From positions 51,203 through 98,651 of the forward strand of contig WELA01002286.1 in NCBI GenBank assembly GCA_009602735.1: 47,449 nucleotides of DNA, in the 5' to 3' direction. The notes below the pieces were generated by a model. The model did not search any database, was not told where the DNA came from, and worked only from the letters and a program-made list of their open reading frames with translations. The stretch is from Mesotaenium endlicherianum (lineage: Eukaryota). The first letter of the stretch is position 1. The number at the start of each line of letters is the position of its first letter. This document shows, piece by piece, positions 1 to 47,449 of the stretch. A program made the translations under genes and the position numbers.

Positions 1-310
1 CTCCCTCCCTCCCTCCCTCCCTGCCACCTTTTCTTTTTCGCTTCCTCCTCACCTCCCTTCCTTCATCTCTCCCTCCCTTCTCCCCCTATCCTCTCTCTCC
101 CTCTATCCCTTCCCAATCTCCCTCCCAATCTCCCTCGCCTCCCGTCGTCCCTCGCTTTTCCTTCTCCCTCGCTCACTCTGCCGCTCCTCTGTCGCTCCCC
201 TAATCCCTGCTTGCTCCCTCACTCGGTCCCTCCAAACCTTCTTCGTTTTGCTCCGTCCCAACATCCCTCCATCTGTCGCTCCCTGCCTCTTACCCAACCT
301 CCCTCACTCT
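1..310. repeat. Pyrimidine-rich (CT) low-complexity tract
   Basis: Starts with (CTCC)n and continues almost entirely C/T on the + strand. Confidence 0.8.
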
Positions 311-584
311 CGGGTTTGGTGGCTACAATTGAATTCGTTCCTCTGCGCAGTGAACCAAAATCCATCAGCAACTACAAGGCTGCAAGCGAGCGATATCGGT
401 TTTGCAATTTTTTGAAGTTCCCGTCGTTGCAGCAAAGCTGCCACATTGTACTAAGAAATTCCAATCGCGTCGACCGATACGTTTTTCAGACTCACAAGTG
501 GAAGAACCCCGACGCTCACGCACATGAAGAACGACGTAACGTCCCTGGCCGGCACGCACGAGTGAAACAATTCTCGTCCGCTTA

Positions 585-645
585 GTTCGGCGAACCGACT
601 CAGTTCGCTTAATTAAGCGTACGAAGGTCGGCCAGTTCGGCGAAC
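585..645. repeat. Palindromic cassette next to the truncation point of element B1
   Basis: GTTCGGCGAAC at 585-595 and 635-645 flanks the perfect palindrome CGCTTAATTAAGCG at 606-619. Confidence 0.7.
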
Positions 646-656
646 GGCGTAACCCA

Positions 657-2620
657 GGTTCTCCCTCCTCAACAGCTTGAGCTTCTTCTGACAGTGAGTC
701 AGAGCTAGACAATCTGTAATCACCTTAAAAGCTATACCATGTAAGTATGCTCTCCACTGTTTGAGCACATGAATGATAGCTAGCAGCTCTTTATCATGCA
801 CTGAGTAATTAATCTCCGCTGGATTAAATTTCATAGACTCGTACAAACCAGGTTGCTACTCCTGCCTTACCTTACCATCCTTTGTGGTTTTGTCAGCAAG
901 CTGCAACAAAATAGCAACCATGGCAAAGTCAGAGCCATCAGTAACCACCCCCACCGGTTTGCTGGGGTCATACACGGCTAGCACTGGGGCAGAACAAAGG
1001 GCATCTTTAAGGGTCTGGAAGGCAGCCTGCTGCACTTCCCCCCACACATACCCTATGTCTTTCTTAGTAAGGTCAGTCAGTTTACTGGCTTTTGTAGAAT
1101 AGTTCTCAATAAATCTCCTATAGTAGTTGGCCAACTCGAGGAAGGATCTAACTTCAGAGTCAGACTGTGGTACTGGCCAGTTGCTTATGGTCTGGACTTT
1201 CTTAGGATCCACACTGATGCCTACTGTACTGACAACGTGGCCTAAGAAGTCAATACTCTCCTTAAAGAAATCACACTTGCTCATATGAGCATATAAGTGA
1301 TTTCTTCTCAGAGTGTCCATGATTGTGTTAAGTGTTCAGCGAGCTGAGCTTCATCTTTATAGAAAATTGAAACATCATCCAAGAAAACTTGCTCAAACTT
1401 ATCCAAATAAGGTCCAAAAATGTCGTGCATAGCACCCATGAAGGTCGAAATAGCATTAGTCAGTCCAAATGGCATCACGTTGAACTCATTGTGTCCATAA
1501 CGTGTGCGAAAGGCAGTCTTGTGTTCTTCCGCCTCAGCAACTTTGATTTGATGATAACCACTCTTGAGATCTATCTTACTGAACACCTTAGCACCAGACA
1601 GGGTATCGAGCAAGTCCTCGATTTTGGGTAAAGCATACTTGTTGTTTACTATAATTTTGTTTAGAGCTCTGTAATCCACACACATCCGCATACTTCCATC
1701 CTTTTTCTTAACAAATAAGATGGGTGCGCCGTAAGGTGACATACTGGGGGAAATATAACCATTTTCTTCAAGCTCTGCAATCTGTGTTTCCAACTCCTCG
1801 CTCTCCACATAAGACAAGCCATTAGTGCGTTGCCTGGGTGGCTGACTCCAGGTAATGAATCTATCCTATCATCTTCTTCCCTCTTTGAGGGTAGTCCTAG
1901 AGGCATATTAGAAATATCCGTGTATTGAGCAACAATTTTTGCTGCAGTAGGGTGCTCCGGAGGGCTTACCTTTTTCTCCACCACTTCTTCAGGTTGAGGA
2001 GGTACCTCTCTTAGCACCAGACAGAACATTATGTCTTCCTTCTGGTTCCAGCTTTTGACGAACTCCATTGCATTCAGCAACTTGCATCCTTCTGGAAGCC
2101 TCTTCTATTCCTTCATTTGCCATCCATACAAGACAAGAGGAAGAGCACTGGTGGGTGCCAAGTTAGTTTGCCCATCACTGGCTCCTCTCACTTTAACTGT
2201 ACCTCTACTCCAACACACTTCAGCTTGATGTCTGTTAAGCCAGGACCTGCCTAGCACGAGATCATAAAAGCCAGTCTTGAGTATCTCAAATGTAAGCGAT
2301 TCAGTTAGAACTGCAATGCCAGAACCTAACTGGACCTCAAAAGGCTTGGTTATAATTTCTCCCGAGATACTTGAGGCATCTCCAAGGAATATTTTTCTAT
2401 TTCCGTGGGTGAGAGTATGCAGCCTTAGCCGCTTAACTAAGTTCTTATGGATAAAAGTATGTGACGCCCCTGCGTCAACAAATGCCCTCACCTTCCCGCC
2501 TCTAGTCATGCAGTGCAGTAGGATAGGAAGGACTGTCTTGTCCTGACTTTGGCATTGTTCTCTTGACTTAGCAAAGAAGTATTGGACATCAGGTGCAACA
2601 AGATCATCCAGAGCGTGCAC
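657..2620 (-). pseudogene. pol: B1 pol remnant (protease, RT, RNase H)
   Basis: Motifs [41 protein letters not shown] and YSVHDKELLAII are split across frames by stops and frameshifts. Confidence 0.9.
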
Positions 2621-3806
2621 TCTCTAGAGGTATATATTGCTGATGGTCTCCTTTACCTGGTTGTCAGGCATGCATAGTGAATCCAGTTCAGCAGGACCCA
2701 TAATACCTGCTACAGGGCAGCTAGTGACGACTCACTATCTCTAGCATCCTCACAATCAGTAGACTAGATTACTGACAGTTGCTGGCTTTTAAACACGGGT
2801 TCTTTCTCTTGATTTTGGGAAGGTGCTTGACGGGACACTGCTCTTTGTAGTGGCCCAACTGCTGGCAATGGTAGCAAACAGATTTTGATGAGGCTGGTCT
2901 CGGCTTAGTCCTACCACCACCTCTTCCATAGCCGCCTCGAGAGAAACCACCTCTTCTATTCCTTCATTTGCCATCCATACAAGACAAGAGGAAGAGCACT
3001 GGTGGGTGCCAAGTTAGTTTGCCCATCACTGGCTCCTCTCACTTTAACTGTACCTCTACTCCAACACACTTCAGCTTGATGTCTGTTAAGCCAGGACCTG
3101 CCTAGCACGAGATCATAAAAGCCAGTCTTGAGTATCTCAAATGTAAGCGATTCAGTTAGAACTGCAATGCCAGAACCTAACTGGACCTCAATAGGCTTGG
3201 TTATAACTCCTCCCGGGATACTTGAGGCATCTCCAAGGAATATTTTTCTATTCCCTTGGGTGACAGTAGGCAGCCATAGCCGCTTAACTAAGTTCTTATG
3301 AATAAAAGTATGTGACGCCCCTCCGTCAACAAATGCCGTCACCTTCTCACTTGTAGTCATGCAGTTCAGTAGGATAGGAAGGACTCTCTTGTCCTGACTT
3401 TGGCATTGTTCTCCTGACTTAGCAAAGAAGTATTGAACATCAGGTGGAACAAGATCATCTAGAGCGTGCACTCTCTAGAGGTCTATATTGCTAGTGGTCT
3501 CCTTTATCTGGTTGTCCGGCATGCATAGTGAATCCCGTTCAGCAGGACCCATAAAACCTGCTAAGAGGGCAGCTAGCGACGACTCGCTATCTCTAGCATC
3601 CTCACAATCAGTAGACTAGATTACTGACTTTTACTGTCTTTTAAAGACTGGTCCTTTCTCTTGACCTTGGGAAGGTGCTTGACAGGACACTGCTCTCTAT
3701 AGTGGCCCAACTGTTGGCAATAGTAGCAAACAGATTTTGCTGAGGCTGGTCTCGGCTTAGTCCTACCACCACCTCTTCCATAGCCGCCTCGAGAGAAACC
3801 ACCTCT
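2099..3806 (-). repeat. About 851-bp tandem duplication of the gag end and protease inside B1
   Basis: ORFs 2105-2620 and 2956-3471 are paralogous. The junction at 2950-2954 has CCTCT microhomology. Confidence 0.9.
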
Positions 3807-5066
3807 ACCTTTAGACTGTATAGCATTATACTCATACTCGTATTCCTCACCCTGATCATCCTCAGCCTGGTCTCCTTCACTTGCATTGTAGGAACCGTGG
3901 GGCTTTTTGACAATCTTAGACACCGAAGCATTACTCTAGCGCTTGTGATTCAACTGCTGCTGATCCCAGGCATCAGCATCCTGGATCAAGTGAGCCAATT
4001 TCTCATACTTCTTCTCAGCAAAATAACCAGAGACTTAGGAATTCAAGCCATATCTGAAGTATGCTATCCTATACCGTTCGGGCAAGTCTGGTTGTTTCGT
4101 CATGTTGTCCTGAAACTTTTGAGCAAACTCAGCAACTGAAGTGGTCCGCTTCAGTGTCAGGGAGACCATCGCATAGATAGCTTTCTCCTGCTGGTTGATG
4201 ACATCAAACTTCTTATGCAACTTCTCGACAAACTCTACCCACGTTGGGTCACCAAGTTGCAGAGCCTTACGCTCTCCTTTCAGTAGCGCACCAGTGTGCC
4301 TGACCTTCTCGTAATCTTGCAACTCTGGGTAATTCTCCAGCCACTGCACAACATCAGCGAGAAACTTGATCAGGTAATATTTCTGGTTTCCCTCAGGATT
4401 GTAGTCCTGGGGAGGTTTTGGCTTAGGCTTACTAGGCCCTCTGCCACCACCACCAGTGGTTTGGGAACCCAGTTGGTCTCTGTCCCGCAGGAGAGACTTT
4501 ATGGTTCTTTTGTCCTCCTGTTGGGACTGATACATGATCGCCATTTGCGACTGCATTTAAACGAACAATGCTCCCAAGTCTACACTCTAGGGTGGAAGTC
4601 TAGCAAATGCAACAGCAGCAGTGGCATCTAGTCGCTGAGTAATGTTCTCAACAGTCCCTTTTGCTCCTGCAGCAGCAATTCCTGCCGCATTCAGCCGGTC
4701 ACAAATTTGACCCAAGGGTACATTGAGTTGTACAGCATGAGGTGGGTTGAGAACATTGGCCCTTGATGCCATTTGTTCTTTGACAGTGCGCTCGTCCGCT
4801 GGCTATCCTCCCCTCCTTTCTGGACCTTCAGCGACTTTTGCTAATCGCTCAGCTTCTTATCTGGCTCTCTCCTCCTCAGCTTGGTGTGCTGCGACCGCGG
4901 CAATTGCAGCTGCCTTTTCTGCAGCCTCTCTAGCTGCAGTATCTGCCACCGCTTCAGAATAGGTACTGGTTCTCGCTACATGGCTTTCCGCCTGATTTTT
5001 GACATTCTCGTTGTCCTAGTTCTCCATGTCTCGGGAGTTGCTACTTTGAGACCTTGTCCTTACCAT
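3621..5066 (-). pseudogene. gag: B1 gag remnant
   Basis: Starts MVRTRSQ like B2 gag and ends with the zinc knuckle CYYCQQLGHYREQC. Internal stops and frameshifts are present. Confidence 0.88.
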
Positions 5067-5087
5067 ACAAAGAAAACTGTGATAACC

Positions 5088-5099
5088 GCTCCGATACCA
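5088..5099 (-). promoter_or_regulatory. Primer-binding site (tRNA-iMet type) of B1
   Basis: TGGTATCGGAGC on the - strand, 1 nt from the LTR. Confidence 0.88.
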
Positions 5100-5100
5100 C

Positions 5101-5819
5101 TGAAATGAATCGACTTACCAAATAGGCGAATAACAATTAATAAAGATCTTTATATTAGCAAGTAATCTTTATGGTATTTTTCGTTAATTGATATAACAGC
5201 AAAGAACAATACACTAGCACTGAATAAGACTCGTAAACCAAATGCAAGTAAACTAGCATCAATAATGCAATCAGTAAACTCATACATAAGCAAGGTTGGA
5301 AAACAGTGCGTATCAATGGCTTCTCGCCTTGGATTCAGATCTCTCTAAGTAAGCTGTACAAGAGAGTTGGCCTCGTTTCCGAATGCCGAACTCCAGAGCA
5401 ATCCTAGCATATGTACATGGAATGAGTTTACTGTTCAACGACCAGTGCGATGGCACCGCCTACCCGGGAGTTAACCACGTTGGTAGGACCTCGATTAACC
5501 AAATCCACCGCCATCTCCCATCATCTTGAATCGCCATCCATCATAGGGATGTCATCTGGCCATTCATCTAGCATACCACACTTAGATGCATATTGAGGCA
5601 GTTCGCTGCTACCGAGTACGGAAGTCAGCCGGCTGTCAAAGAATGTGTCAGCAAGGTGACTTAAGTTGACTTCAACCTGTTGCGTCCGGCTGAGTCCTTA
5701 AATTGATAATTATATAAAGTCCACCAGACTCACATACTACATAAAGTTCAGCAAGCTGAACTTAATTAATTATTATATTTAATTGAATATTATATCAACC
5801 AATATACTGATTCATTATA
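5101..5819 (-). repeat. B1 5' LTR (about 719 bp)
   Basis: Homologous to 6471-7190 and to 21357-21890 plus 28576-28761, and adjacent to the PBS. Confidence 0.88.
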
Positions 5820-6470
5820 CTGTGTCAACAACTCCTTAATCTTCTCGTAAGCTTGCTGCTCCTTGTCAGTTTATAGCCTGTTCTCCTACTTCTTTAACAT
5901 GTCCGTAAGCGGTGCACACACGTTGGCAAATTCTTCAATGAAATGTCGATAATAATTTGCCAAGGAAACTCTTGAGTTGATGAATGTCATCAAGTTTCGG
6001 CCAATCTTTGACTTCTTCCACCTTCTTCTTCTCCACCTTCTTCTTCTCCACCTTGACTCCTTCTGCTCCCACTATATATCCAAGAAACTCGACTTCCTTG
6101 AGACAGAAGCCACACTTGCTTATCTTCCCATACAGCTTCTGATCTCTCAAGACCTCCAACACCTTCTTGAGATGCTTCACATATTCCTCCAAGGTCTTCA
6201 AATAGATCAAGATGTCGTCCAAAAATACTGCAACAAACTGGTCCACTAAGATCTCAAAATACTGTTCATGAGCCCCATGAACGTAGCACGTGCAATAATC
6301 ACCCCAAAAGCCATGACTCTGAACTTGAACAAACCATAGCGAGTCCTGAATGCAGTCTTCTAAACATCTTCTTCCGCACTTCGAACCTGGCGCTAGCCAC
6401 TCCTTAAATCAATCTTTGAGAAATATTTCACACCAACAAGCCTGTCAATCCACTTGTGGAAGTGGGAACT
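5820..6470 (-). pseudogene. pol: RT fragment of C1 stranded between B1 and B2
   Basis: [20 protein letters not shown]...KLYGKISKCGF matches C2 ORF 35430-36434. Confidence 0.88.
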
Positions 6471-7190
6471 TGAAATGACTCGACTTACCAAGTAGACGAT
6501 TAACAATTAATCAAGATCTTTATATCAGCAAGTAATTTCTATGGTAATTTCTGTTAACTGATTAAACTGCAAAGGACAACACACTTGCAGTGTACAATAC
6601 TTTGTCAGTAAAACGCAAGTAAACGAGCATGAGTAATGCAATCAATAAACTCATACATAAGCAAGGCTAGGAGACAGTGCATATCAATGGCTTCTCGCCT
6701 TGGATTCCGATATCCCTCAGTAAGCTGTACAAGAGAGTTGGCCACGTTTCCAAATGCCGATATCAAAAGCAATACCTAGCATATGTACAAGGAATGAGTT
6801 CTTAGTTCAACGGCAAGTGCCATGGCACCCCCTACCCGGGAGTTAACCATGCTGGAAGGACCTCGGTTAACCAAATCCACCGCCATCTCCCATCATCTCG
6901 AATCGCCATCCATCCTAGGGATGTCATCTGGCCATTCATCTAGCATACCACACTTAGATGCATATCTAGGAAGTTTGCTGCTACCAAGTACGAAAGTCAG
7001 CTGGCTGTCAAACAATGTGTCAGCAAGCTGACTTAAGTTGACTTCAGCCTGCTGCTTCTGGCTGAGTCATTAAATTGATATTTTCCTTAAGTCCAGCAGA
7101 CTTAATATAAACTAGAGTTCAACAAGTTGAACTTTTTTATCTATTATGTTTAAATGAATATTATATTGACCAATATACTGATTCATTACA
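6471..7190 (-). repeat. B2 3' LTR (720 bp)
   Basis: TG...CA ends. Shares diagnostic bases and length with the split LTR at 21357 rather than with the B1 LTR. Preceded on the - strand by short purine-rich GGAGGGA. Confidence 0.85.
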
Positions 7191-7527
7191 ATCCCTCCAG
7201 CTTCACATTTTGTTGCCTGAGGCCTCGACAACACTAACACTGGGTACATGGTTCCTCTAGCTGAAAAAACTGATCTCCCTCCCACCACTTTTTGCTTCAA
7301 CACTGATATCTAACGGTGGGAATCACTAGTAACACCGTGTTGTCCCTTCCACCCTCAGCCTACTGCCATTTATGAGGGAGATGTCCCTGGGGGCCTATGG
7401 TCATGGGAGCTTGAACTCCTCCTGTCTTGGAAGCTCCTGAAGCCTAGGGGATCCGCGTAGGGACCCAGGGGAGAACGCAGTAACTGGGCTATTTCCTCCT
7501 GCACAGTCTGAAAATGAATGAAGGCAC

Positions 7528-8250
7528 TTAACCCGGGCAACCCTCAAAGGTACGTATACCGGCATCCCAGAAGGATGTTGCATGACATGAGCCAAGGGGA
7601 CATGCCCTCTCTGCGAGGAAGATGCTGGCAGGCCTCTGGCTATTTCTCTCGCCGCCCTCCTGTCTGCCCTGTCTGACTGGTTTTCCGCGCCTAGATGGAC
7701 TCTGTACCCTGGCAGTTCCCAACCAAGTGATATCTTCCTCTTCAACGATCTGATGCAAGGCTGTGTCTGTCCTGGTCAACCCAGTCTTCTCCATTATAGA
7801 GGATGTGGCCGATGTCTGGATCACAGCGGGGCTAGTGTCCTCCTCCTTGCCTTCCTCTTCTTCTTCCTCTGACCCCTCCTCCTCTTCTTCCCCTGGTTCC
7901 TCTGAGACTGCTGGTGTCTCCTCTGTCAGCTGCTCCAGCTCTTCTCGAGAAAAAGAATATCCCACTGACCTTCCCCTTTTGGGTGCTGGTAGAAGCTGTT
8001 GAGTCCTGACCGCATACAGGTTTTTTTCTCCCTGCTTGCTTGCCCATTTGGCATAAGCGTGCTTCCCTTTAAAGAATGACTCTCTGCTCCTGTCCTCCTG
8101 CATTTCTTCGCTCATGCAGTCTCTTACTCCATCCTGTCTTGGGTCCCAAGCTGCAATATGAGGAGGCAACACCATGTTCCCCTGTAGGTCTGTTAGGAAA
8201 TCTTTCTCCCCTGCCGTGTCATTTTGCTGGTCCCTCATGTTGATGGTCAT
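7528..8250 (-). pseudogene. 3' part of an extra ORF of unknown function inside B2 (acidic tract)
   Basis: Open for about 240 codons. Joins in frame to 14936-15040 across the A1 target site (...TDWRWMT|INMRDQ...). Confidence 0.6.
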
Positions 8251-8753
8251 TGTAGTGATTTGAGTTATTATATATTGGTATGCATATATTTTAATGTTTT
8301 CAAATATATTTGGAGTGGTATTGTGTGGAGTCAAGTGTGAATAGGTACTCTAGTAACTTGGTTCATGTTTTTTGAACCTTTTAAGGCATTTTCGAAGTTA
8401 GAGGAAAGACCTAGAAGAACTCCATGTGGCAAAAGTCAGATGTGCCATTTTTAGGTCAAAAGGACATGTGTACATTATTCTAGAAAGAGGTGGCAAGTTT
8501 TGGGATGTGTTGGGTGCCAACACATCAAAATACACTTTCCTAGAAATTACTTATGTAGCAAGTATATAAACAAGAGCTAGAACATAGAAAGACATTCCAG
8601 AATCACTCTTGTACTTGCCAAAATCCAGAAATATATTAACTTTCAAGAAGCCATCTCTCTTTCAAGAAGCTACCACTTGTGTTCAAAGATCCTTGTCTTG
8701 AATAGATAAAGTATTCTGTTTTACTAAGTACTTTATCTATCTGTTTCACTACA
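8251..8753 (+). repeat. A1 5' LTR
   Basis: Direct repeat of 14428-14930 with 8-bp terminal inverted repeats and TATATAAA at 8563-8570. Confidence 0.97.
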
Positions 8754-8754
8754 G

Positions 8755-8766
8755 TGGTATCGGAGC
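8755..8766 (+). promoter_or_regulatory. A1 primer-binding site (tRNA-iMet type)
   Basis: TGGTATCGGAGC, 1 nt after the LTR. Confidence 0.93.
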
Positions 8767-8790
8767 TAGGCACTTTGGTAGCACAAGAAG

Positions 8791-10071
8791 ATGGCCGATC
8801 CTCAAGACCAACAGCAAGCTTTCGAAGGAAGCCCTTCCTCTCCAAGACACCCTCCTCCAGCGCCGATGGGAGAGCCCACTCAAGAAAATCTGCAACAACA
8901 AGAAGCACCACAAGGAGGAGCACACCCTCCTCCAGCGTCGATGGGAGAGCCTACTCAAGGAAATCTCCAACAACAAGAAGCACCACAAGGAGGAGCACCG
9001 TCAAATCCCGTGGCAGCCGCTATAGCAAAGTTGACCCCACCACAAGGAGTTCCCGCAAATGAGTGGGCAGCCTTCCTAATGACCGTCCACAACCAAGTGG
9101 GCTTGGCCACCTATGAAGCAACCGTGCAAGCGTCAAGAGAAGCTATGGCTGCCATGGTTGCCCCTATTGCGAGCAATGCTCAAAATCCAGCCCCGGCTCA
9201 AGCGCCTCCACAAGAGCCAACGAGAGCAAGGAAACTCATCAAGCCCGGCAAACCCGACACTTTCAACCCCGGGAAAGGTGCCAACCTGAATTTATGGCTC
9301 TACCAAGTGGAGACGTACCTCGCATTCCTTGAAGTACCCGAGGAGGACTACGTTCCCTTTGCCGTTACCTTACTTAGAGGAGCAGCAACATCATGGTGGC
9401 GTAACTATCAAGCGGCTATATATCAAGCTATGGCGCACCCCATGCTCGGCCAAGAGCCCCCACCATCATATGCAAGATGGGCAGATTTTCGTGAGGCCCT
9501 CAAGAAGCAATTCATGCCCATCAATGCGGAGAAGATTGCCCGAGGAAAGCTCCACCATCTCAAGCAAACGACGTCCGTTCAAGAGTATACATCCAGATTT
9601 CACGCCCTCACTCTTGAGATCCCCAACATGTCTCTCGAGGAGAAGATTGACCGCTACATCTTTGGCCTCAAACCCAAGGTGGCAAAGGAAGTGGAGTTAC
9701 GCGACTTGACGGACTTCTCAAAGATCATTGAAGTGGCCCAAAAGGTGGATACCTTGGATTTCAAGCACTCCGTGCCTTCATCTTCACGGGTACCGACGAC
9801 GCGGGTGTACGCAGCCCCTTCCACATCCGAATCTGGACCCACACCCATGGAAATCGGAGTTATTAAAAGGGACCCCGCGGCTGCCCGGAAGAGTGGAAGA
9901 CCCTCCAATGACACTTATGATGCAAGAAACCAGCAAGGAGTGAAAGCAAGACTCTCCCCGGCTGAAAAAGAAGCTCTCATGACGGCTGGACTATGCTTTT
10001 ATTGCAAGGAAAAGGGCCATCGTGCACTTTCATGCCCCAAAAAGTTGTCAAAAAACGGACAGCGCCGGTAG
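8791..10071 (+). CDS. gag: Gag (426 aa)
   Basis: Retrotransposon gag motifs ([28 protein letters not shown]) and the knuckle [14 protein letters not shown]. Confidence 0.95.
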
Positions 10072-13000
10072 GCCAGGAGCCTACCACCCCAAGACCCACT
10101 TCACGAGAAGGCAACACGCCAAGTGAGGTGGAGACCCCCGTTGAAGACGACGTTCCAGCCCCAATGAGTTTGAGAGGTTACCTTGGAGGAGAGAAGGTCC
10201 ACATCTTGGTGGATAGCGGAGCTCAAGGCAACTTCATTGCTGCAGATTTTGCCACCAAGCACGGTATTACTATGCGAACTCTTGACCACGACGAGGAGAT
10301 TATGATGCCCGATGGATTCTCCTATACTACCCCTTCCAAGAAGACGTACCCCTTGGCACTCTCTATCAAGTCCTTCAAGGATAGAGTAGTGTTCTCCCCC
10401 ATGCAATTGGGCAAGTACGACGTCATCCTAGGGACGCCTTGGTTGACCAAGCACAACCCCCAAGTTGATTGGAGGACCGGTACTATCAAGATCAAGAATG
10501 ACATCACTTCAAGAATCTGTATTTTGCGCGCAATCCAGAATATCCAGACCCAAGACATCCAGAAGCCGGCACACGAGATACTATTGTCCGCCCTCCAACT
10601 CAAGAGACTTGTGAGGAAGGGACACGAGCTTCTTTTGGCCTTGATCACGCCAAAAGACATCAAGAAAGACATCGAGAGTCAAGAAGGCAGCCCCGTTCCC
10701 AAGGAGATACAAGAAGTCTTAGAGGACTACAAAGAAGTGTTCTCCCCGGAATTGCCCAAGGGCCTACCCCCCAAAAGATTCGTAGACCACAAGATAGAGT
10801 TGGAGCCCGGAAGCAAGCCCATCTCTCGGCCTACGTTCAAAATGTCATACACGGAGCTAGACGAAGTCAAGAAGCAAATCAAGGAGCTACTGGAGCATGG
10901 CTTCATTCGACCTAGCAAGTCGCCATTTGGAGCCCCGGTGCTATTTGTCAAGAAGAAAGATGGTACCTTGAGGATGTGTGTGGACTATCGCGCCCTCAAC
11001 AAGATCACCATCAAGAATCGATACCCGCTGCCGCGCATGGATGAGCTCATGGACCGGCTGGTTGGAGCCAAGTACTTCACGAAGATTGACTTACGGAGCG
11101 GCTACCACCAGATTCGCATCGCAGAACCGGACATAGAGAAGACGGCATTCAGGACAAGATATGGACATTTTGAGTTCATGGTCCTGCCATTTGGACTCAC
11201 CAACGCGCCAGCAACTTTCATGACTATGATGAACACCATATTTCAGCCCATGTTGGACAGATTTGTGGTGGTATTCATCGATGACATCCTTATCTACAGC
11301 AAGACCCTTGAAGAGCATGCGAGACACTTGAAAGAAGTCCTTGAAGTATTGAAGCAAAACAAGCTGTTTGCGAAGGAGTCAAAATGCGAGTTTGCCAAAC
11401 AAGAAGTGGAGTTCCTAGGTCTCCACGTGACTGCTGATGGCATCAAGATAGACCCCAAGAAGACCACGGTGGTGGAGGAATGGCCAACCCCCACGACCAA
11501 GAAAGAACTCCAGTCATTCTTGGGATTTGCCAATTGGTACAGAAAATTCATCCAAGGCTTCTCGCACATAGCAGCCCCCCTGACAGATCTACTCAAGAAG
11601 GACAGGCTATATACATGGACCGAGAAAGAGGAAGAGGCATTTCAAGAGTTAAAGCGAAGATTGACCACATCCCCGGTGCTCACACTCCCAAGTCCAAACC
11701 CAGATTGGCCCTTCCACGTCATCACCGATGCATCTTCCTATGCAATAGGAGCAATCCTGCTTCAAGACCAAGGCAAGGGACTGCAGCCCATCGCCTACGA
11801 GTCAAGGAAGCTAAATCCAGCCGAGCAAAATTATACAACCACGGAGCGAGAGGCATTGGCGATTGTACATGCCTTGAAGGTTTGGCGCTGCTACGTTGAA
11901 GGACGCAAAGTACTGGTCACCACGGACCACGAGGCGTTAAAGCACCTCCAAACGCAGCCGTATCTCTCAAGGAGACAAGCAAGATGGAGCGGATACTTGC
12001 AACAATACAACATCACGATTCAGTACCAGCCCGGCAAGACAAACCCGGCTGACCCCCTCTCAAGACTGCAATTAAATGCAGTGATGGTATCCCTGAAGAC
12101 AGATCTGGAAGCTCGATTTTCAGCCGCCTATGAAAGAGACCCTTACTACAAGAACGGAGAAGCAGCCTTGGACCCATGCAAGAAGCAAGAAGGCAATTAT
12201 TGGGTGAGGCAAGATACGGGCCAGAGATGTGTTCCTAATGACTTAGACCTCCGGCTCTTGCTTCTACGAGAAGCACACGACAACCCTCTTGGAGGACACT
12301 TTGGAATCCTAAGGACCACGGGCGTTCTAGCTAGGACTTATTGTTGGCCAGGCATGTCTAAGCAAGTCAAGGAGTACTGCAGGAGCTGTGACACATGCCA
12401 AAGAATCAAGCCATCATCGCAAAAGGCGGGAGGACTCCTCCAACCACTACCAATCCCCGAAAGACAATGGACGGACATCTCAATGGACCTTATCGTGGAC
12501 TTGCCCGTGACACCTCGAGGCCATAATGCAATACTCACGGCGGTGGACAGACTTACCAAGATGGCTCATTTTATTCCCACGACGACTAAGGCTACAGCAC
12601 CACAACTTGCAAGACTCATCTTTGACAACATCTTCCGACTCCATGGACTACCATCAAGAATTGTGTCAGATAGAGATCCAAGATTCACAAGCCATTTCTG
12701 GAAAAATCTCTTCAAGAACTTGGGTACATCGCTGGATATGTCTACTGCCTACCACCCACAATCAGATGGGCAAACCGAGCGTATGAATCGTACCCTAAAG
12801 ACCTCTCTAAAGGCCTACGTGTCTACCCTCGAGCAAGACTGGGACATGTACTTGACCCCCCTCGAGTTTGCCTACAACAACACTACGCAGGCCTCTACCC
12901 AAGAGTCCCCATTCTTCCTCAACTATGGCTTCCATCCGACCACGCCACTGAGCTTCACGGCTGGCCATGATGAAGTACCTGCAGCCACAGATTTTATGGA

Positions 13001-13658
13001 GACATTAGAAGCAGCCCTTACAGCAGCGAAGAAAGCTCTACAACACGCGCAAGATGCTCAAGCAAGAGTGGCGAACAGATCCAGAAGAGAAATTACGTAC
13101 AGAGTGGGTGACAACGTGTTACTATCATCCAAGAACATTTCCCTGAACAACAGGCCTGCCGGCAGCAAGTTCTCTCCCAAGTATTTGGGACCCTTCAAGA
13201 TTATCCAGCAAGTCAACCCCGTTGCTTTCAAGCTAGAACTTCCCCAGACTATGCACATCGACCCCGTATTCCACGCTTCCCTCTTCAAGCCATATGTGCA
13301 ACCCCACAACAAGTTTCCAGGACGTGTGACAACCCCACCAGCCCCAACAAGAGTGGATGATCATTTGGAGTACGAAGTGAAAGACATAGTGGCTATGAGA
13401 CATTTCAGGAGACAGCAGCAATACTTAATCAAGTGGAAAGGATATCCAGATTCGGAGAATAGTTGGGTGGCGGCGAACTACCTTGACAAAGTTCAACGAA
13501 AGTTGAAGCGCTTCCATACCGCCCACCCTCATCTTGGACCAGCCCCAAGTCTCTCTACTAGAAGCCCGGAGACTTCAGGGAGGCAGCCTGCCACCATCAA
13601 GAAGCAGCAGAAGACCCCTTGGAGGCAGCCTGCAAGAACAAGAAAGAGGAAAAATTGA
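9993..13658 (+). CDS. pol: Pol: protease, RT, RNase H, integrase, chromodomain (probably made as a Gag-Pol fusion)
   Basis: [23 protein letters not shown]...CDTC, D-D-E core (SMDL, SDRD, QTER), GPF and YEVKDI...YLIKWKGY...NSW. Confidence 0.97.
10050..10085 (+). promoter_or_regulatory. Putative -1 ribosomal frameshift signal at the gag-pol overlap
   Basis: A AAA AAC at 10050-10056 in the gag frame, then a GGTAGGC/GCCTACC hairpin at 10067-10085. Pol is in the -1 frame. Confidence 0.75.
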
Positions 13659-14283
13659 CATTAGACACTCTTCTCTTCTCGCAGTTTCTGGACAGAAAAC
13701 TAAAACTGCTACTGGTAATAGGTCTCTGCATAATAAATTCTGAAAATTTACCTGGCTGTAGTCCATGAGTAGCCGGTCATTTAGAGTCCAAGTTTGCTCA
13801 ATTTGGAGCACTGGTGAGAGAGATATGATGCTCTAAGTAGAAGGGGGTCAGGCTGCTGGCATTGTTAGGACAGAATATGCCTTCTGACATTGTGCCTTCC
13901 CCTGAACTTGGAATGCTCTGAAACTCAAGACTCTGGTAGAACATCTTACAGCGCCCAGTTTGAGACTTAGTTTGCAGAATTTGGAGAAGTATAGAAGGAC
14001 TTATGATTTTCAGAAGTTTCTGCACAGATTTGGAGGAGTGCCTACTCTCTCAGCTCTCAACGACACTCCAGAAATGAGAATGCTCTCAAATTTGGTGACC
14101 CGGTAGAGTTCTCCGACGCGGTCCGTCTGGCACTCAAATTTTTAGATTTGGAGCAGTTCTGTGGCCGCTATGAGTTTTTGAGTTCGTGGCAGATTCTGGG
14201 CCAGCTTGTACAATTTTCTTTATCATTAAGGAGTAGGCTAGCCAATAAGGTCACACCACCTACGACCTTGCCTAGTCTACCTT

Positions 14284-14391
14284 ACATGTGTAGCACCTGA
14301 CTTGGCGCCTTTGACTAGTCCTCTTCACATGTGTGGCATCTGACTTGAAACTGTTGACTAGTTTGCTCCACATGTGTAAGACCTGACTTGA
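14284..14391 (+). repeat. 43-bp period imperfect tandem repeat in the A1 3' UTR
   Basis: ACATGTGT...CTGACTTG at 14284, 14327 and 14370. Confidence 0.75.
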
Positions 14392-14417
14392 CGCGCCGAG
14401 ACGTCGCTTTTTCTATC

Positions 14418-14427
14418 GGGGGGGTGA
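14418..14427 (+). promoter_or_regulatory. A1 polypurine tract
   Basis: GGGGGGGTGA immediately before the 3' LTR. Confidence 0.85.
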
Positions 14428-14930
14428 TGTAGTGATTTGAGTTATTATATATTAGTTTGCATATATTTTAATGTTTTCAAATATATTTGGAGTAGTATTG
14501 TGTGGAGTCAAGTGTGAATAGGTACTCTAGTAACTTGGTTCATGTCCTTTGAACCTTCCAAGGCATTTTCGAAGTTAGAGGAAAGACCTAGAAGAACTCC
14601 ATGTGGCAAAAGTCAGATGTGCCATTTTTAGGTCAAAAGGACATGTGTACATTATTCTAGAAAGAGGTGGCAAGTTTTGGGATGTGTTGGGTGCCAACAC
14701 ATCAACATACACCTTCCTAGAAATTACTTATGTAGCAAGTATATAAACAAGAGCTAGAACATAGAAAGACATTCCAGAATCCCTCTTGTACTTGCCAACA
14801 TCCAGAAATATATTAACTTTCAAGAAGCCATCTCTCTTTCAAGAAGCTACCACTTGTGTTCAAAGATCCTTGTCTTGAATAGATAAAGTATTCTGTTTTA
14901 CTAAGTACTTTATCTATCCGTTTCACTACA
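14428..14930 (+). repeat. A1 3' LTR
   Basis: 503-bp direct repeat of 8251-8753 with 12 mismatches by manual count. Confidence 0.97.
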
Positions 14931-14935
14931 GTCAT

Positions 14936-15806
14936 CCACCGCCAATCGGTGGGCTTCTGGAAGAATGCAGGGTCTGTCCTTTCTAGCGTACAAGGGTACC
15001 ACTGCCTTGCAAAGTCCATCTGACTGGTTTCTCTTGCCAAGAATTCCCAGCTTCTTCTCTTCTACTCATTAAACATGGCCTTGAAGCTGTTATGAGATGT
15101 AGAGTCCTTAAATCTGTCCGCGTCCCTTGCGATCATCCTGATGACCCTATCTTTCCCCCAGATACCTGGAATCGATACAGCTCCTGCTTCATTCACTTGG
15201 GCCATTGCCTTGGCCTCTCTGACCGTTCATCCTACCATCGTGGCATAATTGTGGTAGAGGAGGAGCCCTGTGTTGACCTCTATAAACTTGTCAAAATTTT
15301 TAGATGTCTCCCCTTGCTTCTGCACGATGTCCTTTTTGTGACTTACTGCGACTTCTCTGGGCATACTTGAAGGCCTACTCCATTATATCAAAGCCCTTGC
15401 CCAGCACTGTTTAGCGGTAGCTGCTGTTTTTCTTCTGTTTTTCTTCAGCCTGCTGCTTCCGCCTTTCCTCAGCTTGCCTCTCCTCCTCTGCCTTCTTGGC
15501 CTCCTTTGCAGCTTCTTTGTCCAGTTCTTCCTGCCTCAACCTAGCCTCTTCCTCCTCCTCCTTCTTCTTTTGTGCCTCTCGCTGTGTTGGAGTCATTCTG
15601 ATTCGCGAGCGGAGATGGAGGATGATTCGATGTCGTCGCGGAATTGCAAGTATTCTGCATGTGCTTCTTTTGCTCTTCTCTTCCTCATAAGTTCCGACTT
15701 TTGAATCATCCTGGTCAATCATAAACACAATGCAGTTAGTAAAGTCATGATGCGTGGCCGCTATTGATGACCCTTGTGGAGAAGAACGTGGTAGGGTTAG
15801 TTCCAA
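14936..15806 (-). pseudogene. 5' part of the decayed extra ORF in B2 (E/K/R-rich, coiled-coil-like segment)
   Basis: ORF 15411-15806 (REAQKKKEEEEEARLRQEELDKEAAKE...) plus stop-interrupted sequence leading in frame into 7528-8250. Confidence 0.5.
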
Positions 15807-16040
15807 GTGAGTAATACCTTCTGTGAGTGAGTATAAGAGGAGACTGGAGTCAGAGAGAAAAGGTGCGTGCGAGCGCAGGTTGAGTATGTAGAATGGTTAT
15901 ATAAAAAGGTGCCTGGCCGATCCCAAAACAAGACACACGCCCTCCAACTGAATTTCAGAGCTGCCTGTCACAACTTTCACTAACTGTCACGTTCTCCTCC
16001 AACTTATATGGAGACAAGACCTCTTATTACCTTCCCATGT

Positions 16041-19000
16041 TCAGTGAAATGACAATGAGGGAGGTGCCCCAGTCGCCCGAAAGTGGAACCGTCTGAACGC
16101 CATTTTGGCATTGGTCAACTGGTTTGTAAATTCTTAAGTGTCCCCAGAGGCATCGTAACCCTTCCAATTAACCAAGAACTTCAAGATATATGTCAATGAT
16201 CAACAAACAGAGCGAGCGTCTAAAATCGCCTTGACCTCATATTCCTCAGGGTCACCCTCCCTGACAGCGGGGACCGGTCCCGGTTGGACGGGTAACCGAC
16301 GTGTAAACAGTGTGTCACCTTTGATGTACGATTCCAGGAAGGAGACATTAAAGACTGGGTGACCCTTGTAGTCCGCTGACATGTTCAGTTTGTAAGCATT
16401 TTGACCGACACAGCGCACCACCGAAGATGGACCGACCCAGAGCAATCCAAGCTTTTTCTTGACCACACCAGGCAGGTACAGGTGTTGAGAATGCAGTTTG
16501 ACCAAATCGCCCTTAGAAAATGTCAGCTCGCAACAGTGCTGATTAGCGTATTTTTGATTGATTCTCTTGGGCTGTGTGCAGGTTTGTCTTGACTTCTGAC
16601 AATGTGTCAGCGAACTCCTGAGTTAACTGTAGAAACACTGGATTGTCAATGTCGTCAAGGTGAAATAAAGACTCCACTAGCACATCTGAAGGAGACTTAG
16701 GAACTCTACCCAGACTGAGTTCATAAGGGGTCTTTTTCGTTGACGCGTGCACCGCACTGTTGACCGTTAAATGAATTTGAGGCAACTGGTCACCCCAATT
16801 ATCTTGTTTTTGGTTAATATATGCTCTCAGCACCTCTTGTAGAACTCGGTTAGTTCTTTCAATCTGCCCATCAGTCTCATGGTGGTTTGCTGTGCTGAGC
16901 AGCTGTTTGACTCCCATTAACCCCATTAAAGCTCTCCAAAACTTAGAGGTAAATTTTGGGTCTCTGTTTGAGATGATATTAGAGAGGAGCCCATGTTGGC
17001 ATACTACATGGTTGTAGAACTGTCTCACAGTTTTGAGTGCAGTCACTTCGACAGTGGTGGGGATGAAAATGACCATTTTTGTCAGTTTATCCACTACTAC
17101 TAGTATGGAATCGTGCCCATTGGCAATTCTGGGTAGAGTTACTACCCAGTCCAAAGATATTGTTTCCCAGCGTCCAGCTAGGATGGGTAGTGATTGTACG
17201 AGACCCCCGGGTGGTGTGTGCCTAGACTTACTTTTCTGGCACTGATCAAAGGACTTAACATATTTCAAGATCTCTCGAGGCAACCCGTCCTAATGATAAT
17301 GTTTTGCCAGTTTGCCAACAATTTTGGCCTGCCCCAAATGCCCACCCAGTACACTGTCATGTGCTTGACTCAGTAAGAGGGACCTTTTTCCCAAGTTATT
17401 AGAAATGACCAGCTTCAGCCTGCCGGAAGTAATATCAGTCACCCAGACCCCTCCCTTAAGCCTATACCCGAGTGCTGTAGCAGGGCACACACCATCCGTA
17501 GGGCTGGGCTCAAATGTTGGGTCAGAATGGTAGGCTTTCCTAAGTTGTTCAAAGAAAGACTTTTTCACCTTGAGTGAAGTGAGTGCACACGGGACTTTAT
17601 CCACAACATGCTGACTAAAGTTCCTTCCTTGCAAGTCAGGTCGTCTAGAGTGTGCATTAACTGGACTCTACTTTTGTTGTCCTGGTTTGTCGTCAATCTG
17701 GACTTGGAACTGCTCCAGCATCTGGCTCTAGCGGTTCTCCCTCCTTGACAGCTTGGACTTCTTCTGAAAGTGAGTCAGAGCTAGATGATCCGTAATCACC
17801 TTAAGAGCTTGACCATGTAAGTATGCTCTCCACTGTTTGAGCACATGAATGATAGCAAGCAACTCTTGATCATGCACAGAATCGTTGATTTTCGCTGAGT
17901 TGAATTTCATAGACTCATACAGCACAGGGTGCCACTCCTGTCGTTGCTTACCATCCTTTGTGGTTTTGTCAGCAGGCTGCAAGAAATCAGCACCCATGGC
18001 AAAGTCAGAAGCATCAGTAACCACCTGCACATGTTTGTTGGAGTCATACACGGCTAAGACTGGGGCAGATTAAAGAGCATCTTTAAGGGTCTGAAAGGCA
18101 GCCTGCTGCTCTTCCCCCCACACATACCCTATGTCCGTCTTAGTAAGGTCAGCCAGTTTATTGGCCTTGGTAGAATAATTCTCAATAAATCTCCTATAGT
18201 AGTTAGCCAACCCAAGGAAAAGTCTAACTTCTGAGACAAACTGTGGTACTGGCCAGTCCCTTCTGGTCTGGACTTCCTTAGGATCCACACTGATGCCTTC
18301 TTTACTAACAATGTGGCCTAAGAATTCAATACTTCAAGACATCACACTTGCTCATTTTAGCATTAAATTGATTTCTTCTCAGAGTTACCATAACGGTCTT
18401 TAGTAACGGTGTTCAGTGTGCTGGGTTTCATATTTATAGAAAATTAAAATATCATCCAGGAAGACTTGCACAAATTTATCCAAGTGAGGTCTCAAAATGT
18501 CATTTATAGCACCCATGAAGGTTGCAGGAGCATTTGTCAATCCAAATGGCATCACATCAATCTCATAATGTCCATAACGTGTGCAAAAGGCAGTCTTGTG
18601 TTCATCCCCCTCAGCAATTTTGATTTGATGATAACCACGCTTGAGATCTATCTTATTGAACACTTTAGCACCAGACAGGGTATCAAGCGAGTCCTCGATT
18701 CTGGGTAAAGCATACGTGTTCTTTACTGTAATTCCGTTAAGAGCTCTGTAATCAACACACATCCGCATACTTCCATCCTTTTTCTTAACAAATAAGATGG
18801 GTGCGCCATAAGGTGATTTACTGGGGGAAATATAACCATTTTCCTCAAGCTATGCAATCTGTGTTTTCAACTCTTTGCTCTCCACATAAGACAAGCCATA
18901 AGTGCGTTGCCAGGGTGGTTGACTCCCAGGTAATAATTCAATCCTATGATCTACTTTCCTCTTAGGGAGTAATTCTGGAGGTATATTAATGACATCATTA

Positions 19001-19698
19001 TACTGAGCAACAATTTTTGCGACGGTAGGGTGCTGCGAAGGGCTTACCTTTTTCTCCACCACTTCTTCAGGTTGAGGGGGTACCTCTCCTAGCAGCAGAC
19101 AGAACATTATGTCTTCCTTCAAGTTCCAGCTTTTGACGAACTCTATTGCATTCAGGAACTTGCTTCCTTCTGGAAGCCTCTTCTTTTCCTTCATTTGCCA
19201 TCCACACAGGACAAGAGGAAGAGCACTGGTGGGTGCTAAGTTAGTTTGCCCATCACTGGCTCCTCTCACTTTAACTGTACCTCTGCTCCATCACACTTCA
19301 GCTTGATGTCTGTTAAGCCAGGACCTGCCTAGCACGAGATCATAAAAGCCAGTCTTGAGTATCTCAAATATAAGCGATTCAGTTAGAACTGCAATGCCGG
19401 AACCTAACTGGACCCCAAAAGGCTTGGTTATAATTCCTCCCGAGATACTTGAGGCATCTCCAAGGAATATTTTTCTATTCCCTTGGGTGACAGTAGGCAG
19501 CCATAGCCGCTTAACTAAGTTCTTATGAATAAAAGTATGTGACGCCCCTCCGTCAACAAATGCCGTCACCTTCTCACTTGTAGTCATGCAGTTCAGTAGG
19601 ATAGGAAGGACTCTCTTGTCCTGACTTTGGCATTGTTCTCCTGACTTAGCAAAGAAGTATTGAACATCAGGTGGAACAAGATCATCTAGAGCGTGCAC
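16041..19698 (-). pseudogene. pol: B2 pol remnant including integrase and chromodomain
   Basis: Fragments of protease, RT, RNase H and integrase. Manual read past the stop at 16200 gives YEVKAILD...FLVNWKGYDASGDT, a chromodomain. Confidence 0.92.
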
Positions 19699-19847
19699 TC
19701 TCTAGAGGTCTATATTGCTAGTGGTCTCCTTTATCTGGTTGTCCGGCATGCATAGTGAATCCCGTTCAGCAGGACCCATAAAACCTGCTAAGAGGGCAGC
19801 TAGCGACGACTCGCTATCTCTAGCATCCTCACAATCAGTAGACTAGA

Positions 19848-21322
19848 TTACTGACTTTTACTGTCTTTTAAAGACTGGTCCTTTCTCTTGACCTTGGGAA
19901 GGTGCTTGACAGGACACTGCTCTCTATAGTGGCCCAACTGTTGGCAATAGTAGCAAACAGATTTTGCTGAGGCTGGTCTCGGCTTAGTCCTACCACCACC
20001 TCTTCCATAGCCGCCTCGAGAGAAACCACCTCTACCTTTAGACTGTATAGCATTATACTCATACTCGTATTCCTCACCCTGATCATCCTCAGCCTGGTCT
20101 CCTTCACTTGCATTGTAGGAACCGTGGGGCTTTTTGACAATCTTAGACACCGAAGCATTACTCTGGCGCTTGTGATTCAACTGCTGCTGATCCCAGGCAT
20201 CAGCATCTTGCGTCAAGTCAGCCAATTTCTCATACTTCTTCTCAGCAAAATAACCAGAGACTTTGGAATTCAAGCCATACCTGAAGTATGCTACCCTATA
20301 CCGTTCGGGTAAGTCTGGCTGTTTCGTCATGTTGTCCTGGAAATTTTGAGCAAACTCAGCAACTGAAGTGGTCTGCTTCAGTGTAAGAAAGACCATCGCA
20401 TAGATAGCTTTCTCCTGCTGGTTGATGACATCAAACTTCTCATGCAGCTTCTTGACAAACTCTACCCACGTTAGGTTACCGAGTTGTAGAGCCTTACGCT
20501 CTCCTTTCCAGTATAGCCACCAGTCTGCGGCACTGCCTTTCAGTAGCGCACCAGTGTGCCTGACCTTCTCGTAATCTTGTAGCTCTGGGTAATTCTCCAG
20601 CCACTGCTCAACATTAGCGAGAAACTTGATCAGGTAATATTTCTTGTTTCCCTCAAGATTGTAGTCCTGGGGAGGTTTTGGCTTAGGCTTACTAGGCCCT
20701 CTGCCACCACCACCAGTGGTTTGGGAACCCAGTTGATCTCTGTCCCGCAGGAGAGACATTATGATTCTTTTGTCCTTCTGTTGGCTCTGATACATGGTCG
20801 CCATTTGCGACTGCATTTGAACGAACAATGCTCCCAAGTTTACACTCTGGGGTGGAAGTCTAGCAAATGCAACAACAGTAGTGGCATCCACTCGCTGAGT
20901 AGTATCCTCAACAGTTCCTTTTGCTCCTGCAGCAATTCCTGCCGCATCAGCCGGTCACAAATTTGACCTAGAGGCACGTTGAGTTTTACAGCAAGAGGTG
21001 CGTTGAGAACATTGGCCCTCGATGCCATAAATTCTTCGACGGTGCGCTCGTTCGCTGGCTGTCCTTCCCTCCGTTCTATATCTTCAGCGGCTTTGGCTGA
21101 CCGTTCAGCTTCTAATCTGACTCTCTCCTCCTCAGCCTGCTGTGTTGTGACTGCAGCAACAGCAGTTGCCTCATCTGCAGCCTCTCTAGCTGAAGTATCT
21201 GCGACTGCTTCTGAACAGGTACGGGTTCCCGCTACATGTCTTTCAGCCTTGTTTTTGACATTCTCGAAATCCTGGTTCTCCATATCTCGGGAATTGCTAG
21301 TTTGAGACCTTGTCCTTACCAT
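19848..21322 (-). pseudogene. gag: B2 gag (one frameshift near 20935)
   Basis: ORFs 20840-21322 and 19848-20891 with LLKGSAADWW and a CCHC knuckle. Confidence 0.9.
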
Positions 21323-21356
21323 ACAAAGAAGATTGTGATAAGTGTTCCAATACCGT

Positions 21357-21890
21357 TGAAATGAATCGACTTACCTAGTAAACGATTAACAATTATTGAA
21401 GATCTTTATACCAGCAAGTAATCTCTATGGTAATTTTTGTTAACTGATTAAACAGCAAAAGACAACACACTAGCAATGGACAATACTTCGTCACTCAAAT
21501 GCAAGTAAACTAGCATCAATAATGCAATCAGTAAAAATATACATAAGCAAGGCTAGGAGCCAGTGCGTATCAATGTCTTCTCGCCTTGAAATCCGATATT
21601 CCTCAGTAAACTGTACAAGAGAGTAGGCCTCGTTTTTGCATGCCGATCTCAAAAGCAACACCTAGCATATATACATGGAATGAATTTACTGTTCAACGGC
21701 AAGTGCGATGGTACCGCCTACCCGGGAGTTAACCACGCTGGCAGGACCTCGCCTAACCAAATCCACCGCCATCTTCCATCATCCCGAACTGCCATCCATC
21801 CTAGGGATGTCATCTGGCCATTCATCTAGCATACCACACTTAGATGCATATCTAGGCAGTTTGCTGCTACCGAGTACGGAAGTCTGCTGG
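21357..21890 (-). repeat. B2 5' LTR, part 1 (split by A2)
   Basis: Matches the start of LTR 6471-7190. The 534 bp here plus 186 bp at 28576-28761 total 720 bp. Confidence 0.92.
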
Positions 21891-22393
21891 TGTAGTGAAA
21901 CAGATAGATAAAGTACTTAGTAAAACAAAATACTTTATCTATTCAAGACAAGGATCTTTGAACACAAGTGGTAGCTTCTTGAAAGAGAGATGGCTTCTTG
22001 AAAGTTAATATATTTCTGGACTTTGGCAAGTACAAGAGTGATTCTGGAATGTCTTTCTATGTTCTAGCTCTTGTTTATATACTTGCTACATAAGTAATTT
22101 CTAGGAAGGTGTATGTTGATGTGTTGGCACCCAACACATCCCAAAACTTGCCACCTCTTTCTAGAATAATGTACACATGTCCTTTTGACCTAAAAATGGC
22201 ACATTTGACTTTTGCCACATGGAGTTCTTCTAGGTCTTTCCTCTAACTTCGAAAATGCCTTGGAAGGTTCAAAGGACATGAACCAAGTTACTAGAGTACC
22301 TATTCACACTTGACTCCACACAATACTACTCCAAATATATTTGAAAACATTAAAATATATGCAAACTAATATATAATAACTCAAATCACTACA
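21891..22393 (-). repeat. A2 3' LTR
   Basis: 503 bp, with the PPT complement TCACCCCCCC at 22394-22403. Confidence 0.97.
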
Positions 22394-23162
22394 TCACCCC
22401 CCCGATAGAAAAAGCGACGTCTCGGCGCGTCAAGTCAGGTCTTACACATGTGGAGCAAACTAGTCAACAGTTTCAAGTCAGATGCCACACATGTAAAGAG
22501 GACTAGTCAAAGGCGCCAAGTCAGGTGCTACACATGTAAGGTAGACTAGGCAAGGTCGTAGGTGGTGTGACCTTATTGGCTAGCCTACTCCTTAATGATA
22601 AAGAAAATTGTACAAGTTGGCCCAGAATCTGCCACGAACTCAAAAATTCATAGCGGCCACAGAACTGCTCCAAATCTGAAAATTCGAGTGCCAGACGGAC
22701 CGCGTCGGAGAACTCTACCGGGTCACCAAATTTGAGAGCATTCTCATTTCTGGAGTGTCGTTGAGAGCTGAGAGAGTAGGCACTCCTCCAAATCTGTGCA
22801 GAAACTTCTGAAAATCATAAGTCCTTCTATACTTCTCCAAATTCTGCAAACTAAGTCTCAAACTGGGCGCTGTAAGATGTTCTACCAGAGTCTTGAGTTT
22901 CAGAGCATTCCAAGTTCAGGGGAAGGCACAATGTCAGAAGGCATATTCTGTCCTAACAATGCCAGCAGCCTGACCCCCTTCTACTTAGAGCATCATATCT
23001 CTCTCACCAGTGCTCCAAATTGAGCAAACTTGGACTCTAAATGACCGGCTACTCATGGACTACAGCCAGGTAAATTTTCAGAATTTATTATGCAGAGACC
23101 TATTACCAGTAGCAGTTTTAGTTTTCTGTCCAGAAACTGCGAGAAGAGAAGAGTGTCTAATG

Positions 23163-26100
23163 TCAATTTTTCCTCTTTCTTGTTCTTGCAGGCTGCCTCC
23201 AAGGGGTCTTCTGCTGCTTCTTGATGGTGGCAGGCTGCCTCCCTGAAGTCTTCGGGCTTCTAGTAGAGAGACTTGGGGCTGGTCCAAGATGGGGGTTGGC
23301 GGCATGGAAGCGCTTCAACTTTCTCTGAACTTTGTCAAGGTAGTGCGCCGCCACCCAACTATTCTCCGAATCTGGATATCCTTTCCACTTGATCAAGTAT
23401 TGCTGCTGTCTCCTGAAATTTCTCATAGCCACTATGTCTTCCACTTCGTACTCCAAATGATCATCCACTATTGTTGGGGCTGGTGGGGTTGTCACACGTC
23501 CTGGGAACTTGTTGTCGGGTTGCACATATGGCTTGAAGAGGGAAGCGTGGAATACGGGGTCGATGTGCATAGTCTGGGGAAGTTCTAGCTTGAAAGCAAC
23601 GGGGTTGACTTGCTGGATAATCTTGAAGGGTCCCAAATACTTGGGAGAGAACTTGCTGCCGGCAGGCCTGTTGTTCAGGGAAATGTTCTTGGATGATAGT
23701 AACACGTTGTCACCCACTCTGTACGTAATTTCTCTTCTGGATCTGTTCGCCACTCTTGCTTGAGCATCTTGCGCGTGTTGTAGAGCTTTCTTCGCTGCTG
23801 TAAGGGCTGCTTCTAATGTCTCCATAAAATCTGTGGCTGCAGGTACTTCATCATGGCCAGCCGTGAAGCTCAGTGGCGTGGTCGGATGGAAGCCATAGTT
23901 GAGGAAGAATGGGGACTCTTGGGTAGAGGCCTGCGTAGTGTTGTTGTAGGCAAACTCGAGGGGGGTCAAGTACATGTCCCAGTCTTGCTCGAGGGTAGAC
24001 ACGTAGGCCTTTAGAGAGGTCTTTAGGGTACGATTCATACGCTCGGTTTGCCCATCTGATTGTGGGTGGTAGGCAGTAGACATATCCAGCGATGTACCCA
24101 AGTTCTTGAAGAGATTTTTCCAGAAATGGCTTGTGAATCTTGGATCTCTATCTGACACAATTCTTGATGGTAGTCCATGGAGTCGGAAGATGTTGTCAAA
24201 GATGAGTCTTGCAAGTTGTGGTGCTGTAGCCTTAGTCGTCGTGGGAATAAAATGAGCCATCTTGGTAAGTCTGTCCACCACCGTGAGTATTGCATTATGG
24301 CCTCGAGGTGTCACGGGCAAGTCCACGATAAGGTCCATTGAGATGTCCGTCCATTGTCTTTCGGGGATTGGTAGTGGTTGGAGGAGTCCTCCCGCCTTTT
24401 GCGATGATGGCTTGATTCTTTGGCATGTGTCACAGCTCCTGCAGTACTCCTTGACTTGCTTAGACATGCCTGGCCAACAATAAGTCCTAGCTAGAACGCC
24501 CGTGGTCCTTAGGATTCCAAAGTGTCCTCCAAGAGGGTTGTCGTGTGCTTCTCGTAGAAGCAAGAGCCGGAGGTCTAAGTCATTAGGAACACATCTCTGG
24601 CCCGTATCTTGCCTCACCCAATAATTGCCTTCTTGCTTCTTGCATGGGTCCAAGGCTGCTTCTCCGTTCTTGTAGTAAGGGTCTCTTTCATAGGCGGCTG
24701 AAAATCGAGCTTCCAGATCTGTCTTCAGGGATACCATCACTGCATTTAATTGCAGTCTTGAGAGGGGGTCAGCCGGGTTTGTCTTGCCGGGCTGGTACTG
24801 AATCGTGATGTTGTATTGTTGCAAGTATCCGCTCCATCTTGCTTGTCTCCTTGAGAGATACGGCTGCGTCTGGAGGTGCTTTAACGCCTCGTGGTCCGTG
24901 GTGACCAGTACTTTGCGTCCTTCAACGTAGCAGCGCCAAACCTTCAAGGCATGTACAATCGCCAATGCCTCTCGCTCCGTGGTTGTATAATTTTGCTCGG
25001 CTGGATTTAGCTTCCTTGACTCGTAGGCGATGGGCTGCAGTCCCTTGCCTTGGTCTTGAAGCAGGATTGCTCCTATTGCATAGGAAGATGCATCGGTGAT
25101 GACGTGGAAGGGCCAATCTGGGTTTGGACTTGGGAGTGTGAGCACCGGGGATGTGGTCAATCTTCGCTTTAACTCTTGAAATGCCTCTTCCTCTTTCTCG
25201 GTCCATGTATATAGCCTGTCCTTCTTGAGTAGATCTGTCAGGGGGGCTGCTATGTGCGAGAAGCCTTGGATGAATTTTCTGTACCAATTGGCAAATCCCA
25301 AGAATGACTGGAGTTCTTTCTTGGTCGTGGGGGTTGGCCATTCCTCCACCACCGTGGTCTTCTTGGGGTCTATCTTGATGCCATCAGCAGTCACGTGGAG
25401 ACCTAGGAACTCCACTTCTTGTTTGGCAAACTCGCATTTTGACTCCTTCGCAAACAGCTTGTTTTGCTTCAATACTTCAAGGACTTCTTTCAAGTGTCTC
25501 GCATGCTCTTCAAGGGTCTTGCTGTAGATAAGGATGTCATCGATGAATACCACCACAAATCTGTCCAACATGGGCTGAAATATGGTGTTCATCATAGTCA
25601 TGAAAGTTGCTGGCGCGTTGGTGAGTCCAAATGGCAGGACCATGAACTCAAAATGTCCATATCTTGTCCTGAATGCCGTCTTCTCTATGTCCGGTTCTGC
25701 GATGCGAATCTGGTGGTAGCCGCTCCGTAAGTCAATCTTCGTGAAGTACTTGGCTCCAACCAGCCGGTCCATGAGCTCATCCATGCGCGGCAGCGGGTAT
25801 CGATTCTTGATGGTGATCTTGTTGAGGGCGCGATAGTCCACACACATCCTCAAGGTACCATCTTTCTTCTTGACAAATAGCACCGGGGCTCCAAATGGCG
25901 ACTTGCTAGGTCGAATGAAGCCATGCTCCAGTAGCTCCTTGATTTGCTTCTTGACTTCGTCTAGCTCCGTGTATGACATTTTGAACGTAGGCCGAGAGAT
26001 GGGCTTGCTTCCGGGCTCCAACTCTATCTTGTGGTCTACGAATCTTTTGGGGGGTAGGCCCTTGGGCAATTCCGGGGAGAACACTTCTTTGTAGTCCTCA

Positions 26101-26828
26101 AAGACTTCTTGTATCTCCTTGGGAACGGGGCTGCCTTCTTGACTCTCGATGTCTTTCTTGATGTCTTTTGGCGTGATCAAGGCCAAAAGAAGCTCGTGTC
26201 CCTTCCTCACAAGTCTCTTGAGTTGGAGGGCGGACAATAGTATCTCGTGTGCCGGCTTCTGGATGTCTTGGGTCTGGATATTCTGGATTGCGCGCAAAAT
26301 ACAGATTCTTGAAGTGATGTCATTCTTGATCTTGATAGTACCGGTCCTCCAATCAACTTGGGGGTTGTGCTTGGTCAACCAAGGCGTCCCTAGGATGACG
26401 TCGTACTTGCCCAATTGCATGGGGGAGAACACTACTCTATCCTTGAAGGACTTGATAGAGAGTGCCAAGGGGTACGTCTTCTTGGAAGGGGTAGTATAGG
26501 AGAATCCATCGGGCATCATAATCTCCTCGTCGTGGTCAAGAGTTCGCATAGTAATACCGTGCTTGGTGGCAAAATCTGCAGCAATGAAGTTGCCTTGAGC
26601 TCCGCTATCCACCAAGATGTGGACCTTCTCTCCTCCAAGGTAACCTCTCAAACTCATTGGGGCTGGAACGTCGTCTTCAACGGGGGTCTCCACCTCACTT
26701 GGCGTGTTGCCTTCTCGTGAAGTGGGTCTTGGGGTGGTAGGCTCCTGGCCTACCGGCGCTGTCCGTTTTTTGACAACTTTTTGGGGCATGAAAGTGCACG
26801 ATGGCCCTTTTCCTTGCAATAGAAGCAT
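23163..26828 (-). CDS. pol: Pol: protease, RT, RNase H, integrase, chromodomain
   Basis: 1221 aa, 10 amino-acid differences from A1 Pol. Confidence 0.97.
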
Positions 26829-28030
26829 AGTCCAGCCGTCATGAGAGCTTCTTTTTCAGCCGGGGAGAGTCTTGCTTTCACTCCTTGCTGGTTTCTTGCA
26901 TCATAAGTGTCATTGGAGGGTCTTCCACTCTTCCGGGCAGCCGCGGGGTCCCTTTTAATAACTCCGATTTCCATGGGTGTGGGTCCAGATTCGGATGTGG
27001 AAGGGGCTGCGTACACCCGCGTCGTCGGTACCCGTGAAGATGAAGGCACGGAGTGCTTGAAATCCAAGGTATCCACCTTTTGGGCCACTTCAATGATCTT
27101 TGAGAAGTCCGTCAAGTCGCGTAACTCCACTTCCTTTGCCACCTTGGGTTTGAGGCCAAAGATGTAACGGTCAATCTTCTCCTCGAGAGACATGTTGGGG
27201 ATCTCAAGAGTGAGGGCGTGAAATCTGGATGTATACTCTTGAACGGACGTCGTTTGCTTGAGATGGTGGAGCTTTCCTCGGGCAATCTTCTCCGCATTGA
27301 TGGGCATGAATTGCTTCTTGAGGGCCTCACGAAAATCTGCCCATCTTGCATATGATGGTGGGGGCTCTTGGCCGAGCATGGGGTGCGCCATAGCTTGATA
27401 TATAGCCGCTTGATAGTTACGCCACCATGATGTTGCTGCTCCTCTAAGTAAGGTAACGGCAAAGGGAACGTAGTCCTCCTCGGGTACTTCAAGGAACGCG
27501 AGGTACGTCTCCACTTGGTAGAGCCATAAATTCAGGTTGGCACCTTTCCCGGGGTTGAAAGTGTCGGGTTTGCCGGGCTTGATGAGTTTCCTTGCTCTCG
27601 TTGGCTCTTGTGGAGGCGCTTGAGCCGGGGCTGGATTTTGAGCATTGCTCGCAATAGGGGCAACCATGGCAGCCATAGCTTCTCTTGACGCTTGCACGGT
27701 TGCTTCATAGGTGGCCAAGCCCACTTGGTTGTGGACGGTCATTAGGAAGGCTGCCCACTCATTTGCGGGAACTCCTTGTGGTGGGGTCAACTTTGCTATA
27801 GCGGCTGCCACGGGATTTGACGGTGCTCCTCCTTGTGGTGCTTCTTGTTGTTGCAGATTTCCTTGAGTAGGCTCTCCCATCGACGCTGGAGGAGGGTGTG
27901 CTCCTCCTTGTGGTGCTTCTTGTTGTTGCAGATTTTCTTGAGTGGGCTCTCCCATCGGCGCTGGAGGAGGGTGTCTTGGAGAGGAAGGGCTTCCTTCGAA
28001 AGCTTGCTGTTGGTCTTGAGGATCGGCCAT
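26750..28030 (-). CDS. gag: Gag (426 aa)
   Basis: Protein identical to A1 Gag. Confidence 0.95.
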
Positions 28031-28054
28031 CTTCTTGTGCTACCAAAGTGCCTA

Positions 28055-28066
28055 GCTCCGATACCA
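28055..28066 (-). promoter_or_regulatory. A2 primer-binding site
   Basis: TGGTATCGGAGC on the - strand. Confidence 0.93.
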
Positions 28067-28067
28067 C

Positions 28068-28570
28068 TGTAGTGAAACAGATAGATAAAGTACTTAGTAA
28101 AACAGAATACTTTATCTATTCAAGACAAGGATCTTTGAACACAAGTGGTAGCTTCTTGAAAGAGAGATGGCTTCTTGAAAGTTAATATATTTCTGGATTT
28201 TGGCAAGTACAAGAGTGATTCTGGAATGTCTTTCTATGTTCTAGCTCTTGTTTATATACTTGCTACATAAGTAATTTCTAGGAAGGTGTATGTTGATGTG
28301 TTGGCACCCAACACATCCCAAAACTTGCCACCTCTTTCTAGAATAATGTACACATGTCCTTTTGACCTAAAAATGGCACATCTGACTTTTGCCACATGGA
28401 GTTCTTCTAGGTCTTTCCTCTAACTTCGAAAATGCCTTGGAAGGTTCAAAGAACATGAACCAAGTTACTAGAGTACCTATTCACACTTGAGTCCACACAA
28501 TACTACTCCAAATATATTTGAAAATATTAAAATATATGCAAACTAATGTATAATAACTCAAATCACTACA
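28068..28570 (-). repeat. A2 5' LTR
   Basis: 503 bp with 7 mismatches to 21891-22393 by manual count. Confidence 0.97.
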
Positions 28571-28575
28571 GCTGG

Positions 28576-28761
28576 CTGTCAAAGAATGTGTCAGCAAGCT
28601 GACTTAAGTTGACTTCAGCCTGCTGCTTCCGGCTAAGTCATCAAATTGATATTTTCATGAAGTCCAACAGACTGGATATTAACTAGAGTTCAGGAGGTTG
28701 AACTTATATATCTATTATATTTAGATGAATATCATATCAACCAATATACTGATTCATTACA
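28576..28761 (-). repeat. B2 5' LTR, part 2
   Basis: Continues the B LTR after the GCTGG TSD and ends ...GATTCATTACA. Confidence 0.92.
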
Positions 28762-30834
28762 GTACCTGTTCTTGATGGTGATCATGTTAGGTGCTCGATA
28801 GTCGACACATATCCTCATAGTCCCATCCTTCTTCTTCACAAATAAGATTGGCGCTGCAAAAACGGAGACTCGCTCGGTCGGATGAATTCCTTATCCAATA
28901 ACTCGGTCAGCTGCTTCTGCAACTCATCCAACTCCGCAAACGATTCTCGATGGGTGGGTCTCACTGGTGGCTTGCTCCTTGATTCCAACTCCATCTTGTG
29001 CTCCATAGCTCTCTGTAGAGGTAATCCTGCAGGTACTCCCTCGAAAAACACGCTCTTGAACTCCTTTAACAGCGCTTTAATTTGGGCAGGCATCTCAACA
29101 AGCTTGTTCTTCCCTTGAGCAGTTGGGCTCTGCTCCTTCTGAGCAAGGGGACCAGACACCACTATTTGCTCCTCGGGCGACGCGCGCTTGTCCAGGCTTT
29201 TAGGATTCACGCTTGCTCCATCTAATGACCGGGCCAGGGCCATCAAATCAAGGTACATCTCTTTCACCTGATTTGCCCAGCATAGCCTCTTAACTTGCAG
29301 GCTCAACAGAATACAATTTCCTGTGGTCGTATCTACCTTCACGTGTTTCGCTGTCTCCATTCACCCATCACGCCCTTCGACATTCACTTGTCCAGTGCTC
29401 CACTGCACTTGAGGGTTGGCTTTCACCAGCTATGGCCGGCCCAATATCACCTCATGGTGACCTAGCTCTGCCTGCTCCATAACTTCATTACTTCAGTGGC
29501 CCGCTACTTCCACGTGAATGGCTTCCGTAGGTGCACCACACTTGAGTCTCTGCTCATTCGTCAAAATTGCCTCTTTAGGCTCTCAATGCTTATGCACAGG
29601 AATTCGCCACTCCTTCACCAGCTTCTTGTGCACAAAGTTTGCACTTGCACTGTCGACCATACACCTCGCCTTGTTGCTGTCGACTACTCCTTCCACGATA
29701 ATAGGCTTGTCAACGTCTCGTCTTTCGCTTATTGGCAGACTCCTAGAGATCACCTCTTTGTGAGTTCTCCTTTTTACGCTAGTAGACACCTCAGAACGTG
29801 GCGTCCTCCTTTTTCCTGTTGTTGAGGTTGCCTCGCCTTCACATGACAGTCTTGAGCCAGATGTCCAATCTTGCCACAATTATAGCATGATCCTCTCGGC
29901 TAAAAATTTTGCTGCCTGCGCTGGTTCTGAATAAGTCCCAACTCCACAGGTATTGGACCTTGACTTCTCGTGCTTGGCGCTTGAGATCCAAAGTGTCGAT
30001 AACCTCCAAGGTTGTGGCGGCCCTATTGTCTTTGACAATACTCCACAACGTCGACTCTCATCTCCTCGTCGCCAATGCTATCGTTTCTCCACGATTGGTA
30101 GGGTCCTTGAGCGCCACTTCCTTGGCCCTAGTTGGCTTGAGTCCCCTCTTGAACCCGTCCATCATCTCCGACCCATACATGGATGGACGTTGAAGCACTA
30201 GCTTGTTGAAGCCTGATACATATTCTTGAATGCTTTCTCGTTGACGAAAGCGCACCAAGAGATCTCGAGCGGTAGCCTCGGGAGCATTAGGTTGAAATTG
30301 CCTCTTCAAGCCTTCAAAAAGCTGATCAACAATAGCAGGTTCTCCAGACAGCTGCTCCTCTTGCTCATACCAAGCTTCAGCACTCTTCTTCAGCAAAGTA
30401 ATTCCAAAGACGACTTGCTTGTCGGATGTGAGCGCATAATATTCCATACATTTCTCCACTCCAAAAATCTATTAATGAACAGGCGGCAATCCACGCTCTC
30501 CAGTGTACACTTCAGGCTTAGGCACACGCACTCCCAATGCGGGTGAAATAACTAGTTGCACCACTGGATTAACATGAATTGGTGGTACAACATGTGCAGG
30601 TGCCGAGCTTGTCTAAGCGGCGTTCCCAACAACAAATTGCACCATTCTCTCCACCTCCGCGCGCTTATTTTGTTGAAATTGGACGTAGACTATACCTCTA
30701 ATTGCATCGGCCATTTGCCTTAGCATCACCTGCATCTCTTGTTGCTCTGTGGTCATTGTTGGCGTTGTCTGCTCCTCCACACGCTTGACATGCTCAACGT
30801 GTTCACCTCCACCAACTGCGTACTGCGACTCCAT
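28762..30834 (-). pseudogene. C1 gag, protease and RT start (heavily decayed)
   Basis: Fragments ([37 protein letters not shown]) homologous to C2. Confidence 0.88.
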
Positions 30835-30857
30835 GATATAATATGCGAGTTTACGCA

Positions 30858-30869
30858 GCTCCGATACCA
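30858..30869 (-). promoter_or_regulatory. C1 primer-binding site
   Basis: TGGTATCGGAGC on the - strand, 2 nt from the LTR. Confidence 0.85.
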
Positions 30870-30871
30870 GA

Positions 30872-31625
30872 TGAAAGAGGCAGAGGGCCCTAGTGGAAGC
30901 GCAATGACTCACGAGGAAAAGAACTAGTTGCAATCATACTAAAGAGTGCAGCGGCATGTGACTAAGAAAGCTTAGGAAAATCTCTTGACATTTTAAGTAG
31001 CAAGAAATTGCTCACAAATGAACTAGGATGAAAGTCCTTGTCATTACAAACTCGTAGAAAGTTACGAAAGTGAAAATTGAGCAAAATGAAGAAGTTGTGC
31101 CTATTTATAATTTTCTACGACGGTTGCTCGCCCCTAGGCAAGAGGGCCGCTTAGCAACAGAAAGTTCCAAGTGTTCGTCAAATCGTCCCTTCCAGAATAT
31201 TTGTGACTAAGCCAGATCAGCCTCATCCTACGTGTCGGGCCGATTTGACATCCACATGCATGCATCGATAATATTAGAATATTCTATGTTAGGCGCCCTA
31301 GGCTAAACTGAAATTTCTAGTTAATTCGACCTAGTCGGCACTCCGCGTCAGCGGAAATTACGTGAAGTTTTGAATTCACTCTAACGGGCCAGATCGCTTG
31401 ACGCTGTTGGTCAATCCGACGGTCGCGCTTACCGCAAATTGAGGACAGTTGTCAACCGACCTCAAAAATATTTAAGCTTTGGAAATCCATAACTCTCTCA
31501 ATACTAAATCAAATTTGATGAACTTCATATCAAAATGACCACACAAATGAACTCTACAATACTAAGCAATCAAAATTTACTTCCATGGAACTCAAAATTG
31601 CACTTTAAAAAGCTATTACCTTAGC
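30872..31625 (-). repeat. C1 5' LTR (about 754 bp)
   Basis: Reverse-complement homologue of 32412-33166. The outer end is degenerate. Confidence 0.82.
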
Positions 31626-32411
31626 CCCCTCATGTGTCACCTCTCTAAGTATAATATTCCTCTCTACCTCCACGCCCTTCTCATTCATCATTTCCTCACT
31701 CCCTCTAGTTTTTTTTATTGGTAGCAAAATATTATTTATCTAGGACGCAAGAGTTTTCACGACATGCATTTCGATGGTGGAAAAGAGGGATCATTGCTTA
31801 CTTTGAGCTTGCATGTAAAGTTGGTCTTGTCGGGATGTCCCGAAGGGTTGTCACGTTTTCCTATAAAGTCTGGACACAAGTAAAATTTTATACTGTGAGA
31901 AAACGGGAGCATGATGCATTCAAACACTGCCCGAGGGGAGTGAATTTGTTAGGGTTGGGTGTCCTTCAGATACAACGTTGCAATCCTGAAAAGAAAAGGA
32001 TTACCTTCAATTTGGATTCATAATGTTAAGTAGGAATGGACTTGTTGATGTAGCACCAAATAAAAGCTTTAACCTCCTCAAGGGACAGGCATACCAACAC
32101 GTTGACACCTCAACATACATGCAATATAAAATGGCAAACCAACAAGTAAGGATGCAAGCATTAGAACTTGTGTTGTGATTGAGATTGGAGCGTTACTTCG
32201 AGCAACTTTAAAGAGAAGGGAAGAAGGTGATGCTGAGAGGAGGGAGATTTTCAGGAATTTCTCAAGCCGAACTTGACTTGATTCCAACTTGACAGGGGCA
32301 AATGGGATTCTATCATCTTTGGGACGCCTTGAATCTATAATCGAGCGCCTTCGATGCTTCCTCTGGTCCACTCGAGAGCAGATCCGATCTTGAAACGTCC
32401 ATGAGTCAAGC

Positions 32412-33166
32412 TGTAAGGTCATAGATTTATAAAGTGCATCTATGAGTTTCATGAAAGTTTTCTTTGATTGCATAGAAGTGTAGAGTGCATTTTTGTGATC
32501 ATTTTGATATAAAGTTCATCGAAGTTGGTCAAGTGTTGAGAGAGTTATGGATTTCCAAAGTTTAATAAGTCTTGAGGTCGGTTGACGACTGTCCTTAATT
32601 CGCGGTGAGCGCGACCGTCGGATTGACCGACAGCATCGAGCAGTCTGGCCCATTATAGTGAACTCAAACCTTCACGTAAGTTTGGCTGACGCGGAGTGCA
32701 GACTAGGTCGACTAACCTAGAAGTTTCGGTTTACCCTAGCGCCCCTAAGATAGAATATTCGAGAAATTTCAGTGCATGCATGTGAACGTCAAATCGACTT
32801 GACACGTCAGATGAGACTGATTTGGCTTACTCATGGATATTTTGGAAAAGACAATTTGACAAACACTTAGGAAAATCCGTTGCTAAGCGGCCCTCTCGTC
32901 TAGAGAAGAGGCCTTAGGTCAGAAAACTATAAATAGGCATTACTACTTCATTTCTCATCAGTTTTCACTTCTGTACATTTCTACGGGTTTGTTATGACAA
33001 GGTCTTTCATCCTAGATAATTTGTGAGCAAATTCTTGGTAGTCAACATGTCCAGTTATTTTCCTAAGCTTTCTTAGTGATATGCCGCTGCACTCTTCAGT
33101 TCGATTGCAACTCGTTCCTTTCCTCGTGAGTTACTACGCTTACACTAGGCCACTCTGCCCTTTTCA
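32412..33166 (+). repeat. C2 5' LTR
   Basis: TGTAAGG...TTTCA followed by the PBS. Confidence 0.88.
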
Positions 33167-33203
33167 TTTGGTATCAGTGCTGGGCTATTTTGCATACTAT
33201 ATT

Positions 33204-34235
33204 ATGGAGTCGCAGCCGGCAGCTGGAGGAGGCGAACACGTCGAGCATGTTGAGAGTGCAGGGCGACAGGTAGCACCAACGATCAACAAAGAGCAACAAG
33301 AAATGCAAGCGATGCTAAGGCAAATGGCGAATGCAATTGGAGGAGAAGTCTACACACAGTTTCAAAAAAATATGCGCCAGGATGTGGAGAGAACGGTGCG
33401 AGTTGTTGTTGGGAATGCCGCTTCAACGAGTTCGACACCTGCACCTGTTGTACCACCAATTCATGTTCACCCAGTGGTGCAAGTAGTTGTTCCACCTACA
33501 TCGGGAGTGCGTGCGCCTAAGCGTGAAGTGTATACAGGAGAGCGTGGATCGCCGCCTGTTCATGAATGGATTTTTGGAATGAAGAAGATTGTGGAGTATT
33601 ATGCGCTCACGCCCGACAGGCAAGTCCCCTTTGTCATAACTTTGCTGCAAAAGAGAGCTGGAGCTTAGTACGAACGAGAAACGCAGCTGTCTCGAGTCCC
33701 TGCTATTGTTGATTAGCTATTTGAAGGCTTGAAGAGGCAATTTCAACATTTTGCACCCGAGGCTACCGCTCGAGATCTATTGGTGTGCCTTCGTCAACGA
33801 GGAAGCGTTCAGGAGTATGTTTTGCGATTCAACGAGCTGGTGCTTCAATGTCCATCCATGCACGAGTCGGAGGTGATGGACAAGTTCAAGAGGGGATTCA
33901 AGCCAACTGTGGCCAAGGAAGTGGCGCTCAAGGACCCTACCAATCTTGGAGAAACGATGGCATTGGCAACAAGGGTCGCCGCAGTGGGATTTAGTCAGAG
34001 GCAGTGGGGCAGCCACAACTTTGGAGGATATCGACACTTTGGATCTCAGGCGCCAAGCACGAGTGTTCAAGGTCCAGTACCTATGGAGTTGGGACTTGTC
34101 CAGAACCAGTGCAGGCAACAGAATTATGAGCCAAGAGGACCCTGCTATAATTGCGGCAAGCTTGAAAATATGGCTCGAGACTGTCATGTGAAAGCGAAGC
34201 ACCCTCAAGAGCAGGAAAAAGGAGGACGCCAATAA
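33204..34235 (+). pseudogene. gag: C2 gag (internal stop at 33666)
   Basis: LRQRGSVQEY, GPVPMELG and the degenerate knuckle CYNCGKLENMARDC. Confidence 0.88.
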
Positions 34236-34246
34236 GTCGTTTTGGG

Positions 34247-36624
34247 GTGTCTACTTGCCGGAAGATGAGAACTCACAAAGAGGTTATCTCCACAAGCCTG
34301 CCGAGAAGCAAAGGACGAGAAGTTGACAAGCCTATCATCGTGGAAAGAGTAGTCGACGGCAACAAGGGGAAGTGTATGGTCGACAGTGGCGCAACTGCAA
34401 ACTTTGTGCACAAGAAGCTGGTGAAAGAGTGGCGAATCCTTGTGCAGAAGCATTATGAGCCTAAAGAGGCAATAATGGCGAATGGGCAAGGACTCAAGTG
34501 CGGTGCACCTACGGAAGCTATTCGCGTGGAAGTAGCGGGGCACCAGAGTAAGGTAGTTATGGAGCAGGCAGAGTTGGGTCACCATGAGGTGATATTGGGC
34601 CGACCATGGCTGAGGAAAGCCAACCCTCAAGTGCACTGGAGCACAGGAGAAGTGAAAGTCGAAGGGCGTGATGGGTGAGTGGAGACAGCGAAACACGTGG
34701 AGGTAGATACGACCACAAGTACTGTCTTCTGTTGAGCCTGCAAGTTAAGAAGCTATGCAGGGCGAATCAGGTGAAGGAGATGTACCTTGTTTTGGTGGCC
34801 CTGGCGAGGTCATTAGATGGAGCAAGCGTGAATCCTAAGGGCCTGCGCAAATGTACATCGCCGGAGGAGCAAGTAGTGGTGTCCGATCCCCTTGCTCCAA
34901 AGAAGCAGAGCCCAACTGCTCAAGCGAAGAAGCCTGCTGAGATGCCTGCCCAAATTAAGGCGCTGTTGGAGGAATTCAAGTGCGTTCTTCCTGAGGAGGT
35001 ACCTGCAGGATCACCTCCACAAAGAGCTATGGAGCACAAGATCGAGTTGGAACCAAGGAGCGAGCCACCTATGAGACCCGCCTATCGACCATCGTTTGCG
35101 GAGTTGGATGAGTTGAAGAAGAAGCTGACGAAGTTATTGGAGAGGGGATTCATCCGACTCAGCGATTTTCCATTTGCAACGGCAGTCTTATTTGTGAAGA
35201 AGGACGATGGAACTATGAGAACGTGTGTCGACTACCAAGCACTCAACAAGATCACTATCAAGAACAAGTACCCACTTCCACAAGTGGACGAGTTGAGTAA
35301 GAGGCTTGTCGGGGCGAAGTATTTCTTGAAGATCGATTTGAGGAGTGGCTATCACCTGGTACGAAATGCGAAAGGAGCCGTTTAGATACTGCTTCCAGGA
35401 CTTGCTATGGTTTATTCGAGTTCACGGTCATGCCTTTTGGGCTGACTAATGCACCTGCTACATTCGTGGGACTCATGAACAATATCTTCAGAGCCTATTT
35501 GGACCAGTTTGCGGTGGTATTTTCGGACGACATCCTGATCTATTTGAAGACCTTAGAAGCGCATGTGGAGCATCTGAGGAAGGTGTGGGAGGTCTTGAGA
35601 GATAAAAAACTATATGGGATGATGAGCAAGTGCGACATCTGTCTCAAGGAAGTAATGTTTCTTGGACACATAGTGGGAGCTGAAGTAGTCAAGGTGGAGC
35701 AGAAGAAGGTGCAAGCAGTCAGAGATTGGCCGGTACCTGCTGATATTCATCAACTCAGGATCTTCCTTGGCATGGCAAAATATTATCGACGTTTCATTGA
35801 AGAATTTGCCAAGGTGTGTGCACTGCTCACGGACATGTTAAAGAAGCAGGAGAAGTGGCTATGGATTGACAAGGAGCAGCAAGCTTTCGAGAAGATTAAG
35901 GTGTTGTTGACAAAGGCACCTGTGTTGGCAATTGCCAATCCAGAGCTTCCTTTCACCATCATTACGGACGCATCAAATTTGGCAGTGGGAGCCATTCTTC
36001 TCCAAGACCAGGGCAAAGGATTGCAGCCTACGGCATACGAGAGCAAGAAATTGAGTCCTGCTGAGCAGAATTATGCAGCACACGAGCAGGAAATGTTGGC
36101 TATTATCCAGACTTTGAGGATTTGGCGATGTTTTGCGGACAGCCGGAAGGTGTTCATCAAGACCGACCACAAGAGCTTAGAGAAGTTTATGACGCAGCCA
36201 ACATTGACACCAAGACAAGCAACGTGGATGGAGTTTTTGCAACAGTTCGACCACAAGATTGAGTACTTATTTGGGAAGATCAACCCTGCAGACGCTTTAT
36301 CCAAGAGGTGTGACCTGCAGCTATCTGAGTTATCAAGGAGAGTATGGACTTCAAGCAGAAGCTTAAGAGAGTTCATGAGAAGGATCATGAATTTGCAGAT
36401 GGTGGAGCAGCTGAGTTCAACTCAAGTATGCTGAAGAAGTACGGCATATTGTATTATGGTGATTCCAATAAGGTGGTGGTCCGTGACATCAAGGAGCTAC
36501 GAGACTTACTACATGCGTAGCATCATAATTGCTTATATGCTAGACACTTTGGAAGAGAGAAGACGGCAATCGTGCTGAAGCGGGAGTATTATTGGAGAGA
36601 CATGGACATTGACATCGAGGAGTG
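34247..36624 (+). pseudogene. pol: C2 pol remnant (protease, RT, RNase H, start of integrase)
   Basis: [20 protein letters not shown] and TDASN. Ends within the integrase Zn-binding region (HFGREKT...YYWRDMDIDIEECV). Confidence 0.9.
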
Positions 36625-37339
36625 TGTAAGATCTTAGGTTTATAAAGTGCATTTTTGAGTTTTTGAAAATATTTCTAGATTGTTTAGTAGTGTAGAATGC
36701 ATTTTTGTGGTCATTTTGATAGAAAGTTCATCGAATTTGGTGAAGTATTGAGAGAGTTATGGATTTCCAAAGTTTAATTAGTTTTGAGGTGAGCTCGACC
36801 ATCGGATTGACCGACAGCGTCGAGCGATCTGGCCCGTTAAAGTGAACTCGAACCTTCACGTAAGTTTGGCTGACGTGGAGTGCCGACTAGGTTGATTTAC
36901 CTAGAAGTTTCGGCTTAGCCTAGCGCGCCTACGACATAATATTCCAATATAGTCGATGCATGTATGTGGACGTCAGTTCGACCCAACACGTCAGATGAGA
37001 CTGATCTGGTCTACTCACGAATATTCTAGAAGGGACGATTTGACAAACACTTAGAAAATTCCGTAGCTTTCTCCTAGAGTGGAGCACTTAGGCATAAAAC
37101 TATTAATAGGCATAACTTCTTCATTTCTTATCAATTTTGACTTCTGTAAATTTCCACGGGTTTGTAACGACGAGGTCTTTCATCCTATACCATTTGTGAG
37201 CAGTTTCTTGCTACTCAAAATGTTTAGTTATTTTCCTAAGCTTTCTTAGTGATATGGCGCTGCACTCATTAATATGATTGCAACTAGTTTCTTTCCTCGT
37301 GAGTTACTACGCTTCCACTAGGGCAATCTGCCCCTGTCA
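36625..37339 (+). repeat. C2 3' LTR
   Basis: Diverged direct repeat of 32412-33166, followed by the TSD. Confidence 0.88.
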
Positions 37340-37991
37340 CAAGCCAAGAGTTTATGCAACTTGACGGCATATTGAAAACAACGAATTCTTGAGATTTTTA
37401 TGTCTTGTGATTTAAATATCTTGTTGTCACGACTTGAAACAAGTTTCAAACTTTGGCCACTTAACGAGCTTCACGCAAATTTAATTTCTTGGAGTTGGTT
37501 CACGACAACTTTAGGATTGTCAAATAATCTCCGCGATGTACCTTATTTCCTTCCATTTTAAATTTTGTTGGTAATTATATTTTGACCGAGAAACACTTGA
37601 CTAACTTTGACAATTGTACATTCTGAATTGTGCACATGCAACCCTCTTACTTTTGAGCTAATGTATCGCTTTGGGCTTACCACAGATATAGCACATCGTG
37701 AACGACCACCAATAACATCTTCAAAAACTTATTTAGACTTCAATTCATACCTTCACGTTTTCAAATCAATAACTTCTTACAAGTTTGATCGTGTTGCAAG
37801 TTGGTGACTAACTTGGGTTGTGGAAGTTTGGTTGATAGTGGAAATTAGAGTTTAAGCGCTTTAAAAGGTACGCAAGAAAATTGCAATTCAAGTGGCCGAT
37901 CTCAAGCGCCTTGCCGCGCCTTAAGAGCCGGGAAAATAATAGATTGATACAAAAAGTTACACGTTAAACATCTGCCGTTTTGAACTGTGAC

Positions 37992-38518
37992 TGTGAAAGA
38001 GATTCACAAAGCTCTTTCTGGATACCTCAGCGACGGGCGTCCTACCCTTTCCAACTGCTTGTCATACCCGACTTCTCTGCCCCGCCAACCGAAGCTGGGT
38101 ACACGTACATTCGCGTCACTCGCTCGCGGCACTGCGCGACACAGTTTTATTCCATCTGCAGAATGCGCTCGATTAAGCTCGAATAGTATCATTCTTCGTG
38201 ATTGTTTGTGATACCTGTCGTGCCTAACAGTGTCGGTCCCTCGGCACGTGCGTAGCCTTCTAGCACGTGTGCCTTCGGCCTGGTTGATGTGTCGGTGGCC
38301 CTCCTCACGAGTGGCAGACATGGTTGATTGACCTTTGCACGTGTGTCGGTGACAAGCCTTACCAGGGTTAACCCATCCCTGGGTTCTTGAACTTGCACCA
38401 TGCAGCCTTGACCAACACTTTGGGTGACGTTCTCTGCCACCCGGCTCTCACCATCTGCTTATCCTAAGACTTTAGCAGAAAATTTAAAAATACTTGCCTT
38501 GCCTAAATTCCTCTTACA
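37992..38518 (-). repeat. Probable 3' LTR of element D
   Basis: Starts TGTAAGAG directly after a PPT, has AATAAA at 38146-38151 (-) and a candidate end CTCTTTCACA. No second copy is in the window, so the distal boundary is tentative. Confidence 0.55.
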
Positions 38519-38565
38519 CCCCTTCCTTTCAGCTGAGGCGTCCCTGCCTTTCCTGCTGAAAGCTA

Positions 38566-41460
38566 TTATTTTTCAACGCTGCGGCTAGGGGTTTTAGGAA
38601 GGCAATCAGGACATTCCCATCGTCCTGCCATAATTTCTTCCTCGCCAATGCAGAAAGTGTGCCAACGGGCACCACACTTATCGCAAATTACCATTGCTTC
38701 TTGATCGTCCAGCACTTTGCAGCTGGCACAAGGCGTGGCTGGCACCAATTCCTCGGGCACAACCCTAACTGTGAGATCAATATTCGGCAAATGGCATAGC
38801 GAGCAATTCTGCACGTGGTCTCTCAGGGTTTTACCATCAGAACCTTCCAGTTCTAACGCACCATTGTCAAACGCATGTTTCACGCGCAAGATCACTGCAC
38901 CTGAACTGGTGTCGATGGTGGTCTTGGTTTGGCGCTTACGGTAAACAAAATCTCCTTCTTGAATCCGCGTCATCTGCAGGCGGTAGCTCCCGTCTCGCGT
39001 CCTGGCGTAACGTTGCGTATCTCTTTTCTGTGCAATTTTCAGATTGTCTAGTGCAGCCGGTATCATGCGCTCAAATAACGCCTTACGGCGCACCATCACT
39101 TTTAACAGTTCATCAGGGCTGTCCAGGTCTTGCACCTGTTCAATCTCCTGCTTAATGCTGCTGGGCACTACTGGACTTCTGCCAAACAGTATCTGATATG
39201 GCGAGTAATTTGCCAAGGCAGCCTGCTTGCTAAATCTGTAACCCATAACCAGCCATGGCAGGGCTAGATCCCTGTCACGCTTGTCATGCTCAAGGCAAAA
39301 CTTGCGCAAAGCAGACTTAATGGTTTGCACCATCCTTTTTGCCAGACCAGCTGCTTGCGGATGATCTCTAGACGTAGTGCGATGATCGATGAAGCATCTG
39401 TCCAAGAGTTTCTGAAAAGACCCTTGGAACTCAGACCCTTGGTCTGTCAGCATTTCTGCTGGAGCTCCATGACGCACAATCACACCATTGAGGAACGCTT
39501 TCGCGGTCCCTAGACTCTCCTTAGCAGTCAGAGGGACAACCTCTATCCACTTAGAGAAATGCTCAATCATGACCATGATATACTTGTTACCTCGCTTAGA
39601 CAGCGGTAGATCACCAGCGAGATCGCAGCTCCAACAGTAGCCTAGGCCCATGATTGGCAAAGGTTGCAAGTGTGGATGTTGCTGTGTAAATCCAGCCTTG
39701 ACGCGATCACAGCTTTGGCAGGCCTTGATCACATCTCCACACTGCTCCTTCATGCCCCTCCACCAGTAAGACAGCTCCAAAAGACTATATGTCTTCTTGA
39801 CACCATAGTGTCCAGTGTTCTCGTGCATTTCCAGCACAAGGGCTCGTCTCCTGATGGGTTCTGGCACTAACTCCTCCTGACCAGTCTCTTCAATTTTGAA
39901 GAGGTTGTTACGTTTCCAGCAAAACCTTTTAGCTCGATGGTTTACCTGGTCCTTCTCCTTCACTAATAGTCCTTCCAAGTGAGTTCCCGTCTTCAGCCAG
40001 TGCATAGTAGCTTGATCTTTCCAGATCTCTGGACTGAACAGGGGTAGAGGCTCAGCTTCACCTGATGCTACTATTCCAGCCATTTCGGCTAGGCAAGCCA
40101 CCAACTCTGCTGGGCTGCTCGGGTCGTCGTCCTCTCGAGCTCCTGTTCTGTCGTCTGAAGATGGGTCTGGGTTCCTGCTGAGTCCATCGGCGTCGTTGTT
40201 GAGCACTCCTGCTCTGTGCACCACCGTCATTTGGTACTCTTGCAGCTTAAGAGCCCAGCGAGCCAACTTACCAGTGAGGTCTCCATTCTTCATCAGCCAT
40301 AGTAATGGTGAGTGATCCGTGATCAGTGTGAAGGGTCTACCCCACAGATACTCTTTGAAGTGTGTGATCGCCCAAACCACTGCCAGCAGCTCTCCTTCAT
40401 AGGATGAGTAGTTGCTCTCCGCTCGATTGTTAGAGCGTGAGGCAAAGGCAATGACATACTCCTCTCTAGGGCTTGTGGCCTGAATGAGTACTGCGCCAAT
40501 TCCCAGACGACTCCAGTCAGTGTGCAGATTGAACGGCTTGGAGTAGTCAAGCGTTCGCAAGACTGGGGCTGTTACCAGCCGCTCCTTAAGCTCGTTCATG
40601 GCTTTCTCCTGAGCTTCTGTCCACACAAAAGGTACATCCTTTTTCAGGATTTCCGTCAAGGGTTTAGCAATTCTGCTATAATCCTTCACAAACTTACGAT
40701 AGTATCCGCTTAGCCCTAACAGAGCTTTCAGCTTAGACACATTTGCAAGTGCAGGTATCTTGTAAATAGCCTCGGTCTTCACAACCTGAGGGGACATAGC
40801 ATTGTTCCCAATCTCATGTCCTAGGTAAGGCACGTGTGCCTCAAAGAATCTGCACTTCCCAAGATGCAGCTTCATCTGGAATTTCTCCAGGCGCTGGAAC
40901 ACTTGTTCCAAGTGCTCGAGGTGCTCCTCTATGGACTTGCTGAATACTACCACATCGTCAATGTATGGCTTAGCAAAATCCAGCCCCTCCAGCACTTTAT
41001 TTTTAGTCCTCTGAAATATGGCTGGGGAATTTTTCAGCCTAAATGGCATTACTGTCCATTGCCAAAGTTCCCTTTGAGCCCAGAAAGCAGTCTTACCTCG
41101 ATCTTCTGTTTTCACAGGGATTTGGTTGAAGCCTTGGCGCAGATCGATAATGCTGAACACCTTTCCGGTGGTGGCAATTGCAAAGATCCTTTCCGGTGTA
41201 GGCATCACATAGCTATCTGGCTCCGTGTAGAGATTCAGTCGCCTGTAATCTCCACACATACGAGTGGCAGTGTAATTGCCGGCCTCGTCCTTTTTAGCGA
41301 CTACTACTGTAGGAGCCCCATGTACTGAGGTAGATTTTTCAATCATGCGGAGCTTATGCAGCTCTTCACAAGTTTTCTCCACACAGTCCCATTCTGTCTG
41401 ACTGAGCTTATGCGGCCCTAGTTTGACTGGGTTATCAGTAGTTAGTGTGATCTCACACAC
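38566..41460 (-). CDS. pol: RT, RNase H, integrase and PHD part of the D polyprotein (open, probably inactive)
   Basis: RMCGDYRRLN, YIDD, HTDWS, HENTGH...CQSC, WSCDL and LTDQG. The integrase catalytic Glu position reads K (GLAKRMVQ). Confidence 0.93.
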   Translation of the reverse strand: MCEITLTTDNPVKLGPHKLSQTEWDCVEKTCEELHKLRMIEKSTSVHGAPTVVVAKKDEAGNYTATRMCGDYRRLNLYTEPDSYVMPTPERIFAIATTGKVFSIIDLRQGFNQIPVKTEDRGKTAFWAQRELWQWTVMPFRLKNSPAIFQRTKNKVLEGLDFAKPYIDDVVVFSKSIEEHLEHLEQVFQRLEKFQMKLHLGKCRFFEAHVPYLGHEIGNNAMSPQVVKTEAIYKIPALANVSKLKALLGLSGYYRKFVKDYSRIAKPLTEILKKDVPFVWTEAQEKAMNELKERLVTAPVLRTLDYSKPFNLHTDWSRLGIGAVLIQATSPREEYVIAFASRSNNRAESNYSSYEGELLAVVWAITHFKEYLWGRPFTLITDHSPLLWLMKNGDLTGKLARWALKLQEYQMTVVHRAGVLNNDADGLSRNPDPSSDDRTGAREDDDPSSPAELVACLAEMAGIVASGEAEPLPLFSPEIWKDQATMHWLKTGTHLEGLLVKEKDQVNHRAKRFCWKRNNLFKIEETGQEELVPEPIRRRALVLEMHENTGHYGVKKTYSLLELSYWWRGMKEQCGDVIKACQSCDRVKAGFTQQHPHLQPLPIMGLGYCWSCDLAGDLPLSKRGNKYIMVMIEHFSKWIEVVPLTAKESLGTAKAFLNGVIVRHGAPAEMLTDQGSEFQGSFQKLLDRCFIDHRTTSRDHPQAAGLAKRMVQTIKSALRKFCLEHDKRDRDLALPWLVMGYRFSKQAALANYSPYQILFGRSPVVPSSIKQEIEQVQDLDSPDELLKVMVRRKALFERMIPAALDNLKIAQKRDTQRYARTRDGSYRLQMTRIQEGDFVYRKRQTKTTIDTSSGAVILRVKHAFDNGALELEGSDGKTLRDHVQNCSLCHLPNIDLTVRVVPEELVPATPCASCKVLDDQEAMVICDKCGARWHTFCIGEEEIMAGRWECPDCLPKTPSRSVEK
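38602..38730 (-). other. PHD finger at the integrase C-terminus
   Basis: C4HC3 spacing with W two residues before the last Cys pair: CASC...MVICDKCGARWHTFC...GRWECPDC. Confidence 0.92.
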
Positions 41461-43700
41461 ACTGGCAGTGGTTCTACCAATCTCCTCCTTAGTGAAAGCA
41501 AATACCTTGCGNCACCTCGCGGTGTTTCTTCAGCAACCTTTCTACTCGTGCTCTCTGCTGGGCTGAGACCATTTTCCCAATGGCAAAAGTCTCAGTTTCA
41601 GGTTGCTTCTCCCCAACAAAGGCATCCAGTAGTTGCTACTCCTTAGGTGCAGGTGGGGGCTTCCCGCCCTCATCGTGGCCCTCAGGCTTTTCTGCCCGAT
41701 TCTGGCTCTCAGGCTTTTCTGCCTGATTCTTAGGAGGTGGGGTAGCATGCTTTGCAGCTTGCTCCTCCGTTGCCATAAGTTCGGCAGCCTGTTTCTTAGG
41801 CTTTTTACCTTTCCCAATGACGCGTCGCCTCTCCTGCGGTGAGGGGTATGTGAGGCGCCTCCGGATGGGCTGCCTCAGGAACATTTCCTCGTCGACTCCA
41901 GTCCAACTGGTCCCGGTTCCTCCTTCTTCACGTGGCCAAGGTTGGTTTGCCATTGGAAAACCTGCGGGATCTACCCTAGGGCTGATCGCCCAGCCCCATT
42001 CTCGCTCAATAATAGCCATGCGGGCAACAGTCGTGCCATACTCCTCCCTTGCGGGTGGTGTGACCATCCATGCCTGCGCCAATGTTTGCGGCCTTTGAGG
42101 TGCTGCTAGTTGTGCGAGAAAGGCATCATCTGCTGCGGTCAAGCGACTGATGGTGTTTCTGAGATCCATCAGTTCCCATCCTGGGATTGCAGGTATCATG
42201 GGAGCAGGTTCTTCCGACCTCTGTATCCTAAGATCTGATAGTTGCAACAAAGGCGTGTTCATGCCTGGCGGAACACTAATACCCAATGCCATTGCCCTGC
42301 AAACCAAACCGTCCTCTCCCTCTCTCTGCAGAATATCCCGCAGAGGCGGAGGAGGTGGGGCTGTGGTTCCTCGCGGAACGCCCTCTCTCTGAGCGTTCCC
42401 CTTATGCTTCAAATATCGCTTTAGTATCCTCCTAAAAGATGCCTTACCCTCACGGGCCACCTTCCTTGGTCTGCTTGCGCGACTTTCGGGCTTTCCTTGT
42501 GCTGTCTTTACTTTAGCAGTGCAGGCAGTCACCTCCTGCCGTTGCGGCAGTTTTGCGGTTGACTTGGGTTCCGCCACTAGAAGACTGGCAGAAGGAGAAT
42601 TGGATGTTGGCGACCTTAATTCTTCATAAAGGTCTGCCGGGCTTGGCCCCATCAGGTGGTCAACCACCTAGTCGTCTGTCCTGAGCTCCTGTAAGTCCAG
42701 CAGATCCAACTATGGCGTGGGAAAACGTGGAACTTTTTCCCTAATGTCTCCTTTGTTGTTGAGTGATGGCGACTCCAACTCCGAGAGGCCTTGCATCTCT
42801 GCATCCTCTTCCTCCTCCGGCTTCTCTATTCCAGGAGGAGGCAATTCTTCATCCCCTCCTGTGTTGAGCCTCGCCATGTTGATGATGGCTGACTGTAGAG
42901 CGAGAGCTGCTTTCGCCACTTTCTCTTCCTTGAGTCGAGGGGCGTCTGCTTCCAGCAACTGCGCCATGATTTGCCTGGTGATTGACTCAGCTGTGCTGCC
43001 AACTGCGTCTTGTGGTTGCCCTTTGGCCTCTGGCCCTGGGCTCATCAGAGCAAGTGTGGCGGGCAATCTCTTGGCCGTCTCCTTCTTGTGTTCTTCAAAA
43101 ATCACCTCCAGGCAAATGGTCTTTCCAGACCCTCCATAATTTCCTGAATTTTGACTGCATTCTTCGGCCCATTCGTCAATATTGCACTGGCGTTCTTCAT
43201 ATCTTGATGTTACCGCGTCTGGGGATGGGCTCCCAAAGACCTGGTCTGGGGCCATTTTTCGTAACTCAAAACTGGTATCTTCCTCCCATTCCGGCATCCT
43301 CCCAAATATTTATTTGGCGGGAGCGTTCTGCAAATGCTGGGACCTCCTGTGATTTGCTTACTACAGCGCTCACCGAAGGGTTTGCTGCACCAGTTGCCTG
43401 GTTGTCCATGGTTACGTCTTCTCGCAGCCTCCGCAACTCTCTTTCCAGAGGGTAGTGTAGAGTCGCCATCCGATTGTCAATTTGCGTCAATAAGTCTTGA
43501 CACCTGGTCAGCTCCACCACTCTGGTTTCTCCGAGTGTTTCATCTTGGTCAGCCTCAGCTGCGTCTCTTTCACCACCATATTCTTTTTGTCGCTGATACG
43601 CTTCCCTGATAGCTCTCTGATCAGAGGTTGGCACCACATGGACTCCAATCGTTACCGGCCTCGGCCTGGGCATAGGCTTGTCAGAGAACGTCACCTGTTG
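41461..43700 (-). pseudogene. About 740-codon linker of unknown function between DNMT and RT
   Basis: ORFs 42710-43297 and 41636-42667 share a frame, separated by TAG stops. The frame continues into typical pre-RT text (RVERLLKKHREV/FAFTKEEIG). Confidence 0.7.
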
Positions 43701-45180
43701 CCAAGTCATAATCGTCTCTACCAACCATGTCATGGAGTGATGCCCACTCATGTTGCCGAATATCTTCCCAGCGTTGTCCTGTCCCACCATTGCAACAATT
43801 TCTTGTGCAATGGAGTTGGATACCCCCAGGCACCTTCCCTTCTCTTCAGTTGTCGGCTCTCTCCACTGAGCTTCTCTGTCGTGCACATCTTTGACCATTC
43901 CTGGTCCTCCATTCACGAAAGCGCGTGATCCTGGGTATGCTGTGAAGGTGGGCAGCACCACCCTGGGCCGGCCTGGCTCGTTGACGACGTACTGTGGGTA
44001 GGAATCCCTCCTGATCACTGGCTTGGTTTCCACCATCAGTGCTTCTCCCACAGATACTGCCGTTGGCGTGCGCCGCGTAATCTCCTCCATCTCCGTCAGG
44101 ATTTCAATGGACATGCCGTTGGTCCAGAATAGTCTGGCCCGGTGTGAGAGTCCTCCGTGCCTGGCGTTGTTGGCCAATACATGATGACCCAGGGTAGAGT
44201 CGAAGACCAGCCATGGATCTCCTGGCTTCATCTGGTTGTAATCCATCCCTGGATGTACATTCTCAATCACAAATACTGGTGGGTAGAGATGCTGGCGTTC
44301 CCGCAGCATACTGATGATCTTCACCATCCTTCCCCAGTGTTGTGCTCGCGGGTCATTGAATCTCCTCCTGTTCCCAGCTTGCGAGAAAGGTTAACAAGGG
44401 AATCCCGCAAAAATCCAGTCAATCGTGTAACCATACAGGTCCTCAGACTTCACATCGAGAATGTTTTCTCCAGCAAGACGCACCACACTAGTGGGCACCA
44501 ACGCCTTAAAATGGTACATTTGCCGCATCTGACTCATGATGTAGTGATTTGAGTTATTATATATTAGTATGCATATATTTTAATGTTTTCAAATATATTT
44601 GGAGTAGTATTGTGTGGATTCAAGTGTGAATAGGTACTCTAGTAACTTGGTTCATGTCCTTTGAACCTTCCAAGGCATTTTCGAAGTTAGAGGAAAGACC
44701 TAGAAGAACTCCATGTGGCAAAAGTCAGATGTGCCATTTTTAGGTCAAAAGAACATGTGTACATTATTCTAGAAAGAGGTGGCAAGTTTTGGGATGTGTT
44801 GGGTGCCAACACATCAACATACACCTTCCTAGAAATTACTTATGTAGCAAGTATATAAACAAGAGCTAGAACATAGAAAGACATTGGAGAATCACTCTTG
44901 TACTTGCCAAAATCCAGAAATATATTAGCTTTCAAGAAGCCATCTCTCTTTCAAGAAGCTACCACTTGTGTTCAAAGATCCTTGTCTTGAATAGATAAAC
45001 TATTCTGTTTTACTAAGTACTTTATCTATCTGTTTCACTACACATGACCTCCTCAAATGCTGTAAAAACATTCTCATCATTGTCCACATACAGCACTTTG
45101 GATACCTGGATACCTCGTTGAATCAGTGCAATGGTTCCAATACCAAGTCCGGCGAAGAATTCCAGCACTACTACTCCTCT
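43700..45180 (-). pseudogene. C5 cytosine DNA methyltransferase domain within the D polyprotein, split by a solo LTR
   Basis: Motif I VLEFFAGLG (45142-45168), motif IV IDWIFAGFPC*PFSQAG (PC at 44394-44399), VI IENV (44256-44264), VIII HRARLFWTN (44118-44144), IX-like REPTTEEKGRCLG and X-like GKIFGN (43752-43769). Confidence 0.92.
44540..45042 (+). mobile_element. Solo LTR of family A
   Basis: 503 bp, TGTAGTGA...TCACTACA, TSD CATGA (44535-44539, 45043-45047). Confidence 0.97.
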
Positions 45181-45888
45181 CCTGCGAAAAGGATCTTCCG
45201 TCCTCACAATGCCTTGCGGCAATGGGTCTACTCCAGGCATCAAATTGGCAGCAGTCTTAACTGGATAAGGAATTGGCAGCAGCTCTTGCGGGCCACGATC
45301 CCTGTTACTCACAGCTTCTAGTTGCTCCATAATCCAAGGTTGCCAAACCAAGGGAGTCGGCATGTTGACGCTGGTGTAAATCTTCTCTTTGCGTTGCATG
45401 ATGAGGTCATAATGGTCTGGATACTGGTTATTCACATAGCAGTCTAGCAGTCCGTAGTTTGCCTCTCCCGAGCAAACCATTTTTATAGGAATTTCTCCTG
45501 TCGGCTGCCGATCTGTCGACTGGTAAGTCACCCTCTGCTTCTGCAGGTCGATGACCATACCCCGGGGAGTCAGAGCGTCTGTCCCCAATAGAACATCATA
45601 GTTTTCTGCCTCTGTCACCGTACACTCTATGAACAGTGACGCTCCCTCAGGTTTTCCCAAGTTTACTGTGATTTCCACAGGCTTGCGGGTGATTCCACAA
45701 GACTTTGAAATCTGCCCAGATGCAGTCCTCAACTGGAAAGGACTTTCTTTCAGGTCCCTTGCCGTCAATCCCAGAGCTTTCACAGCTCGCTTTCCTAAAA
45801 TTACTGGCGATGCGCCAGTGTCCAATAGGATATAGGGAGCGGCCCAGTTGTTAAACGTCAAAACTCCATCCTTGTTCTGCACTCTCAC
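45181..45888 (-). pseudogene. Aspartic protease of element D, directly fused to the DNMT
   Basis: ILLDTGAS...YDVLLGTD lies in the same ORF as DNMT motif I. Confidence 0.9.
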
Positions 45889-47307
45889 AGTGCTGAAATT
45901 AGTAGGCAGCGAAGCGCTGTTCGCGCCTTCCTCAGCTAGGTCTAGCTGCTGTCCGGCTTCCTCAATCGTGAAAGGATATGTAAGACGCAGATCAGCGAGT
46001 GAAAGACAAGGAATGTGCTAAATCCGGTGTTCCACCAGAGCCTTCTGCTTTTCCAGCGAAAAACTAAATGTCTTGCGTGGCCCAGGCTTGGCTTGTCGTA
46101 GCTGCGCAATCTCGTTCTCATCGAGAGTGATCCAAAAGGTCTGAGGAAGCTTCCCAACATTCCTTGGAACCAGACGGTCATGATCTGCGCGCCTCGCAGC
46201 CGTTGCAGCCACGGCCTTCTCAGGCGTCAGCTTCTCGCCTTTGCAAACGGTCTTTTTGGCCACATCTGCATCATAATAGACATTAGGCACATTTAGTCTT
46301 GCAAATTGAGCTTTCAACTCTGCAATCTCTGCACTCATAGCATCATACTTCTGATTACCCTTCCGGTTACTAGAGTTATCTCTCTCCCGTTTCTTACCCT
46401 TATCCGCCTCTTTCGTGGCAGCATTAGCCCATGGTGGTTTCAGATTTGGGTTCTTGGACCAACACTCATCTTCTGAGTGTCCCTTTTTGCTGCAATGTGC
46501 GCATACCTGCGCCGTGCTAGCAGACAATTGCTTAGCATCCGGGTGCGGACAATATCTCTTCTGATGTCCTGATTTTCTGCAGTTCCAATAGCCCTTTGCT
46601 GTCTCAACAGTGTTGGTGTGCTTAGCAAACCTATTGAAAGACCCGTTCTTTTTCTTAAACTAAAAATTAGAGCTATTGGCCTTGGGCTGAAAGGATTCCT
46701 CCCTTCTCTCAGGAGCCATAAGCGTCCTGGAAGCCTCCTTGTACCAGACTTTACCTTCCTCGACATTGCGTGCTATTTCAGCAGCCTCGTCGATGTTCCA
46801 GTCGATTCCGCGTTTCACAAATAGGTGCGGCCTGACCTCCCGATCTGTGTCTTTACCCAAACACAATAAGAATTTGTCAGCCACAATCCTAGGCTCATAG
46901 ATTCCTGCCTTCTTGGCAGGGTCTACCAATCTGGATTTGACCTCCATCACTGTCTCGTTCTTCTGACAAACAAAATGCACATAGCGATGCACTTTAAGAC
47001 TGCGATCCTTTGGGAATGTTGCTTCAAGCAACTTAAAGAAACGGCGCAGACAGTGCTCAGAGTCTAACTGGTCATCCCCAGCCTCCATATCCCTACGGCA
47101 ACTAGCCAACGCTTGCGCATGGCTTGCTTCCGTGGTGACACTATCACCATGCTGCCCTGTAAAAGGTGCAGCTCTGCGTGTTACTTGTTCCTGAGCATTA
47201 GCAATCTTTTCAGACAATTTTGCACATACTTTACGCAATTCTGCGACAGATCCAGCATCATCATCTCGAGTAGCCGCTCGCTGCTGACCCTCGGTGAGTT
47301 GCTTCAT
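45889..47307 (-). pseudogene. gag: Gag of element D with two zinc knuckles, in frame with the protease
   Basis: One frame with TAG stops at 46660 and 46018. Knuckles are (Y)WNCRKSGHQKRYC and CAHCSKKGHSEDEC. Confidence 0.8.
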
Positions 47308-47449
47308 TGTAAGGTCATAGGTTTATGAAGTGCATTTTTGAGTATCATGAAAGTATGTTTTGATTGTATAGTAGTGTAGAGTGCATTTTTGTGGTCATTT
47401 TGATATAAAGTTCATCGAATTTGGTGAAGTATTGAGAGAGTTACGGATT
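47308..47449 (+). repeat. Start of another family C LTR interrupting D gag; runs off the window
   Basis: TGTAAGGTCATAGGTTTATGAAGTGCATTTTTG matches the LTR starts at 32412 and 36625. Confidence 0.9.

Follow-up and report, generated by a model that had tools for sequence, protein, structure and literature searches.

KnitGypsy-Dnmt3 of Klebsormidium nitens was reported by de Mendoza et al. in 2018 (PMC5890265), and a DIRS-like repeat layout was described for it. In the same paper, de novo CG methylation was observed in a test system, and self-methylation by retrotransposon DNMTs was put forward as a hypothesis. A preprint (10.64898/2026.05.21.726589) names this element the 'Gypsy-DNMT3' of streptophytes, and its authors call the DNMT acquisition of a second group, the EpiLTRs, distinct from that of Gypsy-DNMT3. 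Gypsy elements with PHD fingers have likewise been published. Gypsy-7a_cRei of Chlamydomonas reinhardtii is described as a Gypsy polyprotein with a PHD finger, for which an effect on the insertion site is proposed (preprint 10.1101/2022.06.16.496473). The reader domain of the chromovirus integrase is thought to steer integration.

Here, we analyzed 47,449 nucleotides of DNA from Mesotaenium endlicherianum (GCA_009602735.1, contig WELA01002286.1, positions 51,203 to 98,651 of the forward strand), hereafter the window. The window contains nested LTR elements. On its minus strand, positions 38566-47307 hold a Ty3/Gypsy LTR retrotransposon copy that is decayed and 5′-truncated. By sequence comparison, the element is assigned to the lineage of KnitGypsy-Dnmt3, with the green-plant lineage as host group. 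Overall, we consider it likely that the locus is a dead Gypsy-DNMT3 copy from a family that carries both a DNMT and a PHD finger, with live relatives that would work as proposed in the Discussion.

Results

Domain Architecture

From 47307 to 38566, the minus strand encodes a Gag-like region, a protease, a C5 DNA methyltransferase, a linker of about 710 residues, reverse transcriptase (RT), RNase H (RH), integrase (INT) and a PHD finger. The coding frame is carried by four pieces, 47307-45043 (755 codons), 44534-43291 (414 codons), 43309-41515 (598 codons) and 41508-38566 (981 codons), with 2, 1, 3 and 0 internal stops, respectively. In the same pieces, the other two minus frames contain 15-69 stops, and the plus frames contain 6-64. 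The four pieces sum to about 2,750 codons. This agrees in length with the single ancestral ORF of at least about 2700 codons proposed in the initial annotation, but a probable programmed TAG would divide it into two in-frame ORFs. The common frame of Gag, protease and DNMT, which was also proposed, exists only once a 503-bp solo LTR and one 5-bp TCATG are removed.

The Gag-like region (45829-47307), whose N-terminus is absent, was assigned from its translation and from relatives with zf-CCHC upstream of the protease. It contains one canonical CCHC knuckle (46462-46503) and one decayed knuckle (46549-46581). No gag match was detected for it in Pfam, and its similarity to the Gag part of P0040 was weak (24% over 237 residues). 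The aspartic protease (45571-45828; D-T-G at 45808-45828) matched Pfam gag-asp_proteas (E 7e-8) and RVP_2 (E 5e-6). The RT and RNase H (40303-41508; YIDD at 40942-40965) matched RVT_1 (E 3e-26) and RT_RNaseH (E 3.5e-36), and the integrase (39350-39850), with an H2C2 zinc finger and a DDE core, matched Integrase_H2C2 (E 5.8e-15) and rve (E 8.6e-11).

The linker (41639-43742) is rich in E, A, P and R, and is open save for two private TAGs. The piece that bears it has 3 stops in 598 codons, versus 21 and 29 in the other two minus frames. Multiple copies of it are present in runs X1 and X2. No match to the linker was found in Pfam, in the 273 retrieved proteins, in the 80 loci or, with a 343-residue piece as the query, in the Atlas.

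Downstream of the coding part, a polypurine tract (38531-38519) is followed by a putative 3′ LTR (38518 to about 38215, TG...CA; minus strand); the 5′ LTR lies outside the window. Multi-copy cover and contig homology stop near 38215, and 37347-38068 is low-copy.

Methyltransferase and PHD Finger

The N-terminal part of the methyltransferase (45043-45174), with motif I FxGxG, was recognized by translation and alignment and lies in the frame of the protease. The C-terminal part (43743-44534) matched Pfam DNA_methylase (E 2.1e-12, 47.5 bits) when the stop in motif IV, a TAA directly after Pro-Cys (44393-44391), was read as X. The other motifs are ENV (44256-44270), RxR (44118-44144), motif IX (43821-43862) and a decayed motif X (43743-43763). 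The methyltransferase matched 386 library proteins at E ≤ 0.001. Against solved structures, the family profile matched DNMT3A/B/C with E 5.7e-23 to 1.5e-17 (DNMT3A best, E 5.7e-23), DRM-type chains with 3.6e-11 and HhaI with 7.6e-11. DNMT1 chains were absent from its 57 structure matches. The family enzyme is accordingly classified as DNMT3-like with DNMT3A/B as the best match, an assignment by ranking against solved structures and not by a reference-family tree. The RT tree and the methyltransferase tree were both made with FastTree only and are unrooted. The branch of the window methyltransferase is very long (2.57), which leaves the precise position of this enzyme in the tree uncertain.

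The PHD finger (38602-38730) is of the Cys4-His-Cys3 type and forms the C-terminus of the polyprotein; its ORF ends at TAA 38568-38566. It matched Pfam PHD with E 4.7e-5 and 23.8 bits, which is 0.2 bits short of the cut-off of 24. Two residues of the PPL loop of the family are missing, and all eight zinc ligands, invariant in the family alignment, are present. No Chromo match was found in the element by Pfam. Thus, the integrase ends in a complete PHD finger and not in a chromodomain, as initially annotated. In profile comparison, the family PHD profile matched CHD4, KMT2C/D, KDM5 and further PHD fingers. The profile therefore resembles fingers that read histone tails, and binding is predicted from this resemblance. 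The fingers of CHD4, KDM5A/B, PHF21A, AIRE, BAZ2A/B and UHRF1 are readers of the unmodified H3 tail. The same mark is read by the ADD domain, which guides DNMT3 in animals.

Decay, Insertion and Boundaries of the Window Copy

The window copy is dead; it cannot work because of the motif IV stop, an insertion and a frameshift. Its private defects are five stops, one frameshift, a solo LTR within the methyltransferase and truncation at 47308. Six premature stops were found (46662-46660, 46020-46018, 44393-44391, 42712-42710, 42670-42668 and 41638-41636; five TAG and one TAA). This is the number of point stops initially annotated, but the TAG at 41638-41636 is probably ancestral and not a product of decay. 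Two private TAGs (46662-46660 and 46020-46018) lie in the Gag-like region. The two in the linker (42712-42710 and 42670-42668) are replaced by a sense codon in nearly all other copies, among the matches listed. The frameshift lies in a two-frame overlap (43266-43310) of the ORFs 43266-44390 and 42710-43309. The overlap of these differing frames supports the frameshift placed earlier near 43290, and a 4-letter indel distinguishes one X1 contig at 43310.

The methyltransferase is split by a 503-bp solo LTR of a chromovirus family on the plus strand (44540-45042, TGTAG...CTACA; 44535-45047 with its flanks). It is flanked by a 5-bp target duplication, TCATG (44535-44539 and 45043-45047). Two LTR pairs of the window (8251-8753/14425-14930 and 21890-22396/28068-28570) match it with 97-98% identity. 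An X6 contig shows the empty site, with 44534 joined straight to 45043. This insertion was absent from the initial annotation.

The 5′ part of the element is removed by the start of a foreign LTR of 715 bp (family 'E', TG...CA), on the plus strand at 47308-47449. This stretch is 90% identical to 36625-36765, and in other copies of the E LTR the PBS-like TGGTATCGGAGC follows. Other copies of the element extend past 47307 with a different sequence, seen as loose ends of contigs. We considered 47308-47449 as the element's own LTR and rejected it, since it is an unrelated E-family LTR and the other copies continue upstream of 47307.

At the assembly join (41503-41521), a single N (41512) is accompanied by a 10-letter duplication that shifts the frame. 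The X5 and X6 contigs lack the 10 letters; the X1 and X2 contigs continue beyond 41511 as loose ends whose sequence matches 10 letters further along; and the alignment of relatives is unbroken across the N. Therefore, the 10-bp overlap annotated at the N is real. Cover in X5 and X6 is even over the whole element. In the poly-A RNA run X24, of which about 6/100 was sampled, the depth was 0-0.6 in bins wholly within the coding part.

Stop Codon at the ORF1-ORF2 Junction

Between the linker and RT, an in-frame TAG is followed by CAA CTA (41630-41638, minus strand). This agrees with the UAG-CAR-YYA read-through motif described in PMC3159437 and PMC5397192. The CARYYA context was found at only one of the six premature stops, the TAG at 41638-41636, with a chance of about 1 in 512. 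A homologous TAG is present in L002 (TAG CAG TTA), L061 and L064 (both TAG CAA CCC) and L066 (TAG CAA CCT); L002 is otherwise intact, and the other three are decayed. Given this shared TAG in one intact and three decayed relatives, we regard the stop as probably programmed and inherited from the ancestor. The element then probably had two in-frame ORFs, ORF1 (Gag-PR-DNMT-linker) and ORF2 (RT-RH-INT-PHD).

Alternatively, the junction TAG could be a sixth decay mutation in an ancestor with an uninterrupted ORF of about 2,750 codons. The junction has no stop in other members of the lineage (P0047, P0168, P0179 and P0198, and loci such as L015), so read-through is not universal in the lineage; and five of the six stops are TAG, hence a common decay product in this copy. 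No differing letter at this TAG was found among the matches listed, with four covering runs; an unlisted difference is still possible, and identity is not proven thereby. Among the same matches, however, the two neighboring TAGs differ in nearly all other copies, whereas the junction TAG does not. In X5, the codon immediately preceding it carries a silent change, while the TAG itself has no listed difference. Moreover, the start of many database proteins (about 1,040 aa long) lies just downstream of it. Together with the CARYYA context and the homologous TAG + CAR in L002, L061, L064 and L066, these observations make decay at this site an unlikely explanation.

Both Domains in Relatives

From the list of 386 matches, 24 proteins were scanned in Pfam. 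PHD was detected in 17 of them, and DNA_methylase together with PHD in nine. Among the 273 retrieved proteins, 38 have the order RT-DNMT-INT-PHD and four (P0164, P0179, P0240 and P0244) have the order of the window, DNMT-RT-INT-PHD; P0179 was confirmed by Pfam. Nine more are (PR-)DNMT-RT(-INT), with the PHD absent or the sequence truncated, and one is a DNMT-RT fragment. In the intact metagenome contig L002, ORF1 (1369 aa) encodes a protease and DNA_methylase (E 1.8e-13), and ORF2 (1047 aa), which shares its frame and is separated from it by one TAG, encodes RT, RH, INT and PHD (E 2.6e-10). Where metagenome loci extend 2 kb or more upstream of RT (n = 33), a methyltransferase match was upstream in 22 and downstream in none. 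That both halves come from one family is supported by individual polyproteins and by the intact L002, which carry both domains. On these comparisons, the pairing of DNMT and PHD is family-wide, and it is standard across a large family, part of which has been described. The pairing is dispensable, as the methyltransferase is retained in the Closterium/P0047 sub-clade, which lacks a PHD-like tail. Many relatives have a PHD finger and no detectable methyltransferase in the protein.

Discussion

In live relatives, ORF1 (Gag-PR-DNMT) is likely made in bulk, and ORF2 (RT-RH-INT-PHD) likely arises only when ribosomes read through the leaky UAG in its UAG-CAR-YYA context. The protease would then cleave the polyprotein. 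The PHD finger of the integrase likely tethers integration to particular chromatin, the role of the chromodomain in chromoviruses. De novo methylation of CG sites would be the task of the DNMT3-like enzyme, possibly with the new DNA copy as its target, as has been suggested for other retrotransposon DNMTs. Because the PHD and the DNMT are about 1,700 codons apart, with a protease in the polyprotein and a probable leaky stop between them, reader and writer are probably separate proteins of one element and not a single guided enzyme.

The initial annotation suggested a 'mobile epigenetic module'. Both halves do belong to one family, but nothing links the PHD to the enzyme and the window copy is dead. 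The idea is also less new, since Gypsy-DNMT3 (PMC5890265), Gypsy PHD fingers and EpiLTRs have already been published. In its strong form, the PHD would guide the methyltransferase itself, as ADD does, so that insertion and methylation occur in chromatin chosen by one reader. This fits a DNMT3-like enzyme with no reader domain of its own, a PHD profile that matches the unmodified-H3 readers named above (CHD4, KDM5A/B, PHF21A, AIRE, BAZ2A/B and UHRF1), and the order RT-RH-DNMT-INT-PHD of a sister lineage, which puts the enzyme beside the integrase-PHD. However, the intervening 1,700 codons comprise the linker, the probable stop, RT, RNase H and integrase, the polyprotein has its own protease, and each domain occurs without the other, the enzyme in one sub-clade and the finger in many relatives. 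Such guidance is thus quite improbable. A chimera of halves from different elements is extremely unlikely: LTR elements are nested throughout the window and the N with its duplication sits between the halves, but contigs of X5 (41420-41679) and X6 (41400-41956) bridge the N without the 10 extra letters, the relatives' alignment runs straight over it, single proteins and L002 share the domain order, the RT and methyltransferase trees place the window in one lineage, and X5 and X6 cover is even along the element.

The element can be compared with known systems. The catalytic domain of animal DNMT3A/3B is the best solved-structure match of the family profile. In contrast to these enzymes, the element has no ADD or PWWP beside the catalytic domain, and its sole reader-type domain is distant, on the integrase. 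The EpiLTRs of Cymbomonas and Euglena are likewise LTR elements with DNA methyltransferase(s) and a chromatin reader, but are described as having an adenine methyltransferase, a DNMT sister to DNMT4 and a chromodomain (10.64898/2026.05.21.726589). Chromoviruses, such as the young family at 8251-14930 of the window, also carry a chromatin reader at the integrase C-terminus; theirs is a chromodomain, and a clear Chromo match was found in this neighboring family. For Gypsy-7a_cRei, compared by description only, a methyltransferase is not described and the PHD is drawn between RNase H and integrase.

The 'pol' protein KAF8056149.1 of Scenedesmus sp. PABB004 (P0054) has the same domain set, with a related methyltransferase and a PHD after the integrase. 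In such RT-RH-DNMT-INT-PHD polyproteins, however, the methyltransferase lies between RNase H and integrase. They form one clade of the RT tree (43 rows, support 96), and all but one are opposite the window in the methyltransferase tree.

KnitGypsy-Dnmt3 and the window element are both Gypsy LTR elements whose polyprotein includes a DNMT3-type domain. KFL_009030040 of K. nitens (P0198) has the order of the window, PR-DNMT-RT-RH-INT, with 43% identity over RT-INT and 26-28% similarity in the PR and DNMT parts. It is on the window's side of the methyltransferase tree (support 98; FastTree, unrooted). The two differ in host, and in the window family an additional linker (about 700 residues) and a probable leaky stop precede RT. 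A PHD finger is unmentioned in the main text and three supplementary files of PMC5890265, figures aside. P0198 ends short of the PHD position, and its 75%-identical relative P0189 has the PHD.

Reading Frames and Domain Order of the Element

The Ty3/Gypsy copy lies on the minus strand (47307-38566), where stop-to-stop ORFs succeed one another from 47322 down to 38566. Four minus-strand coding pieces were delimited: 47307-45043 (755 codons, two internal stops in the coding frame), 44534-43291 (414 codons, one internal stop), 43309-41515 (598 codons, three internal stops) and 41508-38566 (981 codons, no internal stop). In the same pieces, 15-69 internal stops were counted in the other two minus frames and 6-64 in the plus frames. 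The openness of the coding frame is far beyond chance, and the total of about 2,750 codons agrees with the length of at least about 2,700 codons in the initial annotation.

Pfam matches to an aspartic protease, reverse transcriptase (RT), RNase H (RH), and the zinc finger and core of an integrase (INT) were found on one strand, in the protease - RT - RNase H - integrase order of Ty3/Gypsy Pol. The C-5 DNA_methylase profile matched with E 2.1e-12 (47.5 bits) when the stop in motif IV was read as X. No Pfam gag match was obtained in the element; its N-terminal region contains one canonical and one decayed CCHC knuckle and is weakly similar to the Gag part of a relative.

Lesions of the Copy

The largest lesion of the copy is absent from the first reading. 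A 503-bp solo LTR (44540-45042, TGTAG...CTACA), bordered by a 5-bp target duplication, splits the methyltransferase between motif I and motif IV. The window also contains two full, young chromovirus copies whose LTRs are 97-98% identical to this insert, and a contig of sequencing run X6 joins 44534 straight to 45043, without the solo LTR. When the LTR and one duplicate are removed, the frame is unbroken across the methyltransferase, and the domain is in frame with the protease inside the polyprotein. Thus, the single frame proposed for Gag, protease and methyltransferase is continuous, but only once the insert and one copy of the duplication are taken out.

The stops, the frameshift and the overlap at the N had been recognized before. 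The element contains six premature stops, of which five are TAG and one is TAA, and the reading frames place the single frameshift expected near 43290 at 43266-43310, where one contig of run X1 (n = 1) differs by a 4-letter indel. The single N at 41512 is accompanied by a 10-letter duplication. Contigs of runs X5 and X6 have 10 letters fewer there, beyond 41511 those of X1 and X2 continue with sequence matching a place 10 letters further along, and relatives align unbroken across the N; these alignments confirm the 10-bp overlap.

The catalytic residues are not preserved in the window: a stop directly follows the Pro-Cys of motif IV, and motifs IX and X are decayed. In the alignment, the relatives keep these residues, and the invariant columns include C47, E91, N92, R132 and R134. 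The copy is dead, and the catalytic failure is a property of this copy, not of the family.

Ends and Flanks

The 90% identity of 47308-47449 to 36625-36765 had suggested 47308-47449 and 36625-38518 as the LTR pair of the element. This reading was rejected, since the contig alignment places 36625-37339 and the sequence from 47308 onward in plus-strand LTRs of another family (family E). The plus-strand LTR of this family is 715 bp long and is followed in other copies by the PBS-like TGGTATCGGAGC. In other copies of the element, different and open sequence continues upstream of 47307. The present copy is therefore truncated at 47308, and the window does not include its 5' LTR, PBS or Gag start.

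On the 3' side, TG comes after a polypurine tract (38531-38519). The multi-copy cover and the contig homology end near 38215, from which we infer a 3' LTR of about 300 bp. Beyond it, 37347-38068 is low-copy. The whole stretch between the element and a copy of family E (37340-38214) is low-copy and AT-rich (GC about 37%); it is probably host flank, because X1 covers it by only one exact contig of 938 nt.

Family E occurs at 32412-37339 (plus), 30872-31623 (minus) and 47308-47449 (plus), and one of its LTRs truncates the element described here. The LTRs of the copy at 32412-37339 are only 80% alike, the PBS-like TGGTATCAG follows its 5' LTR, and its internal part matches RT and RNase H only.

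The Methyltransferase Profile Is DNMT3-like

As to the kind of METHYLTRANSFERASE, the window piece alone matched only bacterial enzymes among the solved structures, and weakly (HaeIII, E 0.002). The bacterial-type assignment suggested by this single-sequence search was overturned by a profile of 18 family members searched against the same kind of target. The profile ranked DNMT3A/B/C best (E 5.7e-23 to 1.5e-17), followed by DRM-type chains (3.6e-11) and HhaI (7.6e-11), with DNMT2 far lower; no DNMT1 chain was among its 57 matches to solved structures. On this profile ranking against solved structures, the domain is classified as DNMT3-type, in agreement with the published "Gypsy-DNMT3" of streptophytes.

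When the methyltransferase piece was compared with longer proteins only, no match was obtained. The exhaustive search succeeded: 386 proteins reached E <= 0.001, 131 of them E <= 1e-10, and many of the 386 are polyproteins of 1,000-3,200 residues. For both Gypsy families in the window, the closest relatives with a named source, at about 50% identity, belong to liverworts, Klebsormidium, Closterium and further green plants; the host is most likely a streptophyte.

The PHD Finger at the Integrase C-terminus

The Cys4-His-Cys3 ligands of the PHD finger have the canonical spacing, and none of the eight columns varies among 15 sequences, the window included. The Pfam score of the window finger (23.8 bits) is 0.2 below the curated cut-off of 24, and the relatives pass it with 25.9-49.5 bits. 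Aligned with 14 relatives, the window finger is missing two residues of the conserved PPL loop of the family. No Chromo match was found by Pfam in the 987-aa ORF, and the neighbouring chromovirus family has one with E 3.4e-12. As first described, the integrase therefore ends in a PHD finger with intact zinc ligands instead of a chromodomain.

The family profile of the finger matched solved fingers of CHD4 (E 3.5e-27), KMT2C/D, KDM5A/B and Lid, PHF12, ATXR5 and WSTF, and further those of DPF3, KAT6A, PHF21A, BAZ2A/B, AIRE and UHRF1. ING, BPTF and TAF3 fingers are absent among the 60 matches listed. Most of the fingers matched read the unmodified H3 tail rather than H3K4me3. By profile similarity, the finger of the element looks like one of these unmodified-tail readers.

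Across the lineage as a whole, the finger is a shared trait, whether or not the enzyme is present. P0198, a database protein of Klebsormidium nitens, ends before the place of the finger, and its 75%-identical relative P0189 carries one.

The Two Halves Belong to One Family

If the copy were a chimera, the parts bearing the methyltransferase and the PHD finger would belong to different families. Among 24 of the methyltransferase matches analyzed with Pfam (limit E 0.001), PHD was detected in 17 and DNA_methylase together with PHD in nine. All 273 retrieved proteins were then tallied with the family HMM, with RT, integrase and protease queries and with a PHD pattern. The order RT-DNMT-INT-PHD was found in 38 proteins, RT-DNMT-INT in 13, and DNMT-RT-INT-PHD, PR-DNMT-RT-INT (PR, protease) and DNMT-RT-INT in four each; 63 proteins had the methyltransferase alone, 31 RT-INT-PHD and 61 RT-INT, besides other classes. 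Absences in this tally are weak, because many entries are fragments. The database protein P0179 has the domain order of the window with both DNMT and PHD detected by Pfam.

A scan of metagenome contigs with the RT-INT-PHD alignment yielded 80 loci; the same scan with P0179 alone yielded no relative. In the 33 loci that extend 2 kb or more upstream of the first RT match, the methyltransferase was found upstream in 22, downstream in none, and not at all in 11. One locus, L002, is intact: its ORF1 (1369 aa) contains protease and DNA_methylase (E 1.8e-13), and its ORF2 (1047 aa) contains RT, RNase H, integrase and PHD (E 2.6e-10). X5 and X6 cover the whole element evenly, at about 9-20, and all parts are highly multi-copy in X1. 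Thus, as the initial annotation had assumed, both halves form one family: single proteins and L002 carry both domains in the order of the window, the cover is even, and the copy is not a chimera.

L002 occupies positions 976-8229 (plus) of a 9.3-kb contig, with Gag-PR-DNMT and then RT-RH-INT-PHD in frame. Since no direct repeats of 40 bp or more were found on this contig, the LTRs of L002 do not lie on it.

Two Sister Lineages

Unrooted trees of RT (147 rows) and of the methyltransferase (161 rows) were built with FastTree, without bootstraps. In the RT tree, one clade (support 96) unites the 43 proteins whose enzyme lies between RNase H and integrase. The window belongs to a neighbouring group of 68 rows (support 92), together with 10 of the 13 rows of the tree in which the enzyme is ahead of RT. 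In the methyltransferase tree, the 98-supported side with the window holds all 22 enzyme-ahead rows, a further 22 that have the enzyme only, and a single row of the other type. The window branch in this tree is very long (2.57), as expected of a dead copy, so the exact place of its methyltransferase is unsure. The pairing of DNMT3 and PHD is the rule across the two sister lineages, not a one-off.

Proteins of the sister lineage range from P0008 to P0158 in our list, and P0053 among them also matches G-patch. In a Closterium-related sub-clade (P0047/P0155, P0215 and P0099), the methyltransferase ahead of RT is kept, and the C-terminal tails are without a PHD-like cysteine pattern.

The Stop Codon at the Junction and the Linker

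The initial annotation had assumed one ancestral ORF and listed six point stops. One stop differs from the others. The two ORFs of L002 share a frame, with a single TAG between them, and the window has a TAG at the homologous place (41638-41636), about 300 nt upstream of the RT match. TAGs are placed as in L002 in the metagenome loci L061, L064 and L066 (300-327 nt from the RT match in L002 and these three) and, by alignment, in L057 and L059; other sub-families are without it. The junction contexts are TAG CAA CTA in the window, TAG CAG TTA in L002, TAG CAA CCC in L061 and L064, and TAG CAA CCT in L066. UAG-CAR-YYA is the efficient read-through consensus of tobacco mosaic virus and plants (PMC3159437, PMC5397192). 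Of the six premature stops, the junction TAG alone stands in such a context, and the downstream ORF is in frame with it once the 10-letter assembly duplication is set aside.

In the contigs of four runs aligned to 41400-42760, nearly all other copies have a sense codon at two neighbouring TAGs. The junction TAG is covered by contigs with no difference listed, although the lack of a listed difference does not prove identity; in X5, the preceding codon carries a silent change. Many database proteins of about 1,040 residues begin just downstream of the junction place, which is what a gene caller gives if a stop stood there. Members fused without a stop also exist (P0047, P0168, P0179 and P0198, and loci such as L015).

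From the place and contexts of the stop in relatives, the contig comparison and the protein starts, it is quite likely that the ancestor of the copy had an ORF Gag-PR-DNMT-linker, connected by read-through to a second ORF in the same frame, RT-RH-INT-PHD. The ancestral coding region would be in frame over its whole length, as proposed, but it was probably two ORFs with a conserved TAG between them; likewise, all six stops are present, but the one at the junction is probably programmed.

Between motif X and the junction stop lies a linker of about 710 residues (41639-43742, minus), rich in E, A, P and R. It is open and multi-copy. No relative of the linker was found in Pfam, the 273 proteins or the 80 loci, and a 343-residue open piece of it had no usable Atlas match. 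L002 has about 55 residues at this place, and the long linker is the clearest difference between the family in the window and its kin.

Decay, Transcription and Neighbouring Elements

In the comparison with X1 over 36625-47449, the copy has A/T where other copies have G/C at 255 places, and the reverse at 116. CpG in the element is depleted to 0.56-0.66 of expectation. The A/T bias, the CpG depletion and the TAG form of five of the six stops fit C-to-T decay of methylated DNA by deamination, although the whole window shows the same CpG depletion.

From the poly-A RNA run X24, which has the species label of X1 and of which about 6 in 100 were read, 264 reads aligned. Their cover is concentrated on the LTRs of other families, and bins wholly on the coding part of the element have a depth of 0-0.6. 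This is weak evidence that the family is silent in this sample.

The young chromovirus family, from which the solo LTR in the methyltransferase derives, has two full copies, at 8251-14930 (plus) and 21890-28570 (minus). Its 503-bp LTRs are 97-98% alike, its ORFs for gag (429 aa) and for PR-RT-RH-INT-SH3-Chromo (1230 aa) are intact, and X24 reads pile up on its LTR. Another long segment occurs twice, about 17 kb apart, at 657-7196 and 17733-21960 (76-100% identity; repeat families D1, D3-D6, D8-D12 and D19), with Gypsy gag and RT matches in the ORFs 19848..20954 and 1308..1865, and may be another nested or duplicated element.

Discussion

Beyond the observed anatomy, family-wide pairing, DNMT3-like and PHD profiles and conserved stop context, a course of events can be proposed. 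Gag-PR-DNMT would be made in bulk and RT-RH-INT-PHD by rare read-through, and the protease of the element would cleave the polyprotein. The PHD finger may tether the integrase to H3 tails, in the role of the chromodomain in chromoviruses. The enzyme may carry out de novo CG methylation, possibly on the new copy, as proposed in PMC5890265.

A stronger version would make this large and old Gypsy lineage of the green plants the carrier of a portable stand-in for the animal DNMT3 system, with the ORF1 enzyme in Gag-like excess and an H3K4me0-type PHD finger added to the integrase by read-through, so that new copies land in, and mark, H3K4me-free chromatin. We consider this version unlikely. If true, the element would impose its own silencing, or its own camouflage, as it inserts. 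No evidence was found for the finger guiding the enzyme: the two are far apart, are probably separate products, and there are relatives with only the finger as well as relatives with only the enzyme.

Retrotransposons with chromatin writers and readers show mobile DNA adapting to or exploiting host silencing. With the enzyme upstream of a probable leaky stop, as in part of the lineage, it would be made in far larger amounts than integrase-PHD. If the stop and the H3 reader hold, they constrain how such elements could use methylation and provide natural reader and writer domains of compact size for further work; L002 would be a good source of working domains for tests. The copy itself adds no new kind of element, and the surrounding work gives testable points in the pairing, the leaky stop and the H3 reader.

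The kind of element is known. A PHD finger has been described in Gypsy-7a_cRei of Chlamydomonas (preprint 10.1101/2022.06.16.496473), general remarks on PHD fingers in Gypsy elements appear in PMC6673714, and a 2026 preprint (10.64898/2026.05.21.726589) reports LTR elements joining methyltransferases with a chromodomain. In the article texts searched, we found no description of a DNMT3-plus-PHD Gypsy element as such. The order RT-RH-DNMT-INT-PHD of the sister lineage, which includes the "pol" of Scenedesmus sp. PABB004, was likewise not described in the literature examined.

The nearest described system is KnitGypsy-Dnmt3 of K. nitens, reported by de Mendoza et al. 2018 (PMC5890265) with a DIRS-like A-coding-B-A-B repeat layout. 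Its protein KFL_009030040 (P0198) has the order PR-DNMT-RT-RH-INT and shares with the window element 43% identity over RT-INT and 26-28% over protease and methyltransferase (26% for DNMT). The two fall on the same 98-supported side of the methyltransferase tree, whereas in the RT tree P0198 lies in a neighbouring small clade, apart from the window. Compared with the known Gypsy-DNMT3 elements and PHD-bearing Gypsy elements, the additions made here are modest: a probable read-through stop that places the enzyme upstream, and a long private linker.

Follow-up and report, generated by a model that had tools for sequence, protein, structure and literature searches.

A DNMT3-like DNA methyltransferase in the Gag-protease frame of a dead Ty3/Gypsy retrotransposon copy from Mesotaenium endlicherianum

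Retrotransposons that bear their own C5 cytosine DNA methyltransferase (DNMT) were described by de Mendoza et al. 2018 (PMC5890265), and the described system closest to the one analyzed here is KnitGypsy-Dnmt3 of Klebsormidium nitens, which has Gypsy domains and DIRS-like repeats according to the legend of Fig. 4c in that paper. The same text reports that the DNMT3-like enzyme of SymbioDIRS-Dnmt3 methylated CG de novo in yeast and that the Klebsormidium Gypsy-Dnmt3 domain gave no methylation in yeast, a result considered inconclusive by its authors; packaging and self-methylation are already proposed there. 'Gypsy-DNMT3' of streptophytes is named again in a preprint (bioRxiv 10.64898/2026.05.21.726589), and a search of openly accessible literature found the name in these two papers only and found no report of Gypsy-Dnmt3 in land plants or of its spread in chlorophytes. 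One statement in PMC6338049 holds that land plants such as tracheophytes have no transposons encoding DNA methylases.

The window, the whole stretch of 47,449 nucleotides analyzed (GCA_009602735.1 WELA01002286.1:51203-98651), is a nest of LTR retrotransposons, and the element of interest occupies its minus strand from 47307 to 38216 in the order gag, protease, DNMT, long linker and, last, one ORF that encodes RT, RNase H, integrase and a PHD finger. The Ty3/Gypsy domain set (PR, RT, RNase H and DDE integrase) is completely present by Pfam. In translation, the gag remnant (46018..47307, minus strand) contains a pair of CCHC-like knuckles and is broken by two in-frame stops; blastp matched it weakly to the gag regions of protease-DNMT relatives. 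An LTR from another family is inserted into it, and the window includes the first part of this LTR (47308..47449, plus strand), which begins with TG and is 89–90% identical to its counterparts in the element at 32412–37339. The 5′ end of the DNMT element lies beyond this LTR, outside the window, and loose ends of contigs show that other copies run on into different sequence at 47307. The aspartyl protease (45570..45831, minus strand; LLDTGAS) matched PF13975 with E=7e-08. Between DNMT and RT lies a low-complexity linker of ~2.3 kb with frame changes and stops (41530..43699, minus strand), which had no match in Pfam, the atlas or blastp; contigs from each of the four runs examined cover it. The ORF of 987 aa that follows (38566..41529, minus strand) matched RVT_1 (3e-26), RT_RNaseH (4e-36), rve (9e-11) and PHD (5e-05) in Pfam, with the PHD finger at ~38602–38730; the 10 letters surrounding an N at 41512 are missing from other copies. 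A neighbouring chromovirus offers plant-like clues, a chromodomain with an apparently intact aromatic cage and a primer site of the Met-tRNA type. An intact aromatic cage in chromoviruses is described in PMC6317226 as confined to non-seed plants.

The ORF at 46017–45022 (minus strand) contains the protease and continues without a stop into VVVLEFFAGLG...YVD, confirming the predicted run of the protease frame into motif I. This N-terminal part of the DNMT (45043..45180, minus strand), with motif I (EFFAGLG) and motif II (YVD), gave a weak match to PF00145 (positions 3–39, E=0.14). Next comes a solo LTR of 503 bp (44540..45042, plus strand; TG..CA) that belongs to a chromodomain Ty3 family. This LTR is flanked by the 5-bp target site duplication (TSD) CATGA at 44535–44539 and 45043–45047 and shows 10–14 differences when compared with the LTRs, four in all, of two full elements within the window. 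Removal of the LTR and one CATGA (508 nt) leaves the two DNMT halves in codon register, so that the repair proposed in the original prediction does restore the frame. The second half (43700..44534, minus strand) reads GFPC*PFS, ENV, HRARLFWTN, EEKGRCLG and IFGN, with the previously quoted motifs (HRARLFWTN, GKIFGN and others) found exactly as quoted, and supplies the catalytic Cys, ENV, RxR and motifs IX–X; the catalytic Cys codon (44394–44396) is followed by a stop codon at 44391–44393.

Both checks suggested for the domain returned positive results. HMMER matched the second half, with X at the stop, to PF00145 at E=1.1e-12 (48 bits versus a cut-off of 22; E=4e-4 for the ORF beginning after the stop alone), and structure prediction gave a C5-MTase fold with pLDDT 88. 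Chance resemblance is excluded, because the top Foldseek matches of the folded half were all C5 methyltransferases; motifs I, IV (PC), VI (ENV), VIII (RxR), IX and X occur in order together with this fold. The domain extends over ~43700–45180, which refines the predicted span of 43700..45888, where 45888 marks the protease start. The DNMT frame of the window copy ends at 43266, ~1.7 kb ahead of the RT-bearing ORF (41529) and 1.9 kb ahead of the RT match; one-ORF continuity is therefore established for Gag-PR-DNMT and not through RT, and the predicted location inside Gag-Pol holds to that extent. The window copy is dead and divergent, split by the solo LTR and the stop codon.

Comparison with contigs from the public runs X1, X5 and X6, which represent organisms A, B and C under three species labels, revealed that one contig in each run joins 44534 directly to 45043 without the solo LTR (sides of 28, 204 and 255 letters). 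The position of the DNMT stop has another base in every contig listed (12 in X1, 1 in X5 and 1 in X6), and the gag stop at 46018–46020 also reads differently in contigs of these three runs. Since the solo LTR, the DNMT stop and the gag stop are absent from these contigs, these lesions belong to the window copy, and since copies in three runs are free of both DNMT lesions, the DNMT belongs to the family. Copies lacking the domain, which would have marked a one-off insertion, were thus not what the comparison returned. Each of four runs covers gag, protease, DNMT, linker and pol, with no single contig spanning the whole element. Summed contig depths in X1, which are not copy numbers, were 29–32k for DNMT, 27–33k for the protease region, 36–51k for RT and 60–157 for the flank. 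In the RNA run X24 (~6 in 100 reads sampled), all 207 matching reads fell on the solo LTR and 0 on DNMT or protease, which is uninformative. Within the window's own family, only 11 of the 24 listed codon differences in DNMT are synonymous, a weak signal of selection.

To remove the DNMT from the query, 80 metagenome loci were fetched by RT-to-PHD alignment alone, of which 36 were informative (RT start present and at least 2 kb upstream). A DNMT lies ahead of RT at the same place in 33 of these 36 loci, at a distance of 0.5–0.6 kb with one case of 1.5 kb, and it occurs in all 5 clusters formed at 85% identity (one with 30 loci); 3/36 loci (2 distinct) have no DNMT. The proposed dN/dS measurement was run on relatives, using 11 loci with single-frame matches, and indicated purifying selection: in the 34 of 55 pairs with usable dS, which are decayed and non-independent copies of one family, values were 0.27–0.71 for DNMT (33/34 pairs ≤0.49) versus 0.25–0.57 for RT. 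This suggests a constraint on DNMT similar to that on RT in the relatives.

A full HMMER search collected 431 proteins at E ≤0.001, 133 of them at 1e-10, while a word-indexed search with the DNMT half, confined to longer proteins, recovered 0 of 480 candidates as relatives. Among the best 150 of the 431, RT precedes DNMT in 57, DNMT is followed by integrase in 19, DNMT stands after protease or before RT in 11 and alone in 62, and 1 shows none. Among named organisms, the RT-RNaseH-DNMT-integrase order was seen in the chlorophytes Haematococcus, Chlamydomonas eustigma and Cymbomonas, and the chlorophyte Pseudoscourfieldia has DNMT-integrase-PHD. The window's order has named representatives in Closterium (4 proteins) and K. 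nitens (GAQ93235.1). DNMT, RT, RNase H and integrase share one ORF in P0425 (2811 aa), which also includes the PHD finger, and in P0052, which has a knuckle; P0091 and P0011 have a DNMT ORF separate from the integrase ORF, and the P0156 cluster contains 1043-aa RT-INT-PHD ORFs. DNMT writer and PHD reader occur together in most full-length relatives.

The chlorophyte-type order forms one clade in the RT tree (66/66, support 0.95), in the IQ-TREE RT tree of 50 chosen sequences (100) and in the DNMT tree (94). The window RT groups among Calypogeia, Coleochaete, Closterium and Klebsormidium with weak support (69–76). The nearest named RTs, ~50% identical to that of the window, belong to a liverwort and Coleochaete, and these named proteins are RT-integrase ORFs within which no DNMT was found. 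The window DNMT joined P0091, the Klebsormidium DNMT, in a FastTree clade of 4 (0.914); this grouping was not reproduced by IQ-TREE with 42 sequences. The lineage spans the green plants from chlorophytes, in which the DNMT is placed elsewhere, to streptophytes, and the DNMT is a fixed, conserved part both of the family and of this lineage with its integrase-terminal PHD. A genuine C5-DNMT in an LTR-type retrotransposon, the core of the original prediction, is borne out by PF00145, the fold and this family-wide presence.

The bacterial-type character read from motif IV is not supported. With the family profile, 29 DNMT3A/B/C chains (1e-16 to 2e-13) rank above M.HhaI (2e-10), DRM2 (1e-7) and DNMT2; none of the 56 matches listed is a DNMT1. 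The model of the intact relative P0016 (pLDDT 96) aligned with DNMT3B over 270 residues (Z 28.7, rmsd 2.5), ahead of DNMT3A (Z 27.1), M.MpeI (24.7) and HhaI (22.1), and the motif order is unpermuted, as in the DNMT3 class. DNMT3 ranks first, and the family therefore appears DNMT3-like and not bacterial-type, a class assigned from profile ranking and the modelled fold of an intact relative. The window half alone leaves the class undecided, HaeIII being best by phmmer and HhaI and DNMT3B being interleaved by Foldseek. The catalytic Cys is kept in 183/183 relatives, the ENV Glu in 190/191, the motif VIII Arg residues in 188/189 and 187/189, and the motif I Gly in 154/157; the window DNMT retains the catalytic residues. 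Of the 34 columns that are at least 90% conserved in the relatives, however, it matches only 25, and its branch is the longest of 42 in IQ-TREE (1.83), so the window subfamily may be drifting.

The window copy ends with a polypurine tract (38519..38530, minus strand) and one 303-bp terminal unit (38216..38518, minus strand; TG...GCACGACA), followed by flank. Of 22 relatives examined, 8 have repeats in the order B-coding-A-B-A, another 4 show a 3′-terminal A...A pair and 1 a B pair, the remainder being without clear pattern. The 8 split-repeat relatives have a purine tract ahead of A and outer ends of the TG..CA type; where A meets B internally, the sequence is nearly palindromic around 2 spacer letters, and a 4-bp target duplication is present in 5 of the 8. 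Inspection of these 8 by eye showed no tRNA primer site. Their ends are of the integrase type, arranged around the palindromic internal junction. At 38216, X1 has 45 diverse loose ends, and one X5 contig continues with GC and then TGTCG (12 loose letters), a junction of the same type as in the relatives. The window family is therefore likely of the split-repeat type; the single unit is likely an A unit, and recombination may have removed B-A from the window copy. A conventional 3′ LTR at 38216–38518 was considered and dropped after the split repeats were seen in relatives. Troyka was rejected as a split-repeat candidate, since Troyka LTR retrotransposons are described in PMC12440569 as having CG..CG termini and 3-bp TSDs and as restricted to animals, in contrast to the TG..CA ends and 4-bp TSDs (5/8) of the relatives. 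A DIRS/Ngaro tyrosine-recombinase identity was likewise discarded, given the rve and H2C2 integrase domains and the TSDs in relatives.

On the reading that we hold to be slightly better than an even bet, the DNMT3-like enzyme encoded in the Gag-protease frame of this now dead Ty3/Gypsy copy methylates the element's new DNA before integration. The protease would free the DNMT inside the virus-like particle, where it would add methyl groups de novo to CG sites in the cDNA, in the manner of the DIRS-Dnmt3 enzymes of dinoflagellates in yeast; the PHD finger might then guide integration, and the new copy would land pre-marked like host chromatin. The PHD residues M-L-L-C-D and G-W-H are kept in most of 162 relatives; they presumably resemble readers of the unmethylated H3 tail, without the cage tryptophan of H3K4me3 readers. 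In Ty3 biology, such a position in the polyprotein favours packaging into the particle. The place of the DNMT beside the protease accordingly speaks against an active enzyme that, once the element has integrated or in trans, methylates target chromatin or other copies on the host side instead of particle cDNA, limiting transposition or silencing competitors; nor would a nuclear trans role need fusion to Gag. That such an enzyme explains the locus is unlikely in our judgement, although the pairing of writer and reader in most full-length relatives fits it, as do the ORFs of P0091, P0011 and the P0156 cluster that keep DNMT and integrase apart, and self-limitation is raised as an option in the text of PMC5890265.

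The DNMT could also have been retained for a structural or nucleic-acid-binding function, such as binding cDNA or RNA or shielding it from host surveillance, with methyl transfer weak or dispensable at least in the window subfamily. Consistent with this are the lack of methylation by the Klebsormidium domain in yeast (PMC5890265), the long branch and 9 lost conserved columns of the window DNMT, and the absent CpG signature: observed/expected CpG was 0.56–0.66 versus 0.46–0.69 in neighbours, with no element-specific depletion found. These observations also count against cDNA methylation by the enzyme, as do the 3/36 loci that have no DNMT. Binding alone would not need the Cys, the Glu and both Arg, which are near-invariant in 183–191 relatives and kept in the window, and we give this explanation a low probability. 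That a piece of a host DNMT3 was captured once, by this copy alone, and has no role in the element is suggested by the broken window copy and its unusual DNMT-to-RT spacing. This is refuted by DNMT in copies of three species labels, in 33/36 independently queried loci and in 431 relatives, the lack of introns also speaks against it, and it is hardly credible.

Cytosine methylation is the main host silencing mark on plant transposons, and a de novo DNMT kept across chlorophytes and streptophytes therefore points to a selected use by the parasite. A wider reading, which we put forward only tentatively and rate as somewhat improbable, is that Gypsy-Dnmt3, far from being peculiar to Klebsormidium, is an ancient green-plant-wide lineage, recently alive in a non-seed land plant, that combines a DNMT3 writer with a PHD reading the H3 tail and replicates by a tRNA-primer-free split-repeat route whose palindromic junction regenerates both integrase ends. 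If so, DNMT3 plus PHD would be a mobile counterpart of ADD-DNMT3, and the printed view that land plants lost transposon-encoded methylases (PMC6338049) would be contradicted. The kind was published from one alga, and the function of its DNMT is putative. The window contributes one dead, divergent copy; cDNA self-methylation becomes easier to test with a lineage that is large and alignable, places the domain in two ways, and includes many naturally intact members as well as a family that multiplied recently.

The locus can be compared with several known systems. The precedent in de Mendoza et al. 2018 to which the original prediction pointed is sound, and the element is a new member of the streptophyte Gypsy-Dnmt3 kind; the suggestion that the family may be new holds for a divergent member, but not for the kind, which is published and matches in domain order and, through the relatives, in repeat type. 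Like KnitGypsy-Dnmt3, it combines Ty3/Gypsy RT-RNaseH-integrase with an intronless DNMT3-like domain and intact catalytic motifs, and its relatives show purifying selection and DIRS-like split repeats. K. nitens GAQ93235.1 (P0091) has the knuckle-protease-DNMT order of the window, and K. nitens RTs belong to the window's RT group. The window copy differs from it in its host, in a long-branched DNMT that is 28% identical (255 aa aligned, E=7e-20), in a DNMT-RT linker of 2.3 kb versus 0.5–0.6 kb, and in the PHD finger, which the text of PMC5890265 does not mention, though its Fig. 4c and supplementary figures may show it and the domain order. SymbioDIRS-Dnmt3 and SymbioLINE-Dnmt (PMC5890265) are likewise retrotransposons with a C5-DNMT, but with dinoflagellate DIRS (tyrosine recombinase) or LINE backbones instead of a DDE integrase and PHD. 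EpiLTRs and DAM-LTRs, as described in bioRxiv 10.64898/2026.05.21.726589, are Ty3-like elements that likewise encode a histone reader and a DNA methyltransferase; there, however, the DNMT is sister to DNMT4 and is accompanied by a chromodomain and a DAM domain, features that were not seen here. Chlamydomonas Gypsy-7a_cRei (PMC9940879), compared by description only, is a green-lineage Gypsy with a PHD finger and an intergenic insertion bias, and DNMT is not among its listed domains. To these systems the present analysis adds a lineage that extends to chlorophytes, pairs its DNMT with a PHD finger and, in relatives, has integrase-type ends flanking a palindromic internal junction.

The dead Ty3/Gypsy copy carrying the DNMT3-like domain (38216-47307, minus strand) has a linker of ~2.3 kb between DNMT and RT (41530-43699, minus strand), which is four times the relatives' usual length, is also present in other copies (matching contigs of public sequencing runs), and contained no recognisable domain. 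The other copies lack ten letters at 41503-41512, around the sole N of the window; these extra letters coincide with a frame change upstream of RT and may be an assembly artefact. The differences listed between 38216-47307 and the other copies were mostly of the C-to-T type, with T in the window; this partial list comprised 9 CG, 11 CHG, 13 CHH and 13 other differences, against 652 CG, 998 CHG and 2706 CHH available sites. This pattern is as expected under plant-type methylation.

The solo LTR (503 bp, 44540-45042) comes from a chromodomain Ty3 family of which the window contains two full copies (8251-14930, plus strand; 21891-28570, minus strand). Both are recent, independent insertions with different TSDs. 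The two copies exhibited 25/5674 internal differences versus 6-12/503 in the LTRs, with transitions predominating. Their gag contains a 75-nt tandem repeat (8847-8996 and 27823-27972), and a tandem duplication of 851 bp (2099-3806) lies within a separate Ty3 copy.

Among the relatives' proteins, some of chlorophyte type (P0015, P0028, P0050, P0285, P0287) carry extra modules, namely a Tudor-like domain, G-patch domains or a chromodomain. The RT-integrase-PHD protein P0321 (P0156 cluster) is filed under an uncultured cyanobacterium; its source is likely plant or algal DNA within a metagenome bin.

Eight metagenome loci of integrase-type relatives (L017, L020, L027, L030, L040, L070, L076, L077) have split direct repeats at their 3' ends, in the order B-coding-A-B-A, where unit A follows a purine tract. 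The internal A|B junction is near-palindromic with a 2-letter spacer, and five of the eight loci have 4-bp target duplications. In the literature searched, this integrase-type structure appears in a figure legend only. The repeat arrangement suggests that these relatives prime without tRNA.
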